Origin: Dehalococcoidia bacterium
GTDB lineage: Bacteria; Chloroflexota; Dehalococcoidia; GIF9; AB-539-J10
Length of the DNA stretch: 46,054 nucleotides
Reading direction: 5' to 3'
NCBI GenBank assembly: GCA_047920855.1
Contig: JBLRXG010000001.1
Coordinates: 1 to 46,054 of the forward strand
Shown: in pieces, positions 1-46,054 of the stretch
Position numbering within the stretch: the first letter of the stretch is position 1
Layout of the letters: each line of letters starts with the position of its first letter
Made by a program: the position numbers and the translations under genes
Notes under the pieces: generated by a model
Seen by the model: the letters and a program-made list of their open reading frames with translations, nothing else
What the model was told of the DNA's origin: nothing
The model's database searches: none

Positions 1-708
1 GACGGGGAAACGCCGCAGCCGCATTACATCTACGTCGCCTGCGGCACGATGGGCACGACCGCCGGACTGCTACTGGGACTGAGAGCAGCCAAGCTCGATA
101 CCCGCGTTGTCTCGGTACGCGTCACCGCCGAGAGATTCGTCAATACGAGAGCGATGATCAGGCTCATAGGCAGGGCCAATTCCTTCCTGCATTCTCTGGA
201 TCCTTCTTTTCCGGTGTTCGAGTTCTCGGCCGCGGACATCGACATCAGGCACGATTGTTTCGGGAGACGGTACGCCCTCTACACGCAGGAGGCAATGGAG
301 GCGGTATCGCTGATGCGAGAACGCGAAGGTATTAAGCTTGACGGCACCTATACGGGAAAGGCCATGGTCGCCCTGATCAGAGACGCAGAGAACAGAGTTC
401 TGCGAGGCAAGTCGGTCCTGTTCTGGAACACGCTGAACTCCAGATCTCACCCAGAGTTGACCGCCGATCTCGATTATCGTGAACTGCCCCGCTCGTTTCA
501 CCGCTATTTTCGGGAGGAACCACAGCCGCTCGATCGCGAACCAGAGAACCGGAGGTCCGGCGGCGGAGATGGTCAGTGGAGATGGTCAGTGATGGGTAAC
601 GGGAGGACCGGCATCCGACCCTGTAGACCCGTCCTGCGTGCTAGCCGGCAAAGAACTGCTGTTTGCGCCGGCAAGCTAGCCCGATTCGAGGTGGCGTACG
701 GGCGGTGA
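1..708 (+). CDS. PLP-dependent ACC deaminase / D-cysteine desulfhydrase family protein (5' end outside window)
   Basis: Frame 1 is open from nt 1 (..YIYVACGTMGTTAGLLLGL..GTYTGKAM..LFWNT), matching the C-terminal half of the ACC-deaminase/DcyD fold. Stop TGA is at 706-708. The last ~45 codons look non-native; see the tandem duplication at 565-590. Confidence 0.65.
   Translation, partial: DGETPQPHYIYVACGTMGTTAGLLLGLRAAKLDTRVVSVRVTAERFVNTRAMIRLIGRANSFLHSLDPSFPVFEFSAADIDIRHDCFGRRYALYTQEAMEAVSLMREREGIKLDGTYTGKAMVALIRDAENRVLRGKSVLFWNTLNSRSHPELTADLDYRELPRSFHRYFREEPQPLDREPENRRSGGGDGQWRWSVMGNGRTGIRPCRPVLRASRQRTAVCAGKLARFEVAYGR
565..590 (+). repeat. perfect 13-bp tandem duplication (GGAGATGGTCAGT x2)
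   Basis: Read directly: 565-577 and 578-590 are identical. With a single copy, the reading frame would hit TGA right after ..GGGDGQ. Confidence 0.9.
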
Positions 709-743
709 GGGCACGATCCCGGCGGCTCTCTGCTGCAATAAAG

Positions 744-1982
744 ATGGCAGAACCTTCACCTCAGGGACAGGGTATGGACATAAGGGTGTTCGCAGTCCTG
801 CTTCTGTGCGTCTTCTGTTCATTGCTGGGTGTGGGGATAGTGAGCCCGTTGCTGCCGCTATACGCCGAGGCTATGGGAGCAAGCGGGGTGCTGCTGGGCA
901 TGATCTTCAGTTCCTTCACGATAACGCGGGCAATAGTCATTCCCTTCATCGGTCCGCTCTCAGATCGCCGAGGCAGGAAGCTCTTTCTGCTCATCGGATT
1001 CGGCGGTTTCACCCTGGCTACATTGGGCTACGTGCTGGCAATCACGCCGCTCCATCTGATCCTGACGCGTGCCGTGCAGGGAGCCACGGCGGGCATGATG
1101 CTGCCCATCGCCAGGGCGTTCATCGGCGACCTCTGCCCCAGGGGTGAGGAAGGCAGATGGCAGGGCATAGCCAATGCGGCCTTCTTCGGCGGCTTCGCAA
1201 TGGGGCCGCTCATCGGAGGGCCGATAGCTGAGTTGCACGGGTACAACGCGGCCTTCTACTTAATGGGGGGGATCTGTATGCTCAGCTTCCTGCTGGCCCT
1301 CCGCTTCCTGCCGGAAAGCGGATCACGCCGCAGCGGAGGAGGAAGCCAATCCCCAACCGACTCCTTCAAGCTGATTCGCAGCAACGGCATGTTCCGCGGT
1401 CTCACCTTTTATCGAACGGCCCTTGCCCTTGCACGCGGCTGTCTCATGACCTTCCTACCCGTCTTCGCCGCTTCCTCACTGAAGATAGGCGTGGGACTGA
1501 TCGGGATAATGCTGGCAGTTCACAATCTGCTCAGGGCATCAGTGCAGCCGTACTTCGGTGGCCTGGCCGACAGGTTCAACAGGCGCACGCTGGTGATCAT
1601 TGGTGCCCTGTCCCACATCGCCTTCTTCTTCCTGATCCCGATGGACTACGCCTACTGGCAGCTACTGGTGCTGGTCGCCTTCGGGGGCATTGCCGCCGCC
1701 ATCGCCATGCCCGCGATGACCGCCCTGTACACCGAGCAGGGCAGGATCTCGGGCATGGGCACTGCCATGTCCATGGAGATGCTGGCGATGGCCGTAGGCA
1801 TGGGCATAGGACCGATTGCCGGCGGGCTGGTAGCGGACGCTATCAACGTTCAAGCTGTGTTCTACTTCTCCGCCGCAGTGCAAGTCGTAGGTATCGCCCT
1901 GTTCTACATGCTAACCAGGGACTACAGCGCCAACAAAGGGATTGCCAGCGAGAAGCCGCCCGACATCCAGCCGCACGATTGA
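744..1982 (+). CDS. MFS transporter
   Basis: About 12 hydrophobic segments and an MFS loop motif (GPLSDRRGRK). ATG at 744 was chosen over the upstream GTG-type start at 663, which would overlap the preceding gene. Confidence 0.85.
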   Translation: MAEPSPQGQGMDIRVFAVLLLCVFCSLLGVGIVSPLLPLYAEAMGASGVLLGMIFSSFTITRAIVIPFIGPLSDRRGRKLFLLIGFGGFTLATLGYVLAITPLHLILTRAVQGATAGMMLPIARAFIGDLCPRGEEGRWQGIANAAFFGGFAMGPLIGGPIAELHGYNAAFYLMGGICMLSFLLALRFLPESGSRRSGGGSQSPTDSFKLIRSNGMFRGLTFYRTALALARGCLMTFLPVFAASSLKIGVGLIGIMLAVHNLLRASVQPYFGGLADRFNRRTLVIIGALSHIAFFFLIPMDYAYWQLLVLVAFGGIAAAIAMPAMTALYTEQGRISGMGTAMSMEMLAMAVGMGIGPIAGGLVADAINVQAVFYFSAAVQVVGIALFYMLTRDYSANKGIASEKPPDIQPHD

Positions 1983-2133
1983 TGTCCCCGACATCGTACC
2001 TTGCCCGCCCGACTCAACAAAAGGCACGGGCCAGGAAGTCTCGCTTCTGTGTTCCACCAAATCGTGCGACCCTTCGCCCGCCCTCGCCCGGTTCTGCTTT
2101 GACAGCCATCGGGAGTTAGTATATATTATCAAC

Positions 2134-2148
2134 TATATAACTTATATA
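2134..2148. promoter_or_regulatory. perfect palindrome TATATAA-C-TTATATA in the only AT-rich patch upstream of marR-MATE; candidate MarR operator/promoter
   Basis: Read directly. It lies 25 nt upstream of the MarR ATG (2173) inside an AT-rich block (2116-2150) in otherwise GC-rich DNA. Confidence 0.45.
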
Positions 2149-2172
2149 CCATCATCAGGGCGAAGTTCTAGC

Positions 2173-2640
2173 ATGGACTCGAAGGCTCGTCAAGATACGC
2201 TGGAAAAGGTGTCGATAGACCTGCTGTCTATCCCGCCGCTCATTTTCCGACAGATACGCAGAAAGGTGATCAAGACCACCCTGAGCGATCTCAAGGGAGG
2301 TATCACCCTGCACCAGTTCGAGATCATCAGGTTGCTTGAGAATGAGGGAAACCTGCACATCGCCGAAATCGGCGACAGACTTCACATCGCCAGAGCGCAG
2401 ATGACCCAACTAATAGACAAGCTGGCACGCCTTAGACTGGTGGAAAGACATGCCGACATGACCGACAGGCGGACCACTATCGTTACCCTGTCCGGCCACG
2501 GAAAATCGGTCTGGAAGGAACATAAGGCCAGCGTGATGCACGCCGTTCAGGAGACCGTTTCACAGCTACCAGATGAGGACCTGAGATCTCTGTCCGATAC
2601 ACTGGAGAAGCTCCAGGAAATACTGTCCAGACTGCGCTAG
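2173..2640 (+). CDS. MarR family transcriptional regulator
   Basis: Winged-HTH MarR pattern (LHQFEIIRLL..IAEIGDRLHIARAQMTQLIDKLARLRLVERHADMTDRRTTIVTLS). The internal ATG at 2173 gives the usual ~155 aa. Confidence 0.85.
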   Translation: MDSKARQDTLEKVSIDLLSIPPLIFRQIRRKVIKTTLSDLKGGITLHQFEIIRLLENEGNLHIAEIGDRLHIARAQMTQLIDKLARLRLVERHADMTDRRTTIVTLSGHGKSVWKEHKASVMHAVQETVSQLPDEDLRSLSDTLEKLQEILSRLR

Positions 2641-2688
2641 GCACGCCCGGCAGCACTTGATGCACAGCACGAGAGATGATATAGCTCT

Positions 2689-4056
2689 ATGAACAACAGC
2701 CGCCAGAACATACTCGACGACGACCGGATCGGCCGCCTGATGGTCAAGCTGTCCCTCCCCGCGCTCACCGGCATTCTCGTGATGACCCTCTACAACGTGG
2801 TCGATACCATCTTCGTGGGGCATTATGTGGGCCCGGATGGCATCGCCGGCCTGACCATAGTCTTCCCCGCGCAGATGCTCATGATGGCGATCGGGCAGAT
2901 GATGGGGATGGGAGGCTCATCGCTGATCTCCCGATCGATCGGAGCAGGGAAGATCGAAAGGGCAGAGCACGCGCTGGGCAACGCCCTTACGGCGGCTGCA
3001 GCACTCTCAGTGATAGTCATGATAGTCGGCCTAACCAACACCGACGCTCTACTCAGGCTGATGGGGGCATCGGAGAGCGTCCTGCCTCACGCCCGCGACT
3101 ACATGACATTCATACTAGTTTCCGTGCCATTCAAAACGATCACCATGGCAATGAACGCCCTGATAAGAGCAGAGGGCAACGCCCGCGTTCCCATGGTCGG
3201 GATGATTATGGGTGCCGTCCTGAACATCATACTTGACGCCGTATTCATCGTACTGCTGGGCATGGGTATAAGAGGAGCGGCTCTGGGCACCTTGATAGCG
3301 TCCATTGTCACCGCCTCTTACTTCATCATCTACTACGTGTCGGGCAGGAGCTTCCTGAAGATCCACACGAATAACCTCGCTATCGAATGGGGCATCCTGG
3401 GAGCCATTCTCGCCATAGGGATCTCTGCATTCGTGAATCTCTCGGCCGGCAGTCTGGCAATAGTCTTCATCAACAGGACGCTGGCCGCCTTAGGAGGTGA
3501 TGTAGCCATCTCCGCCTACGGGCTTGTCAATCGCATTATGTCGTTCGTCTTTATGCCCGGTATCGTCATCGGGATGGGCCTGCAGCCTATCCTGGGGTTC
3601 AACTACGGCGCAAAGCGCTATGACAGGGCACTGAAGGCCATCAAGATAGCCGTGATCGCTGCTACAGCCATCAGCATCGCCGCATTCCTGGCTGTATACT
3701 TCGTTCCTGAGGTATTCATCCGTATCTTTACCACCGACAGAGATGTAATCGCAATGGGAGGCTACGCTGCCAGGCACATCTTCTTCCTGAAATACCTCGT
3801 AGGCTTCATCATGATCGGCTCTGTGATCTTCCAGGCCATAGGCAAGGCGCCCCAGGCGTTCATAATAGCAATTGCCAGGCCGGTCGTGTTCCTGCTTCCG
3901 CTGGTCTTCATACTGCCCAACTACTGGCAGCTTGACGGCGTGTGGCTGGCATTTCCCGGCGCAGACCTGCTTACCTTCATAATGGTTCTTGTTCTACTCA
4001 TCCCGCAGATTCGGACGTTCCGCAGGCTGGACCACGCGAGCCGCGGCGAGGTTTGA
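2689..4056 (+). CDS. MATE family efflux transporter
   Basis: 455 aa with 12 TM segments and a typical MATE N-terminus (LMVKLSLPALTGILVMTLYNVVDTIFVGH). Lies 48 nt downstream of marR. Confidence 0.9.
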   Translation: MNNSRQNILDDDRIGRLMVKLSLPALTGILVMTLYNVVDTIFVGHYVGPDGIAGLTIVFPAQMLMMAIGQMMGMGGSSLISRSIGAGKIERAEHALGNALTAAAALSVIVMIVGLTNTDALLRLMGASESVLPHARDYMTFILVSVPFKTITMAMNALIRAEGNARVPMVGMIMGAVLNIILDAVFIVLLGMGIRGAALGTLIASIVTASYFIIYYVSGRSFLKIHTNNLAIEWGILGAILAIGISAFVNLSAGSLAIVFINRTLAALGGDVAISAYGLVNRIMSFVFMPGIVIGMGLQPILGFNYGAKRYDRALKAIKIAVIAATAISIAAFLAVYFVPEVFIRIFTTDRDVIAMGGYAARHIFFLKYLVGFIMIGSVIFQAIGKAPQAFIIAIARPVVFLLPLVFILPNYWQLDGVWLAFPGADLLTFIMVLVLLIPQIRTFRRLDHASRGEV

Positions 4057-4370
4057 CCGACACGCTCGAAGGTCATCCGGCGCTCCAGCGATGATGCAGA
4101 ATCACTTACGTATGACCTCAATCGATCCGCCCGGTTGACGAGATCGTGATAGTAGGTCGCAGTCGTGTACACAAGGATCAGCAACCTGAGCTAGCGCAGC
4201 AGTGATTCGCGGCGGTTGCGATCACCCCGGCTGCTTGTCCACCCCGCGATAGGCTACTCAGAACCCTTCGATTCCTCGCCGGCATTCCCGAAGGTTCCGT
4301 GACAAGCGCTCCCTCTGAACGCAACAGACCTATTACCCATCGGATAGAATATCCTTTATACTTAAGAGCG

Positions 4371-4772
4371 ATGCAGACCTTTCTACCTTATCCTGAGTTC
4401 GATAGATCGGCTGCCGTCCTGGATAGACAGCGACTGGGCAAGCAGAGGGTGGAGGCATATCAGATCATGCGCGCCATCGCCCTGGGAAACGGCTGGTCGA
4501 ATCACCCGATCGTCAGAATGTGGACGGGCTATGAAGAGGCACTCAAGCTGTATTCAAACGTGATGGTGGAGGAATGGATAAGGCGTGGCTACCGAAACAA
4601 CATGGAGATATATGACATCACAGAGCCGATGATCGAGTATCCATGGTGGCTTGGCACTGAGGAATTTCACGCCTCACACCGGGCGGCACTGCTTGCCAAG
4701 GATTATCCTCACTACTCCCAATACGGGTGGAGCGAAATCCCGCGTATCGAGTACGTGTGGTATCGAGCATGA
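4371..4772 (+). CDS. MSMEG_6728 / pyrimidine-dimer DNA glycosylase-like family protein
   Basis: The N-terminus MQTFLPYPEFDRSAAVLDRQRLGKQRVE matches my recollection of this conserved small family. ATG at 4371 was preferred over the GTG at 4299. Confidence 0.55.
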   Translation: MQTFLPYPEFDRSAAVLDRQRLGKQRVEAYQIMRAIALGNGWSNHPIVRMWTGYEEALKLYSNVMVEEWIRRGYRNNMEIYDITEPMIEYPWWLGTEEFHASHRAALLAKDYPHYSQYGWSEIPRIEYVWYRA

Positions 4773-4809
4773 CGACGGAGACTTCCTGATGAAAGAGGAG
4801 GACCGACAG

Positions 4810-5160
4810 ATGATTGAAAGACTCGACTTCTACTGCTGGGTAAGGTGAACTACCTGTCGCAAAGCGAAAGAGTTTCTTTCGCAACAGGGCATCCAGATCA
4901 ACGAGCGCGATTTCTTCAAGAGCCCATTCACGCGGGATGAGATCACGGATCTACTGAAGGGCAAGTCCCCTTCCGAGATGTTCAACTTCAGAAGCCCGAG
5001 CTTCAAGCAGATGGGGCTGTCGAGGGAGGCTCTGAGCGATGATGATCTCGTTGGTCTGATGCTGAAAGAGCCCAGGCTTGTTCGCAGGCCCGTCGTGCGT
5101 ATAGGGGACGCCGTGTACTTCGGCGCTGACAGATCAGTACTCGAACGTCTGCTACCTTGA
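4810..5160 (+). CDS. ArsC/Spx/YffB-family thioredoxin-fold protein with in-frame TGA (4846-4848) read as selenocysteine (UxxC)
   Basis: ORF-track fragments 4651..4848 and 4978..5160 are in the same frame. The joined product is MIERLDFYCWVR-U-TTCRKAKEFLSQQGIQINERDFF..EPRLVRRPVV.. and aligns along its length to Spx/ArsC. AGGAGG lies 9 nt upstream of the ATG at 4810. A hairpin follows directly after the TGA. Confidence 0.6.
4853..4888 (+). promoter_or_regulatory. SECIS-like stem-loop immediately 3' of the in-frame TGA
   Basis: Lower stem CCTGT (4853-57) pairs with ACAGG (4884-88). Upper stem GCGAAAGA (4864-71) pairs with TCTTTCGC (4875-82). The apical loop is GTT, about 25 nt after the UGA. Confidence 0.5.
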
Positions 5161-5267
5161 TACGAGGCAGTCACACAATTCAGCATCTCGTGAACACTTG
5201 CCAGCAATACCTCACAGGGTGGTCCATGCGTACCAGGACCGGGCACAGGTGAAGCGTTCTCTCCCTT

Positions 5268-6905
5268 CTACCAAGGATCAATGAAATCGTGACTTGTACT
5301 CCCTGTGCGTTCGACGGCAGCAGCTTTGAGGCCCTTCGCGATCCATCCGCGTGTAGCAGCAGGGTCAATAACGGCGTCGATCTCAAGGTGAGAGGCCATG
5401 TTCATGGCCTTCCCTCTTTCATATGCCAGGGACACCAGGCTTTCGTAGAGCGCTTCACGCTCCTGCGGGTCTTCGACTGCCTCAAGCTCCTTTCTGAATC
5501 CGGCCTTGACCGCACCCTCCAGTCCCATCCCACCGAACTCCCCCGTTGGCCACGCAACCGCAAAGACGGGCTCGTGGAAACCCCCCTTGGCCATGGCCAT
5601 TGCCCCCAGTCCATACCCTCTGCGGAGAAAGACAGTAAAGAAGGGTACCGATAGATGTGATCCTACCACGAACAAACGGCAGCCGTGGCGAACCTGAGCG
5701 CGTCGCTCAGTCTCCGGCCCCACCATGAATCCCGGAGTATCGACCAGCGATACGATGGGCAGACCATGTGCGTTGCAGAGCTGCATGAAGCGCGCGGCCT
5801 TGTCCGCGCCATCCGCTTCAATGGCGCCGCCGAGGTGTTTGCAGTTATTGGCTATCACCCCAAGAGGATTGCCCTCGATGCGCATCAGCCCCGTGATCAT
5901 CTCCAGCCCAAATCCGGATCTCAGCTCGAGAAATGAGCCTGTATCAGCCGTCGTCTCTATGATGGTCCGCACATCGTAGGCGTATCGCCGCTGCTCTGGA
6001 ACCATGCCGCGAAGAAGGCGCTGATCGGCCGCCTCCCACTGGGCAATCGATCCCTGGAAGTAGGACAGATACTCCTTGGCGACTGCAACAGCCTCCGCAT
6101 CATCTGCCACTGCAATGTCGACAACGCCATTTTTCGTCTGTACAGCCATAGGCCCGATATCCTCGGGCTTGAAAGCACCAAGCCCCCCACCCTCGACCAT
6201 TACCGGGCCAGCCATCCCAATGCTGGAATTCTCTGCCGCAATAATCACATCACAGCACCCAAGCAGCACGGCATTGCCGGCAAAGCATCGACCCGATACG
6301 ATGCCCACAAGTGGTACTCTGCCGCTCAACTGTGCAAACATGGCAAAGGTCGTTAGATCCAGACCGGCCACCACAACGCCATCCGCGTCCACGTCTCCTG
6401 GCCTACCACCACCGCCTTCAGCAAACAAGACCACGGGCAGTCTCTGCTCGCGGGCCAGTCTCAGCATACGATCCTTCTTCTTGTGCCCGAAGAACCCCTG
6501 AGTACCGGCCAGGACCGTGTAATCGTAGGCTATGACCATGCAGCGGGCCCTGTCCTCTGCAAACAACGACCCGTTGACCGATCCGATCCCTGCGATCACT
6601 GCATCGGCCGGTGTCTTTCTCATGAGGTGTTCCATGGATCTGCGTTGTCGCTGAGCGGCCACTGCCAGGGCACCGTACTCGACGAAATCGCAATCACAGA
6701 GGTCTTCTATGTTCGCACGAACCATGCGCTGATTCCTCGCCTGTCGTCGCGCAACTGCCTCAGGCCGCCTATCATCGGCGAGCCAGGAGTGCCTCTCTAT
6801 CACCTCTTTGAGATCAGCGCGCATCGACTCCTGATCAGATCGCTGCTCTGTCGACTGAGGGTTCCGTCCGTCCTTCACTTCGTAGTCTCTCTCAGATTCT
6901 TCCAT
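5268..6905 (-). CDS. acyl-CoA carboxylase carboxyltransferase (beta) subunit family protein
   Basis: Two crotonase-like carboxyltransferase halves (GSVNG..AYDYTVLAGTQG; PIVSLVDTPGFMVG..E..G..RHG). AGGAG lies upstream of the ATG at 6905. Confidence 0.85.
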   Translation of the reverse strand: MEESERDYEVKDGRNPQSTEQRSDQESMRADLKEVIERHSWLADDRRPEAVARRQARNQRMVRANIEDLCDCDFVEYGALAVAAQRQRRSMEHLMRKTPADAVIAGIGSVNGSLFAEDRARCMVIAYDYTVLAGTQGFFGHKKKDRMLRLAREQRLPVVLFAEGGGGRPGDVDADGVVVAGLDLTTFAMFAQLSGRVPLVGIVSGRCFAGNAVLLGCCDVIIAAENSSIGMAGPVMVEGGGLGAFKPEDIGPMAVQTKNGVVDIAVADDAEAVAVAKEYLSYFQGSIAQWEAADQRLLRGMVPEQRRYAYDVRTIIETTADTGSFLELRSGFGLEMITGLMRIEGNPLGVIANNCKHLGGAIEADGADKAARFMQLCNAHGLPIVSLVDTPGFMVGPETERRAQVRHGCRLFVVGSHLSVPFFTVFLRRGYGLGAMAMAKGGFHEPVFAVAWPTGEFGGMGLEGAVKAGFRKELEAVEDPQEREALYESLVSLAYERGKAMNMASHLEIDAVIDPAATRGWIAKGLKAAAVERTGSTSHDFIDPW

Positions 6906-7123
6906 GGATATCCCCTTTCTCCTGACACGAACTGCTGGCATGTGCCGCGAATACCATCAAGCAGGAATCGGTCCGGCGGCTATCACTCATGTCCCGACGC
7001 AAGATCGCCGCATCAAGCTCTGTAGGTGTTCACCCCCTCCGCAACTGAGATTCCGCTTTGTTGCTGCAGGCACCCGGCACATTATGTCGTGGAGAGCCCT
7101 GCACTATCCAGTAATGCCGGCTT

Positions 7124-7430
7124 CTACCGACTGTGAACGCCCTCGCACCACAAGCCTAGCACAGCACCCGGATCGCCGACCGGTCGCCATTCATGATGAT
7201 GCTCTCGGGGTTCCTGATACACCTCCTGGTACGACACCTCCCACAGCATGCCCAGACCCCGGCCTCTCTCCAGACGAGATAGTAGGACACCTGCCTCTAC
7301 GGTGTCAATGCCGGCTGCGGATGGGATAGCGCACGCTGAGGCATGGCCGTCGCCCCCCCCATCAGCAGATCCCGGTTGACAGGCCACCCTTCATCCGCCT
7401 CGAAGACCATGATGGGCATTAGAGGCCTTC
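7124..7430 (-). pseudogene. degraded GNAT-type acetyltransferase remnant
   Basis: A minus-strand reading gives ..VLLSRLERGRGLG.. (GNAT R/QxxGxG motif). ..IIMNGDRSAIRVL.. and ..ARAFTVG.. appear only in other frames. A C8/G8 homopolymer sits at 7353-7360. No single intact frame exists. Confidence 0.3.
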
Positions 7431-7466
7431 AGAGATGATCGGAGAGGTGAGTCTCAGTCCTGTGAT

Positions 7467-7495
7467 TTGCTTCTGGCATACCTTCGAGTCATAAT
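7467..7495 (+). promoter_or_regulatory. candidate sigma70-type promoter (TTGCTT-17-CATAAT) for the cupin gene
   Basis: Read directly. It would give a ~115-nt 5' UTR. Confidence 0.3.
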
Positions 7496-7616
7496 GACAG
7501 GACTTCAATATGGTTCGGATTTCCACCCTTAATCGTGCGACGTATGTTGCCGGTTGGATGAACCAGCGGTACAGTCGTTCGCCGATCATGATCCTGATCA
7601 CATCGAGGAGGCCTCA

Positions 7617-7964
7617 ATGAATGTAACCAGGCTGGACAAAGTCGAAAAGACAGTTCCTGAGATGGAAGGGGCTAAGGGCATATATAAGCAGATTCCCTTA
7701 TCCAGAGAAGACGGAGTTCCCGCATTCTCATTCCGGGTATTCACCATTGAGCCGGGAGGGCATACCCCGTTTCACCAGCATGCATTCGAGCATATGAACT
7801 ACATAATAAGTGGTGAAGGAATCCTGGTCGGTGATGATATTGACCGTGAGTTGAGAGAAGGCGATTTTGCACTGGTCTTGCCCGGAGAAAGACACCAGTA
7901 CAGGAACTCATCTGAAGACAAGAGCCTGGTCATGATCTGTGCTGTCCCGAAAGAATACGAGTGA
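7617..7964 (+). CDS. cupin domain protein
   Basis: Cupin motifs GGHTPFHQHAFEH .. GDFALVLPGERHQYRN. GAGGAGG lies 7 nt upstream of the ATG at 7617. Confidence 0.8.
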   Translation: MNVTRLDKVEKTVPEMEGAKGIYKQIPLSREDGVPAFSFRVFTIEPGGHTPFHQHAFEHMNYIISGEGILVGDDIDRELREGDFALVLPGERHQYRNSSEDKSLVMICAVPKEYE

Positions 7965-8104
7965 CGGTTCCCGTGGCACCAGCCGCCTAGAAGGTTGCCC
8001 GGTCACCCAGATTGTACCTGCGTGATTCCGTGCATACGCAATGATCCCCGGGCTGTTGATCTCTGGCTGGCTCGTGGTAGAATGGAACCGCGAGATCCGC
8101 GGGT

Positions 8105-8428
8105 ATGAGGAGAATCGGTGTTCTCATCATCGTCCTGGCCCTAGCTGCCGGCATGGTAGGCTGTCGGCCTGTTCAGTACCAGCTTACCATAACCAGCACG
8201 GAGGGCGGTTCTGTAGTGAGCCCTGGCGAGGGGACTTTCACCTATAACAAGGGAAGAGTGGTGAGAGTGAGAGCCAGGAACTGCCTCGGCTACTGGTTTT
8301 CCGAATGGACCGGCGATGTGGACACGATCGCAAATCTCAGGAGCTTCGTGACAACCATCACCATGGACGGAGACTACACAATAGAAGCTAGTTTCAAGCG
8401 TTCCTGTGATCGTGAAACGTCCGGGTAG
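8105..8428 (+). CDS. lipoprotein with a single InlB B-repeat (Listeria-Bacteroides repeat) domain
   Basis: Signal peptide plus lipobox (LALAAGMVGC), then LTITSTEGGSVVSPGEGTFTY..GYWFSEWTGDV..TITMDGDYTIEASF. Confidence 0.7.
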   Translation: MRRIGVLIIVLALAAGMVGCRPVQYQLTITSTEGGSVVSPGEGTFTYNKGRVVRVRARNCLGYWFSEWTGDVDTIANLRSFVTTITMDGDYTIEASFKRSCDRETSG

Positions 8429-8535
8429 CACTCATAGTTTCTACAGAGATAGCAGGCCGGCGTGGTCAGTTAAGGCCGCTTGACCTCACCTTGCTTTGCA
8501 GGATAACCGCTGTAGACAAGGGCACGACCGGGAGC

Positions 8536-8686
8536 AAGAAAAGCAAACGCCCCGAGTCACCTTGTCTGCCCTGCCACTCCTCGTCCGGGCGGCTATCTGC
8601 CTACCTTGCGCTTCCCTTACCCGCGCCTTTCAGCCTTCACCAAAACCCAACTCCTGACAGGGCCCTCCTCAGCTACTCGGGGCGAT
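8536..8686 (-). ncRNA. candidate stand-alone structured small RNA (family unassigned)
   Basis: It lies in a 340-nt gap between convergent genes. Minus-strand TTGACA (8720-8715), 17 nt, TTAAAT (8697-8692). The closing helix pairs CCCCGAGT (8682-8675) with ACTCGGGG (8557-8550), followed by CGTTTGCTTTTCTT. There is an internal 9-bp helix and a GCGC/GCGC apical hairpin. Confidence 0.4.
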
Positions 8687-8771
8687 GATCAATTTAACCC
8701 GCACTGGAAGGGGCTGTCAATGCTGCTTAGGTACGGGTACTTATGTACCGCCGTCGGGTGTGCCGGCAGTT

Positions 8772-9422
8772 CTAGTCGGCGAAGCTGACCAGCAGTTCGC
8801 TCAAGTCTGAGATCAGGAAGTCGGGGCTCTGTCGCTCAAGTCGCCAACGGGGATGATAGCTCTTCTCTCTGACTATACCCGCGGTGAGCGCCTCTGCCCT
8901 TCTCCCGGCGATCATGTCCTCCTCCATGTCACCCACATAGACGGACTGCCGCGGTGACACCCCGAGCTTCTCCGCAGTCGCGAGAATGGGCCCGGGCGAA
9001 GGCTTCTGTTCGTCACAGTCCTCCTGGCCGGTGATCACATCGAAGTAGGCGTCTATGCCGAGCTTCCCGAGATGATCTCTCAGGAACAGACGAGGGATAT
9101 TGGAGGCCACGCCGAGTATCTTCCCCATTCCCTTCAACGTGCGAAGCACGTCTTCCACCTCGGGGAAAACCGTGACGTCAGGAGCATACCGCGGGTAGGA
9201 CTCACGAAACCTGTCATCGACCTCCCGCAGCAGATCAGGTGGGATTCCATTAGCCATGTGAAACTCGGTGATAGGCAGCCTGAACACCGGCTTGAAGTCC
9301 TCGAGCGTCTGTGGCCCGTCGAATCCGAGCGCAGCGTAGGCATCAAGATTGGCCCTCCAGACGGTGACGATGTCATCGAGAAGCGTACCGCTGGCGTCAA
9401 ACACTATAGCCTTTATCTGCAT
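8772..9422 (-). CDS. HAD-superfamily hydrolase (phosphoglycolate-phosphatase-like)
   Basis: HAD motifs FDASGTLLDD .. ASN .. K .. GDMEED, with a cap between motifs I and II. Confidence 0.85.
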   Translation of the reverse strand: MQIKAIVFDASGTLLDDIVTVWRANLDAYAALGFDGPQTLEDFKPVFRLPITEFHMANGIPPDLLREVDDRFRESYPRYAPDVTVFPEVEDVLRTLKGMGKILGVASNIPRLFLRDHLGKLGIDAYFDVITGQEDCDEQKPSPGPILATAEKLGVSPRQSVYVGDMEEDMIAGRRAEALTAGIVREKSYHPRWRLERQSPDFLISDLSELLVSFAD

Positions 9423-9544
9423 GATCCCATCGGCCTCTATCGGGTCTAACCCGGCGAACGCACCGGATCATCTATGGATAACCGGACCAAGAGTCGGCTC
9501 TGAGGCCGGATTCGACGCCATTATAGCACGAGTAGCGGTCCGGC

Positions 9545-10327
9545 TCAGTCCCGCCTGTTGAACACCCAGATGGCGCCGGTCAAGAACACGGCACCTACCA
9601 TAGCCACCACGATGGCCGAATCCACGATGCCCATGGTGTGACCGAGGATGGTAACCCCGGCCACCTCGGCTCCCAGGAAGGCCTGGCGGATTGCGTCAAT
9701 TCCGTAGGTCACGGGGTTGAGCTTGGACAGCACCTCCAGCCACGTGGCCACCTGGGCAACGGGGAAGAAGATACCGGAGAGAAAGAGCATGGGGAAGATC
9801 ACCAGCTGCATCAGCAACTGAAAGCCCTGCTGGGAGCGCATGCGGGCGCCGATCAACAGTCCCAGCGAGGAAAGGGCGAAAGAGAGAATGAGGAGAAGAG
9901 GGATGAGGGTCAATACTGTGCGAGGCCCGATGGCGACGTTGAGAAAAGGCGCCACCGCCAGCATTATGCCTCCCTGGATGAGGGCGATGATACCGGCGCC
10001 TGCCGCCTTGCCGGCCAGCACGCCGCTGCGGTTGAGGGGTGAGACCAGCACCTCCTTGAGGAAACCAAACTCCCTGTCCCACACGATGGAGACGCCGGAC
10101 ATGACCGATGTCATGAGTATGGGCATGCACAGGATACCAGGGTACATGAACTGGATGTAGTCCACGTCGGGTATTATCTGTCCTATGAGTCTGCCGAAGC
10201 CGGCGCCGAAGATCACGAGAAAGACCAGCGGCATGGAGAAAGAAGAGAACATCCGCGGTCTGTCCTGGATGAAACGCAGGAACTCGCGGTGGGCTATCAC
10301 CCGGACTGAACGAAAGAAGTTGGCCAT
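9545..10327 (-). CDS. ABC-2 type transporter permease
   Basis: 260 aa with 6 TM segments and a typical ABC-2 N-terminus (REFLRFIQDRPRMF). Its start overlaps the ATPase stop by 1 nt. Confidence 0.85.
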   Translation of the reverse strand: MANFFRSVRVIAHREFLRFIQDRPRMFSSFSMPLVFLVIFGAGFGRLIGQIIPDVDYIQFMYPGILCMPILMTSVMSGVSIVWDREFGFLKEVLVSPLNRSGVLAGKAAGAGIIALIQGGIMLAVAPFLNVAIGPRTVLTLIPLLLILSFALSSLGLLIGARMRSQQGFQLLMQLVIFPMLFLSGIFFPVAQVATWLEVLSKLNPVTYGIDAIRQAFLGAEVAGVTILGHTMGIVDSAIVVAMVGAVFLTGAIWVFNRRD

Positions 10328-11322
10328 TATCTCCCGCGTCTTCTCCCCCTGATCATCTGCTTCATCTCATGCATCGGGCCGGCCTCTTGCTCCCTGATGC
10401 TGCGTCCGGTAACCTGCAGAAAGACATCCTCCAGGGTAGGACGGGCCAGGCCCACCGAGTTTATCGGCACGGGGAAACCGGACACGAAGCCGGGCAGGAA
10501 CTCCTCGCCGCGGGGCACGGTGAAACTGATGACGCCGTTCCTCATGCTTGGAGTGAGCTTGTAGTGCCCCACCAGCACACGCATCGCCTCGTCGTTGTCC
10601 TCGGTCCTGACCGAGATGACATCGCCGCCAACACCGTCTTTCAGTGCTTCCAGGGTGTCCATGACCACGATCCGGCCGTAGTCTATGATGGCGACACGGT
10701 CGCAGTTCTCGGCCTCATCCATGTAGTGGGTGGTCATGAAGATGGTCAGGTTATCCCGCTTGCGCAGGTCATGGATATAATCCCAGATACGGCGACGGGT
10801 CTGCGGATCCAGCCCCAGGGTGGGCTCGTCGAGGAAGAGCACCCTGGGACGGTGCAAGAGGCCGCGGGCTATCTCGAGGCGGCGTTTCATTCCGCCGGAG
10901 TAGGTTCTGATCTTGGCTTTGCGCCTGTCCCACAGCTCCACCATCTCCAGCAACTCCTTCAGACGCGACTCCAGAACATCCCTGGGGACGGCATAAGCGT
11001 AGCCGTGGAAACGCAGATTCTGTTCAGCCGTCAGGTAGTCGTCGAGCGTCGACTCCTGGAAGATGAGGCCTATCGACTCGCGCACCTTCCTGCATTCTTT
11101 GACAACGTCATATCCGTTGACCCGGGCCTCTCCGGCGGTAGGATAGAGAAGGGTGCAGAGTATGTTTATGGCCGTGGTCTTGCCCGCCCCGTTAGGGCCC
11201 AGAAAGCCGAATATCTCGCCCTCGCGGACTGTGAAGGATACGCCCCTCACCGCCTCGAGCTTGCCGAACCTCTTCACAAGGTCACTGACTTCGATCACAT
11301 TCATCGGTTCCTCCACCGTCAC
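10327..11322 (-). CDS. ABC transporter ATP-binding protein (DrrA-like)
   Basis: Walker [10 protein letters not shown], signature YSGGMKRRL, Walker B VLFLDEPT. Alternative start at 11304. Confidence 0.9.
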
Positions 11323-11746
11323 TGAGAACTTCTACCAGTGCCTCCAGTCCCGTCCGCAGGGACACCAGGGCTGCATCCGGCATCTTCTCCAGCACCTCCC
11401 TCATTCTGGCAGCTCCCAGCGCCCGCAGCCGCTCCACCTCACCTCTTCCCTCCTCAGTTAGAGAAAGGACGCAGCTACGGCGGTCGGCCGGGTTTTCCCG
11501 GCGGCTAACCAGTCCCTTCTTCACCAGCCGGTCGATGGGCCCTGTGACATTGGCCCTGGCTACACCGAACGATGTCGCCACCTGACCCGGCGAACTCCTT
11601 CCTCTGGCGTAGAGCAGGAACATTATGCGTAACTGCTCCCGCGTCACCCTGAGATCGAGCCAGGGGTGAGGCTCCCGGGCCCGGGCGGAGAGCATGAGGT
11701 CCTTCATCAACCCCACTACGCACTCGATATACTCGCTCTTGCTCAT
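11282..11746 (-). CDS. MarR family transcriptional regulator
   Basis: MarR wHTH (LRIMFLLYARGRSSPGQVATSFGVARANVTGPIDRLVKKGLVSRRENPADRRS). The start could instead be 11782. The 3' end overlaps the ABC ATPase start. Confidence 0.8.
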   Translation of the reverse strand: MSKSEYIECVVGLMKDLMLSARAREPHPWLDLRVTREQLRIMFLLYARGRSSPGQVATSFGVARANVTGPIDRLVKKGLVSRRENPADRRSCVLSLTEEGRGEVERLRALGAARMREVLEKMPDAALVSLRTGLEALVEVLSDGGGTDECDRSQ

Positions 11747-11769
11747 AACCGAACGGCCCTGAGAATTGT

Positions 11770-11800
11770 CAACATCACGCATATAATATAGCTGATGTTG
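11770..11800. promoter_or_regulatory. 8-bp inverted repeat CAACATCA-N15-TGATGTTG enclosing TATAAT; candidate MarR operator in the divergent promoter region
   Basis: Read directly. It sits between the divergent marR (minus) and the 11891 gene (plus). Confidence 0.45.
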
Positions 11801-11890
11801 AGTAATGTAAAGCTTAGCAGCCAGGCATGGCTAGCAGTGCAACCTTTCTCGGTCTTCTGCGTTATACTTGTGAGGAGGAGGTGACCTATC

Positions 11891-12268
11891 ATGAACAAGG
11901 AATCTCTGAGAATGAATCTGTCGCGAGGCCGCTTCCTTGTAATAGTCATCGCTGCTTTTTCTCTGGTGGGATACGCTCTAGCATCGGGCCCGCTCAGCGG
12001 AGCGGCGCCCGATCCCGAATGGGCTAAGCCTCTGGTGGAGCTAGCAAAGGCAGACCTTGCCGGGCGCAAGGGCATAGAGAAGGAGCAGATTGCAGTGGTG
12101 TCGGTGAAGGCAGTGGAATGGCCGGACGCCAGCCTCGGTTGCCCGGAACCGGGAATGTTCTATGCCCAGGTCATCACCCCCGGTTGCCGGATCCTGCTCT
12201 CACACGACGGACAGACTTACCGGTACCACACCGACCGGGTCAGCCGCGTAGTCCTCTGCGGAGAATAG
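11891..12268 (+). CDS. secreted hypothetical protein
   Basis: GGAGGAGGTG lies 8 nt upstream of the ATG. It has an N-terminal signal/TM segment (FLVIVIAAFSLVGYALA) and a conserved-looking core WPDASLGCPEPGMFYAQVITPG. No family recognised. Confidence 0.55.
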   Translation: MNKESLRMNLSRGRFLVIVIAAFSLVGYALASGPLSGAAPDPEWAKPLVELAKADLAGRKGIEKEQIAVVSVKAVEWPDASLGCPEPGMFYAQVITPGCRILLSHDGQTYRYHTDRVSRVVLCGE

Positions 12269-12317
12269 CCGACCTCAGGTCGATCGCGGTGCTCCCGGTT
12301 ACCGATCCTGCCTTTGC

Positions 12318-13145
12318 TCACATGCTCTGACATTGCCCGCAGTAATAGACACTGCCGCCCATGTAGGCTTCCTTCTTGATCAGTGTCCCGCACGACGGGC
12401 ATGGTTTGCCCGCCGTCTTCCTGCTCAGTATCGTGCTGTAACCGCCCGGTTCGCCAAACAGATCCAGTTCGGTGTCCCTACCTCCCTGCACCGCCATCCT
12501 GGAAATGGTCGTCTTCACGGAGTCAAACAGCATCTCTCTGTCTTCAACGCCGAGGGTGTTCACCTTCTTCCTGGGGTGCATCCCGGCGTTGAACAGAATG
12601 TCCTGCAGGATGCCGTTGCCCAGCCCCGGGATTCTCTGCTCGGTAGCCAGCAGACCCTTCAGGCTCAGCTTCTGCGCCGCATCGTCGCCGACTATCCGAT
12701 CGAAATAGGCCTTATCGAACTCCGGGGAGAGAGGAGGCGGCTTCTCCCCGGCCACCCTGTAATAGCGGTTGTCCAGTTCACCGTCGGGGAATACCCCGAG
12801 TCCGCCGTACATCCGGACTGAGGCACTAAGAGCCGTACTATCATCGAACTCAAGCAGGAGCTGGTGCCTGGCAGGACGCGGCTTCCCGGCGTCGTGAAAT
12901 CTGATAGCGACTCCCTCCCCCAGTAGAAGCCTCGTGTCGCCGACCTCGATCTCCACCATGCTGCCCAGAGGAACGGCCTTCCCTACACTCCTGCCCACAA
13001 GCAGGCCGGGATACGTCGGAGGCTCTCCGTAGTACCATGCCAGCTTGTGAGGAGTATGAGCCACGGTCACGCCGGCGATCCTCTTTCCGGTGACGGTATC
13101 GTGAAGCTGAAGGGCAATGTTCACGGCCTCGGGCAGTTCAATCAT
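12318..13145 (-). CDS. Fpg/Nei family DNA glycosylase/AP lyase
   Basis: N-terminus MIELPEA, H2TH (IPGLGNGILQDILFNAGMHP) and a C-terminal zinc finger CPSCG..YYCGQCQ. Confidence 0.85.
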   Translation of the reverse strand: MIELPEAVNIALQLHDTVTGKRIAGVTVAHTPHKLAWYYGEPPTYPGLLVGRSVGKAVPLGSMVEIEVGDTRLLLGEGVAIRFHDAGKPRPARHQLLLEFDDSTALSASVRMYGGLGVFPDGELDNRYYRVAGEKPPPLSPEFDKAYFDRIVGDDAAQKLSLKGLLATEQRIPGLGNGILQDILFNAGMHPRKKVNTLGVEDREMLFDSVKTTISRMAVQGGRDTELDLFGEPGGYSTILSRKTAGKPCPSCGTLIKKEAYMGGSVYYCGQCQSM

Positions 13146-13328
13146 GGCAGCACCCCCACGGCCTGGCTGCCGCCACGGGCAGCGGCCTACATCATATAGT
13201 TATGGATTATAGCACCGCGGCAGAGCGGGCAACAGCGCCGCGGTGTCTTGCGCCCATGCCGCAGGCTTCATACATCGGCGCAGGCTGGTATATAATGCCG
13301 GATAGCCTGCCCACCAGCACGCTGACAG

Positions 13329-14417
13329 ATGGAGATTCAGAGGAAACCTTTCGATGCCGTCGCTCCCGGGCCGGTTGCCATCTTCGGTTCGGGAGAGACC
13401 TCTGCCAGCGGACGCAGAGTCTACGAGTGGCTATTCCGCCGGTCATCTCCCCCGGTCCGGGTGTCCGTGCTTGAGACGCCGGCCGGCTTTCAGCCCAACT
13501 CGGCCCAGGTTGCGGGCAAAGTGGGCGATTTCCTGCGCCGCCACCTGCAGAACCACCGGCCGGTCATCGATATAGTTCCCGCGCGGAGGCGAGGCGATCA
13601 CCTCGGTACCGACGATGAGGGCATCCTCTCTCCCGTCCTATCGGCGGACATGATCTTCCTGGGACCCGGCAGTCCCACCTACGCAGTCCGGCACCTGCAG
13701 GGAAGCATCGCCTGGCACACAATCCAGGCCTGTCACCGCCAGGGAGCATCCCTTGTGCTGGCGAGCAGCGCAGCGATCGCCGCCGGCGCCAGGGCGCTGC
13801 CTGTGTATGAGATCTATAAGGCGGGCGAAGACCTGCACTGGCGGGATGGACTCGACCTGTTCGGCCCGTACGGCCTATCGCTGGTTTTTGTCTCGCACTG
13901 GAACAACACCGAGGGCGGTTCCGAGCTTGATACCAGCCGCTGTTACATGGGTGCTGCGCGCTTCCACCGCCTGCTGGAGATGCTGCCACCCGACCTCACT
14001 GTCGTGGGCGTAGACGAGCATACCGCCCTCCTGCTAGACCCGGCGGAGGAGAATTGCCGGGTGATGGGGAGAGGCGGCGTGACTCTCTTGAGAAGTGGAC
14101 AGGAGGACATGTTTGGCTCCGGTCAGACCTTCCCCATAACCGAGTTGGGCCGGTTGCGCAGCATCGACCCCCGGAGCGGTGTTCCCGTTGGCATATGGGC
14201 GCGCGTCGCGGAAGCCAGGCACAGGTCACCTGATGCCGCCGTTTCTGAGCCTCCTCCGGAAGTCCTATCACTCGTGGAGGCAAGAGAAAAGGCGCGGTCG
14301 AGTGCCGACTGGAAGGCTTCGGACGCTCTGCGCGAGCAGATCCGCGTGTCGGGCTGGAGAATCGAGGATACGCCCGGCGGCCCTCAGTTGACCCCTACCT
14401 GCGATGCTGCTGAGTGA
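13329..14417 (+). CDS. hypothetical fusion: peptidase-S51/GATase1-like N-domain plus CysRS-C-terminal-like domain
   Basis: The C-terminus LVEAREKARSSADWKASDALREQIRVSGWRIEDTPGGPQL resembles the C-terminal extension of cysteinyl-tRNA synthetase. The N-terminal domain assignment is weak. Confidence 0.55.
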   Translation: MEIQRKPFDAVAPGPVAIFGSGETSASGRRVYEWLFRRSSPPVRVSVLETPAGFQPNSAQVAGKVGDFLRRHLQNHRPVIDIVPARRRGDHLGTDDEGILSPVLSADMIFLGPGSPTYAVRHLQGSIAWHTIQACHRQGASLVLASSAAIAAGARALPVYEIYKAGEDLHWRDGLDLFGPYGLSLVFVSHWNNTEGGSELDTSRCYMGAARFHRLLEMLPPDLTVVGVDEHTALLLDPAEENCRVMGRGGVTLLRSGQEDMFGSGQTFPITELGRLRSIDPRSGVPVGIWARVAEARHRSPDAAVSEPPPEVLSLVEAREKARSSADWKASDALREQIRVSGWRIEDTPGGPQLTPTCDAAE

Positions 14418-14503
14418 CCGGGTAGAAAAATTCACGCGCTTGCGTTAGAGTAGTCGTTGGGAACCACCATGGATTGCCTATCGGGGTGAGAAAGGAGGCC
14501 GGT

Positions 14504-16411
14504 TTGAAGGAGCTAACGATCAGTTCTGATGCGCCCGGGCACAGGCTCTTCGCACTGGGCAATGAGGCAATAGCCAGAGGGGCGATAGAGGCAGGGGTCC
14601 AGGTGGCTGCCGCCTATCCCGGTACCCCATCGAGCGAGATAGTGGGAACACTGGCAGACGTCGCCAAAGAGCTTGACATATACGTTGAGTGGTCGACCAA
14701 CGAGAAGGTAGCCTTTGAGGTCGCGCTGGGCGCTTCCATATGCGGTGTAAGGGCGATGACGGCGATGAAGCACGTGGGCATGAACGTCGCTCATGATCCG
14801 CTGATGACGGCCTCTCATATAGGAGCAATAGGAGGATTCGTGCTGGTGGTGGCCGACGACCCCCGGGCCTGGAGTTCGCAGAACGAGCAGGACAGCCGCT
14901 ATATCGCGCTGCAAGGGTACATTCCGGTTCTTGAACCGTCCTCCGTCCAGGAAGCGAAGGACATGATGGCCGACGCCTTCAGGCTGTCCGAGGAGTTCGG
15001 GCAGCTCTTCATGCTCAGGTCGGTGACCAGGATAAGCCACGGACGCGGCGACATCGTGCTCGGCCATATGTCACGGGAAAGAAGAAAGGGAGCCTTTGAG
15101 AAAAACCCGGACCGGCTGGCCTATGTGCCCCGCGTGGCCAGACTGAACAAACCGCTCATGCTGGAGAGATTCCGGAGGATAGAGGAGACCGCGGACACGC
15201 TGCCCTACAACCGCCTTGAGGTGAAGGACAGGGCCAAACTGGGAGTCATCGCCTGCGGCCTTTCGTACAGCTACACCCTGGAGGCCGTGCAGTGGCTGGG
15301 ACTTGAAGACGAGGTCTCTATTCTCAAGATCGGAACGCCGCACCCCCTTCCCAAGAAGCTCATAATGGAACTGCTACGGTCGGTGCCGGAGGTACTGGTG
15401 GTCGAGGAACTGGACCCCTTCGTTGAACTTCATGTCAAAGCTATGGTTGGCGAGCGCAGTATACCGACCAGAGTACACGGAAAGGACATCGTGCCCGGGA
15501 TAGGAGAGCTATCTACCAGGAAGGTCACCGAGGCCATTGCCGAGATCACCGAAAGCAGACTACCGGTCGATTTCGCCGGACTCGACCGGCTGGAGCGGGA
15601 GGCAGCCTCACTTCTGCCGTCGCGACCGCCGGCCCTGTGCCCCGGTTGCTCCCACCGCGCCTCCTTTCGGGCGATCAGCATGGCCGCACAGAGAGTAGCC
15701 AGAGACTATGGCAAAGGCGTAGAGCCGATCTACCCCGGCGATATCGGCTGCTACACGCTGGCCCTGACCCCTCCGCAGAATGCCGTCGATACCTGCGTCT
15801 GTATGGGCGGGAGCTTCGGACTTGCCAACGGCATGGCACACGTGGTCGAGGCCCCTATAATAGCCCACCTGGGCGATTCCACCTTCTTCCATTCCGGAAT
15901 ACCGCCCCTGATAAACGCCGTCTACAACAGGGCGAACATCACCATGGTCGTGCTCGACAACTCGGCCACGGCCATGACCGGCTTCCAGCCTCACCCGGGC
16001 ACCGGCCACACAGCTACCGGAGACGAAGCCGTATCGCTTAAGGCAGAGGACATAGCCAGAGCCTGCGGAGTCGGGTTCGTAGAGGTAGTCGATCCCCGAC
16101 ATCTGAAAGCCGCAGCGGATACCATAGAGAACGCGATCAGGTTCCCGGGGCCGGCGGTCGTTGTATCGAGGGCGCCGTGTGCCACGATCGAGTTGAGGGA
16201 GAAGAGACAGGCGGGAGAGAAGGTGATTCCCTACTACATCGACCAGGACAAATGTGATCCCAGGTGCAACGCATGCATCAAGCTCCTGGGGTGTCCGGCG
16301 ATAATAAAGCAGGACGAGAAGAAGATCATCGATTCGCCGCTATGCACCGGTTGCGGGCTGTGTGCACAGGTCTGCCCTCACAAAGCGATAGTACAGGAGC
16401 AAGAAAGATGA
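14504..16411 (+). CDS. iorA: indolepyruvate:ferredoxin oxidoreductase alpha subunit
   Basis: TPP-enzyme domains plus C-terminal 2x[4Fe-4S] motifs (CDPRCNACIKLLGCP; CTGCGLCAQVCP). A TTG start at 14504 follows GAAAGGAGG; the ORF-track start is 14474. Confidence 0.9.
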   Translation: MKELTISSDAPGHRLFALGNEAIARGAIEAGVQVAAAYPGTPSSEIVGTLADVAKELDIYVEWSTNEKVAFEVALGASICGVRAMTAMKHVGMNVAHDPLMTASHIGAIGGFVLVVADDPRAWSSQNEQDSRYIALQGYIPVLEPSSVQEAKDMMADAFRLSEEFGQLFMLRSVTRISHGRGDIVLGHMSRERRKGAFEKNPDRLAYVPRVARLNKPLMLERFRRIEETADTLPYNRLEVKDRAKLGVIACGLSYSYTLEAVQWLGLEDEVSILKIGTPHPLPKKLIMELLRSVPEVLVVEELDPFVELHVKAMVGERSIPTRVHGKDIVPGIGELSTRKVTEAIAEITESRLPVDFAGLDRLEREAASLLPSRPPALCPGCSHRASFRAISMAAQRVARDYGKGVEPIYPGDIGCYTLALTPPQNAVDTCVCMGGSFGLANGMAHVVEAPIIAHLGDSTFFHSGIPPLINAVYNRANITMVVLDNSATAMTGFQPHPGTGHTATGDEAVSLKAEDIARACGVGFVEVVDPRHLKAAADTIENAIRFPGPAVVVSRAPCATIELREKRQAGEKVIPYYIDQDKCDPRCNACIKLLGCPAIIKQDEKKIIDSPLCTGCGLCAQVCPHKAIVQEQER

Positions 16412-17007
16412 TGAACGAGTTCAACGTTCTCCTTGCCGGTGTGGGCGGACAGGGGGTGATCCTGATGTCGGAGTTGCTGGGAAAGGCAGCGATCGCCGAT
16501 GGCCTCAGGGTCAGGGGCTCCGAGATACTGGGGATGGCAGTGAGGGGCGGTTCGGTGACCAGCATCATCAGGATCGGAGAGGACGTTCACGGCCCGCTCG
16601 TCCCGCAGGGCAAGTGCCACATCCTGATTGGACTCGAGCCCTCAGAGGCACTCAGACATGCAAGCTACCTGGCGCAGTCGGGCCTTGTGATACTGAATAC
16701 TACACCTATAATCCCCTTCACCGTGTCCCTCGGCCAGAGCGATTATCCGGAGCTCGCCCGGATACTGGAGAGGCTGAATCGGGTTGTCAGCAGGGTTATC
16801 AGACTGGATGCTGCGAAGGCTGCCTTAGAGGCCGGCAGCCCCTTAGCCACCAACATCGTGATGCTGGGCGCGCTCTTCGGCGTGGAACTGCTGCCGGTGA
16901 AGACGTCGACGATAAAGGAGACCATCGAGGCGCGTTTCTCGCCGAGGCTGGCGCCTATCAACCTCAGAGCCTTCGACCTCGGCTACGAGGCGGCCGGCAA
17001 GCACTAG
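16408..17007 (+). CDS. iorB: indolepyruvate:ferredoxin oxidoreductase beta subunit
   Basis: N-terminus MMNEFNVLLAGVGGQGV. ATGA start/stop overlap with iorA. Confidence 0.9.
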   Translation: MMNEFNVLLAGVGGQGVILMSELLGKAAIADGLRVRGSEILGMAVRGGSVTSIIRIGEDVHGPLVPQGKCHILIGLEPSEALRHASYLAQSGLVILNTTPIIPFTVSLGQSDYPELARILERLNRVVSRVIRLDAAKAALEAGSPLATNIVMLGALFGVELLPVKTSTIKETIEARFSPRLAPINLRAFDLGYEAAGKH

Positions 17008-17116
17008 GAAGGCCCCGTCTACGCTATCAGGGGGAGGCATCTGCGCGCCTGCCTCAAGTCAGAACTGCCACCGGGATTTCTGTAGCCCGGTGCCCCGTGG
17101 TAGAATATATTCGAGA

Positions 17117-17392
17117 ATGGGCACAGAAGAAGACCTCAACAGGCAACTCGAGGACATACTGGCCACGATAGGCGAGGCCAAGAGGGAGTTGAAGGCCCTG
17201 CGGAGACATCCGGCCGAGGGGGCAAGGGGAAAGGCAGCGGCCAGCTTCATCAGTGGCAAGGAGCGGATGATCCAGGCCGAGGAGGCCGAGAAGCATCTGG
17301 ACGGGTTGAAGCGGCAGGAAGGTGAGATTCGCGCCAGGTTGCGCTCGCAGGGAGACCAACGGAGTGCGGAGGAGCCAGAGCCTGAAACGTGA
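17117..17392 (+). CDS. small charged coiled-coil hypothetical protein
   Basis: ORF with heptad-like charged sequence. No family recognised. Start uncertain (17090 or 17117). Confidence 0.35.
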   Translation: MGTEEDLNRQLEDILATIGEAKRELKALRRHPAEGARGKAAASFISGKERMIQAEEAEKHLDGLKRQEGEIRARLRSQGDQRSAEEPEPET

Positions 17393-17494
17393 TCATCCAG
17401 CGGGACCAGTTGCCCGACCGTATCTGCCTTCATTTCACGGTTCTATTGACGTGGCTACCTATCTTCCGATGAACTATTCCAGGAGAGGTGCATT

Positions 17495-18253
17495 ATGCAG
17501 TATTCTTCGATAGAGCAGAGCCGTCAATTCCTGAAGGACAGTGTAAGAAAGACGATCGATTTCTCAAGGACCGACCAGAGCATGGGAGTCACTCCGCCTC
17601 CCATCCAGAAGCCCTATTCGCCCGGCGCCGAGACGCTCGCCCTGGTTCCGCCGGAGGAGTTCCGGACGCTGCCCAGTACAGGCCTGCTGTCCGCCATAGC
17701 GAAGCGCCGCAGCCACCGTGAGTTCTCCGACAGCCCTCTGACACTCAAGGAGTTGTCGTTCCTCCTGTGGGCGACCCAGGGCCTGCGAGAGCCGGCCAGC
17801 AACGGCCATGCCCGCAGGACCGTTCCCTCTGCCGGAGCCCGCCATGCGCTCGAGACCTATCTCTGCGTCCTCAATGTGCAAGACCTTGATGTCGGGTTCT
17901 ACAGATATCTGCCTATCGAACACCGACTGTTGGTCGAGTACAGGGACGAGAGAGCAGGAGAGAAGATAAGCCGTGCGTCCTTCGGACAGGCTTGGATGGC
18001 AGACTCCGCGGTGGTCTTCATCTGGTCGGCGGTCCCGTACCGCATGGAGTGGCGCTACGGTCTGGCCGCTCATAAGGTCATCCTCCTCGATGCCGGACAC
18101 GTCTGTCAGAATTTGTACCTGGCCTGTGAAGCGGTCAACGCAGGTGCCTGCGCCGTCGCTGCCTATGACCAGGAACTGATCGATCAACTGCTGAGAGTTG
18201 ATAGTGAGTATGAGTTCGCGATCTACCTGGCGGCAGCAGGTAAGCTGAGTTAG
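17495..18253 (+). CDS. SagB/ThcOx-type dehydrogenase (nitroreductase superfamily)
   Basis: RRSHREF..LTLKELSFLLWATQG..RTVPSAGARHALETY. AGGAGAGGTG lies upstream of the ATG. Confidence 0.8.
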   Translation: MQYSSIEQSRQFLKDSVRKTIDFSRTDQSMGVTPPPIQKPYSPGAETLALVPPEEFRTLPSTGLLSAIAKRRSHREFSDSPLTLKELSFLLWATQGLREPASNGHARRTVPSAGARHALETYLCVLNVQDLDVGFYRYLPIEHRLLVEYRDERAGEKISRASFGQAWMADSAVVFIWSAVPYRMEWRYGLAAHKVILLDAGHVCQNLYLACEAVNAGACAVAAYDQELIDQLLRVDSEYEFAIYLAAAGKLS

Positions 18254-18284
18254 CCTGGCAGCCCGACGCAGAGGTCGCTGCTCA

Positions 18285-19742
18285 TCAGTCGAGCGTGGGA
18301 CGCTCTCCGGACACCAGTTCGGCGGCCGGGTCAGCCACCGGAGGCTGACTCCAGATGCCGCTTCGTTTCTGCAACCGGTACTCGCGGTAGAGCCATAGCC
18401 CTGCGACAAGCGCACCACCGGCATCCGATATCGGAAGGGACACCCAGACCCCCGTCAGCCCCATGAAGCGCGGCAAGATGAGCAACATGGGAAGCAGAAA
18501 ACCCAACTGGCGTACCAGCGAGAGAGCGATGGCCGTCCACCCCCTGGACAGGCCCTGAAAGGTGATGATGAACATGAAAGCCGGACCGATAAGAAAGAGC
18601 GCCGAGATGAAGATGCGCATCCCCGGAACAGCAATGGCCAGCAGCTCGGGGCTGTCGTTGAATATCGCTATCACGTTCGGCGCGAAGATGGCCAGCAAGA
18701 TGCTTGCCGCACCGAGTACCCCGGCTACCATCAGCGAGCCCTGCCGGACGGCCGCCCAAAGACGCTCCCAGAGGCGTGCTCCGAAACAGAAACCCACTAT
18801 AGGCAGAAGGGCATGAGCAACCCCGACCACCGGTATGAAGGCAAGGTCGGCAATGCGCCCGGCTATTCCCAGTGCCGCCAGCGCAAGCGAACCGAAACCG
18901 GCGACAATACGGTTGAACACGACGAAGACGAACGCCTCACTAAGGTCCATCAGGATCGTGGGCAGACCAACACGGTAGATCTGGGTTATGATCGACAGGT
19001 CGGGCTTGAGGTGGTGCAGCTTCAGCTTGTAGACGGAGCCTCTGCGCAGCAGAAAGTAGCAACTCAGTCCACTGGCCACTGCCCCCGATATCGTCGTCGC
19101 CAGTCCCGCCCCGGCGATACCCATCTGCGGGAAGGGCCCCCAACCGAAGATCAGAAACGGGTCGAGGGCAGCGTTGACCACGGAGCCGACGACGGTGAAA
19201 ATCATAGGCTTCATGGCATCGCCGGCGGCCTGGAAGACGTTGCGCGTCATCACACGAAAGAGGAGGAAGGGCACGCCCAAACCGGTGAAGACCAGGTAAT
19301 CCACGGTCAGATCCATGATTCCGGACGGCGCTCCGAGCAGGCCCGCCAGTTGCCTGGCCAGGAGGACGCTGATAGCCATGAAGACGAGCCCGAACACCAG
19401 TGAGAGCGGGAAGACCTGGCCTGCAACCTGGTTGGTGGCCTCGACATTCCCTTCCCCGAAGCGGCGCGACGCGAGGGCGTTGGCACCGACGCCGGAGCCA
19501 TAGCCTATGGCGAACACCACTATCTGAAAGGGAAAGGTGATGGTTACCGCGGCGATCGCCTCATAGCTGAGCCGTCCCAGCCAGAAGGTATCGGCCAGGA
19601 GGTAGAGCGACATGGCGATCATCGAGACCATGCTGGGCGCACCAAGCCGCAGGAGCAGCTTGCTAAGCCGCTCCGTGCCCAGACGCGCAGTTGTCTCGTT
19701 AAGTCCGCCCTTCTTCTCTGTATCCATCTGCATCATAGTCAA
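18285..19742 (-). CDS. MATE family efflux transporter
   Basis: 485 aa, 12 TM segments, MATE-type N-terminus (LSKLLLRLGAPSMVSMIAMSLYLLADTFWLGR). Confidence 0.9.
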   Translation of the reverse strand: MTMMQMDTEKKGGLNETTARLGTERLSKLLLRLGAPSMVSMIAMSLYLLADTFWLGRLSYEAIAAVTITFPFQIVVFAIGYGSGVGANALASRRFGEGNVEATNQVAGQVFPLSLVFGLVFMAISVLLARQLAGLLGAPSGIMDLTVDYLVFTGLGVPFLLFRVMTRNVFQAAGDAMKPMIFTVVGSVVNAALDPFLIFGWGPFPQMGIAGAGLATTISGAVASGLSCYFLLRRGSVYKLKLHHLKPDLSIITQIYRVGLPTILMDLSEAFVFVVFNRIVAGFGSLALAALGIAGRIADLAFIPVVGVAHALLPIVGFCFGARLWERLWAAVRQGSLMVAGVLGAASILLAIFAPNVIAIFNDSPELLAIAVPGMRIFISALFLIGPAFMFIITFQGLSRGWTAIALSLVRQLGFLLPMLLILPRFMGLTGVWVSLPISDAGGALVAGLWLYREYRLQKRSGIWSQPPVADPAAELVSGERPTLD

Positions 19743-19905
19743 CCGTCGTCACACAGGCCGTGACCGTGTGTCACGGTGAAGTGGTAGATGGATGACCGGT
19801 GAGGACAGGGGACGCTCTGAAGCGTCCTGCTGTTTCCCTGGTATTTTACCTTCGGCCGTGCATTGAGTGCAAGTTGGGCATTGAGCAGGGAGAAAGCATA
19901 GAGCT

Positions 19906-20901
19906 CTAGCGGCGGGTGCGGAGCATTCCCTGGCCACGGAACCACTCCACGTGATCGCGTATCGATTCCTGCCACGGCCTGGTGGTGAAGCCCAGTTCCT
20001 CGCGTGCCCTGGCGGAACTTATCATCGAGTTGCTCTTGAGGACATCGATCGAGTAGGCGGTGAACACCGGCCGCCTACGGAGTAACCTGTAGTAGCCGCT
20101 GGCCAGCACCCCGGCCGCCCTGGCTATCGCAGCCGGTATCTCATAGGTAGGGGCCCGCTTGCCTATGTTGCGCTGCAGTTCCTGCATCAACTCCGGCACC
20201 TGCACCTGCGCGCCCGAGAGGATATAGTGTCTCCCAGGCTGCCCCTTCTTAGCAGCCAGAATGAGTCCCCGGGCAGCATCGCGCACGTCAACGAAATCAT
20301 AGGCTCCTCTCACGTATGACTTCAGGTGACCGCTGGCAAAATCCAGGATGAGCTGGCCGACGTTGGAAACCTTGTAGTCCCAGGGACCGATGATGCCCGA
20401 AGGGCAGCAGATAACGGCATCGAGACCGCCTTTTCTCACCTCGTCCAGTATGAGCAGAGTGGCAAGAGCTTTGCTGCGGGCGTAGTCACCGAGAACGCGG
20501 TCGGGATCAAACGGCAGAGACTCGTCGATGAACGTACCTTCCGGCGGCTCGACTATGGCGTGGACCGAACTCGTATAGACGAGGCGGCGGACGCCGGCAG
20601 CGCGACAGGCTTCGATCACCTTGCGCGTGCCGTTGACATTCACTTCTTCGAGCAGCACCCTCATAGACGGCATGATGCTGACAATGCCAGCAAGGTGGAA
20701 GACCAGGTCGGCGCCGGCAAATGCCGCCTTGAGGCTCGGCGGATGAGTCACGTCGCCATAGACGATCTCCGCCTCCAGACCCTCTAGCGGACGGAGGTCG
20801 TCGGCGGGCATAATCAGGGCCCGCACAGCCTGTCCCTGTGCCAGCAGTTCACGCACGAGGACGTTACCGATGTGACCCGTAGCCCCGGTGACGACTATCA
20901 T
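19906..20901 (-). CDS. NAD-dependent epimerase/dehydratase (SDR; dihydroflavonol-reductase/HpnA-like)
   Basis: VTGATGHIGN Rossmann motif and YxxxK (YARSK). Start ambiguous (20901, 20925 or 20952). Confidence 0.85.
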   Translation of the reverse strand: MIVVTGATGHIGNVLVRELLAQGQAVRALIMPADDLRPLEGLEAEIVYGDVTHPPSLKAAFAGADLVFHLAGIVSIMPSMRVLLEEVNVNGTRKVIEACRAAGVRRLVYTSSVHAIVEPPEGTFIDESLPFDPDRVLGDYARSKALATLLILDEVRKGGLDAVICCPSGIIGPWDYKVSNVGQLILDFASGHLKSYVRGAYDFVDVRDAARGLILAAKKGQPGRHYILSGAQVQVPELMQELQRNIGKRAPTYEIPAAIARAAGVLASGYYRLLRRRPVFTAYSIDVLKSNSMISSARAREELGFTTRPWQESIRDHVEWFRGQGMLRTRR

Positions 20902-21091
20902 CTTCGGAGGTTCTCCGGTTATCATTCTAGATGTTTGGCGGGCGGTTTTCAATGTTGTAGGCGGCGGGTTCTGAGAGGGTCGCCGACAGCACAGACGCCG
21001 ATGGGCATTGCGGCGGTGTTACTGCAGATGACTGCCTGAGACCGATGGAAGGTTCGGGCGATAGCATGGCGATCATGCCGCGCAAGAGGAA

Positions 21092-21129
21092 AGGGCTGAA
21101 CATTCCCGATACGAGAAGCGTTCAGCCCT
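21092..21129 (-). terminator. candidate intrinsic terminator downstream of the DUF5679 gene
   Basis: A 10-bp stem pairs AGGGCTGAAC with GTTCAGCCCT around a long 18-nt loop. The minus strand continues TTCCTCTTG. Confidence 0.4.
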
Positions 21130-21161
21130 CTTGATTTCCGGGCGGCTACATAGCAGCAGCC

Positions 21162-21299
21162 CTACTTACCGATTCTGAAGACTTTCGTGCCGCAGGTCGG
21201 GCACAGGCCCTGGGTCGCCGGTCTTCCGTTCTTCATCGTGATTCTTCTGGGATCGCGGATTTCTTTCTTGGCGCGGCACTTCATGCAGTATGCTTGCAT
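21162..21299 (-). CDS. DUF5679 zinc-ribbon small protein
   Basis: MQAYCMKCRAKKEI..GLCPTCGTKVFRIGK (CxxC..CxxC). AGGAGG lies upstream of the internal ATG at 21299. Confidence 0.7.
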   Translation of the reverse strand: MQAYCMKCRAKKEIRDPRRITMKNGRPATQGLCPTCGTKVFRIGK

Positions 21300-21470
21300 A
21301 TTACCCTCCTTTCTCGCGAGAAGATAATAGGCTATTACCTCACAGAATGTCAATAGCCCGGATGCATTTGACCGCAATGCTGAGAAGACATATCATTCAG
21401 AAACATGTCTGACAACCCGCGATTCACGAACGACGGACGGCCGATAGTCATGCTGTCCGTGGAATAAAGG

Positions 21471-22151
21471 ATGATGTCCAGGATTAGGAATCTGAGTATT
21501 GCCAGCACCCCGGCTCTGGCCGGCATCGTCGGGCCTCTCATCCTGGTCACCGGCGACATCGCCGCGACCCTTTCCATCCCCGATTACAGCATGGTGCGCG
21601 ATACCATCAGCAGCCTGGCCCTGACACACCTGGGCTGGCTTCAGACACTCGGTTTTCTAGTCATGGGTTTGATGGTGCAGGTCTTCATAGCCGGACTGTA
21701 TCTGAGCATCCGCAAAGCTCGGGGGTTCGGTCCCAGCATCGGTCTCCTCATGTGTCTCGGCTTCGGCCTGCTGATGATCGGTGCCTTTCGCATGGATCCC
21801 CCGGGAGTGCCGCCCACGACAGAAGGCACGATCCACACGATCACAGCCTATTCGCTCTCACTGGTATTCCCCATCGCCCTTCTGTCGCTGGCGCCCAGCC
21901 TGAGAAGCGACCCTAACTGGCGCGCTACCTTTGTCTATACGCTGATCGCAGCCGTCCTTGCGCTGGGCCTGACGGCGGGCCTGGTGCTGTTGTCGGCCCG
22001 CATGGCCTGGTTCGGCCTCTACGAGCGCATCATCGTGGCGAACCTGATAATCTGGGTCGAGGTGATGGCCGTTCACCTTCTGCGCCTGTCGCTGAGACGT
22101 AAGCCTCTACCCGAGGCCTCACGGGGAGGAAGAACGAACTCGGGAATGTGA
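21471..22151 (+). CDS. DUF998 family membrane protein
   Basis: Six hydrophobic segments and an N-terminal AGIVGPLILVTGDIAA..YSMVRDTISSLA pattern. Confidence 0.7.
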   Translation: MMSRIRNLSIASTPALAGIVGPLILVTGDIAATLSIPDYSMVRDTISSLALTHLGWLQTLGFLVMGLMVQVFIAGLYLSIRKARGFGPSIGLLMCLGFGLLMIGAFRMDPPGVPPTTEGTIHTITAYSLSLVFPIALLSLAPSLRSDPNWRATFVYTLIAAVLALGLTAGLVLLSARMAWFGLYERIIVANLIIWVEVMAVHLLRLSLRRKPLPEASRGGRTNSGM

Positions 22152-22380
22152 CGTCTGCCGGACAACGGTCCTACCCGGATGTCACAGCGGAGACGCACGG
22201 CCAGTGACACAGACACGATTCGAAATAGGTACTGGCCGAACAATTCGGTAGATGCTATCATATGCGGCGATGCAGACGGCAGATAAAGGAGCCGCTCAGT
22301 CTTAATGAGCCTTCACACCGCTGGCGAATCTCTTCTGCAGTGGTTACGGCAGGCAAGGAAGCAGTCCGTAAGGAGTCACG

Positions 22381-23238
22381 ATGAAGAAAGCGACTCATAG
22401 CTCACCAAGCGACCCGCCACATTCACCGCCAGCCCCGTCGCGCACGCGGGCCGACGACAAACACAGGGCAATAATACAAGCGGCCATTGACGGCTTCTGG
22501 ATCAACGACATGGACGGCAGGCTGCTGGAGGTCAACGACTCATACTGCACGATGATTGGCTATACTCGCGAGGAACTGCTCACGATGTCGATCTCAGATG
22601 TCGAGGCAACTGAAACGCCCGAGGAGACAGCCCGACACATAGAAAAGGTGATGGAGCGAGGCTGTGACCGGTTCGAAGCGCGGCATCGACGCAAGGACGG
22701 CACGACAATCGATGTTGAGATCAGCGCAAACTACATCCAGGCGGAGGGCGGGCAGTTGTTTGTGTTCATCCGGGACTTCACCGAGCGCAAGTTGATAGAA
22801 GAGGCTCTTGAGTACAGCGAGCGGAACTACAGGACGCTTGTCGAGAGCATTCCACAGAAGGTCTTTCTGAAGGACAGGGACTCGGTCTACATATCCTGCA
22901 ACCGTAAGTACGCCGAAGACCTTAACATCGAGCCCAATGACATCCCGGGACACACCGACTACGAGTTCTACCCCGGGGACCTGGCTGACAAGTATAGAGC
23001 CGACGACAGACGGGTTATCGGCTCCGGGGAGACGGCGAGATTTGAAGAGAGATACATAAGACAGGGACAGGAGAGCGTGATCGAGACGTTCAAGACCCCG
23101 GTGAGGGACGACTATGGCAACACCGTGGGTGTCCTGGGCATCTTCCACGACATCACAGAGCGCAGCAGGCTGAGGCAGCCAGGGAGGAAGCCGAGCGTAA
23201 CTACCGCCTTATCGCTGAGAACACCACCGATGTCGTAG
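22381..23238 (+). CDS. PAS-domain sensor fragment (N-terminal part of a frameshifted histidine kinase)
   Basis: Two PAS units ending ..FHDITER. The frame then runs into non-homologous residues and a stop. The continuation is in the frame of the next ORF. Confidence 0.7.
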   Translation: MKKATHSSPSDPPHSPPAPSRTRADDKHRAIIQAAIDGFWINDMDGRLLEVNDSYCTMIGYTREELLTMSISDVEATETPEETARHIEKVMERGCDRFEARHRRKDGTTIDVEISANYIQAEGGQLFVFIRDFTERKLIEEALEYSERNYRTLVESIPQKVFLKDRDSVYISCNRKYAEDLNIEPNDIPGHTDYEFYPGDLADKYRADDRRVIGSGETARFEERYIRQGQESVIETFKTPVRDDYGNTVGVLGIFHDITERSRLRQPGRKPSVTTALSLRTPPMS

Positions 23239-23255
23239 CCATCTATGATCTCGAT

Positions 23256-25442
23256 ATGAATCTGTTGTGGGTATCGCCTTCGATCAAGAAGCAGACGGGT
23301 TACACCCCGGAGGAATTGAAGAGGATATTTCCACTGGAGACCATGACACCCGAATCGATAGAAAAGGTGATGGAGGCCTTCGACCGCGGGAAACAGCTGT
23401 ATGAGCAAGGCAAGGAGTTCATCGATCACTTCGACCTGGAAGCCGAGGTCTATCGCAAGGACGGCTCGACCTTCTGGGCCGACGTCAGATATCGTCTAAT
23501 CCGCGACAGCCAGGGCCAACCCTCTCACGTGCTGATGCAGGGTAGAGACATCACCGAGCACAGGAAGGCAGATGAAGTTCTCCGGGAGAGCGAAGAACGA
23601 TTCAGAGACCTAGCAGAGCTCTTGCCGCAGACCGTGTTCGAAGCGGACGACGAAGGCCGTTTTACATTCATCAACAGGCAAGGACAGCGGAATCTCGGCT
23701 ACAGCGACGAGGATGTGGCAAGGGGCATCAACGTGCTGCAGACTGTAAGCCCGGAAGACCACGCCCGTGCAGCGGAGCTCATCGGCCGCCTCAGGGCAGG
23801 AGAGAAACTGGGTCCCAGTGAACACATTTCGATAAGGAAGGACGGCAGTAGATTCCCGGTCGTTGTCTATGGCACTGCAATACTCGAGGATGGCAGATAT
23901 GCAGGCATGAGAGGCATCGTCGTCGACATTACAGATAGAAAGCAGACCGAGGAGGCACTCCGCCTTAGTGAAGAGCGCTACCGACTGATCGCCGAGAACA
24001 CCTCAGACTGCATCTGGATGATGGGCCCCGACCTGAGAATCACATACCAGTCGCCATCGACCGAACGCGTCTTCGGCTACACCGCCGGGGAGTGGGAGGC
24101 CGTTGGCTTCAGAGGGTGGGTGCATCCTGACTACATAGGCACAGTCGTGAGTACCCTGAAGAGCTTCCGGGCAGGAGACATAAGGGACAACGTCACGATC
24201 ACCATACAGGCTCGGCACAAGGCGGGGCACTTCGTATGGGTGGAGATATCAGCATCGGCGATCCGGGACCCGGAGGGCAGGCTGGAAGGCATCGTAGGAG
24301 TGAGCCGCGACGTCACCGAGCGCAAAGAGGCCGAGGACAGATTGCTTGAGTACAGAACCGCCGTGGAGCAGTCCGCCGACGGCATCGCCATCGCCAACCT
24401 GGATGGGAACATCAGTTTCGTGAATGAGGCCTGGGCCACGATGCACGGCTACGCGGTAGAGGAACTGATCGGGAGACACCTGAGCATCTTCCACACCCGG
24501 GAGCAGATGGAGTCGCAGGTTATCCCGTTCAACCGCAGCCTCCAGGAAAAAGGTTCAAAGGAAGGCGAAGTCTGGCACGTCCGCAGAAACGGAGAGCAGT
24601 TTCCCTCGTGGATGACGACAACCATCCTGAAGAGGGCCGATGGGGAGCCATTCGGGATGTTCGCTCTCATGCGCGACATCACCGGGCAGAAAGAGATGGA
24701 GAGACAGCAGCGCGAGCGTGAAATAGCCGAAGCACGTGCGGAGGAGTTGAGCAGGTCGCGCCGCAGGCTCATAGAGGCCCAGGAGTCGCTGCGCAAGGAC
24801 ATCGCGAGCCAGCTTCACGGCACCGTCCAGAACCGCCTGATACTGCTGGGACACAGGCTCGCAGAGCTTGAGTCCAGGCCTGCATCGGAGCGGACGACCG
24901 AGGAACTGGCCAGCATCCGTCACACCCTTGAGGAACTGCAGAGAGACCAGATTAGACCGATCAGTCATCGTCTCTATCCCTCCATCCTCCGACTGGGAAT
25001 AGCTGCCGGCCTGGAGTCGCTGGTGGACCTGTATAGCTCCGAGCTACCCATCGATCTCCGGGTTAGCAGGAACCTGAGAGAAGGGGAACAGGCCAACAGG
25101 AAGCTGGTTCCCGACAACGTGAAGCTGGCACTCTACCGCGTCGCTGAGGAAGTCCTAGCCAATATCGTGAAACATGCACCGATGGTGAACAGCGTAGCGG
25201 TGAAGCTGGCGCTCTCCGATGCCGGCATACTGCGTCTCACCGTGAGCGATGACGGGCCTGGTTTCGATACGGCCGCACCGAGAAAGGGCATCGGCCTGGC
25301 CATCATATCGGACTACGCCGCAGCAGCGGGAGCCAGTTGCGAGGTGAAGAGCGTTCCCGGCAGAGGCACGCGGGTTACGGCACGGGTGCAGCTTGAAGGG
25401 ATTGGAGCAAGGCCGAGACGGAAAGGCCGGACTTCGGGATAA
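23256..25442 (+). CDS. multi-PAS sensor histidine kinase, HisKA_3 type (C-terminal part; frame is open upstream to 23046)
   Basis: Repeated PAS units separated by DITE(R/H)K..E..LR.SEERYR linkers. HisKA_3 H-box (ISHRLYP) and HATPase_c (DDGPGF..GIGL..GRGT). Confidence 0.85.
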   Translation: MNLLWVSPSIKKQTGYTPEELKRIFPLETMTPESIEKVMEAFDRGKQLYEQGKEFIDHFDLEAEVYRKDGSTFWADVRYRLIRDSQGQPSHVLMQGRDITEHRKADEVLRESEERFRDLAELLPQTVFEADDEGRFTFINRQGQRNLGYSDEDVARGINVLQTVSPEDHARAAELIGRLRAGEKLGPSEHISIRKDGSRFPVVVYGTAILEDGRYAGMRGIVVDITDRKQTEEALRLSEERYRLIAENTSDCIWMMGPDLRITYQSPSTERVFGYTAGEWEAVGFRGWVHPDYIGTVVSTLKSFRAGDIRDNVTITIQARHKAGHFVWVEISASAIRDPEGRLEGIVGVSRDVTERKEAEDRLLEYRTAVEQSADGIAIANLDGNISFVNEAWATMHGYAVEELIGRHLSIFHTREQMESQVIPFNRSLQEKGSKEGEVWHVRRNGEQFPSWMTTTILKRADGEPFGMFALMRDITGQKEMERQQREREIAEARAEELSRSRRRLIEAQESLRKDIASQLHGTVQNRLILLGHRLAELESRPASERTTEELASIRHTLEELQRDQIRPISHRLYPSILRLGIAAGLESLVDLYSSELPIDLRVSRNLREGEQANRKLVPDNVKLALYRVAEEVLANIVKHAPMVNSVAVKLALSDAGILRLTVSDDGPGFDTAAPRKGIGLAIISDYAAAAGASCEVKSVPGRGTRVTARVQLEGIGARPRRKGRTSG

Positions 25443-25782
25443 AGGCCACAGCGCCCTCTGCCGCAGCCAGCATAGAGTATATCCGGTCTTCGTGCGAGCT
25501 CACCACGATGGTCCTGACATCAGGGCAATTCGCACTGATGTAGCCGGCCAACTCAATTCCATCCCGGTCGGGCATGTCAACATCAAGAAGAACCACGTCG
25601 GGAGTCAGCGTGTCGAGGAGACCCAGGCACTCAGCGCCGTTGCCCGCCTCTGCCGTCACCTCGAAATGGGCACTGTCTTCCAGCAGAGAACGCAGCCAGT
25701 CCCTGAACAGCGGGTCGTCGTCGACCAGGAGTGTGCGGTACGTACGACCCGAACGGCCGGTCTGCCGACCTTGCATGCTCAC
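25375..25782 (-). CDS. stand-alone response-regulator receiver domain protein
   Basis: LLVDDD..DVVLLDVDMPDRDG..SSH..FIPKS. No output domain. Confidence 0.8.
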   Translation of the reverse strand: MSMQGRQTGRSGRTYRTLLVDDDPLFRDWLRSLLEDSAHFEVTAEAGNGAECLGLLDTLTPDVVLLDVDMPDRDGIELAGYISANCPDVRTIVVSSHEDRIYSMLAAAEGAVAFIPKSGLSVSALLQSLQAAPVP

Positions 25783-25862
25783 AGAGTATCAGTATACTGG
25801 CATACTGCAACAGCGTGTCACCACGGTGTTACCTAAGGTATTAGCCAAGTGAAGACCTGCTG

Positions 25863-26525
25863 CTATCTCGCCCGCGAGGACTTGAGAAAGGCCAGGGTGG
25901 CCTTAACCCGCATGTTGATCTCGGGTTCTCCGGACAGTCCCAGGTGCTGGTAGATGACGTTGATATAGCTTTCAACCGACCTCTCCTCGAGGCCCAATCG
26001 CCTGGCGATAGCTGCGTTGCTAAGCCCCTCTGCAAGCAGGCGCAGCACCTCCTGTTGCCTGGGAGTAAGCCTGTCGACCGGAGAGCCCTCCCGCGGGCTC
26101 AGCCTGTCCATCAGCGATGGATCCATGACCACCATGCCCCGTGCACAGCCTTCGATGGCCAGGACGACTGTCGACAGGTCACGAACCGAATGCTTGAGCA
26201 GGTAGGCCCATCCGCTGCTCTCTCCCAGCGGCAGGCTGGTCACATAGCGGGGATCATCATGCGCGGAAAGGATCACGATTCCGATTCCGGGATTCTCCTT
26301 CTTGATCGCCAGAGCGGCTTCAATGCCGTCCATCTCACCCACAAGCTCAATATCCATCAGCATCACGTCCGGACTGGAATTCCGGGCGAGTTCAATCGCC
26401 TGCCCGGCATCATCGGCCGTGCCTATAACCTCCAGTCCCTCCTGTCGTGACAGAGCCCCAACCAGCATCTCCCGAAAGAGGGCTTCGTCCTCGACCACTG
26501 CCACCCTTATCTTCTGCTCAGGCAT
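25863..26525 (-). CDS. NarL/LuxR-family response regulator
   Basis: Receiver domain (VAVVEDE..LMDIEL) plus LuxR HTH (LTPRQQEVLRLLAEGLSNAAIARRLGLEERSVESYI). Confidence 0.9.
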   Translation of the reverse strand: MPEQKIRVAVVEDEALFREMLVGALSRQEGLEVIGTADDAGQAIELARNSSPDVMLMDIELVGEMDGIEAALAIKKENPGIGIVILSAHDDPRYVTSLPLGESSGWAYLLKHSVRDLSTVVLAIEGCARGMVVMDPSLMDRLSPREGSPVDRLTPRQQEVLRLLAEGLSNAAIARRLGLEERSVESYINVIYQHLGLSGEPEINMRVKATLAFLKSSRAR

Positions 26526-26802
26526 TCTCCCGACCTCATTTCGCGCATCCGGCTTAAGATTACACAAGGTCACCGGTCAAAGTAACGCGTGCCTACCAGA
26601 TATTCTACACCGTGCTGACATGGCGGGCAAAAAGGGTGCCAGCACGATACCCAGTGAGTTGTTCGCATGATAGTATTAGCCGCGTTCTGGCGAGACAGTA
26701 CGTAAGTACACAGCACGGAGGTAGCCTGTGGCAACAAGACCAACGAGAAAACCAAAGGTGGCCGAGAAGAAGCCACACAGAAGCATAAAGGAGGAGAATC
26801 GT

Positions 26803-27258
26803 ATGCCCAAACAACCAGAAGGCGAAGGCCTGTATTCCAAAGCTTCGATATCGCTGTACAGAACCCGTGACCTGCTCTTCCGATGCGAAGACCGAGCAGT
26901 CGGGAAGTTCGGGCTCACTGCCGAGCAGTATTCGGTGCTGGCCGCCATGAAGCAGCTCGATGATCCGGTAAGGCCGACCGACGTAGGCCGGTTGCTGGAC
27001 CACAAGGTGAACACGGTGAGCATGATAGTCGACCGCATGGTCAATGCCGGGCTGGTGGAAAGGGTGAGAGACCTACCCGACCGCAGGGAGGTACGTCTCA
27101 TCATCACAGCCAAGGGAGAGAAGGCCTTCAAGCCGGCACATGCAGCAGCGACCAAGCTCAGCAAGGATATGCTGTCCTCGCTGTCGCAGGACGACGTCAA
27201 GACCCTGACAAAGCTCCTCGAGACCGTAAGAACAAGGGCATATCAGCAACTCAAGTAG
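26803..27258 (+). CDS. MarR family transcriptional regulator
   Basis: LTAEQYSVLAAM..PTDVGRLLDHKVNTVSMIVDRMVNAGLVERVRDLPDRREVRL. AGGAGG lies upstream of the ATG at 26803. Confidence 0.8.
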   Translation: MPKQPEGEGLYSKASISLYRTRDLLFRCEDRAVGKFGLTAEQYSVLAAMKQLDDPVRPTDVGRLLDHKVNTVSMIVDRMVNAGLVERVRDLPDRREVRLIITAKGEKAFKPAHAAATKLSKDMLSSLSQDDVKTLTKLLETVRTRAYQQLK

Positions 27259-27433
27259 GCAGACACATGGCACAATAGCCTGCCTTGAGCGCGGTGGCGA
27301 CACTCGGGGCCCCATAGGCCTCATCTTCATGGCCTTTGCCTGCGCATCTCTGAGCGCAGAAGGGGCAGGCTGCGGCTGTCGGCGTGGCGACCTCGAGTTT
27401 GAAACTGCACGACTGAAGCGTCGCTGATAGGCC

Positions 27434-27916
27434 ATGCCGGCAGAAGAACCGATTCCAAAGACGGAGGGACGAGAGGTACTCGCCGTCGGGGAGCAGACTC
27501 CCATGCCCTGCTTTCGTTGCGGCACCTGCTGTACGTGCTACCAGGCTCCACTCGATACTGAAGATATCTCGAGAATCGCCTCTGCTCTGGGCATCTCGAA
27601 CCCGGAGTTCATATCCAGGTACGCGCTGAAGGTCCCGATAAAGGAAGGGTACTTGCTGCGGAGAACCGACGCCGGCTGCGTTTTTCTCGCGCGGGAAGAG
27701 AATGCCGGAGCCCGCTGCACCATACACCCGTTCCGTCCAAAGGCCTGCCGCGAATGGCAACCGGGCCTTTCCAGGCCCGCCTGCCTGGACGGCCTGGCCA
27801 GGCTGAAGGCGGAGGGGAAGCTAATGCAGCTGGATGGATACTTCGGGTCCGACGAGGAGAAGAGGGAGTTCCACCTGTCGCTGGAAGAGGCCCTGGCTGC
27901 AGCGGGAAAGGCTTAG
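27434..27916 (+). CDS. YkgJ-family cysteine-cluster protein (CxxCxxCC)
   Basis: CFRCGTCCTCY .. GCVFL .. CTIH..RPKACREW. An alternative start at 27503 is possible. Confidence 0.7.
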   Translation: MPAEEPIPKTEGREVLAVGEQTPMPCFRCGTCCTCYQAPLDTEDISRIASALGISNPEFISRYALKVPIKEGYLLRRTDAGCVFLAREENAGARCTIHPFRPKACREWQPGLSRPACLDGLARLKAEGKLMQLDGYFGSDEEKREFHLSLEEALAAAGKA

Positions 27917-27987
27917 AGATCGTCACCGCCGGCCATATGCCGGGATCGACTCCACGAGCTCACGGTTGATCGTGCGGCAGAGTCGGC

Positions 27988-28152
27988 CTACCCACCGGAG
28001 TCAGGCAGGTTAACCATGGGCTGAGGCTTCTCCTTCACCAGCTTCATGTCCTCGCCACAGCAGACGAGCGTACCGCCCCCGACCTCGATCACCTCGACCT
28101 TATTGCCACAGATCCTGCACAGGTACTTCTCTCCATAGTTCTCAACAGCCAT
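27988..28152 (-). CDS. desulforedoxin (Dx) type small Fe(Cys)4 protein
   Basis: [39 protein letters not shown] carries the Dx pattern CxxC..CC. AAGGGGGTG lies upstream. The long ORF-track extension to 28383 runs into the tRNA. Confidence 0.7.
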
Positions 28153-28330
28153 ACGACACCCCCTTTTCCGCGGGATCTCCCCGGCGGCCGACAGCATTAT
28201 ATCTGACCGACCTGCAGCCGGGCGAGAGCGGCCCTTAAGCTGTAACCTGCCGGTCGGGGCAGTTGATCGTGCTGAGCGCTCATACAGATGCGCCTGCGTA
28301 GTACTGCGCCAAGCGCCTGAAGGGGAACAG

Positions 28331-28405
28331 TGGAGCGGGTGATGGGATTCGAACCCACGACGTCTTGCTTGGGAAGCAAGCACTCTACCGCTGAGTTACA
28401 CCCGC
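28331..28405 (-). tRNA. tRNA-Gly (anticodon CCC), CCA encoded
   Basis: The reverse complement is GCGGGTGTAACTCAGCGGTAGAGTGCTTGCTTCCCAAGCAAGACGTCGTGGGTTCGAATCCCATCACCCGCTCCA. It folds as a cloverleaf with anticodon loop TTCCCAA and T-loop GGTTCGAATCC. Confidence 0.92.
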
Positions 28406-28525
28406 ATCAATCTCTCTGAATAGCCTGCAACCCGGCTACTCGACAAGTCTAGCATCTGCCACACAGCCACGACAACCTGTGAGGAAACCACTCCCTGCAC
28501 CGCCTGCCGATGGTGACGGGCCTTA

Positions 28526-28834
28526 CTAGGTGCTGGCATGCGTCCATGCCGAGGTGGGCATCAGCGTGTAAGCCGTTATCCTCGGCTCTGATGCAAGGGA
28601 GTCCTCCGCCTCCTTCATTATCTGCCTGCTGATCTTCGAACTCTCCCATGCCTCCCAGTCAGCCAGCTTCTCCCAGTTGTACAGGAGAGCTACGATAGAG
28701 GGACTCTTGACGCTTCTGATGTGCTCGGCACTGATGAACCCCGGAAACGTAAGAGCATATGACCTGAGTTTCAGCAATGCCGGTTGGATGTCCGCACCTT
28801 CCTTCAACTCGTAACCTACTATGACCTTTATCAT
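28526..28834 (-). CDS. ABM (antibiotic-biosynthesis-monooxygenase-like) domain protein
   Basis: About 100 aa with a ferredoxin-like pattern (MIKVIVGYELKEG..FPGFISAEH..NWEKLADWEAW). Confidence 0.6.
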   Translation of the reverse strand: MIKVIVGYELKEGADIQPALLKLRSYALTFPGFISAEHIRSVKSPSIVALLYNWEKLADWEAWESSKISRQIMKEAEDSLASEPRITAYTLMPTSAWTHAST

Positions 28835-28889
28835 CGTTCTCCTTCACACCGCAGCCGACGGCGCACGTGTTCGAGAATATCCCGAGCCG

Positions 28890-29396
28890 CTAAATCCCCT
28901 CCACACACCCGGGGGCCCTGATCATGAGCACCGGAACGCAACTGGCCCTGAAGACCCTCTCAGCAACACTGCCGTGCGTCCACCGGCTTACGCCGGACCG
29001 GCCGTGGCTGGACATGACGATGAGATCGACATCGTTCTTCGCTGCGTATGATGCAATGGAGTCGGCAGGAGGCCAGCAGAGCACCTCTATCCGCACCTTC
29101 GCTCCCGAATCCTTGAACCTCCTTGCTACCCTGTGAAGATACTTCTCAGCCTGTTTTTCCTTCTTGCCAAAGGTCACACTGGTCTCAATGCCCCCTTTCT
29201 GAACCCCGGGATCCTCCCTGCTGTGGAAGACCTCCCGGGCTTCAGGCGCTCCGCGCACCTGGGCCCGCACCCGTTCCGTCGCGCTAACCAGCGTGATCTC
29301 CTCCGTGCCGCATCCTTTTGCCAGTTCCTCCACGTAAGGCAATGCGCACTCCGCCAGCTTTGAGCCGTCAAGCGGCACCAGAATCTTCTTGAACAT
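28890..29396 (-). CDS. universal stress protein (UspA family)
   Basis: MFKKILVPLDGS .. DLIVMSSHGRSGVSRWTHGSVAERV. Confidence 0.85.
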   Translation of the reverse strand: MFKKILVPLDGSKLAECALPYVEELAKGCGTEEITLVSATERVRAQVRGAPEAREVFHSREDPGVQKGGIETSVTFGKKEKQAEKYLHRVARRFKDSGAKVRIEVLCWPPADSIASYAAKNDVDLIVMSSHGRSGVSRWTHGSVAERVFRASCVPVLMIRAPGCVEGI

Positions 29397-29451
29397 CTAG
29401 GTCCTCCTTCTGTCGATATTCTACCACCATAGCCCGCCAGCTATCATGTCG

Positions 29452-30690
29452 TCATTCGGGTGGTATGAGGGTCAACAGCTTCCTCGCGACGCCCGGGTAC
29501 TTGGCGATGAAGAGCAGTTCGTCCTCCACCAGAGGCCTCTGCGACGCTACGTTGGCATATCTTACCAGTTCCAGGATCTTCTCGGCCTGCGCAGGATCCT
29601 TGAACCTCACGGCGATGCGGCCCATCAGATGCTTGAACCCCGATATGCCGCTGTACTCCCCCGAGCATATCAGGCTGCCCGTATCTACTATCTCCGGCCC
29701 GCCTCTGCCCACTTCATCAAAGCTATACAGTTCGTAGTTGAAGGGGTCCTTCAACACACCGTCGGCATGAATGCCGGACCCGTGCGCAAACACATTCGCC
29801 CCCACGCCGGGCTGGTTTATCGGGATGGGAACCCCAAAGGCATAACTGGCATACCTGCTCATCTTCCAGGCTTTCGTCAGGTCCACAGGCGCCTCCAGTT
29901 CGTAGCTCTCGCAAAACCCCCTGGACTTGGTTATCGCCAATGCCGTCGCCACCAGGTCGGCATTTCCGGCTCGCTCGCCTATCCCGTTAACGGTGGTGTT
30001 GATGTAGGCATCCTGCCCGCCATCTACAACCCCCTTGGCTCCTGCGAGCGAGTTTGCCACGGCCATGCCCAGGTCGCCGTGACAGTGAATCTCAATCGGC
30101 ATTCCGATGTTCTCTGCCAGCACCCTGGCACTCTCGCAGATCGTGAACGGATTGTCATAGCCGAGGGTGTCGCAGTATCTCAGTCTCTGAGCCCCGTGGT
30201 CCCGGGCAGCCAGGCCGAATCTGACCAGGAAATCGGTCTCGGTCCTGGAGGCATCCTCGGCATTTACTCCTACGCTCTCGGTCCCGTGAGCCCGGGCTGC
30301 TTCAACGGCGTCCACCATCATAGCTATGATGTCCTCCCGGTCAATATCACCCTGGAACTTGCCCTGGATCATCTGATCGGAAGTGGGGATGGAGAGATTG
30401 AGGTGCTTGATGCCGGGGACAAGCCGGAACGCCCTCTCCACGTCGTCGACGGTGGCCCTGATCCAGCCCCCCAGGCGAATCGGCTGCAGAACCCCCATCT
30501 CAGCCAGCTCGAGATTGGCCTGGAGGTAGAAGGACTCATGCCTCGTTGTAGGGAATCCGATCTCAGACTGGAAGATGCCCATCTCGTTCAGGTACAGGTT
30601 GATCATGGTCTTCTGCAGCTTGGATAGACCGAGCCGCGCGGTCTGAACACCGTCGCGGTTGGTGACATCTATGAAGTAGATCCTGGCCAT
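29452..30690 (-). CDS. DRE-TIM metallolyase of the isopropylmalate/homocitrate/(Re)-citrate synthase family
   Basis: IDVTNRDGVQT (metal/substrate motif) and IHCHGDLGMAVANS (HxH). 412 aa, lacking a LeuA regulatory domain. Confidence 0.8.
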   Translation of the reverse strand: MARIYFIDVTNRDGVQTARLGLSKLQKTMINLYLNEMGIFQSEIGFPTTRHESFYLQANLELAEMGVLQPIRLGGWIRATVDDVERAFRLVPGIKHLNLSIPTSDQMIQGKFQGDIDREDIIAMMVDAVEAARAHGTESVGVNAEDASRTETDFLVRFGLAARDHGAQRLRYCDTLGYDNPFTICESARVLAENIGMPIEIHCHGDLGMAVANSLAGAKGVVDGGQDAYINTTVNGIGERAGNADLVATALAITKSRGFCESYELEAPVDLTKAWKMSRYASYAFGVPIPINQPGVGANVFAHGSGIHADGVLKDPFNYELYSFDEVGRGGPEIVDTGSLICSGEYSGISGFKHLMGRIAVRFKDPAQAEKILELVRYANVASQRPLVEDELLFIAKYPGVARKLLTLIPPE

Positions 30691-30794
30691 CTCAGTCTCC
30701 GTGCGTAGTGAAGCCCAGTAAGACTAGCATCATTCTCCGCTGTTATCAAACAGCCCGGCTCTTCCCGGGCTTCCTTTGTTCCCGCGACTTGAAT

Positions 30795-30800
30795 TATACT
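30795..30800 (+). promoter_or_regulatory. -10 element TATACT 7 nt upstream of the mtnA ATG (leaderless-type arrangement)
   Basis: Read directly. No Shine-Dalgarno sequence lies between it and the ATG at 30808. Confidence 0.3.
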
Positions 30801-30807
30801 AGAAACG

Positions 30808-31845
30808 ATGACGGTCAGAGCGCTGGAATGGCTTGATGGCAGACTGCGGATACTTGACCAGAGCAGGCTGCCATGGGACCAGGTCTATCTGGAAATCAGT
30901 GACTACCGTGATGTGGTGCTGGCCATAGAGGAGATGAGAGTTCGCGGCGCCCCGGCCATCGGCGTGGCTGCTGCATACGGGGTAGCCCTCGGAGCATCAG
31001 GTATCCGCGCGACGGGCAAGGACGAGTTCCTGTCCCGTCTTGGCGAGGTGATGAAGGCCTTTGCCGTCTCGAGGCCCACCGCAGTGAACCTCTTCCGCTC
31101 TATCGACAGGATGAAAACGGCTGCCCGGGGAGAAGGGATCGCCGAGATCCAGAGGGCGCTGGTCGGCGAAGCGCAGCGTATTCACGACGAAGAGATAGCT
31201 GCGACCAGGCAACTGAGTGAACTGGGATCCGACCTTGTCGAAGACGGCTTCACGGTGCTTACCCACTGCAACGCGGGCCCACTGGCCACCGCCGGCTACG
31301 GCACGGCCCTGGGAGTGATCATCGCTGCCAGCGACCAAGGAAAGAGAGTGAGCGTGCTGGCCACCGAGACCCGTCCCCTTCTGCAGGGCGCGCGGCTTAC
31401 GGCATGGGAACTGAAGCAAGAGGGCATTCCCGTGACCCTGATCACCGATTCGATGGCGGGCCATTTCATGCGGCAGCGAAAGGTCGACTGCGTGATCGTG
31501 GGTGCCGACAGGATCGCCGCCAACGGGGACGTGGCCAACAAGATCGGCACCTATACACTGGCGGTGCTGGCCAGCGAGAATCGGATCCCCTTCTATGTCG
31601 CTGCACCGACAAGCACCATCGATCTATCGATCTCCTCAGGTGATCAAATCCCCATCGAGGAGCGCAGCCCCGATGAGGTAACGGGCATACGGGGCATACC
31701 CATAGCTCCACAGGGCATCACGGCAGCCAATCCCGCCTTCGATGTGACGCCCCACGGGTACGTGAGTGCCCTGATCACCGAGAAGGGCATAATCAGGGAA
31801 CCTTTCGCAGAGGGACTGAAGACCGCGGTCTCCCCGGCCGGCTAG
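30808..31845 (+). CDS. mtnA: S-methyl-5-thioribose-1-phosphate isomerase
   Basis: LEWLDGRLRILDQSRLP .. VRGAPAIGVAAAYG .. THCNAG..AT..YGTALGVI .. VGADRIAANGDVANKIGTY. Confidence 0.9.
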   Translation: MTVRALEWLDGRLRILDQSRLPWDQVYLEISDYRDVVLAIEEMRVRGAPAIGVAAAYGVALGASGIRATGKDEFLSRLGEVMKAFAVSRPTAVNLFRSIDRMKTAARGEGIAEIQRALVGEAQRIHDEEIAATRQLSELGSDLVEDGFTVLTHCNAGPLATAGYGTALGVIIAASDQGKRVSVLATETRPLLQGARLTAWELKQEGIPVTLITDSMAGHFMRQRKVDCVIVGADRIAANGDVANKIGTYTLAVLASENRIPFYVAAPTSTIDLSISSGDQIPIEERSPDEVTGIRGIPIAPQGITAANPAFDVTPHGYVSALITEKGIIREPFAEGLKTAVSPAG

Positions 31846-31937
31846 AGGCCTTCTCGTGCTACCCGCACGACAGCAACCCGTACACAAGACGCTGACCTAT
31901 TATGTCAACCATGCCCGCTGCCGGTCCGGAGCCTTCA

Positions 31938-33764
31938 TCAAGCGCCCTGCGGTTCAGGGCCCGGTGCCAGGAGTGATCCGTACATCTTGTAGTAGAGGCC
32001 CTGCTTAGCCATCAGCTCCCGGTGAGAGCCTATCTCGACGATCCTTCCTTGATCGAGGACCACGATGCGGTCGGCTTTGGTCACAGTAGAAAGCCTGTGG
32101 GCGATGATGAGGCAGGTTCGTCCCTTCATGAGACGGCGGAATGATCTCTGCATGACCCGTTCCGCGTGAGTGTCCACGTTAGAGGTGGCTTCGTCCAGCA
32201 CTATGATGGGGGGATTGGCCAGGATGGCCCGGGCCAGGCAGACAAGCTGCCTCTGTCCGGCGCTCAGGTTCTCCCCTCTTTCGCCGACTTGCGTCTCATA
32301 GCCGCGCTCCAGACGCGAGATGAAGTCGTGAGCCCCTGCCTTCCTGGCCGCTTCGATCACCTCTTCACGGGTAGCTTCGGTACGTCCGTAACGGATATTG
32401 TCCTCTATGCTGCCGAAGAAGAGAAACGGATCCTGGGTGACAACGCCTATCTGGCGCCTCAATGACTGCTGGGTGACCGAGTTCACGTCGTACCCGTCTA
32501 CGGTAACCTGCCCCTCATCCACCTCGTAGAAGCGGGTTATGAGGTTGGCAAGGCTGCTCTTACCTGCCCCCGTCTTTCCCACTATGGCCACCGTCTCTCC
32601 CGGGTTGACCGTCAGGTTTATGTCGTGTAGAACCCTGGTGCCCGGGGTGTAGCCGAAGCTGACCCCCTCGAACTTGATCTCCCTGGCCGGAGGCAGATCA
32701 GGGGCCGCAGGATCGTCGGTTATCTCGGGCTCGACATCAAGCAACTCGAAGATACGGGCCCCCGATGCCATAGCCCGCTGGATCTCGACATACTCCATGG
32801 TGAGTTCGAGCACAGGCTCAAAGAAGCGCCGGACGTATAGCATAAAGGCCACCAGGGCACCGACGGTCATCTGGCCGGCCAGGACCTGAGAACCGCCGAA
32901 GTAGATAACCAGGGCTGTGCCGACGGCGGTCAATATCTCAACCATAGGCCACATGGCTGCCTGCAGCCTGGCCGCCTCCACATTCGCGGTGAAGTGCTCC
33001 CTGTTCACGCTCTCAAACTGCTCCGCGTTGACATCCTCCCGGGTCAGGCTCTGGGTAACCCGCACCCCGGCGATACCTTCCTGAAGCTGGGCGTTGACCG
33101 TGGCGATGGCGCGCCGCACCCTGATGAAGGCGCGACGGGCGTACTTCTGCCATATGAACGCCACGATGGCCAGTGCCGGCACCACAGTAAGGGTGAGCAG
33201 CGCCAGGTGGGTGTTCACGACAAGCATTATGATGGCTATGGCGATCAGGGTCAGGGCACTGAACAGCACGTTGAGCATGCCGCTGGCAAGCAGTTCCTGT
33301 ATCTGCTGCACATCGTTCTGTACGCGGGACATTATCCTGCCCACCTTGTTACGATCGAAGAAACTCAACGAGAGCTTCTGAAGATGGTCGAACATCTGAG
33401 TGCGCACCCGGTAAAGTATCTTCTGACCCACGAAACCCAGGAAGATCTCTTCCAGGTAACGGCCACCCCAGCCCACCATGATCACCGCGGCGACGATGAG
33501 CACCATTGTATTCAGCCCGACCAAATCACCCTCGATGATGCGATCCATGGCATTTCCGACCAGGAAGGGCACTGCCACCGTGGTGAGAGAGCGCAGTATC
33601 ATGCCACCCGCTCCCAGTGACAGATCGGACTTGACCGGCCCCAGGTACTTGATCAGGCGTCCTGCCACGCGGGAGTCGTACACCTTGCCCATCACCTTAT
33701 CCGAGTCGAACGTACCGGATAGGTGACCGCCACCGTGTTGACCGCCGCCGTGATGTGCGCTCAT
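31938..33764 (-). CDS. ABC exporter, fused permease/ATPase (MsbA/MdlB-like), partner 2
   Basis: Six-TM exporter domain. Walker A GKTGAGKSS, signature LSAGQRQL, Walker B IIVLDEATS. Confidence 0.9.
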   Translation of the reverse strand: MSAHHGGGQHGGGHLSGTFDSDKVMGKVYDSRVAGRLIKYLGPVKSDLSLGAGGMILRSLTTVAVPFLVGNAMDRIIEGDLVGLNTMVLIVAAVIMVGWGGRYLEEIFLGFVGQKILYRVRTQMFDHLQKLSLSFFDRNKVGRIMSRVQNDVQQIQELLASGMLNVLFSALTLIAIAIIMLVVNTHLALLTLTVVPALAIVAFIWQKYARRAFIRVRRAIATVNAQLQEGIAGVRVTQSLTREDVNAEQFESVNREHFTANVEAARLQAAMWPMVEILTAVGTALVIYFGGSQVLAGQMTVGALVAFMLYVRRFFEPVLELTMEYVEIQRAMASGARIFELLDVEPEITDDPAAPDLPPAREIKFEGVSFGYTPGTRVLHDINLTVNPGETVAIVGKTGAGKSSLANLITRFYEVDEGQVTVDGYDVNSVTQQSLRRQIGVVTQDPFLFFGSIEDNIRYGRTEATREEVIEAARKAGAHDFISRLERGYETQVGERGENLSAGQRQLVCLARAILANPPIIVLDEATSNVDTHAERVMQRSFRRLMKGRTCLIIAHRLSTVTKADRIVVLDQGRIVEIGSHRELMAKQGLYYKMYGSLLAPGPEPQGA

Positions 33765-33804
33765 CTCTACCTGCGCCCTCCTGCAATATGCGTGCTAATA
33801 TGAT

Positions 33805-35553
33805 TCATGCCAAATCCTCAACCGAACCATCGCCTGCGATCAGTTGTGATTCGTAGATCTCCCTGTACAGGCCGTTGCGGGCCATGAGCTCATCGTGTGT
33901 ACCCTTTTCAACCACCTCCCCATCCTTGAGCACCAGGATGAGATCTGCATTCCTGATGATGGGCAAGCGGTGGGTAATGATGAAGGTAGTCCTACCCTTG
34001 ATAAGCTCATCCAGCGCCCGCCGCATCAGTAGTTCGGTCTCTACGTCCACACTGGAAGTGGAGTCATCCATAATCAGGATGCGGGGGTTCACGAGCAGGG
34101 TACGGGCCACAGCGAGCCGCTGCTTCTGTCCGCCGGAGAGGGTGACCCCTCGCTCACCCACCCAGGTGTCATAGCCATCAGGCAGGCTCTCGATGAAGTC
34201 GTGAAGCTGGGCCGCCCTGGCCGCGGCAACCACCTGATCCATATCGGCACCCACCGTGCCATAGGCGATGTTGTCCCGGATCGTAGCCGAGAAAAGGAAG
34301 GTGTTCTGCTGGACTATGCCCACGTTCTTGCGCAGTGAATCAAGTGTCACGTCACGAATGTCAGTGCCGTCGATGCAGATCCGTCCTCCGCTGACATCGT
34401 AGAACCTGGGTATGAGGTGGGCGATAGTGCTCTTGCCGCTGCCCAATCCTCCCACAAGGGCCACCAGTTGTCCCGGCTCTGCGGTGAAACTAACGTCTCT
34501 GAGCACCGGGGCCGCCGAGTCATATCTGAAGGTGACGTTGTCAAAACTGACCGCTGCGCTTATGTCGTTGAGTTCAACGGCACCGGGTTTCTCGCGCACC
34601 ATCGATTCGGTGTCCAGTATCTCCAGGATACGCTGTCCTCCGGATACGGTGCGCGAGAGGATGTTGGTCATGAAGCCCAGGCGGCGCACCGGCATGGCCA
34701 TGATGGTGAGATAGAAGATGAACTGGGTCAGCTCACCCACAGTCAGATTGCCTGCCGCCACCTGGCGCCCTCCGTACCACAGGATGAGGGGTATCGGTAT
34801 GGTCACCAGGAAGACCATCAAGGACAGGTTAAAGGCCCTCTTGCGCGTTGCTCTGATATGTTCGTCATAGAGAACCTCCGCCTGACCGGAGAATTTGCCG
34901 CTCTCTTCCTGCTCGTGCGCGAACGACCTCACCGTCCGCACACCGGTCAGGTTCTCCTCCAGAATAGTACCCAGCACTGCCATCAGTTCCTGGATCTTGA
35001 GCCAGATAGGACGGAGCAGCCTGGCGACAATGACCGCCCGCCAGCCCACCGCAGCGAGGAAGCCCATCGTCAGAAGGGCCAACGGCAGGTTCAGCCTGAC
35101 CAGCAAGAAGGAGATGCCCACGAAGAGAATGGCTATCTGCAGCATGCCGAGCAATCCCCGCCCGAAGAACATGCGTATGGCTTCGACATCGGAGGTACCG
35201 CGGGACATGAGTTCTCCCGTCTGAGCGTGGTCGTGAAAGGCAAAACTCAGGCGCTGTAGCTTGTCATAGAGGGCATTCCTTATGTCGTAGGCCGTCTTCT
35301 GAGATACCAGTTCAGTGAGATAGGCGTTACCGAAGGCGGATATCCCCCTCATAGCTCCGGCGCCCACCACGGCCAGGGCCAGCCACATGAGTGTACCTAG
35401 CTCACCGTCAGCCAATACCGTATCGATCGACCGGCTGATCAGTTGCGGTATAATTAGGACAAACGCCGTGCTGACCATCATGCAGATGAACGCAAAGAGC
35501 ACCCTGCCCCAGTACTTCTTGACGAAGCCCATCAACCTCAAAAGGATCTTCAT
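33805..35553 (-). CDS. ABC exporter, fused permease/ATPase, partner 1
   Basis: Six-TM exporter domain. Walker A GGLGSGKST, signature LSGGQKQR, Walker B ILIMDDSTS. Adjacent to its partner, implying a heterodimer. Confidence 0.9.
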   Translation of the reverse strand: MKILLRLMGFVKKYWGRVLFAFICMMVSTAFVLIIPQLISRSIDTVLADGELGTLMWLALAVVGAGAMRGISAFGNAYLTELVSQKTAYDIRNALYDKLQRLSFAFHDHAQTGELMSRGTSDVEAIRMFFGRGLLGMLQIAILFVGISFLLVRLNLPLALLTMGFLAAVGWRAVIVARLLRPIWLKIQELMAVLGTILEENLTGVRTVRSFAHEQEESGKFSGQAEVLYDEHIRATRKRAFNLSLMVFLVTIPIPLILWYGGRQVAAGNLTVGELTQFIFYLTIMAMPVRRLGFMTNILSRTVSGGQRILEILDTESMVREKPGAVELNDISAAVSFDNVTFRYDSAAPVLRDVSFTAEPGQLVALVGGLGSGKSTIAHLIPRFYDVSGGRICIDGTDIRDVTLDSLRKNVGIVQQNTFLFSATIRDNIAYGTVGADMDQVVAAARAAQLHDFIESLPDGYDTWVGERGVTLSGGQKQRLAVARTLLVNPRILIMDDSTSSVDVETELLMRRALDELIKGRTTFIITHRLPIIRNADLILVLKDGEVVEKGTHDELMARNGLYREIYESQLIAGDGSVEDLA

Positions 35554-35603
35554 CTTATGCTCGTCTCACAGCTCCCTCTGCATGATATTGCACGGGCCTC
35601 TCG

Positions 35604-35633
35604 ATTTTAGCGCGAACGCGGGACATTGTCCAA
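35604..35633 (-). promoter_or_regulatory. candidate promoter of the ABC exporter pair (TTGGAC-18-TAAAAT)
   Basis: Read on the minus strand, about 50 nt upstream of the ATG at 35553. Confidence 0.35.
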
Positions 35634-35799
35634 AAGCTGTTCTTAAACGACTCATACGACGCCGGATGTGATGGCTCGCCGGAAACGTACCCTATCGCGG
35701 CAGTTCTATCAACTGCTCTGCTCTGAATCTACTATGTCACACTCTGCCCGGGACTTGCGTCAGTGGTGGGAGACACGAGGCTGCGTACCTCCGGTTTAC

Positions 35800-35828
35800 T
35801 TGACACGATAGCTGCGTCATGCTAGCAT
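35800..35828 (+). promoter_or_regulatory. strong sigma70-type promoter: TTGACA, 17 nt including TGc extended -10, TAGCAT
   Basis: Read directly: TTGACA at 35800-05, TG at 35820-21, TAGCAT at 35823-28. It is divergent from the ABC exporter promoter. Confidence 0.5.
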
Positions 35829-35872
35829 ATGATATCCGGGCAGAAGGTCAGTGCCCGGGAAGGAGGTGGGGC

Positions 35873-35938
35873 ATGACACGAAGACAAGCTTGGTTGTGCC
35901 GATGGGTGTTTCCTGACCGGGGCTCTCTGGCCCTGTAG
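35873..35938 (+). CDS. possible 21-aa small ORF (MTRRQAWLCRWVFPDRGSLAL)
   Basis: GGAGG lies 6 nt upstream of the ATG. The stop codon TAG sits in the loop of the hairpin CCCTG-TAGC-CAGGG. Confidence 0.25.
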   Translation: MTRRQAWLCRWVFPDRGSLAL

Positions 35939-36099
35939 CCAGGGGTCTCTTGACGGTGGGATGCATTGCCAGAGAGCACAGGGAAGCCCCGAGCTCTTCG
36001 TCTGATAGGCAAGGCTCCGAGTTAGTGGAGCAACGGTAGTTCAGCCGGAAGTTGAAGTGGAAGAGTAGGGGTGATAGGTAACTGAATAGCGATATTCAG

Positions 36100-36136
36100 G
36101 GGCGGGCTTCGGGATCGGAGCCCGCCCTTCTTATGT
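36100..36136 (+). terminator. intrinsic terminator
   Basis: A 9-bp GC stem pairs GGGCGGGCT (36100-08) with AGCCCGCCC (36119-27), followed by TTCTTATGT. Confidence 0.6.
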
Positions 36137-36210
36137 CCGCCGGTTGCGCTGCTCCGGAGTACATCCCTACGGATGGGGAGAGGACCACGATCAGGGCAGG
36201 CATGTTCACA

Positions 36211-36834
36211 TCACCATGCCTTGATATGTCTGGCTATGCTGCATAGCGCTTCGAACGCCTCGGCAGAAGGCAGCGAATAGTCAGTCTTTATTCGCACGTA
36301 TCCGTGCTTTGGCTCGGGGATGATCCCGATATTGCCCGTAACCACCTTACCATCGGCTTTCAGCAGCCTGTCGGCAAGACTATAGTCGAAGTTCAGCGTC
36401 TGTGCCAGCGAAACGTCTCCCTTCCACTGAATTCCCATTACCCTGCCCCAGATGAGCGGACTCCTCCTTTTCGTCAGCCTGGTTCTCTTGAGCATCCGGG
36501 CCGCGCTGATGTTCGGCGCCTTGACCAGATAGTTTATGAAATACGTTGTGCCGTACTGAGTAGACGTGCTGATCACGGTTGCCGAATCTATGCTCCTGTC
36601 CTCGAAGACAGCTACTCCCTCAGCCTTCTGGCCTGAGGCGCTCCCCAGCCCTATTCTTCCTCTGGCATCGTCATGTTCAGCCTGGGAGACCTGCACCCCA
36701 ACACCCCAGAAGTGCTGAAAGAGCTCATGTAGCTTAGATCCCTCCGCTTTCTTCCTCTTCCGCAATATCAGAGGCAGGGCCACGCCGATAAGGAGCGCTA
36801 TTAGAGGGCCGATGATGCCGGGCCAGCCTTCCAT
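36211..36834 (-). CDS. membrane-anchored hypothetical protein (one N-terminal TM)
   Basis: 207 aa with TM segment GIIGPLIALLIGVALPLIL followed by RKRKK. Starts 4 nt after the purC stop. No family recognised. Confidence 0.55.
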   Translation of the reverse strand: MEGWPGIIGPLIALLIGVALPLILRKRKKAEGSKLHELFQHFWGVGVQVSQAEHDDARGRIGLGSASGQKAEGVAVFEDRSIDSATVISTSTQYGTTYFINYLVKAPNISAARMLKRTRLTKRRSPLIWGRVMGIQWKGDVSLAQTLNFDYSLADRLLKADGKVVTGNIGIIPEPKHGYVRIKTDYSLPSAEAFEALCSIARHIKAW

Positions 36835-36838
36835 TATC

Positions 36839-37774
36839 TCAGCCTGCCGGGACAGACCCTGTCAGCCTGCGGTACACGTCCCGGTACTTGCTAGACGTCT
36901 GGTCGATCACTTCCTGCGGCAGCATTGGCGCAGGCGGCTTCCTATCCCATCCTGAGCTTGCGAGCCAATCGCGAACCGGCTGCTTGTCAAAGCTGGGCTG
37001 GGACCGCCCGACCTCGTACTGGCTCGCCTCCCAGAAGCGACTGGAGTCCGGCGTCAGCAGTTCGTCGATGAGAGACAGCCGGCCATCGATGAAGCCGAAC
37101 TCGAACTTGGTGTCTGCGATGATTATGCCCCTCTCCCTGGCGTAGTCCCGAGCATATCGGTACACGAGCATGCTCTTCTCCTCGACTTCCCCGAGTGTGC
37201 TCTCGACGCCGAGCTCCCTTATGTCCCGATCGGTCATAAGACGGTCATGCTCGGTATCGCTCTTGGTCGTCGGGGTGAAGATGGGTTCGGGAAACTCTTC
37301 GCTTTCCTTCATCCCCGAAGGCAGGCGGATCTCGCCCACCCTGCCCGTTGCCGTGTACTCCTCCCATGCCGAGCCGGACAGGTAGCCCCTGACCACGGAT
37401 TCGACAGGAACACGCTCGGCCTTTGCCACCAGCATGGAGCGTCCGACCAGATAACCGGGTAACTCCCACTCCCTACCCGTTAGGTCTTGAGCTGCCTTCT
37501 GAATGGGGCCTTCGATGTCCGCTTGATCCACCACCTTCATCATGTGATTGGACACGATATGGCTGGTCTTCTCAAACCAGAATGCGGCAAGCCCGGTCAG
37601 GACCTCACCTTTGCCCGGAATGCCGCAGGGAAGAACCACGTCGAAGGCGGAGATGCGATCGGTGGAGACGATAAGCAGCCGGTCGCCCAGGTCGTAGACA
37701 TCTCTCACCTTGCCGCGTCGGAAGACGGGCAGAGGAAGGTCTGCCTTCATCAGGACTTCCGGATCACGACTCAT
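36839..37774 (-). CDS. purC: phosphoribosylaminoimidazole-succinocarboxamide (SAICAR) synthase
   Basis: RRGKVRDVYDLGDRLLIVSTDRISAFDVVL .. IIADTKFEFG. Confidence 0.9.
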   Translation of the reverse strand: MSRDPEVLMKADLPLPVFRRGKVRDVYDLGDRLLIVSTDRISAFDVVLPCGIPGKGEVLTGLAAFWFEKTSHIVSNHMMKVVDQADIEGPIQKAAQDLTGREWELPGYLVGRSMLVAKAERVPVESVVRGYLSGSAWEEYTATGRVGEIRLPSGMKESEEFPEPIFTPTTKSDTEHDRLMTDRDIRELGVESTLGEVEEKSMLVYRYARDYARERGIIIADTKFEFGFIDGRLSLIDELLTPDSSRFWEASQYEVGRSQPSFDKQPVRDWLASSGWDRKPPAPMLPQEVIDQTSSKYRDVYRRLTGSVPAG

Positions 37775-37865
37775 GGTTACCTCCTGTAGCGCTGTACTGT
37801 CGGCGGCAGTCGAGTTGGCTCATACACTCAGACACTGCTGTACCGTCCGACTGCCCGTAGACCGG

Positions 37866-39320
37866 TCACCCCGGCTCGATACCGCAGAGACGCTTTGCAC
37901 TGGCCTTCATCCCCTCGACATCCGTCTGCCTGGCGATCATGATCCTCTGTGCCATCGGCGAGCCGGCACCATGCATAGATTCCGCCAAGTAGCACGCCGC
38001 CCCCGCCCCCATCGTTAGATTCTCAATCAGCCTAAGTATGCGGATGCGGTCCTCGACATCAACTCCATCAACCCCCTTCATGTACCTGGCGACATGCTTG
38101 CCTATGTCAGGATGTCTGAGGTCCTTCTCCGAGGGCATCGTCGCTATGATACCGCCAGCGATGTCCTGTGCCAGCCTGGCTATGTCGTAGGGAAACCGGG
38201 TCACGTTCAGCTTGGACACGTTGGCCCGTAAGGCATCGACGAAGAACGTCCCCGAAGGTTGCCTCCTCCCCTCGTAGGCACAGGCAAGGCTGCACGACAT
38301 CATGGTCTCGTTGAGGTGGATCATGTCGACGATCTTCTCCCTTATGTGGGAGGCCTTCGCCGTCCCCTGATACTCGGCAATCAGTTGACTGGCCCCGATC
38401 AAAACATCGCCCATGCCCGACTTACAGGCATAACTCTGGCGGTGATAGGCGGCGAATTTCTCCACCAGATCGCCGGCGAACTCATGCTCCCTGTACATGA
38501 AAACCCGATCCCAGGGAACGAACACATCGTCGAAGACCACCATACACTCCTGCCCGCCGTAGAGGACGTTACCGATATCCAGGCCGGGGCTCTCTATCTT
38601 CCTTGTGTCGCACGGCTGCCTGCCATAGATGTATATGATGCCTTCAGCATCGCCGGGCAGAGCGAAGGAGATGGCGTAGTCCCTGTCCTCTTCGCGCATG
38701 GCCCTGGTCGGCATGCAGACGACCTCGTGGGAGTTCACCGCTCCAGTCTGGTGCATCTTGCATCCGCGAACGACGATCCCGCCCGGCTTCTCACCGACCA
38801 CGTGAAGATACTGGTCGGGATCGGCCTGATCGGCGGGGTGGCGGCTCCTATCACCCTTGGAATCAGTCATGGCGCCATTGCAGACCAGATCTTCATCCTG
38901 CACATATCTCAAGTACTCCAGGAAACGCTTGTTGTACCCGGTGCCGTACTTATTGTCGATGTCGTAGGTGACCATAGACAGGGCATTCAGGGCATCCATG
39001 CCGACGCAACGCTGAAAGCACGATCCCGTGTGGGCACCGAGCACTCTGCCCATCTTGGACTTGTTGACCAGGTCTTCCGTGCTCTGATGAATGTGAGTGA
39101 AACGGTTTATCCTCTTCCCGGTAAGGTGAGAGGTAGCCGTCATGAGTTCCCTGTACTGGGGATAGCTTGCCTCTTCGGCAAGCTCATACGTGGCGGCCAC
39201 GCAGTTCATGGCGGGCCTGATCATGGGATGGTTCGCATGGTCGGTGACCTTCTCTCCGAACATGAAGAGGTTGAAACGCATCCTGCGCATGCTGTCGATG
39301 TACTCTTGCGCGGTCTTCAT
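37866..39320 (-). CDS. 4-hydroxybutyryl-CoA dehydratase / vinylacetyl-CoA isomerase family (AbfD-type) enzyme
   Basis: 484 aa with the HpaB/AbfD fold. Cys101-x3-Cys105 (GSCFQRC) and His293-x5-Cys299 (HRQSYAC) fall at the positions I recall for the AbfD [4Fe-4S] ligands C99, C103, H292 and C299. Confidence 0.8.
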   Translation of the reverse strand: MKTAQEYIDSMRRMRFNLFMFGEKVTDHANHPMIRPAMNCVAATYELAEEASYPQYRELMTATSHLTGKRINRFTHIHQSTEDLVNKSKMGRVLGAHTGSCFQRCVGMDALNALSMVTYDIDNKYGTGYNKRFLEYLRYVQDEDLVCNGAMTDSKGDRSRHPADQADPDQYLHVVGEKPGGIVVRGCKMHQTGAVNSHEVVCMPTRAMREEDRDYAISFALPGDAEGIIYIYGRQPCDTRKIESPGLDIGNVLYGGQECMVVFDDVFVPWDRVFMYREHEFAGDLVEKFAAYHRQSYACKSGMGDVLIGASQLIAEYQGTAKASHIREKIVDMIHLNETMMSCSLACAYEGRRQPSGTFFVDALRANVSKLNVTRFPYDIARLAQDIAGGIIATMPSEKDLRHPDIGKHVARYMKGVDGVDVEDRIRILRLIENLTMGAGAACYLAESMHGAGSPMAQRIMIARQTDVEGMKASAKRLCGIEPG

Positions 39321-39343
39321 CGTTCCTTGTCCTGTACTCCGGC

Positions 39344-40636
39344 TCAGGACAGCCCCAGCCGTTCGAAGACGGTGTCGACATGCCTCAGATAGTAATCGTA
39401 GTCGAACAGAGACTTCAGTTCATCACCCTTCAGCCTGTCTGTCACCCGTTTATCAGCCTGGAGCAGAGACAGGAAGCTCTTCGCACCCTGCCACGCCTCC
39501 ATGGCGTTGTCCTGCACGATCTTATAGGCTTCTTCCCGCGTTAGCCCCCTGTCTATAAGAGCCAGGAGGACCCTCTGAGAGAAGAACAGTCCCCGGGTGA
39601 GTTCGATGTTCCGGCGCATGTTCTCCGGGTATACCCTCAGCCCCTTGATCACCGGGGTGAATATCGAGAACATGTAGTCCAGCGCAAGGCAGGAGTCGGG
39701 CAGTATGATGCGCTCTGCGGAGGAGTGGCTGATGTCGCGCTCATGCCACAGGGCGATGTTCTCCATGGAGACCAGGGCATTGCCTCGCACTATACGGGCC
39801 AGCCCGCACACGCGCTCGGAAAGCTCGGGGTTTCTCTTGTGAGGCATCGCCGAGGAGCCGGTCTGTCCCTCGCCGAAAGGCTCTTCGGCTTCGCGTACCT
39901 CGGTTCTCTGCAGGCCCCTGATCTCGGTGGCGAATTTCTCCAGCGAACTGGCGATGATGGCCAGGGTGGTCACGAACTGCGCATGGCGATCGCGCTGGAC
40001 TATCTGATTCGACACCGGCTCGGGAACCAGCCCCAGCCTGGCACAGGATATCTCCTCGACCCGCGGCGGCACCGTTGCGTAGGTCCCGACTGCCCCCGAT
40101 ATCTTCCCTACCGCAACCGCCTTCCTCGCCCCGGCCAGCCTCCGGGCATTCCGCTCCATCTCCTCTTTCCACAGCGCCATCTTCAGACCGAGCGTAGTGG
40201 GCTCGGCATGAACACCATGGGTACGTCCCATCATGATCGTGTGCTTGTGCTCGATGGCTTTCTCCTTTAGGACCGACACGAATTCGGCCACGTCTTCGGC
40301 GAGGATGTCGGCAGCCTCGGTCAACTGGATACCGAGGGCGGTATCCCACACATCTGAAGAGGTGAGCCCCAGATGCACGAAACGCGACTCCTCACCCAGG
40401 CTCTCAGCCACCGAACTGAGGAAGGCGGTCACGTCATGACGGGTGACCTCGAGGAACGCGGCGATGCGCTCCAGGTCATAGCTCGCCTTTCTTATCTTAG
40501 CGACGGCCTCCGCAGGGATCTCCCCCAGCTCGGCCCAGGCTTCACAGACGGCTATCTCAACCTTCAGCCAGTGGTCGAACTTGTTCTCATCAGACCAGAC
40601 CCTCTTCATCCGGGGCCTGGAGTATCTATCGATCAT
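39344..40636 (-). CDS. purB: adenylosuccinate lyase
   Basis: MIDRYSRPRM..W, signature GSSAMPHKRNP, 430 aa. Confidence 0.92.
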   Translation of the reverse strand: MIDRYSRPRMKRVWSDENKFDHWLKVEIAVCEAWAELGEIPAEAVAKIRKASYDLERIAAFLEVTRHDVTAFLSSVAESLGEESRFVHLGLTSSDVWDTALGIQLTEAADILAEDVAEFVSVLKEKAIEHKHTIMMGRTHGVHAEPTTLGLKMALWKEEMERNARRLAGARKAVAVGKISGAVGTYATVPPRVEEISCARLGLVPEPVSNQIVQRDRHAQFVTTLAIIASSLEKFATEIRGLQRTEVREAEEPFGEGQTGSSAMPHKRNPELSERVCGLARIVRGNALVSMENIALWHERDISHSSAERIILPDSCLALDYMFSIFTPVIKGLRVYPENMRRNIELTRGLFFSQRVLLALIDRGLTREEAYKIVQDNAMEAWQGAKSFLSLLQADKRVTDRLKGDELKSLFDYDYYLRHVDTVFERLGLS

Positions 40637-40638
40637 GC

Positions 40639-41097
40639 TTATCCTTTGGCCAGTTCCTCTTTGTGCTTGCGGAAGGCTTCTCTTATCTCCCTGTTCTCAA
40701 GTCCCAGAATCTGGGCGGCCAGCAGGGCCGCGTTCTTGGCCCCGCTTGCTCCGATACCCGTACAGGCTACCGGGATTCCGCCCGGCATCTGGGCTATTGA
40801 GAGCAGGGCATCCACGCCCTTTAGTTCACTCGTGGGCAAGGGCACGCCGATCACGGGCAGGGTTGTCCAGCTGGCCAGCACACCGGGAAGATGGGCGGCA
40901 TAGCCAGCTCCGGCGATGAGCACCTTCAGTCCTTTCCCCTCCGCCTCCAGACCGTACTCCCTCGCCCTGTCGGGGTTTCTGTGGGCCGAGATAACAGAGA
41001 ACTCGTGCTCGATTCCCAGCTCCTTGAGCATGTCCAGAGCCGGCTGTATCAACTCGGTGTCCCTCTTGCTGCCTATTACTACACCTACCAATGCCAT
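40639..41097 (-). CDS. purE: 5-(carboxyamino)imidazole ribonucleotide mutase
   Basis: VGVVIGSKRD .. VISAHRNPD .. AGAGYAAHLPGV .. LPVIGVP .. LLSIAQMPGGIPV. Confidence 0.9.
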   Translation of the reverse strand: MALVGVVIGSKRDTELIQPALDMLKELGIEHEFSVISAHRNPDRAREYGLEAEGKGLKVLIAGAGYAAHLPGVLASWTTLPVIGVPLPTSELKGVDALLSIAQMPGGIPVACTGIGASGAKNAALLAAQILGLENREIREAFRKHKEELAKG

Positions 41098-41175
41098 TCT
41101 TTCGTAACTCCTTACTATTGTGTTCGGCGCCCGCCGGATGCCGAGTTCTCAACCACCGGCCGCACTCCGCCGCGC

Positions 41176-42459
41176 TCAGCGGCTAGAGTTTATACCACCT
41201 ATCTCTCTCAAGGCAATGTCCTTGCGATAGTAGCAGCCCTCAAAGGATATGCGGGATATGTTGTCATAGACCCTGCCCCGGGCTTCAGCTATGCTCTTGC
41301 CTGTGGCCGCCACTGTGATCACACGCCCACCATCGGTACGGACCGTACCGTCACTTGCCAGCCTGGTACCGGCGTGGAAGACGAGCACATCCTTATCGAC
41401 GCTATCCAATCCCTGTATGGGAAGCCCCGTCTGATAGCTGCCGGGATAGCCTCCGGAGGCCATCACCACCCCGACGCAGGCCATGGGACTCCACTCTATG
41501 TTCACTTGTTCCAGCCTGCCTTCTGCCACCGCCATGAGCACATCGACCAGGTCGGTCCTCAAGAGAGGCAGGACCACCTGGGTCTCGGGATCGCCAAAGC
41601 GGGCGTTGAACTCCAGGACCCATGGCTCACCGTCGCTTATCATCAGGCCGGCATAGAGCGCCCCCCTGTATGCTACACCTTCCGCAGCCAGGGCCCTGAC
41701 CGCGGACAGGAGAACGTCCCCCGTCACCTTCTCCGTCATTCCCCTGGAGAAGAAGCCCGGAGGGCTGTAGCTTCCCATACCGCCCGTGTTAGGACCGACG
41801 TCGTTGTCCCCGATCTTCTTGTAGTCGCACGCCGGCACCATCGGCGACACCGTTTTGCCGTCGGAAAAAGCGATCAGGCTCACCTCGCGACCCTCGAGGA
41901 ACTCATCTATCACCACCCTGTCCCCGGCGGCACCGAAGGCCTTCTCCTCCATCATATACGCCAGGGCCCTGTCGGCCTCCTCAAGAGAACCGGCTATGAT
42001 AACGCCTTTGCCCGCCGCCAGTCCGTCGGCCGCGATCACAATGGGCATCTTCTGCTCTCGCAGGTACTCGCGGGCCTTCTGGTAGGACGAGAAGACGGCG
42101 CCCCTGGGGCAGGGAATGCCGTGTTTCTCCATCAGTTCCCGGGCGAAGCCCTTGCTCGATTCTATGCGGGCAGCCGCCCTGGTGGGGCCGAAGGCCGGGA
42201 CACCCAGCGCATCAAGGTGATCCACTATGCCGGCTGCCAGCGGGGCCTCGGGACCGACCACCACAAGGTCGATGGCCCGTTCTAGGGCTGCCTTGCCCAG
42301 GCTTTCGATATCGGTCGGGAGCAGATCCAGGTTCTCGGCTATCGACGCCGTGCCCGCGTTTCCCGGGGCGACGAAGACCTTCTCCACCCTGGGACTCTGG
42401 ACGATCTTCCAGACCAGGGTGTGTTCCCTGCTTCCGTTACCGATGACCAGTATCTTCAA
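41176..42459 (-). CDS. purD: phosphoribosylamine-glycine ligase
   Basis: MKILVIGNGSREHTLVWKI, ATP-grasp fold. TTG start preceded by GGTGGTGAG. Confidence 0.92.
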   Translation of the reverse strand: MKILVIGNGSREHTLVWKIVQSPRVEKVFVAPGNAGTASIAENLDLLPTDIESLGKAALERAIDLVVVGPEAPLAAGIVDHLDALGVPAFGPTRAAARIESSKGFARELMEKHGIPCPRGAVFSSYQKAREYLREQKMPIVIAADGLAAGKGVIIAGSLEEADRALAYMMEEKAFGAAGDRVVIDEFLEGREVSLIAFSDGKTVSPMVPACDYKKIGDNDVGPNTGGMGSYSPPGFFSRGMTEKVTGDVLLSAVRALAAEGVAYRGALYAGLMISDGEPWVLEFNARFGDPETQVVLPLLRTDLVDVLMAVAEGRLEQVNIEWSPMACVGVVMASGGYPGSYQTGLPIQGLDSVDKDVLVFHAGTRLASDGTVRTDGGRVITVAATGKSIAEARGRVYDNISRISFEGCYYRKDIALREIGGINSSR

Positions 42460-42537
42460 GTCTCACCACCAATACGTGTTCGCATGCCCAACAGGCTTAA
42501 CCGCTTCAGTGCATTTGGGCCCGTTCTCCTCTTTTCA

Positions 42538-42759
42538 CTAGACGGTCACCGTCTCCATCTCCACGGGAGCAACCTCCTCAGGGACCGGTTCGCCAGCCTT
42601 CTCAAGTCCTTCGATAAACCCCTGGATGGCTTCTCTGGCCCTGACCAAAGCCTCCTCTCTCGTCCGTCCAAATGTGATGCAGCCGGAAAGCGCAGGCACC
42701 CTGACCGTATAGCCTATCTCAGGATAGTTTGGTTCCAGCACTACGGTGTATCTCGCCAT
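42538..42759 (-). CDS. hicB: HicB-family antitoxin
   Basis: MARYTVVLEP..GYTVRVPALSGCITFGRTREEAL..AREAI. Starts 4 nt after hicA. Confidence 0.75.
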   Translation of the reverse strand: MARYTVVLEPNYPEIGYTVRVPALSGCITFGRTREEALVRAREAIQGFIEGLEKAGEPVPEEVAPVEMETVTV

Positions 42760-42762
42760 GTC

Positions 42763-43002
42763 TTACCTCCTAAGAAGCTCCGTGAGTTGCTCCAGGGTCA
42801 AGTCAGCCTGTTCCAGTATACCCTTCAGAGTCTTCTGCGGGATGATGTCCCCAGCCCGGACGGGTATGGTTATCTGCTTGCCCGCGCGTTCCGGGTGCCT
42901 GTAGTAGAAATGCGAACCGCGTGAATGGTGCAGATACCACCCGGCTCGGAGCACTGCCTTCTCGAGTTGCTTGCCGGTAAGCCTCGGTGCTCTCGGGCTC
43001 AT
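42763..43002 (-). CDS. hicA: HicA-family mRNA-interferase toxin
   Basis: LTGKQLEKAVLRAGWYLHHSRGSHFYYRHPE..ITIPV..GDIIPQKTLKGIL. Confidence 0.75.
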   Translation of the reverse strand: MSPRAPRLTGKQLEKAVLRAGWYLHHSRGSHFYYRHPERAGKQITIPVRAGDIIPQKTLKGILEQADLTLEQLTELLRR

Positions 43003-43036
43003 GAATACTTCTTAACAGAGTCGCTTCACCCGGGCG

Positions 43037-43294
43037 CTACAGTATCTTCCTGAGTTTCTCCGCCTGAACAGGGTCGAGGTTCTGGATCACCTTGATAAGC
43101 TGCGCAACGTGCTCCTTCTCCTGCTCGATGATCTGCTCCACGGTAGAGGCCGCCGCTTCATCCTCCAGGTACAACAGATGCTCCTCGTACTGGTTGATGG
43201 CCTGCAACTCGTATGCCAGAACGTCGCGGAGCATCTCCAGGTCGTCCTGTATGTCCAGTTCTTCGTCGCTGATTTCTTCGTAAGAATCGCTCAT
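43037..43294 (-). CDS. EncFtn-like (two-helix, half-ferritin) protein
   Basis: 85 aa. E29-x6-Y36 and E59-x2-H62 reproduce the spacing I recall for EncFtn di-iron ligands (E32, Y39, E62, H65). Confidence 0.55.
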   Translation of the reverse strand: MSDSYEEISDEELDIQDDLEMLRDVLAYELQAINQYEEHLLYLEDEAAASTVEQIIEQEKEHVAQLIKVIQNLDPVQAEKLRKIL

Positions 43295-43356
43295 CCTTTT
43301 GCCTCCTTCTTATCTTGCTCTTCTGTGCTGGTGTCCCAGCTCGATGTCCACCGGGG

Positions 43357-45042
43357 TTATTCCCATTCTATGGTGGCCGGGGGTTTGCTGGTGATGTCAT
43401 AGACCACCCTGTTGACATTGGGCACCTCGTTGATAATGCGGTCGGATATCCTGGCCAGGAGATCGTGGGGCAGGCGCGCCCAGTCGGCCGTCATAGCATC
43501 TTCGCTGGTTATCGCTCTGACCGCCATCAGGTAGCCATAGGTCCTGTAGTCACCCATCACGCCCACGCTCCTGACATCCGTGAGGACAGCGAAGCTCTGC
43601 CATAGCTGGCGGTAGAGCTTTGCGTTCTTGATCTCGTTCATCAGAATCCAATCGGCAGCCCTGAGGATCTCCAGCCTCTCCCGGGTCACCTCCCCGATGA
43701 TGCGAATGGACAGGCCGGGCCCGGGGAACGGCTGTCGCCAGATCATGTCCTCGGGCAGTCCCAGAGCCAGACCCACGTTTCGAACCTCATCCTTGAACAG
43801 GTATCTCAAAGGCTCGATCAGCGTGAAGTTCATCTTGGCCGGCAGGCCCCCGACGTTGTGATGGCTCTTTATCTTGACGGCAGCCTTTGTCTCCGGCGAA
43901 GTGCTCTCTATGACGTCGGGATAGAGAGTTCCCTGGGCCAGGAAGTCGATCTTTCCCAGCTTGGCCGCTTCCTCCTCGAAGATGCGTATGAACTCGTTGC
44001 CCACACGCAGGCGCTTCTGCTCGGGATCTGTCACTCCCTTCAATCGTTCCAGGAACCGGTCCGTAGCGTCCACGTAGACGATATCCATCTTCAGGTTACG
44101 CTTGAACGTATTCAGCACCCTTTCCGGTTCGTCACGTCTCAGGAGTCCGTTGTTTATGAATATGCAGGTCAGCTTATTGCCGATGGCACGGTCGATCAAG
44201 GTAGCGGCCACCGCCGAATCGACGCCGCCGGAGAGGGCACACACTACTCTGCCCTGGCCCACCTTGTCCTTGATCTTGTCAACGCTATCAGAGATGAAAT
44301 TCGCTGGCGTCCAGTTACCCTTGCAGCCGCAGATCTTGAGCACGAAATTCTGGAATATGGTCTTACCGTCGGTGGTGTGCACCACCTCGGGATGGAACTG
44401 CAGGCCGTAGATGCCGGCGTCGTTGCCGATCACGGCGTAAGGCGAATTATCGCTGTACGCCAGGGCCCTGAAGCCTGGAGGCAGTTCGGTTATCTGGTCG
44501 CCGTGGCTCATCCACACCGGCATGGAAGAGGGAAGCCCATCAAACAGCGGGCAGTCCTCGTCGCTCAAGCGCAGTATGGTATGGCCGTACTCGTGCTTTG
44601 CTCCCCGGGCCACACGGCCACCCAGGTGATGGGCTACGGCCAGCATCCCGTGGCAGATGCCCATGACGGGCAGGTGGCTTTCATAGATATAGGGCAGAGG
44701 CAGAGGGGCCCCGGGGTCATAGACGCTGGCCGGTCCCCCGGACAGGATGAATCCCCGGGGGTTGAGGGGAGCTATCTTCTCCCACGGCGTATCGTAGGGC
44801 ACCAGTTCGCAGTAGACCTGGCACTCGCGGACCCGCCTGGCGATCAACATGCTGTACTGGGAGCCGAAGTCGAGCACCACTATGGTCTCGCGCTCGCCCG
44901 GAGGCAGCTTCGGTTCAGCTACGGGCTGTTCGCCATGCAGTTCCTTGGCCAGCTCAAGGTAAGTGGAGACTTCGATATCATCGCTGGTGGTGACTCTGTA
45001 GGTATCGGGCTTCTTTTCGGCGCTGGACTTGCTGCGGGGCAT
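43357..45042 (-). CDS. guaA: GMP synthase (glutamine-hydrolysing)
   Basis: GATase1 domain ([16 protein letters not shown]) plus ATP-PPase (SGGVDS) and a C-terminal dimerisation domain ending TIEWE. About 45-aa N-terminal extension. Confidence 0.92.
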
Positions 45043-45048
45043 GGATTT

Positions 45049-45077
45049 AGCTTATCATCGTTCACGGCCATTATCAA
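45049..45077 (-). promoter_or_regulatory. candidate guaA promoter TTGATA-17-TAAGCT, 6 nt upstream of the ATG (leaderless-type)
   Basis: Read on the minus strand. No Shine-Dalgarno sequence precedes the ATG at 45042. Confidence 0.35.
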
Positions 45078-45161
45078 GCTACATTCGTTCGTCGACTACA
45101 GAAAACAGCGTCGATCACCCGATGAATGCCTGCAGGGTACGTGCTATACTGGCACCGAGAG

Positions 45162-45806
45162 ATGGATGCTCTTCAGAGAGAGATAGAGCACGGGGTTGAA
45201 GTCCTCAGGAATGGCGGAGTGATCGCCTACCCCACCGATACAGTCTACGGCCTGGGAGCCGACGCCTTCAACACAGCGGCCGTGGACAGGATCTACGAGA
45301 TAAAAGGGCGCCCCAGGGAGCGGCAGCTTCCCCTGCTGATAGCCGATGAGGAGTACCTGCCGCTGCTTGTCGAACCGGTGCCGGATATGGCACGGTTCCT
45401 GGCGGGGCGTTTCTGGCCCGGCGCTCTGACGATGGTCTTTCCCGCCGCGCCCTCACTGCCCGCCCATCTTGCCACGGGACCGGGCATAGCAGTACGCCTT
45501 CCCGACCATGCCGCCTGCCTGGCTCTCATCCGCGGCCTGGGCAACCCTGTGATCGGCACCAGCGCCAACCTCAGCGGCCGCGGGCCGGCCCTGACCGCTG
45601 CCGAAGTGCGTCAGCAACTGGGCAGCAGAATCGACCTCGTGATCGACGGGGGTGGATGCCGCGGCGGCAGGGAGTCCACCGTGATCGACGTCACCGGGCG
45701 GGCGCCCCTGGTCCTTCGTGAAGGCATCATAACCGCGCACGAAATCGAGAGAGCTTATGAAGAATACCTGGAGGTGAGCAATGAAGCGCATTACCATCGG
45801 CGCTGA
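45162..45806 (+). CDS. tsaC: L-threonylcarbamoyladenylate synthase (Sua5/YwlC/YrdC family)
   Basis: GGVIAYPTDTVYGLGADA .. IYEIKGRP..R.LPLLI .. GPGIAVRLPDH .. GTSANLSG. An extended -10 (TGcTATACT, 45142-50) lies 11 nt upstream of the ATG at 45162. Confidence 0.85.
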   Translation: MDALQREIEHGVEVLRNGGVIAYPTDTVYGLGADAFNTAAVDRIYEIKGRPRERQLPLLIADEEYLPLLVEPVPDMARFLAGRFWPGALTMVFPAAPSLPAHLATGPGIAVRLPDHAACLALIRGLGNPVIGTSANLSGRGPALTAAEVRQQLGSRIDLVIDGGGCRGGRESTVIDVTGRAPLVLREGIITAHEIERAYEEYLEVSNEAHYHRR

Positions 45807-46054
45807 TCACAGGGGCTTTGCCCTGAAGGAACTGATCATGCCCTTTCTGGAGGAGATGGGACATAGCTATCACGACTACGGCTGCTACGACACGACCTCC
45901 GTGGACTATCCCGATATCGCGCGGAAAGTGGGAGAGGCTGTGGCCGGCGGCGAGTTCGACTCCGGCATACTGATATGCAGCACCGGCATAGGCATCTGCA
46001 TAGCCGCCAACAAGGTAAGGGGCATAAGAGCGGCCCTCTGTCACAGTCCCTTCG
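45781..46054 (+). CDS. rpiB: ribose-5-phosphate isomerase B (3' end outside window)
   Basis: MKRITIGADHRGFALKE..DYG..SVDYPD..GILICSTGIGICIAANKVRGIRAA. GGAGGTG lies upstream. Overlaps the tsaC end by 26 nt. Absent from the ORF track because there is no stop in the window. Confidence 0.85.
   Translation, partial: MKRITIGADHRGFALKELIMPFLEEMGHSYHDYGCYDTTSVDYPDIARKVGEAVAGGEFDSGILICSTGIGICIAANKVRGIRAALCHSPF

What the first reader, a model, noticed from the sequence alone, without database searches (positions are those of the whole stretch)
4789..5160. ArsC/Spx-family gene with an in-frame UGA at the CxxC position plus a SECIS-like hairpin: candidate UxxC selenoprotein
**What the sequence shows:**
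- ORF-track fragments 4651..4848 and 4978..5160 share one frame and are separated only by TGA at 4846-4848.
- Reading through gives a 116-aa protein: MIERLDFYCWVR-U-TTCRKAKEFLSQQGIQINERDFFKSPFTRDEITDLL...EPRLVRRPVV...
- It is colinear with Spx/ArsC/YffB proteins (compare B. subtilis Spx [30 protein letters not shown]...HPGLLRRPII).
- The TGA falls exactly on the first Cys of the redox CxxC, the classic Cys/Sec interchange position.
- Four nt after the TGA a stem-loop begins: 5-bp lower stem, 8-bp perfect upper stem, G/U apical loop about 25 nt from the UGA. This is the geometry expected of a bacterial SECIS.

**Why it is not a code change:** other genes in the window end with TGA as genuine stops (for example 706-708 and 5158-5160), so this is local recoding, not an alternative genetic code.

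**Consequences:** gene callers would split or miss this gene. It also implies the host has selABCD. ArsC-like selenoproteins have been predicted in metagenomic surveys, as I recall, but a Spx-like UxxC protein would be functionally interesting as a redox sensor or reductase.
Basis: partly seen in the sequence, partly recalled or inferred. Interest (0 to 1): 0.75.

Follow-up and report, generated by a model that had tools for sequence, protein, structure and literature searches.

The report
Selenocysteine-containing ArsC/Spx-family redox protein gene
This is a real but ordinary selenoprotein gene: a 116-residue ArsC/Spx-type redox protein whose active-site cysteine is replaced by selenocysteine, encoded by UGA and followed by a conserved RNA hairpin, a kind of protein already catalogued that gene callers routinely truncate.

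Summary
ATG 4810 to TGA 5160 is one reading frame, broken only by TGA 4846-4848. Read through, it gives a 116-aa ArsC-family protein (Pfam PF03960), with the TGA on the first Cys of the CxxC.

- **Conserved UGA:** the same codon is TGA in 77 of 79 orthologous loci from species-level genomes of Dehalococcoidia and Syntrophales/Smithella. It is TGC/TGT in real Cys-form orthologues.
- **Conserved hairpin:** an 8-bp hairpin with a GUU loop starts 15 nt after the UGA. It meets all four published bacterial SECIS constraints, is paired in 95.6% of cells, shows compensatory changes and suppressed synonymous variation, and is weaker in Cys forms.
- **No code change:** TGA ends 21 of 36 long ORFs in the window.
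- **Not confirmed:** No Sec machinery lies in the window.

ArsC-family UxxS and UxxC selenoproteins have been published since 2005-2008. This clade misses the curated ArsC selenoprotein model (NF041106) and sits at the Spx/MgsR model cut-off. It also has an invariant extra Cys (FYCWxxUxxC). I file it as a new member of a known kind. Its biochemical role is unknown.

The parts
4795..4801 (+). Shine-Dalgarno GAGGAGG, 8 nt upstream of the start codon
   Evidence: Read directly from the sequence. The start matches Met1 of the full-length homologues.
4810..5160 (+). Coding sequence of a 116-aa ArsC/Spx-family selenoprotein (ATG 4810, Sec codon 13, stop TGA 5158-5160)
   Evidence: Translation. Pfam PF03960 E 9.9e-15. 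TIGR01617 74.5 bits. Full-length orthologues at 57-80% identity. AF2 model of the 80%-identical Cys form, pLDDT 91, TM 0.82-0.83 to Spx, YffB and ArsC structures.
4834..4836 (+). Codon for Cys9, invariant in the clade (FYCW), four residues before Sec
   Evidence: Invariant column in A3. TGC 68 / TGT 9 across the Sec loci.
4846..4848 (+). UGA selenocysteine codon (residue 13), first position of the UxxC redox motif
   Evidence: TGA at the aligned codon in 77 of 79 genome loci, TGC in 2. Additional Cys forms use TGC/TGT. Aligns with Spx Cys10 and ArsC Cys12.
4855..4857 (+). Codon for Cys16, the resolving Cys of UxxC
   Evidence: Invariant in A2/A3. Aligns with Spx Cys13.
4864..4882 (+). SECIS core: 8-bp upper stem (4864-4871 / 4875-4882) with apical loop GUU (4872-4874); 15 nt separate UGA and stem, 23 nt separate UGA and loop
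   Evidence: Paired in 95.6% of cells over 77 sequences, with compensatory changes at two pairs. Loop is GUU/GUA in 70 of 77 and core MFE is -8.6 kcal/mol. Synonymous variation is suppressed at codons 19 and 21-24. Meets the bSECIS constraints quoted in PMC13188914.
4853..4888 (+). Extended stem-loop in this window only: lower stem CCUGU (4853-4857) with ACAGG (4884-4888) around the core hairpin
   Evidence: Present in the window but paired in only 45.7% of cells across orthologues. It is probably not a required part of the element.
4299..4772 (+). Upstream same-strand gene (pyrimidine dimer DNA glycosylase, Pyr_excise), 37 nt from the start codon; possible co-transcription. Context only.
   Evidence: Pfam PF03013 E 2.5e-25. 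The same neighbour is in L081/L082, but in only 3 of about 80 loci overall. No promoter-like or terminator-like site was found in 4000-5400.

Best explanation
The region 4810-5160 encodes one 116-residue protein of the ArsC/Spx/YffB thioredoxin-fold superfamily. Codon 13 (UGA, 4846-4848) is decoded as selenocysteine.

**Decoding (inferred from the established bacterial mechanism).** The mRNA hairpin at 4864-4882 presents G4872-U4873 in its apical loop, 23 nt past the UGA. It acts as a bacterial SECIS that recruits SelB carrying GTP and Sec-tRNA(Sec), so that Sec is inserted in competition with release factor 2.

**Product and chemistry (inferred from position).** The protein carries a U13-x-x-C16 centre at the N-terminus of helix alpha-1, the classic thioredoxin-fold redox position, plus an invariant Cys9. 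The selenolate would act as the attacking nucleophile and Cys16 would resolve it as a selenenylsulfide. The most likely role is therefore a small cytoplasmic selenol/thiol oxidoreductase of anaerobes.

**What is not established.** The substrate is unknown. The protein's membership of the Spx regulators or of the arsenate reductases proper is not established.
For: **Shown**
- One frame with a single internal TGA, and a strong RBS before ATG 4810.
- ArsC family by HMM and by fold.
- TGA at the homologous codon in 77 of 79 loci from two phyla, with protein-level conservation on both sides of it.
- Genuine Cys orthologues exist, including one 80% identical with TGC.
- The upper stem is paired in 95.6% of cells. 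GC<->AU changes at pair 27:41 occur in 15 sequences and AU<->GC at 29:39 in 31. None of 500 shuffles reached the observed covariation score, and slid controls scored lower.
- These compensations link a non-synonymous change (Ser/Leu, Lys/Arg) to a synonymous change in another codon. Protein-level selection does not explain that link.
- Codon choice is nearly frozen in the hairpin: GAG 77/77, UCG 42/44, Leu only CUU/CUC. Elsewhere in the gene it is near expectation.
- The hairpin is weaker in Cys forms: mean -5.1 against -7.8 kcal/mol, one-sided Mann-Whitney p 5e-4, not corrected for phylogeny.
- All four bSECIS model constraints are met.
- TGA is the main stop codon in the window.

**Inferred**
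- Sec machinery is present in the host. Dehalococcoidia MAGs with 46-49 selenoprotein genes and Syntrophus with 19 are reported.
Against: - No selA, selB, selD or tRNA-Sec lies in the 46-kb window. No other TGA-interrupted gene is evident there.
- The source genome could not be identified.
- RNAalifold run de novo did not recover the hairpin, and the window hairpin alone is not more stable than shuffles.
- One close Cys form keeps an intact hairpin (L081), so hairpin loss after Sec-to-Cys change is gradual. The Sec/Cys comparison has only nine Cys sequences.
- There is no experimental evidence of selenium incorporation.
- Function is not supported by gene neighbourhood, which is not conserved.
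Confidence: 0.88

Rival explanations
1. The protein is a true Spx/MgsR-type regulator. It would bind the alpha C-terminal domain of RNA polymerase and switch transcription through a selenenylsulfide/selenol-thiol redox switch. Selenocysteine decoding would still apply; only the function differs.
For: - The best NCBIfam model is TIGR01617 Spx/MgsR: 74.5 bits for the window protein, 77.2 for P0001, against a cut-off of 75.05.
- The best PDB sequence and fold matches are Spx (E about 1e-12, TM 0.82-0.83).
- The UxxC aligns with Spx C10xxC13, and the RRP motif is conserved.
- The clade is unusually conserved (57-80% identity) across two phyla. That would fit a conserved macromolecular partner.
Against: - Scores against the Spx models proper are far below their cut-offs: NF002459 56.5 vs 123, NF009210 39.4 vs 159.
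- There is a two-residue deletion in the loop that carries Spx Gly52. From memory, that residue is needed for alpha-CTD binding. Here it aligns with Ser/Pro.
- The protein ends at residue 116 and lacks the roughly 15-residue C-terminal tail of Spx.
- Fold similarity to YffB and ArsC is equally high.
- Characterised Spx proteins are from Firmicutes (background knowledge), not from Chloroflexota or Desulfobacterota.
Confidence: 0.12
2. The protein is a glutaredoxin-coupled arsenate reductase (ArsC R773 type). Sec13 would take the place of the catalytic Cys12 and form the Se-As intermediate.
For: - Sec13 aligns exactly with the catalytic Cys12 of ArsC R773, and Arg93 with Arg94 (R773 sequence verified against 1i9d).
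- ArsC structures match the model at TM about 0.8.
- Sec-containing arsenate reductases (UxxS) are a published family.
Against: - TIGR00014 scores 43.1 bits against a cut-off of 106, and PRK10026 32.8 against 242.
- The motif is UxxC, not the C/U-G-T-S of ArsC.
- ArsC Arg60 aligns with Asn59 in BLASTP, with the nearest Arg two residues away. Arg107 lies outside the alignment, and the candidate position 108 varies (R/K/S/Q) within the clade.
- No ars operon genes (arsB/acr3, arsR, arsA) were found among the neighbours.
Confidence: 0.08
3. The TGA is a real stop, either a pseudogene or split gene, or an assembly or sequencing error. No full-length protein is made.
For: Standard gene callers treat it this way. 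Public databases hold many 88-93-aa calls that start after the TGA. One locus (L042) also has a TAG at the Trp10 codon, which looks like decay.
Against: - The same TGA is present in 77 independently assembled genomes.
- Coding-type conservation sits upstream of it: invariant FYCW with synonymous variation.
- The window has no in-frame start codon between the TGA and 4978, so a downstream start would remove the redox centre and beta-1.
- The RNA hairpin is under selection.
Confidence: 0.02
4. UGA is read by a mechanism other than Sec: reassignment to Trp or Gly (codes 4/25), or near-cognate read-through that inserts Trp or Cys.
For: Public protein databases show Trp at this position in several full-length entries.
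Against: - Those 'W' entries are TGA translated with code 4 by a gene caller on short contigs. L086 DNA reads TGA, and the entry does not translate to the query under table 11.
- TGA terminates 21 of 36 long ORFs in the window.
- The position is a redox Cys in the orthologues.
- A SECIS-type hairpin with a G-U loop is conserved.
Confidence: 0.02

Closest known systems
'Arsenate reductase 2' / 'arsenate reductase-like protein' selenoprotein family (UxxC; cd03032 ArsC_Spx, now NCBIfam NF041106 ArsC_rel_Se_1), from the GOS survey of Zhang & Gladyshev 2008 (PMC2398784; reviews PMC9312934, PMC13188914)
   Same: - ArsC-superfamily fold.
- Sec at the first position of a UxxC motif, with Cys homologues.
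- A SECIS immediately downstream of the UGA.
- Function uncharacterised.
   Different: - The window protein scores 35.5 bits against NF041106 (cut-off 85). All 34 clade members tested stay in that range, with a best E of 5.6e-9. By that model it is a separate subfamily.
- It comes from anaerobic Dehalococcoidia and Syntrophales rather than the marine surface samples of the GOS survey.
- It has the invariant extra FYCW Cys.
Sec-containing arsenate reductase (UxxS; TIGR00014 type), from the Sargasso Sea and GOS surveys; also the 'ArsC-like' and 'distant ArsC homolog' selenoproteins of Desulfotalea psychrophila and Desulfuromonas acetoxidans (PMC1794560)
   Same: Same superfamily, with Sec at the position of the catalytic Cys12.
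   Different: The motif is UxxC rather than UxxS. TIGR00014 scores 43.1 bits against a cut-off of 106. The Arg triad is not clearly conserved.
Spx / MgsR (TIGR01617), RNA-polymerase-binding disulfide-stress regulators of Firmicutes (PDB 1Z3E, 3GFK, 7F75)
   Same: Best sequence and structure matches. The CxxC aligns residue for residue, the R-R-P motif is conserved, and the core is of similar size.
   Different: - Sec replaces Cys10.
- Two residues are deleted in the Gly52 loop.
- There is no C-terminal tail.
- The phyla are different.
- Scores against the Spx-specific models are far below their cut-offs.
Canonical bacterial SECIS (the consensus bSECIS model as described in PMC13188914)
   Same: - Apical loop of 3 nt (allowed 3-9).
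- Upper stem of 8 bp (allowed 4-16).
- G then U at the first two loop positions.
- 23 nt between UGA and loop (allowed 16-37).
- MFE -8.6 kcal/mol for the core and -14.1 for the 45 nt after the UGA (limit -7.5).
   Different: Nothing notable. SelB binding has not been tested.

Membership tests
Bacterial selenoprotein gene (Sec-UGA recoding) | In-frame UGA conserved at one codon across orthologues, with coding conservation on both sides | tested here: met
   TGA in 77 of 79 loci. FYCW is invariant upstream and TCRKAKEFL is conserved downstream. Synonymous variation is seen in upstream codons.
Bacterial selenoprotein gene (Sec-UGA recoding) | Orthologues with Cys at the UGA position (Sec/Cys pair) | tested here: met
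   TGC/TGT in L049, L076, L081, L083 and L087-L091.
Bacterial selenoprotein gene (Sec-UGA recoding) | SECIS hairpin just downstream that meets the bSECIS model (loop 3-9 nt, stem 4-16 bp, G in the first two loop positions, 16-37 nt from UGA, MFE <= -7.5) | tested here: met
   8-bp stem, GUU loop, 23 nt spacing, -8.6 kcal/mol core. Model as quoted.
Bacterial selenoprotein gene (Sec-UGA recoding) | Hairpin under selection as RNA (covariation, synonymous constraint) | tested here: met
   95.6% of cells paired, two pairs with compensatory changes, 0 of 500 shuffles reaching the observed score. Synonymous entropy collapses at codons 19 and 21-24. The lower stem is not conserved.
Bacterial selenoprotein gene (Sec-UGA recoding) | selA, selB, selC (tRNA-Sec) and selD in the same genome | not testable with these tools
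   None in the window: only tRNA-Gly was found, and no SelA/SelB/SelD domain among the ORFs scanned. The four long ORFs at 40891-45806 gave no hit or were not scanned. Lineage-level support comes from the literature only.
Bacterial selenoprotein gene (Sec-UGA recoding) | Selenium demonstrably incorporated (75Se labelling or mass spectrometry) | not testable with these tools
   Needs an experiment.
ArsC/Spx/YffB superfamily (Pfam PF03960) | HMM score above the gathering threshold, and the ArsC-type thioredoxin fold | tested here: met
   55.1 bits against a cut-off of 24. AF2 model of P0001 has pLDDT 91 and TM 0.82-0.84 to 3GFK, 1RW1, 3F0I and 1SK0.
Spx/MgsR subfamily (TIGR01617) | Score at or above the curated cut-off of 75.05 bits | tested here: inconclusive
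   The window protein (U replaced by C) scores 74.5. The Cys-form orthologue P0001 scores 77.2. All 34 members hit the model.
Spx proper (NF002459 / NF009210; B. subtilis Spx) | Model cut-offs; the Gly52 loop that contacts the RNA polymerase alpha-CTD; the C-terminal tail | tested here: not met
   56.5 vs 123 and 39.4 vs 159 bits. Two residues are deleted at the Gly52 loop, and Gly52 aligns with Ser53. The protein ends where the Spx core ends. The roles of Gly52 and the tail are from memory of the Spx literature.
Glutaredoxin-dependent arsenate reductase (TIGR00014 / ArsC R773) | Model cut-off; catalytic Cys12 plus the Arg60/Arg94/Arg107 triad | tested here: not met
   43.1 vs 106 bits. Cys12 aligns with Sec13 and Arg94 with Arg93. 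Arg60 aligns with Asn59, and Arg107 is not alignable.
ArsC family (seleno)protein NF041106 (published 'arsenate reductase-like', UxxC) | Score at or above the curated cut-off of 85 bits | tested here: not met
   35.5 bits for the window protein and 33.4 for P0001. The best E among 34 clade members is 5.6e-9.

The most novel reading that the evidence does not exclude
The clade may be a selenium-dependent Spx/MgsR-like transcription factor outside the Firmicutes. It would be an RNA-polymerase-binding redox sensor whose switch is a selenenylsulfide (U13-C16, possibly with Cys9 as a third redox partner). This would give strict anaerobes (Dehalococcoidia, Syntrophales) a far more oxidant-sensitive trigger than the Cys-Cys switch of Spx. 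To my knowledge no selenoprotein transcription regulator has been characterised.
Probability: 0.1. Interest if true: 0.7.

Novelty: new member of a known kind. Interest (0 to 1): 0.3.

Why it matters
- **Annotation.** The gene is systematically mis-annotated. Public protein sets hold it as 88-93-aa truncations, as entries with a spurious Trp (code 4), or not at all. The Cys forms are named 'Spx/MgsR family transcriptional regulator' or 'arsenate reductase'. Correct models would need a Sec-aware rule for TIGR01617-like proteins.

- **Biology.** This subfamily uses Sec almost always (77 of 79 species-level loci). It is shared by two unrelated anaerobic phyla that co-occur in digesters and sediments. 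It has a three-residue C-x3-U-x2-C centre. It is a reasonable target for asking what small ArsC/Spx-like redox proteins do outside the Firmicutes.

- **Mechanism.** It does not change what is known about Sec decoding.

Tried and rejected
- **RNAalifold on the 77-sequence alignment.** It returned an unrelated weak structure (-1.35 kcal/mol) and missed the hairpin. I relied instead on explicit pair counting with controls and on per-sequence folding.
- **Single-sequence fold of 4840-4910.** z -0.84, not significant on its own.
- **Rfam at gathering thresholds.** Only tRNA-Gly was found. This search reported no bacterial SECIS match.
- **Scan of the window for other TGA-interrupted genes.** Nothing convincing besides 4846.
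- **Search for Sec machinery in the window.** None found.
- **Identifying the source contig by exact look-up of the neighbouring 557-aa carboxyltransferase.** Not on record.
- **Gene-neighbourhood analysis of 80 loci.** No partner is conserved in more than 13 loci, so no functional inference was drawn.
- **Structure prediction with my U-to-C edited window sequence.** I used the natural 80%-identical Cys form P0001 instead.
- **DNA for the 'W' protein P0003.** Not available. P0004/L086 was used instead.
- **Promoter and terminator scan of 4000-5400.** Nothing found.
- **Reading the E. coli minimal-SECIS paper PMC147357.** The paper is not held.
Full report
**1. The observation**

The sequence is as described. 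Translating 4810-5160 on the + strand gives MIERLDFYCWVR*TTCRKAKEFLSQQGIQINERDFFKSPF...RLVRRPVVRIGDAVYFGADRSVLERLLP*. There is one internal stop, TGA at 4846-4848, and a terminal TGA at 5158-5160. The mechanical ORFs 4651..4848 and 4978..5160 lie in this frame. After the TGA there is no ATG/GTG/TTG in frame until 4978. Any conventional gene call therefore loses strand beta-1 and the whole redox centre. A GAGGAGG Shine-Dalgarno sequence (4795-4801) sits 8 nt before ATG 4810. That ATG corresponds to Met1 of the full-length homologues.

TGA is not reassigned.

**2. What the protein is**

With Cys substituted for the stop, the protein matches these models:

| Model | Score (bits) | Cut-off (bits) |
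|---|---|---|
| Pfam ArsC PF03960 | 55.1 (E 9.9e-15) | 24 |
| TIGR01617 Spx/MgsR | 74.5 | 75.05 |
| NF002459 Spx | 56.5 | 123 |
| TIGR00014 arsenate reductase | 43.1 | 106 |
| NF041106 'ArsC family (seleno)protein' | 35.5 | 85 |

The closest solved structures by sequence are Spx proteins (E about 1e-12), followed by ArsC-like proteins and ArsC R773.

An AlphaFold2 model of the natural Cys-form orthologue P0001 (80% identical) is confident (pLDDT 91). It superposes equally well on Spx, YffB and ArsC structures (TM 0.82-0.84). Fold therefore confirms the superfamily but does not pick a subfamily.

In the alignments the UGA falls on Spx Cys10 and on ArsC R773 Cys12, and Cys16 falls on Spx Cys13. 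I entered the R773 sequence from memory and verified it as identical to 1I9D. In the model, residue 13 lies at the N-terminus of helix 14-24. That is the usual place for a thioredoxin-fold redox nucleophile.

**3. Comparative evidence for Sec**

A scan of one genome per GTDB species returned 234 confirmed relatives, of which the best 80 were kept. They come from Dehalococcoidia/Chloroflexota and from Syntrophales/Smithella (Desulfobacterota) MAGs, at 57-79% identity over the whole 116 residues. The aligned codon is TGA in 77 of the 79 loci I could parse, counting the window, and TGC in two.

The residues before the UGA are under protein-level selection. F7, Y8, C9 and W10 are invariant or nearly so, while their codons vary synonymously: TTC/TTT 27/47, TAC/TAT 15/33, TGC/TGT 68/9.

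Genuine Cys forms exist. P0001 (TGC), P0043 (TGT), P0009, P0022, P0026, P0044 and P0005 (all TGC) translate exactly under table 11.

The public protein collection also shows why the gene goes unnoticed:
- Many entries are 88-93-aa truncations that start after the UGA.
- Several full-length entries carry Trp at position 13. For P0004 the DNA reads TGA and does not translate to the entry under table 11, so the Trp is a code-4 gene call on a short contig.

**4. The SECIS**

In the window the hairpin is GCGAAAGA-GUU-UCUUUCGC (4864-4882). It starts 15 nt after the UGA, with the loop 23 nt after it. I counted pairs on a gap-free alignment of 77 Sec loci (A2).

- **Pairing.** The eight upper-stem pairs are standard pairs in 95.6% of cells.
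- **Compensation.** Pair 27:41 is GC in 45 sequences, GU in 16 and AU in 15. Pair 29:39 is AU in 41, GC in 31 and GU in 5.
- **Controls.** 63 cells carry a change on both sides, against 32.5 +/- 6.4 in shuffles. None of 500 shuffles reached that count or the observed covariation score. All slid registers scored lower.
- **Not a protein-level effect.** The covarying positions couple a non-synonymous change to a synonymous change in another codon. Ala19 GCG/GCA covaries with Ser/Leu24 UCG/UUG, and Lys/Arg20 AAA/AGR with Leu23 CUU/CUC.
- **Frozen codon choice.** Glu21 is GAG in 77 of 77. Ser24 is UCG in 42 of 44. Leu23 uses only CUU/CUC (entropy 0.97 against 2.27 expected). Ala19 uses only GCG/GCA (0.76 against 1.93). 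The rest of the gene is close to expectation.
- **Loop.** The apical loop is GUU or GUA in 70 of 77, and G33 and U34 are invariant.
- **Published model.** The bSECIS model requires a 3-9-nt loop, a 4-16-bp stem, G in the first two loop positions, 16-37 nt from UGA to loop, and MFE <= -7.5 kcal/mol (PMC13188914). All are met here: 3 nt, 8 bp, GU, 23 nt, and -8.6 kcal/mol for the core or -14.1 for the 45 nt after the UGA.
- **Cys forms.** The core hairpin is weaker in the nine distinct Cys forms, with a mean of -5.1 against -7.8 kcal/mol. Five of nine Cys forms are weaker than -5, against 6 of 77 Sec forms (one-sided Mann-Whitney p 5e-4, not phylogeny-corrected). Examples are E21D removing the loop G (L049, L091) and a broken stem (L083). 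The closest Cys form (L081) still has the intact hairpin, as expected for a recent change.

Two caveats apply. RNAalifold run de novo did not find the hairpin. The window's hairpin alone is not exceptional against shuffles. I regard it as incidental.

**5. What could not be shown**

The window has no tRNA-Sec; only tRNA-Gly was found. No SelA, SelB or SelD domain appears among the ORFs scanned. No other convincing TGA-interrupted gene is present.

That the host decodes Sec is therefore an inference from lineage. Dehalococcoidia MAGs with 46-49 selenoprotein genes are among the richest in BSepDB (PMC13326102). Syntrophus aciditrophicus has 19 selenoproteins including SelD (PMC1794560).

**6. 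Function**

Gene neighbourhood gives no help. The most frequent neighbour, a membrane protein, occurs in 13 loci. A Staygreen-family gene follows in 11 loci. The Pyr_excise gene that precedes it in the window recurs in only a few loci.

- **Against a bona fide arsenate reductase:** UxxC rather than CGTS; TIGR00014 far below its cut-off; Arg60 and Arg107 not clearly conserved; no ars genes nearby.
- **Against a bona fide Spx:** a two-residue deletion in the loop carrying Gly52, which aligns with Ser/Pro; no C-terminal tail; Spx-specific models far below their cut-offs; non-Firmicute hosts.

The best-supported statement is a small cytoplasmic selenol/thiol oxidoreductase with a U13xxC16 centre and an invariant Cys9 nearby. 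The substrate is unknown. I put about 0.1 on an Spx-like regulatory role and a little less on arsenate reduction.

**7. Comparison with what is known, and novelty**

ArsC-superfamily selenoproteins are established in the bioinformatic literature:
- 'ArsC-like' and 'distant ArsC homolog' in Desulfotalea and Desulfuromonas (PMC1794560).
- 'Arsenate reductase 1' (UxxS, 77 sequences) and 'Arsenate reductase 2' (cd03032, UxxC, 42 sequences) in the GOS data (PMC2398784).
- Both are listed in recent reviews, the UxxC family now tied to NF041106 (PMC9312934, PMC13188914).

The present clade does not reach NF041106 in any of the 34 members tested. It straddles the TIGR01617 cut-off instead. It is a distinct, almost always Sec-using subfamily with a FYCWxxUxxC signature, in Dehalococcoidia and Syntrophales. 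I could not check whether BSepDB already files it under 'arsenate reductase-like'.

I rate it a new member of a known kind. It is useful for annotation and modestly interesting biologically, but not surprising to a selenoprotein specialist. Interest: 0.3.

Noticed in passing
L042:3022-3040 (Dehalococcoidia W425, DUFB01000034.1): This orthologue has TAG in place of the invariant Trp10 codon (FYC*VK*NTC) as well as the Sec TGA. It could be a decaying copy, a sequencing error, or something odd about UAG in that genome.
   Followed up: no
Protein P0047, position 13: One full-length database homologue has Ser at the Sec/Cys position (FYCWVKSNTCRK). It could be a TGA-to-TCA change or a redox-dead variant. 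The DNA was not examined.
   Followed up: no
L086:100-102 and proteins P0003, P0004, P0010, P0012-P0020 and others: Many public full-length entries of this family carry Trp at the Sec position. For P0004/L086 the codon is TGA, apparently translated with genetic code 4 by a metagenomic gene caller on a short contig. This may be a general artefact that hides selenoproteins as 'W' variants.
   Followed up: partly
L008:3287-3805, L088:654-951, L089:653-951 and about 11 loci in all: A Staygreen-family (PF12638) gene lies immediately downstream on the same strand, 1-3 nt after the stop, in a subset of Dehalococcoidia loci. It is found next to both Sec and Cys forms. The reason for the pairing is unknown.
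   Followed up: partly
L083:6443-9029 (Cys form P0043, GCA_964394145.1): In this Cys-form locus the gene is followed by a TehB-like SAM methyltransferase (the tellurite/selenite-methylating family) and a 674-aa Thioredox_DsbH protein. This hints at a metalloid/redox context in that lineage only.
   Followed up: no
window 4299-4772 (+); L081:5562-5966; L082:100-504: A pyrimidine-dimer DNA glycosylase (Pyr_excise) gene sits directly upstream of the selenoprotein gene in the window and in its closest relatives, with a gap of about 35 nt. That suggests an operon in this sub-lineage. The window ORF from GTG 4299 is 157 aa against 134 aa in L081, so its real start is probably further downstream.
   Followed up: partly
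window 1942-2640 (+), 11282-11782 (-), 26728-27258 (+); 2689-4056 (+), 18285-19742 (-): The window holds three MarR-family regulators, two MATE efflux pumps, an MFS transporter and several ABC exporters. It is rich in efflux and stress genes but has no ars or sel genes.
   Followed up: no
window 40891-42285 (+), 13329-14417 (+), 36211-36834 (-): Three sizeable ORFs (464, 362 and 207 aa) have no Pfam hit at E <= 1e-5.
   Followed up: no

Follow-up and report, generated by a model that had tools for sequence, protein, structure and literature searches.

A conserved ~300-nt folded RNA with an embedded small open reading frame, a candidate dual-function gene of an uncultured Dehalococcoidia order

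In a 46,054-nt stretch of DNA from a Dehalococcoidia bacterium (the window), the plus strand at 35800-36136 is a predicted self-contained gene for a folded RNA of ~300 nt and a conserved peptide of ~21 residues. The unit of RNA and peptide is common to about a hundred uncultured Dehalococcoidia species. We propose that it is a lineage-specific dual-function RNA, namely a micropeptide mRNA combined with an independent RNA domain, which would form an independent gene of one uncultured Dehalococcoidia order, and we put the probability of this reading at roughly 60%. The dual-function option is favoured because the 21-codon ORF shows selection at the amino-acid level. A sequence-only reading of the window had already reported a near-consensus promoter, a strong fold of ~300 nt and a terminator hairpin here, and this overall observation is confirmed. 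Its guess at a novel sRNA, possibly dual-function, is borne out by that selection on the ORF and by order-wide conservation of promoter, fold, ORF and terminator.

The unit lies in a gap that was said to lack ORFs of at least 60 aa, and indeed none is located wholly inside it. All features below are on the plus strand. A −35 box, TTGACA (35800-35805), is separated by a 17-nt spacer from an extended −10 box, TGcTAGCAT (35820-35828), and the promoter scan scores this pair 10/12 with TG. The region has 4 matches of this promoter class where 0.9 would be expected. In 29 genus members TTGAC never varies and keeps the same distance; the sister family and other genera have it too, and TGnTAnnAT is kept in the alignments of all three groups. 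Transcription would start at about 35832-35836.

At the other end, an intrinsic-terminator hairpin is followed by a T-rich tail, TTCTTATGT (36100-36136 in total, with the stem at 36100-36127). The hairpin had been described as 9 bp of GC stem with a T-tail; the hairpin stands, but its stem has about 12 bp and the tail is interrupted. It is supported by the fold and by covariation, as 12/12 stem pairs show double changes order-wide with 95% of cells paired, and a T-rich tract lies 3′ of the hairpin in aligned members. A simple terminator scan made no call at 36100-36136. Termination probably occurs at this hairpin.

With its own promoter and terminator, the predicted gene is, on sequence evidence, independent of its neighbours, as a dual-function RNA should be. 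At most loci the upstream gene is divergent and the downstream gene convergent, and the next gene downstream in the window is convergent as well. The commonest co-directional downstream family, RNase_H_2-like (PF13482), occurs at 18 of 83 loci. The unit had been called an orphan, not a leader or riboswitch of a downstream gene, and neighbouring genes do differ among relatives. Because they vary, a leader for a downstream gene is rejected. A riboswitch was rejected since there is no constant downstream gene and no known aptamer model matches, and the constant gene that would follow on the same strand in a ribosome-mediated attenuator of the trpL, ilvB-II or fthC types is missing.

The unit was matched in 28/36 genomes of the genus at 74-90% identity, and in the family in 76 of 119 genomes and 16 of 20 genera, although such counts overstate independent support because genomes of one order are related. 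A profile gave full-length matches in 20/20 loci of other genera. With a model of the junction domain described below, weaker matches were obtained in 20 of 72 genomes of the sister family. Beyond the order, this model matched a single genome among about 140 from the remainder of the class, and a phylum-level sample of roughly 140 genomes from outside the order gave none. When 185,579 species genomes were scanned for a sequence pattern, all 75 matches were titled as Dehalococcoidia, Dehalococcoidales, Chloroflexota/Chloroflexi/Chloroflexia or simply ‘bacterium’ MAGs. The uncultured Dehalococcoidia that carry the unit form a large group and come from sediments, peat and aquifers. No copy is present in several near-complete genomes of the genus (one of them at 99% completeness), and therefore the gene is either not essential or hard to assemble.

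The RNA folds strongly. The fold energy of the plus strand is −135 kcal/mol (z = −4.3), and 0/100 shuffles are as good; the minus strand has z = −3.4. Relatives keep the unit with compensatory changes in the fold, which affect 18/80 pairs in the genus alignment. In the order-wide consensus, 90.2% of cells are paired, compared with 45-52% when the partners are slid as a control, double changes occur in 45 of 63 pairs, and 0/500 shuffles match on any measure. From 5′ to 3′, the elements of the consensus are a 5′ hairpin, the hairpin around the start codon, the long hairpin P4, a three-way junction with an invariant core, a small hairpin and the terminator.

The 5′-terminal hairpin P1 (35836-35858) was found as previously described, with CCGGGCA at 35836-35842 pairing to TGCCCGG at 35852-35858. 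It is present in both MFE and centroid folds and shows compensatory changes in the genus; order-wide, 5/5 pairs have double changes with 84% of cells paired, in a part where the alignment is ragged. The start-codon hairpin P2 (35870-35900), formed by GGCATGAC and GTTGTGCC, is supported by the fold and by covariation (6/7 pairs with double changes, 88% of cells paired). The long hairpin P4 (35922-35977) encodes the tail of the small ORF (sORF) in its 5′ strand and holds the stop codon in its variable tip. At its base, GCTCTCTGGC (35922-35931) and GCCAGAGAGC (35968-35977) make a perfect 10-bp helix. The stop codon had been placed in a tetraloop within this helix; the helix is there, but the stop lies within the irregular apex of the long hairpin. 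Double changes are seen in 8 of 13 P4 pairs, whereas the four pairs at the base vary hardly or not at all.

Downstream of P4, conservation of the RNA peaks in the three-way-junction domain (35980-36075), whose model R1 scores 104 bits here. Its closing helix P5 is GCCCC-GA-GCUCUUC / GAAGAGU-A-GGGGU, and its arms are P6 (36014-36031) and P7 (36040-36056), the latter with a GNRA-type loop. Pairing in P5 reaches 99.6%, and 7 of its pairs show compensation (GCCCC/GGGGU becomes CUCCC/GGGAG in the sister family, for example); the core CGAGCU...GAGUAG is invariant in the alignments. The domain has a coding signal in no frame, and the alignments display no conserved unpaired seed. The small hairpin P8 (CTGAAT agcgat ATTCAG, 36082-36099) is supported by the fold and by genus covariation, and in the sister family its position is taken by a hairpin of other sequence (GATC-loop-GATC). 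Two further pairings were tried and rejected. A hairpin P3 (CCGAU/AUCGG) suits many genus members, but it overlaps P2 and has one compensatory case only; pairing of the Shine-Dalgarno sequence with the terminator tail (AAGGAG/CUCUUC) occurs within the genus, but other genera do not conserve the tail.

The conservation of this domain bears on a simpler account in which the transcript is a micropeptide mRNA and nothing else, its 3′ 200 nt being a stabilising UTR plus terminator without a function of their own. The strong promoter, the strong Shine-Dalgarno sequence and the conserved peptide N-terminus would suit such an mRNA. On the other hand, the junction core is invariant, with compensatory changes across two families, and the domain is more conserved than the sORF itself. 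Moreover, a junction-only variant is present in five genomes of the genus, with the upstream sequence readable in four, and this related junction copy appears to stand alone without an sORF. We therefore regard the mRNA-only account as highly unlikely.

The sORF was predicted before as a 21-codon frame opened by a well-spaced Shine-Dalgarno sequence and ATG, and this description is upheld. The Shine-Dalgarno sequence AAGGAGGTG (35860-35868) ends 4 nt before the ATG at 35873, and the frame of 21 codons plus a TAG stop (35873-35938, with the TAG at 35936-35938) would encode MTRRQAWLCRWVFPDRGSLAL. The GGAGG is invariant in the genus and found in 87/87 distinct loci, in all of which the frame is also intact, at lengths of 20-29 codons. 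Where the start codon has shifted (L058 and G274), the new start stays in frame. Over the first ~14 residues the peptides follow the pattern Met, small, basic-basic, Q/E, A, W/M, L, C/V, x, W, x, F, P, with one or two Trp codons. The stop codon falls 16-43 nt before the P4 3′ strand in 85/85 loci, compared with a stop there in 58/85 and 53/85 for the other two frames.

The kept residues are written with diverse codons: Ala with 4, Leu with 6, Pro with 3 and the basic residues with 6, while the third codon base at the Q/E position is purine-only. Both this codon usage and the periodicity of the changes are as expected for a translated frame. An RNAcode-like test of the N-terminal block gives +2.27 per codon in frame, compared with +0.09 and −0.31 in the other frames, and synonymous changes make up 35% in the sORF frame versus 18% and 7% in the others. 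In a six-frame test the sORF frame alone stands out, and the coding signal is absent from the sORF tail within P4. These substitution patterns clearly indicate peptide-level selection on the sORF, confined to the N-terminal block, and the peptide is probably made. A divergent variant has L-x-I-G in place of W-x-F-P, and therefore no single peptide residue is universally required. Part of the apparent peptide conservation could be RNA constraint, because the invariant UUUCC of the Phe-Pro codons is also complementary to the Shine-Dalgarno sequence. The peptides carry charged residues throughout with no stretch of membrane-spanning length, and they match nothing in Pfam or NCBIfam.

Could the frame be a by-product of sequence conservation in a purely non-coding RNA? 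GGAGG and AUG would then be structural, or would serve as a 30S-binding stabiliser of the 5′ end; 5′ hairpins and Shine-Dalgarno-like 5′ stabilisers are known from Gram-positive mRNAs. In RNAalifold, GGAGG can pair with the UUUCC of the Phe-Pro codons, and neither side varies. The AUG lies inside helix P2, the tail of the frame has no coding signal, and conservation is highest in the 3′ domain. However, helices cannot explain the frame-specific substitutions, namely the six codons each for R/K and Leu, the four for Ala and the purine third base for Q/E. By our reading of the sequences, the GC dinucleotide of the Ala codon is kept in both families even though P2 of the sister family appears elsewhere. 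Lost start codons being rescued by in-frame starts, and 87/87 frames being intact, argue further against this account, which we consider very unlikely.

The dual-function RNA that we propose would have two modules, and the selection on one would differ in kind from that on the other. From a strong σ70-type promoter, transcription would yield an RNA of ~300 nt and stop at an intrinsic terminator of the unit's own, as the sequence signals suggest. The first module (P1, Shine-Dalgarno sequence, sORF, P2 and P4) would be a small mRNA, in which a perfect Shine-Dalgarno sequence and an AUG within a modest hairpin open a frame of 20-29 codons. Its first ~14 residues would be kept as peptide and the later codons kept only as the P4 5′ strand, so that translation would always terminate within the P4 tip. 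The second module would be the compact three-way junction with its CGAGCU / GAGUAG core and GNRA-capped arm, followed by the small hairpin and the terminator. This module would probably act as RNA by binding a protein or a small ligand, not by base-pairing, as no single-stranded part of it is conserved, and its fold would persist with the sORF occupied. In constrained folding with the sORF covered, the junction was retained.

Alternatively, the sORF could be a cis-acting sensor, that is, a leader or arrest peptide. A ribosome moving through W-x-F-P into P4 would remodel the downstream RNA and thereby gate the junction or read-through of the terminator. Several features fit: conservation ends directly after F-P with the tail peptide free to vary, one or two Trp codons are present in the sORF, and the stop codon always falls in the P4 tip, leaving 16 nt or more up to the 3′ strand. 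In addition, the P4 base and the P5 inner helix are near-identical and unusually invariant (GCUCUYC/GRAGAGY). This near-identity would let the 3′ strand of P4 pair with the 5′ strand of P5 in 93% of cells.

The architecture also resembles the fthC and ilvB-II uORF motifs, in which the Shine-Dalgarno sequence and AUG lie between hairpins, the stop is in the next hairpin and a terminator is at the end (PMC11109978, PMC10272879). Those motifs precede one constant gene and work by a choice between antiterminator and terminator (PMC11109978, PMC10272879), whereas the present unit has varying neighbours and no conserved antiterminator, the latter because terminator sequences differ between genera. 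A further difference is that its sORF hairpin and terminator are set apart by about 100 nt of conserved junction. For the sensor, a consistent downstream gene is thus absent, and the alternative pairing of the P4 3′ and P5 5′ strands is no better than shuffles. That pairing is worth −7.6 kcal/mol compared with −9.7 kcal/mol for P5, to which the outer helix adds, and the constrained folds retain the junction. The divergent variant does without W, F and P altogether. A cis-acting sensor is thus possible but unlikely.

A more elaborate version would couple the ribosome to a trans-acting RNA. The conserved nascent peptide (…A-W-L-C-R-W-x-F-P) would pause or stall the ribosome on a cellular signal (tryptophan or charged tRNA-Trp, for example), and the ribosome on the P4 5′ strand would set kinetically, during transcription, whether P4 and P5 or the P4-3′/P5-5′ hairpin forms, thereby switching the trans-acting junction RNA. 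We think such a device improbable. If true, it would be an attenuator that controls how a free RNA folds and not a downstream gene.

The remaining account is a diverged form of something already known: a housekeeping or regulatory RNA (6S RNA, a CsrB/RsmY-type sponge, a riboswitch, a type I toxin mRNA) or a protein gene on the minus strand. At gathering thresholds, Rfam 15 finds only a tRNA in the whole 46,054-nt window. For the region with E up to 10, it gives three chance-level matches of 14-19 bits against cut-offs of 45-59, and for seven distant homologues nothing meaningful, a weak RsmY match (E = 0.32) in one relative included. The earlier failure to match RNase P, tmRNA, SRP RNA or common riboswitches is thus reproduced, and the first three RNAs are encoded on other contigs of the genome (303 bits, 143 bits and, for the small SRP RNA, 73 bits). 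The 6S RNA model (RF00013) has no match here or in 41 family genomes, in a search whose control finds 6S in 5/14 known genomes. A missing 6S RNA might favour the unit as its counterpart, but the consensus, a multi-branched fold of hairpins and a three-way junction in which the 5′ and 3′ ends do not pair with each other, is not a rod with a central bubble.

A sponge of the CsrB/RsmY type was likewise suggested by the purine-rich RNA with its GGA runs and by the weak RsmY match, and the sequence-only reading had pointed to a GGA-dense stretch and to a protein-sequestering RNA. Neither idea survived. The stretch is built from the 3′ strands of two helices, P7 and P5, and is no row of free GGA sites, and the sole GGA in a loop (P7, GGAA) becomes GAAA, GUAA or UGAA in relatives. 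The CsrA gene (PF02599) was not found in the 31 related genomes searched. No regulated downstream gene exists for a riboswitch, and the peptide is not the hydrophobic membrane helix of a type I toxin. The minus strand does have long open frames, but these are a composition effect without coding signal. An origin of the unit in any of these known classes is extremely improbable. Literature searches found no description of the unit, and a survey of ncRNAs in 50 genomes gives only the rdhA motif for Dehalococcoides.

Known dual-function sRNAs include RNAIII/hld of S. aureus, SgrS/SgrT of E. coli, SR1/SR1P of B. subtilis, and AzuCR, and these act by base-pairing through exposed loops. The present RNA is like them in having its own promoter and terminator, a structured body of a few hundred nucleotides, and a small ORF next to a conserved non-coding part. 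It has no sequence or structural homology to them, however. Unlike theirs, its RNA part is a compact three-way junction with no conserved single-stranded seed, and the tail and stop codon of its sORF are built into a helix. Another likeness is to orphan structured ncRNAs of bacteria such as the raiA motif and Chloroflexi-1 (PMC2864571), which are also lineage-restricted and supported by covariation, with their own promoter and terminator. With E allowed to rise to 10, the Rfam models of these RNAs still do not match the present one. To our knowledge, neither of the two has a conserved translated frame.

The finding contributes two families without previous description, one of RNAs and one of micropeptides. 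Both lack annotation because frames as short as 20-29 codons are passed over by gene callers. With RNA covariation and a coding signature in about 90 distinct sequences, the unit is an unusually well-supported dual-function candidate outside the model phyla. It offers a clean system in which a translated frame and an RNA fold would share the same nucleotides, and a new RNA-protein or RNA-ligand interaction could be sought with the invariant core of its junction as a defined target.

The gap that holds the unit lies beyond the start of the ABC exporter gene (33805–35553, minus strand) and is bounded by the end of a gene behind purC encoding a 207-aa protein (36211–36834, minus strand). On the plus strand, a promoter scan located the −35 box TTGACA (35800–35805) and, after a 17-nt spacer, the extended −10 box TGcTAGCAT (35820–35828). 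The 5′ hairpin (P1, 35836–35858) is followed by a Shine-Dalgarno sequence (SD), AAGGAGGTG (35860–35868), and by a small ORF (sORF) of 21 codons (MTRRQAWLCRWVFPDRGSLAL) running from ATG at 35873 to TAG at 35936–35938. The sORF tail enters a long hairpin (P4) with a perfect 10-bp base (35922–35931/35968–35977), and a multi-branched domain separates P4 from a small hairpin (36082–36099). A GC-rich hairpin of ~12 bp with the tail TTCTTATGT (36100–36136) ends the unit. The 306-nt plus-strand RNA has a fold energy of −135 kcal/mol (z = −4.3), and the reverse strand of the same stretch folds less exceptionally (z = −3.4). Thus, the promoter, 5′ hairpin, SD, 21-codon ORF, 10-bp helix and folded RNA of the sequence-only reading were all recovered. 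Its terminator hairpin is present too, at ~12 bp rather than 9 bp, and its description of the stop codon's loop as a tetraloop was in error. The 207-aa protein lacks a Pfam match, and homologues of it were seen beside the RNA in just its nearest kin (loci L002 and L012).

The earlier reading had called for a search of relatives, a covariation test and an Rfam scan. By BLAST, the stretch was found in 28 of 36 genus genomes at 74–90% identity and in none of 24 genomes from other families of the order. Within the family, 76 of 119 genomes (16 of 20 genera) have it. Each of 20 loci retrieved from other genera gave a near full-length match to a nucleotide profile. R1, a covariance model of the three-way junction (35980–36075 in the window), matches 50/72 family genomes, 20/72 sister-family genomes (23–41 bits) and one genome elsewhere in the class. 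In a phylum sample that included several complete 1.4–1.9-Mb genomes from another family of the class, R1 matched none outside the order. When a degenerate pattern was run over 185,579 species, one genome each, 75 contigs matched, nearly all titled Dehalococcoidia, Dehalococcoidales or Chloroflexota/Chloroflexi/Chloroflexia MAGs and two titled only ‘bacterium’. The unit thus appears to be restricted to one lineage, and some near-complete genus genomes hold no copy. Some genomes hold two sORF-bearing copies (L089 at G113:C85, around 3290–3382; G064:C4:42331–42426). The extra copy at L089, with the peptide MTRIEVWLCRWIFPYQGSPAA, has a junction score of only 41 bits and no obvious terminator behind it.

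In every alignment, the −35 and extended −10 boxes hold the same place before the 5′ hairpin, and a terminator-like hairpin with a T-rich tail ends the unit. The flanking genes differ. The window's clade has the ABC exporter on one side and the purC tail gene on the other; in other clades asparagine-synthase-like or carbamate-kinase genes lie upstream, and at some loci an RNase_H_2-like gene and then phosphofructokinase lie downstream. Among 83 distinct loci, the commonest arrangement has a divergent upstream gene and a convergent downstream gene, and no co-directional downstream family is found at more than 18. Because the neighbors vary between loci, a leader or riboswitch for a fixed gene was rejected, in agreement with the earlier judgement.

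For the RNA fold, RNAalifold on 29 genus sequences gave 80 pairs, 18 of them with compensatory changes. An order-wide alignment of 66 sequences, no two more than 90% identical, was then scored on the consensus structure. Here 90.2% of cells are paired, decreasing to 45–52% when partners are slid by 1–3 columns, and both sides change in 45 of 63 pairs. None of 500 shuffles attained the observed values, although such counts are not probabilities because the sequences are related; kinship does not affect the control with slid partners or the compensatory changes seen between families. P5, the helix closing the junction, is 99.6% paired with seven compensatory pairs, and in the sister family its outer part is CUCCC/GGGAG instead of GCCCC/GGGGU. 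Compensatory pairs number 12/12 in the terminator, 8/13 in P4, 6/7 in the start-codon hairpin (P2) and 5/5 in P1. The junction core, CGAGCU opposite GAGUAG, is invariant, and one arm is capped by GGAA, GAAA, GUAA, GCAA or UGAA. This covariation argues that the RNA fold is under selection. AUGCC occurs twice in the family (window 35852–35900), once within the 3′ strand of P1 and once within that of P2, and the start-codon-containing GGCAU could pair with either copy, which is the alternative pairing suspected earlier.

The sORF has exactly 21 codons in all 29 genus members, with TAG, TAA or TGA at the same place, and an SD-led frame of 20–29 codons is kept beyond the genus: in further genera, in the sister family and in the one genome from outside the order. 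A strict W-x-F/Y/L/W-P search matched 85 of 87 distinct loci; the other two have intact frames with one substitution each. Counting from the invariant Trp, Ala at −5 (80/84) uses four codons, Leu at −3 (74/84) six and Pro at +3 (84/84) three, and Phe at +2 (83/84) uses both TTT and TTC. Positions −8 and −7 carry basic residues (CGA, CGG, AGA, AGG, AAA, AAG), and Q or E at −6 always has a purine as third base. Entropy in the conserved block is higher at the third codon position (0.99) than at the first (0.69) and second (0.58). With an RNAcode-like score, observed minus expected BLOSUM per codon change, the block −7 to +3 gives +2.27 per differing codon in frame versus +0.09 and −0.31 in the shifted frames, and synonymous changes are 35% versus 18% and 7%. 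In six-frame scoring of the order-wide alignment only the sORF frame stands out. Loss of the ancestral AUG is made good by another in-frame start, AUG or GUG. In 85/85 loci, 16–43 nt separate the end of the sORF from the downstream 3′ strand of the P4 base; for the other two frames, a stop falls within this interval in 58/85 and 53/85 loci. These substitution patterns indicate that the small ORF is probably under selection as a peptide, which matches no Pfam or NCBIfam model. The coding signal is absent from the tail (+4 to +9), which is the 5′ strand of P4, and only the first ~14 residues appear to be kept as peptide. GGAGG of the SD is complementary to UUUCC in the Phe-Pro codons, which is invariant; RNAalifold pairs the two and neither side varies, so part of the apparent peptide conservation may be RNA conservation. 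Even so, a purely non-coding RNA seems quite improbable beside the coding signature.

A divergent variant, whose outer helix reads GUUCC/GGAAC and whose core is CGAGCUCCUC...GAGGAGUAGUGGAAC, occurs in 18 of 202 order genomes. In one sister-family genus (L177, L178, L180, L181, L183) it has the unit's architecture and a related frame of 20–21 codons (MTKRFLICRLLIGSRPQPGA) that lacks W, F and P and keeps the basic-hydrophobic pattern. These loci also have the peptide MAKLVLFYRLFIWSRPQPEVR, and their junction contains an additional hairpin with a GNRA cap (AUCC-GCAA-GGAU). Five genomes of the window's genus carry the variant, and in the four with readable upstream sequence (L172, L174, L175, L176 in G033, G031, G026, G004, about 1240–1700 per locus) the sORF and P4 are apparently absent and the terminator is present. 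These second, junction-only copies lie directly behind a promoter-like TTGAAA...TGtTAAAGT, flanked by GTCA/TGAC-rich repeats. The window's own genome has none; both unit types co-occur in genomes of another genus.

The data reveal two modules in the unit. In the coding module, the 5′ hairpin, perfect SD and AUG in a modest hairpin are those expected of an efficiently initiated small mRNA. The junction module shows neither a coding signal nor a conserved single-stranded stretch, has an invariant helix/internal-loop core with a GNRA-type cap, and persists in predicted folds with the sORF held single-stranded. These features, with the apparently sORF-free copies, point to a folded RNA that may bind a protein or small ligand; an mRNA whose 3′ part is just a stabilising UTR is highly improbable. 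An attenuator-like device, in which the four P4/P5 strands swap partners and the first strand lies within the sORF, would fit the near-duplication of the P4 base and P5 inner helix (GCUCUYC/GRAGAGY) and their unusual invariance. However, the alternative helix is weaker than P5 and does not beat shuffled controls, and no constant output gene exists across loci, making the device unlikely. Of the options raised earlier, structural selection together with the coding signature favors a dual-function RNA, to which we assign a probability of about 0.6.

Identity with a known family was also considered. Rfam 15 matched only a tRNA over the whole window, the unit region gave chance-level matches at E up to 10, and distant homologues gave none, so the Rfam scan assigns the unit to no catalogued family. 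Other contigs of the window's genome carry RNase P RNA, tmRNA and SRP RNA, supporting their earlier dismissal. The 6S model (RF00013) matched neither the window's genome nor any of 41 family genomes (G000 and relatives), but this model is insensitive and recovered 6S from just 5 of 14 known genomes used as a control; either this lineage lacks 6S RNA or its version has diverged strongly. The unit's fold differs from the 6S-type rod, and with RF00013 also unmatched, 6S identity was rejected. The protein-sequestering option, as a CsrA sponge, lost its partner when CsrA was not found among 31 genomes. The minus strand of the RNA gene (window 35831–36136 and relatives) is nearly stop-free, a consequence of the purine-rich plus strand, with stop-to-stop frames of median 80 aa; it carries no coding signal, and a minus-strand protein gene was rejected as a composition effect. 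Known families and a minus-strand gene together have a very low probability.

Its nearest counterparts by kind are dual-function sRNAs, among them RNAIII, SgrS and SR1. It also resembles sORF/uORF candidates from comparative surveys such as the fthC motif, which likewise has hairpins on either side of its SD and AUG, a stop in frame within the hairpin that follows, and a terminator hairpin at its end (PMC11109978). It differs from these kinds in lacking a fixed downstream gene and a recognisable base-pairing seed, and in having a large conserved junction. The literature searched yielded no description of the unit, and in a 50-genome survey the rdhA motif is the only entry for Dehalococcoides. 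Gene callers could mistake its minus strand for a P/L/S-rich protein gene. As judged from comparative sequence evidence, the unit appears to be a real, conserved and previously uncatalogued gene, representing a new family within an already known kind, structured RNAs that also encode a micropeptide.
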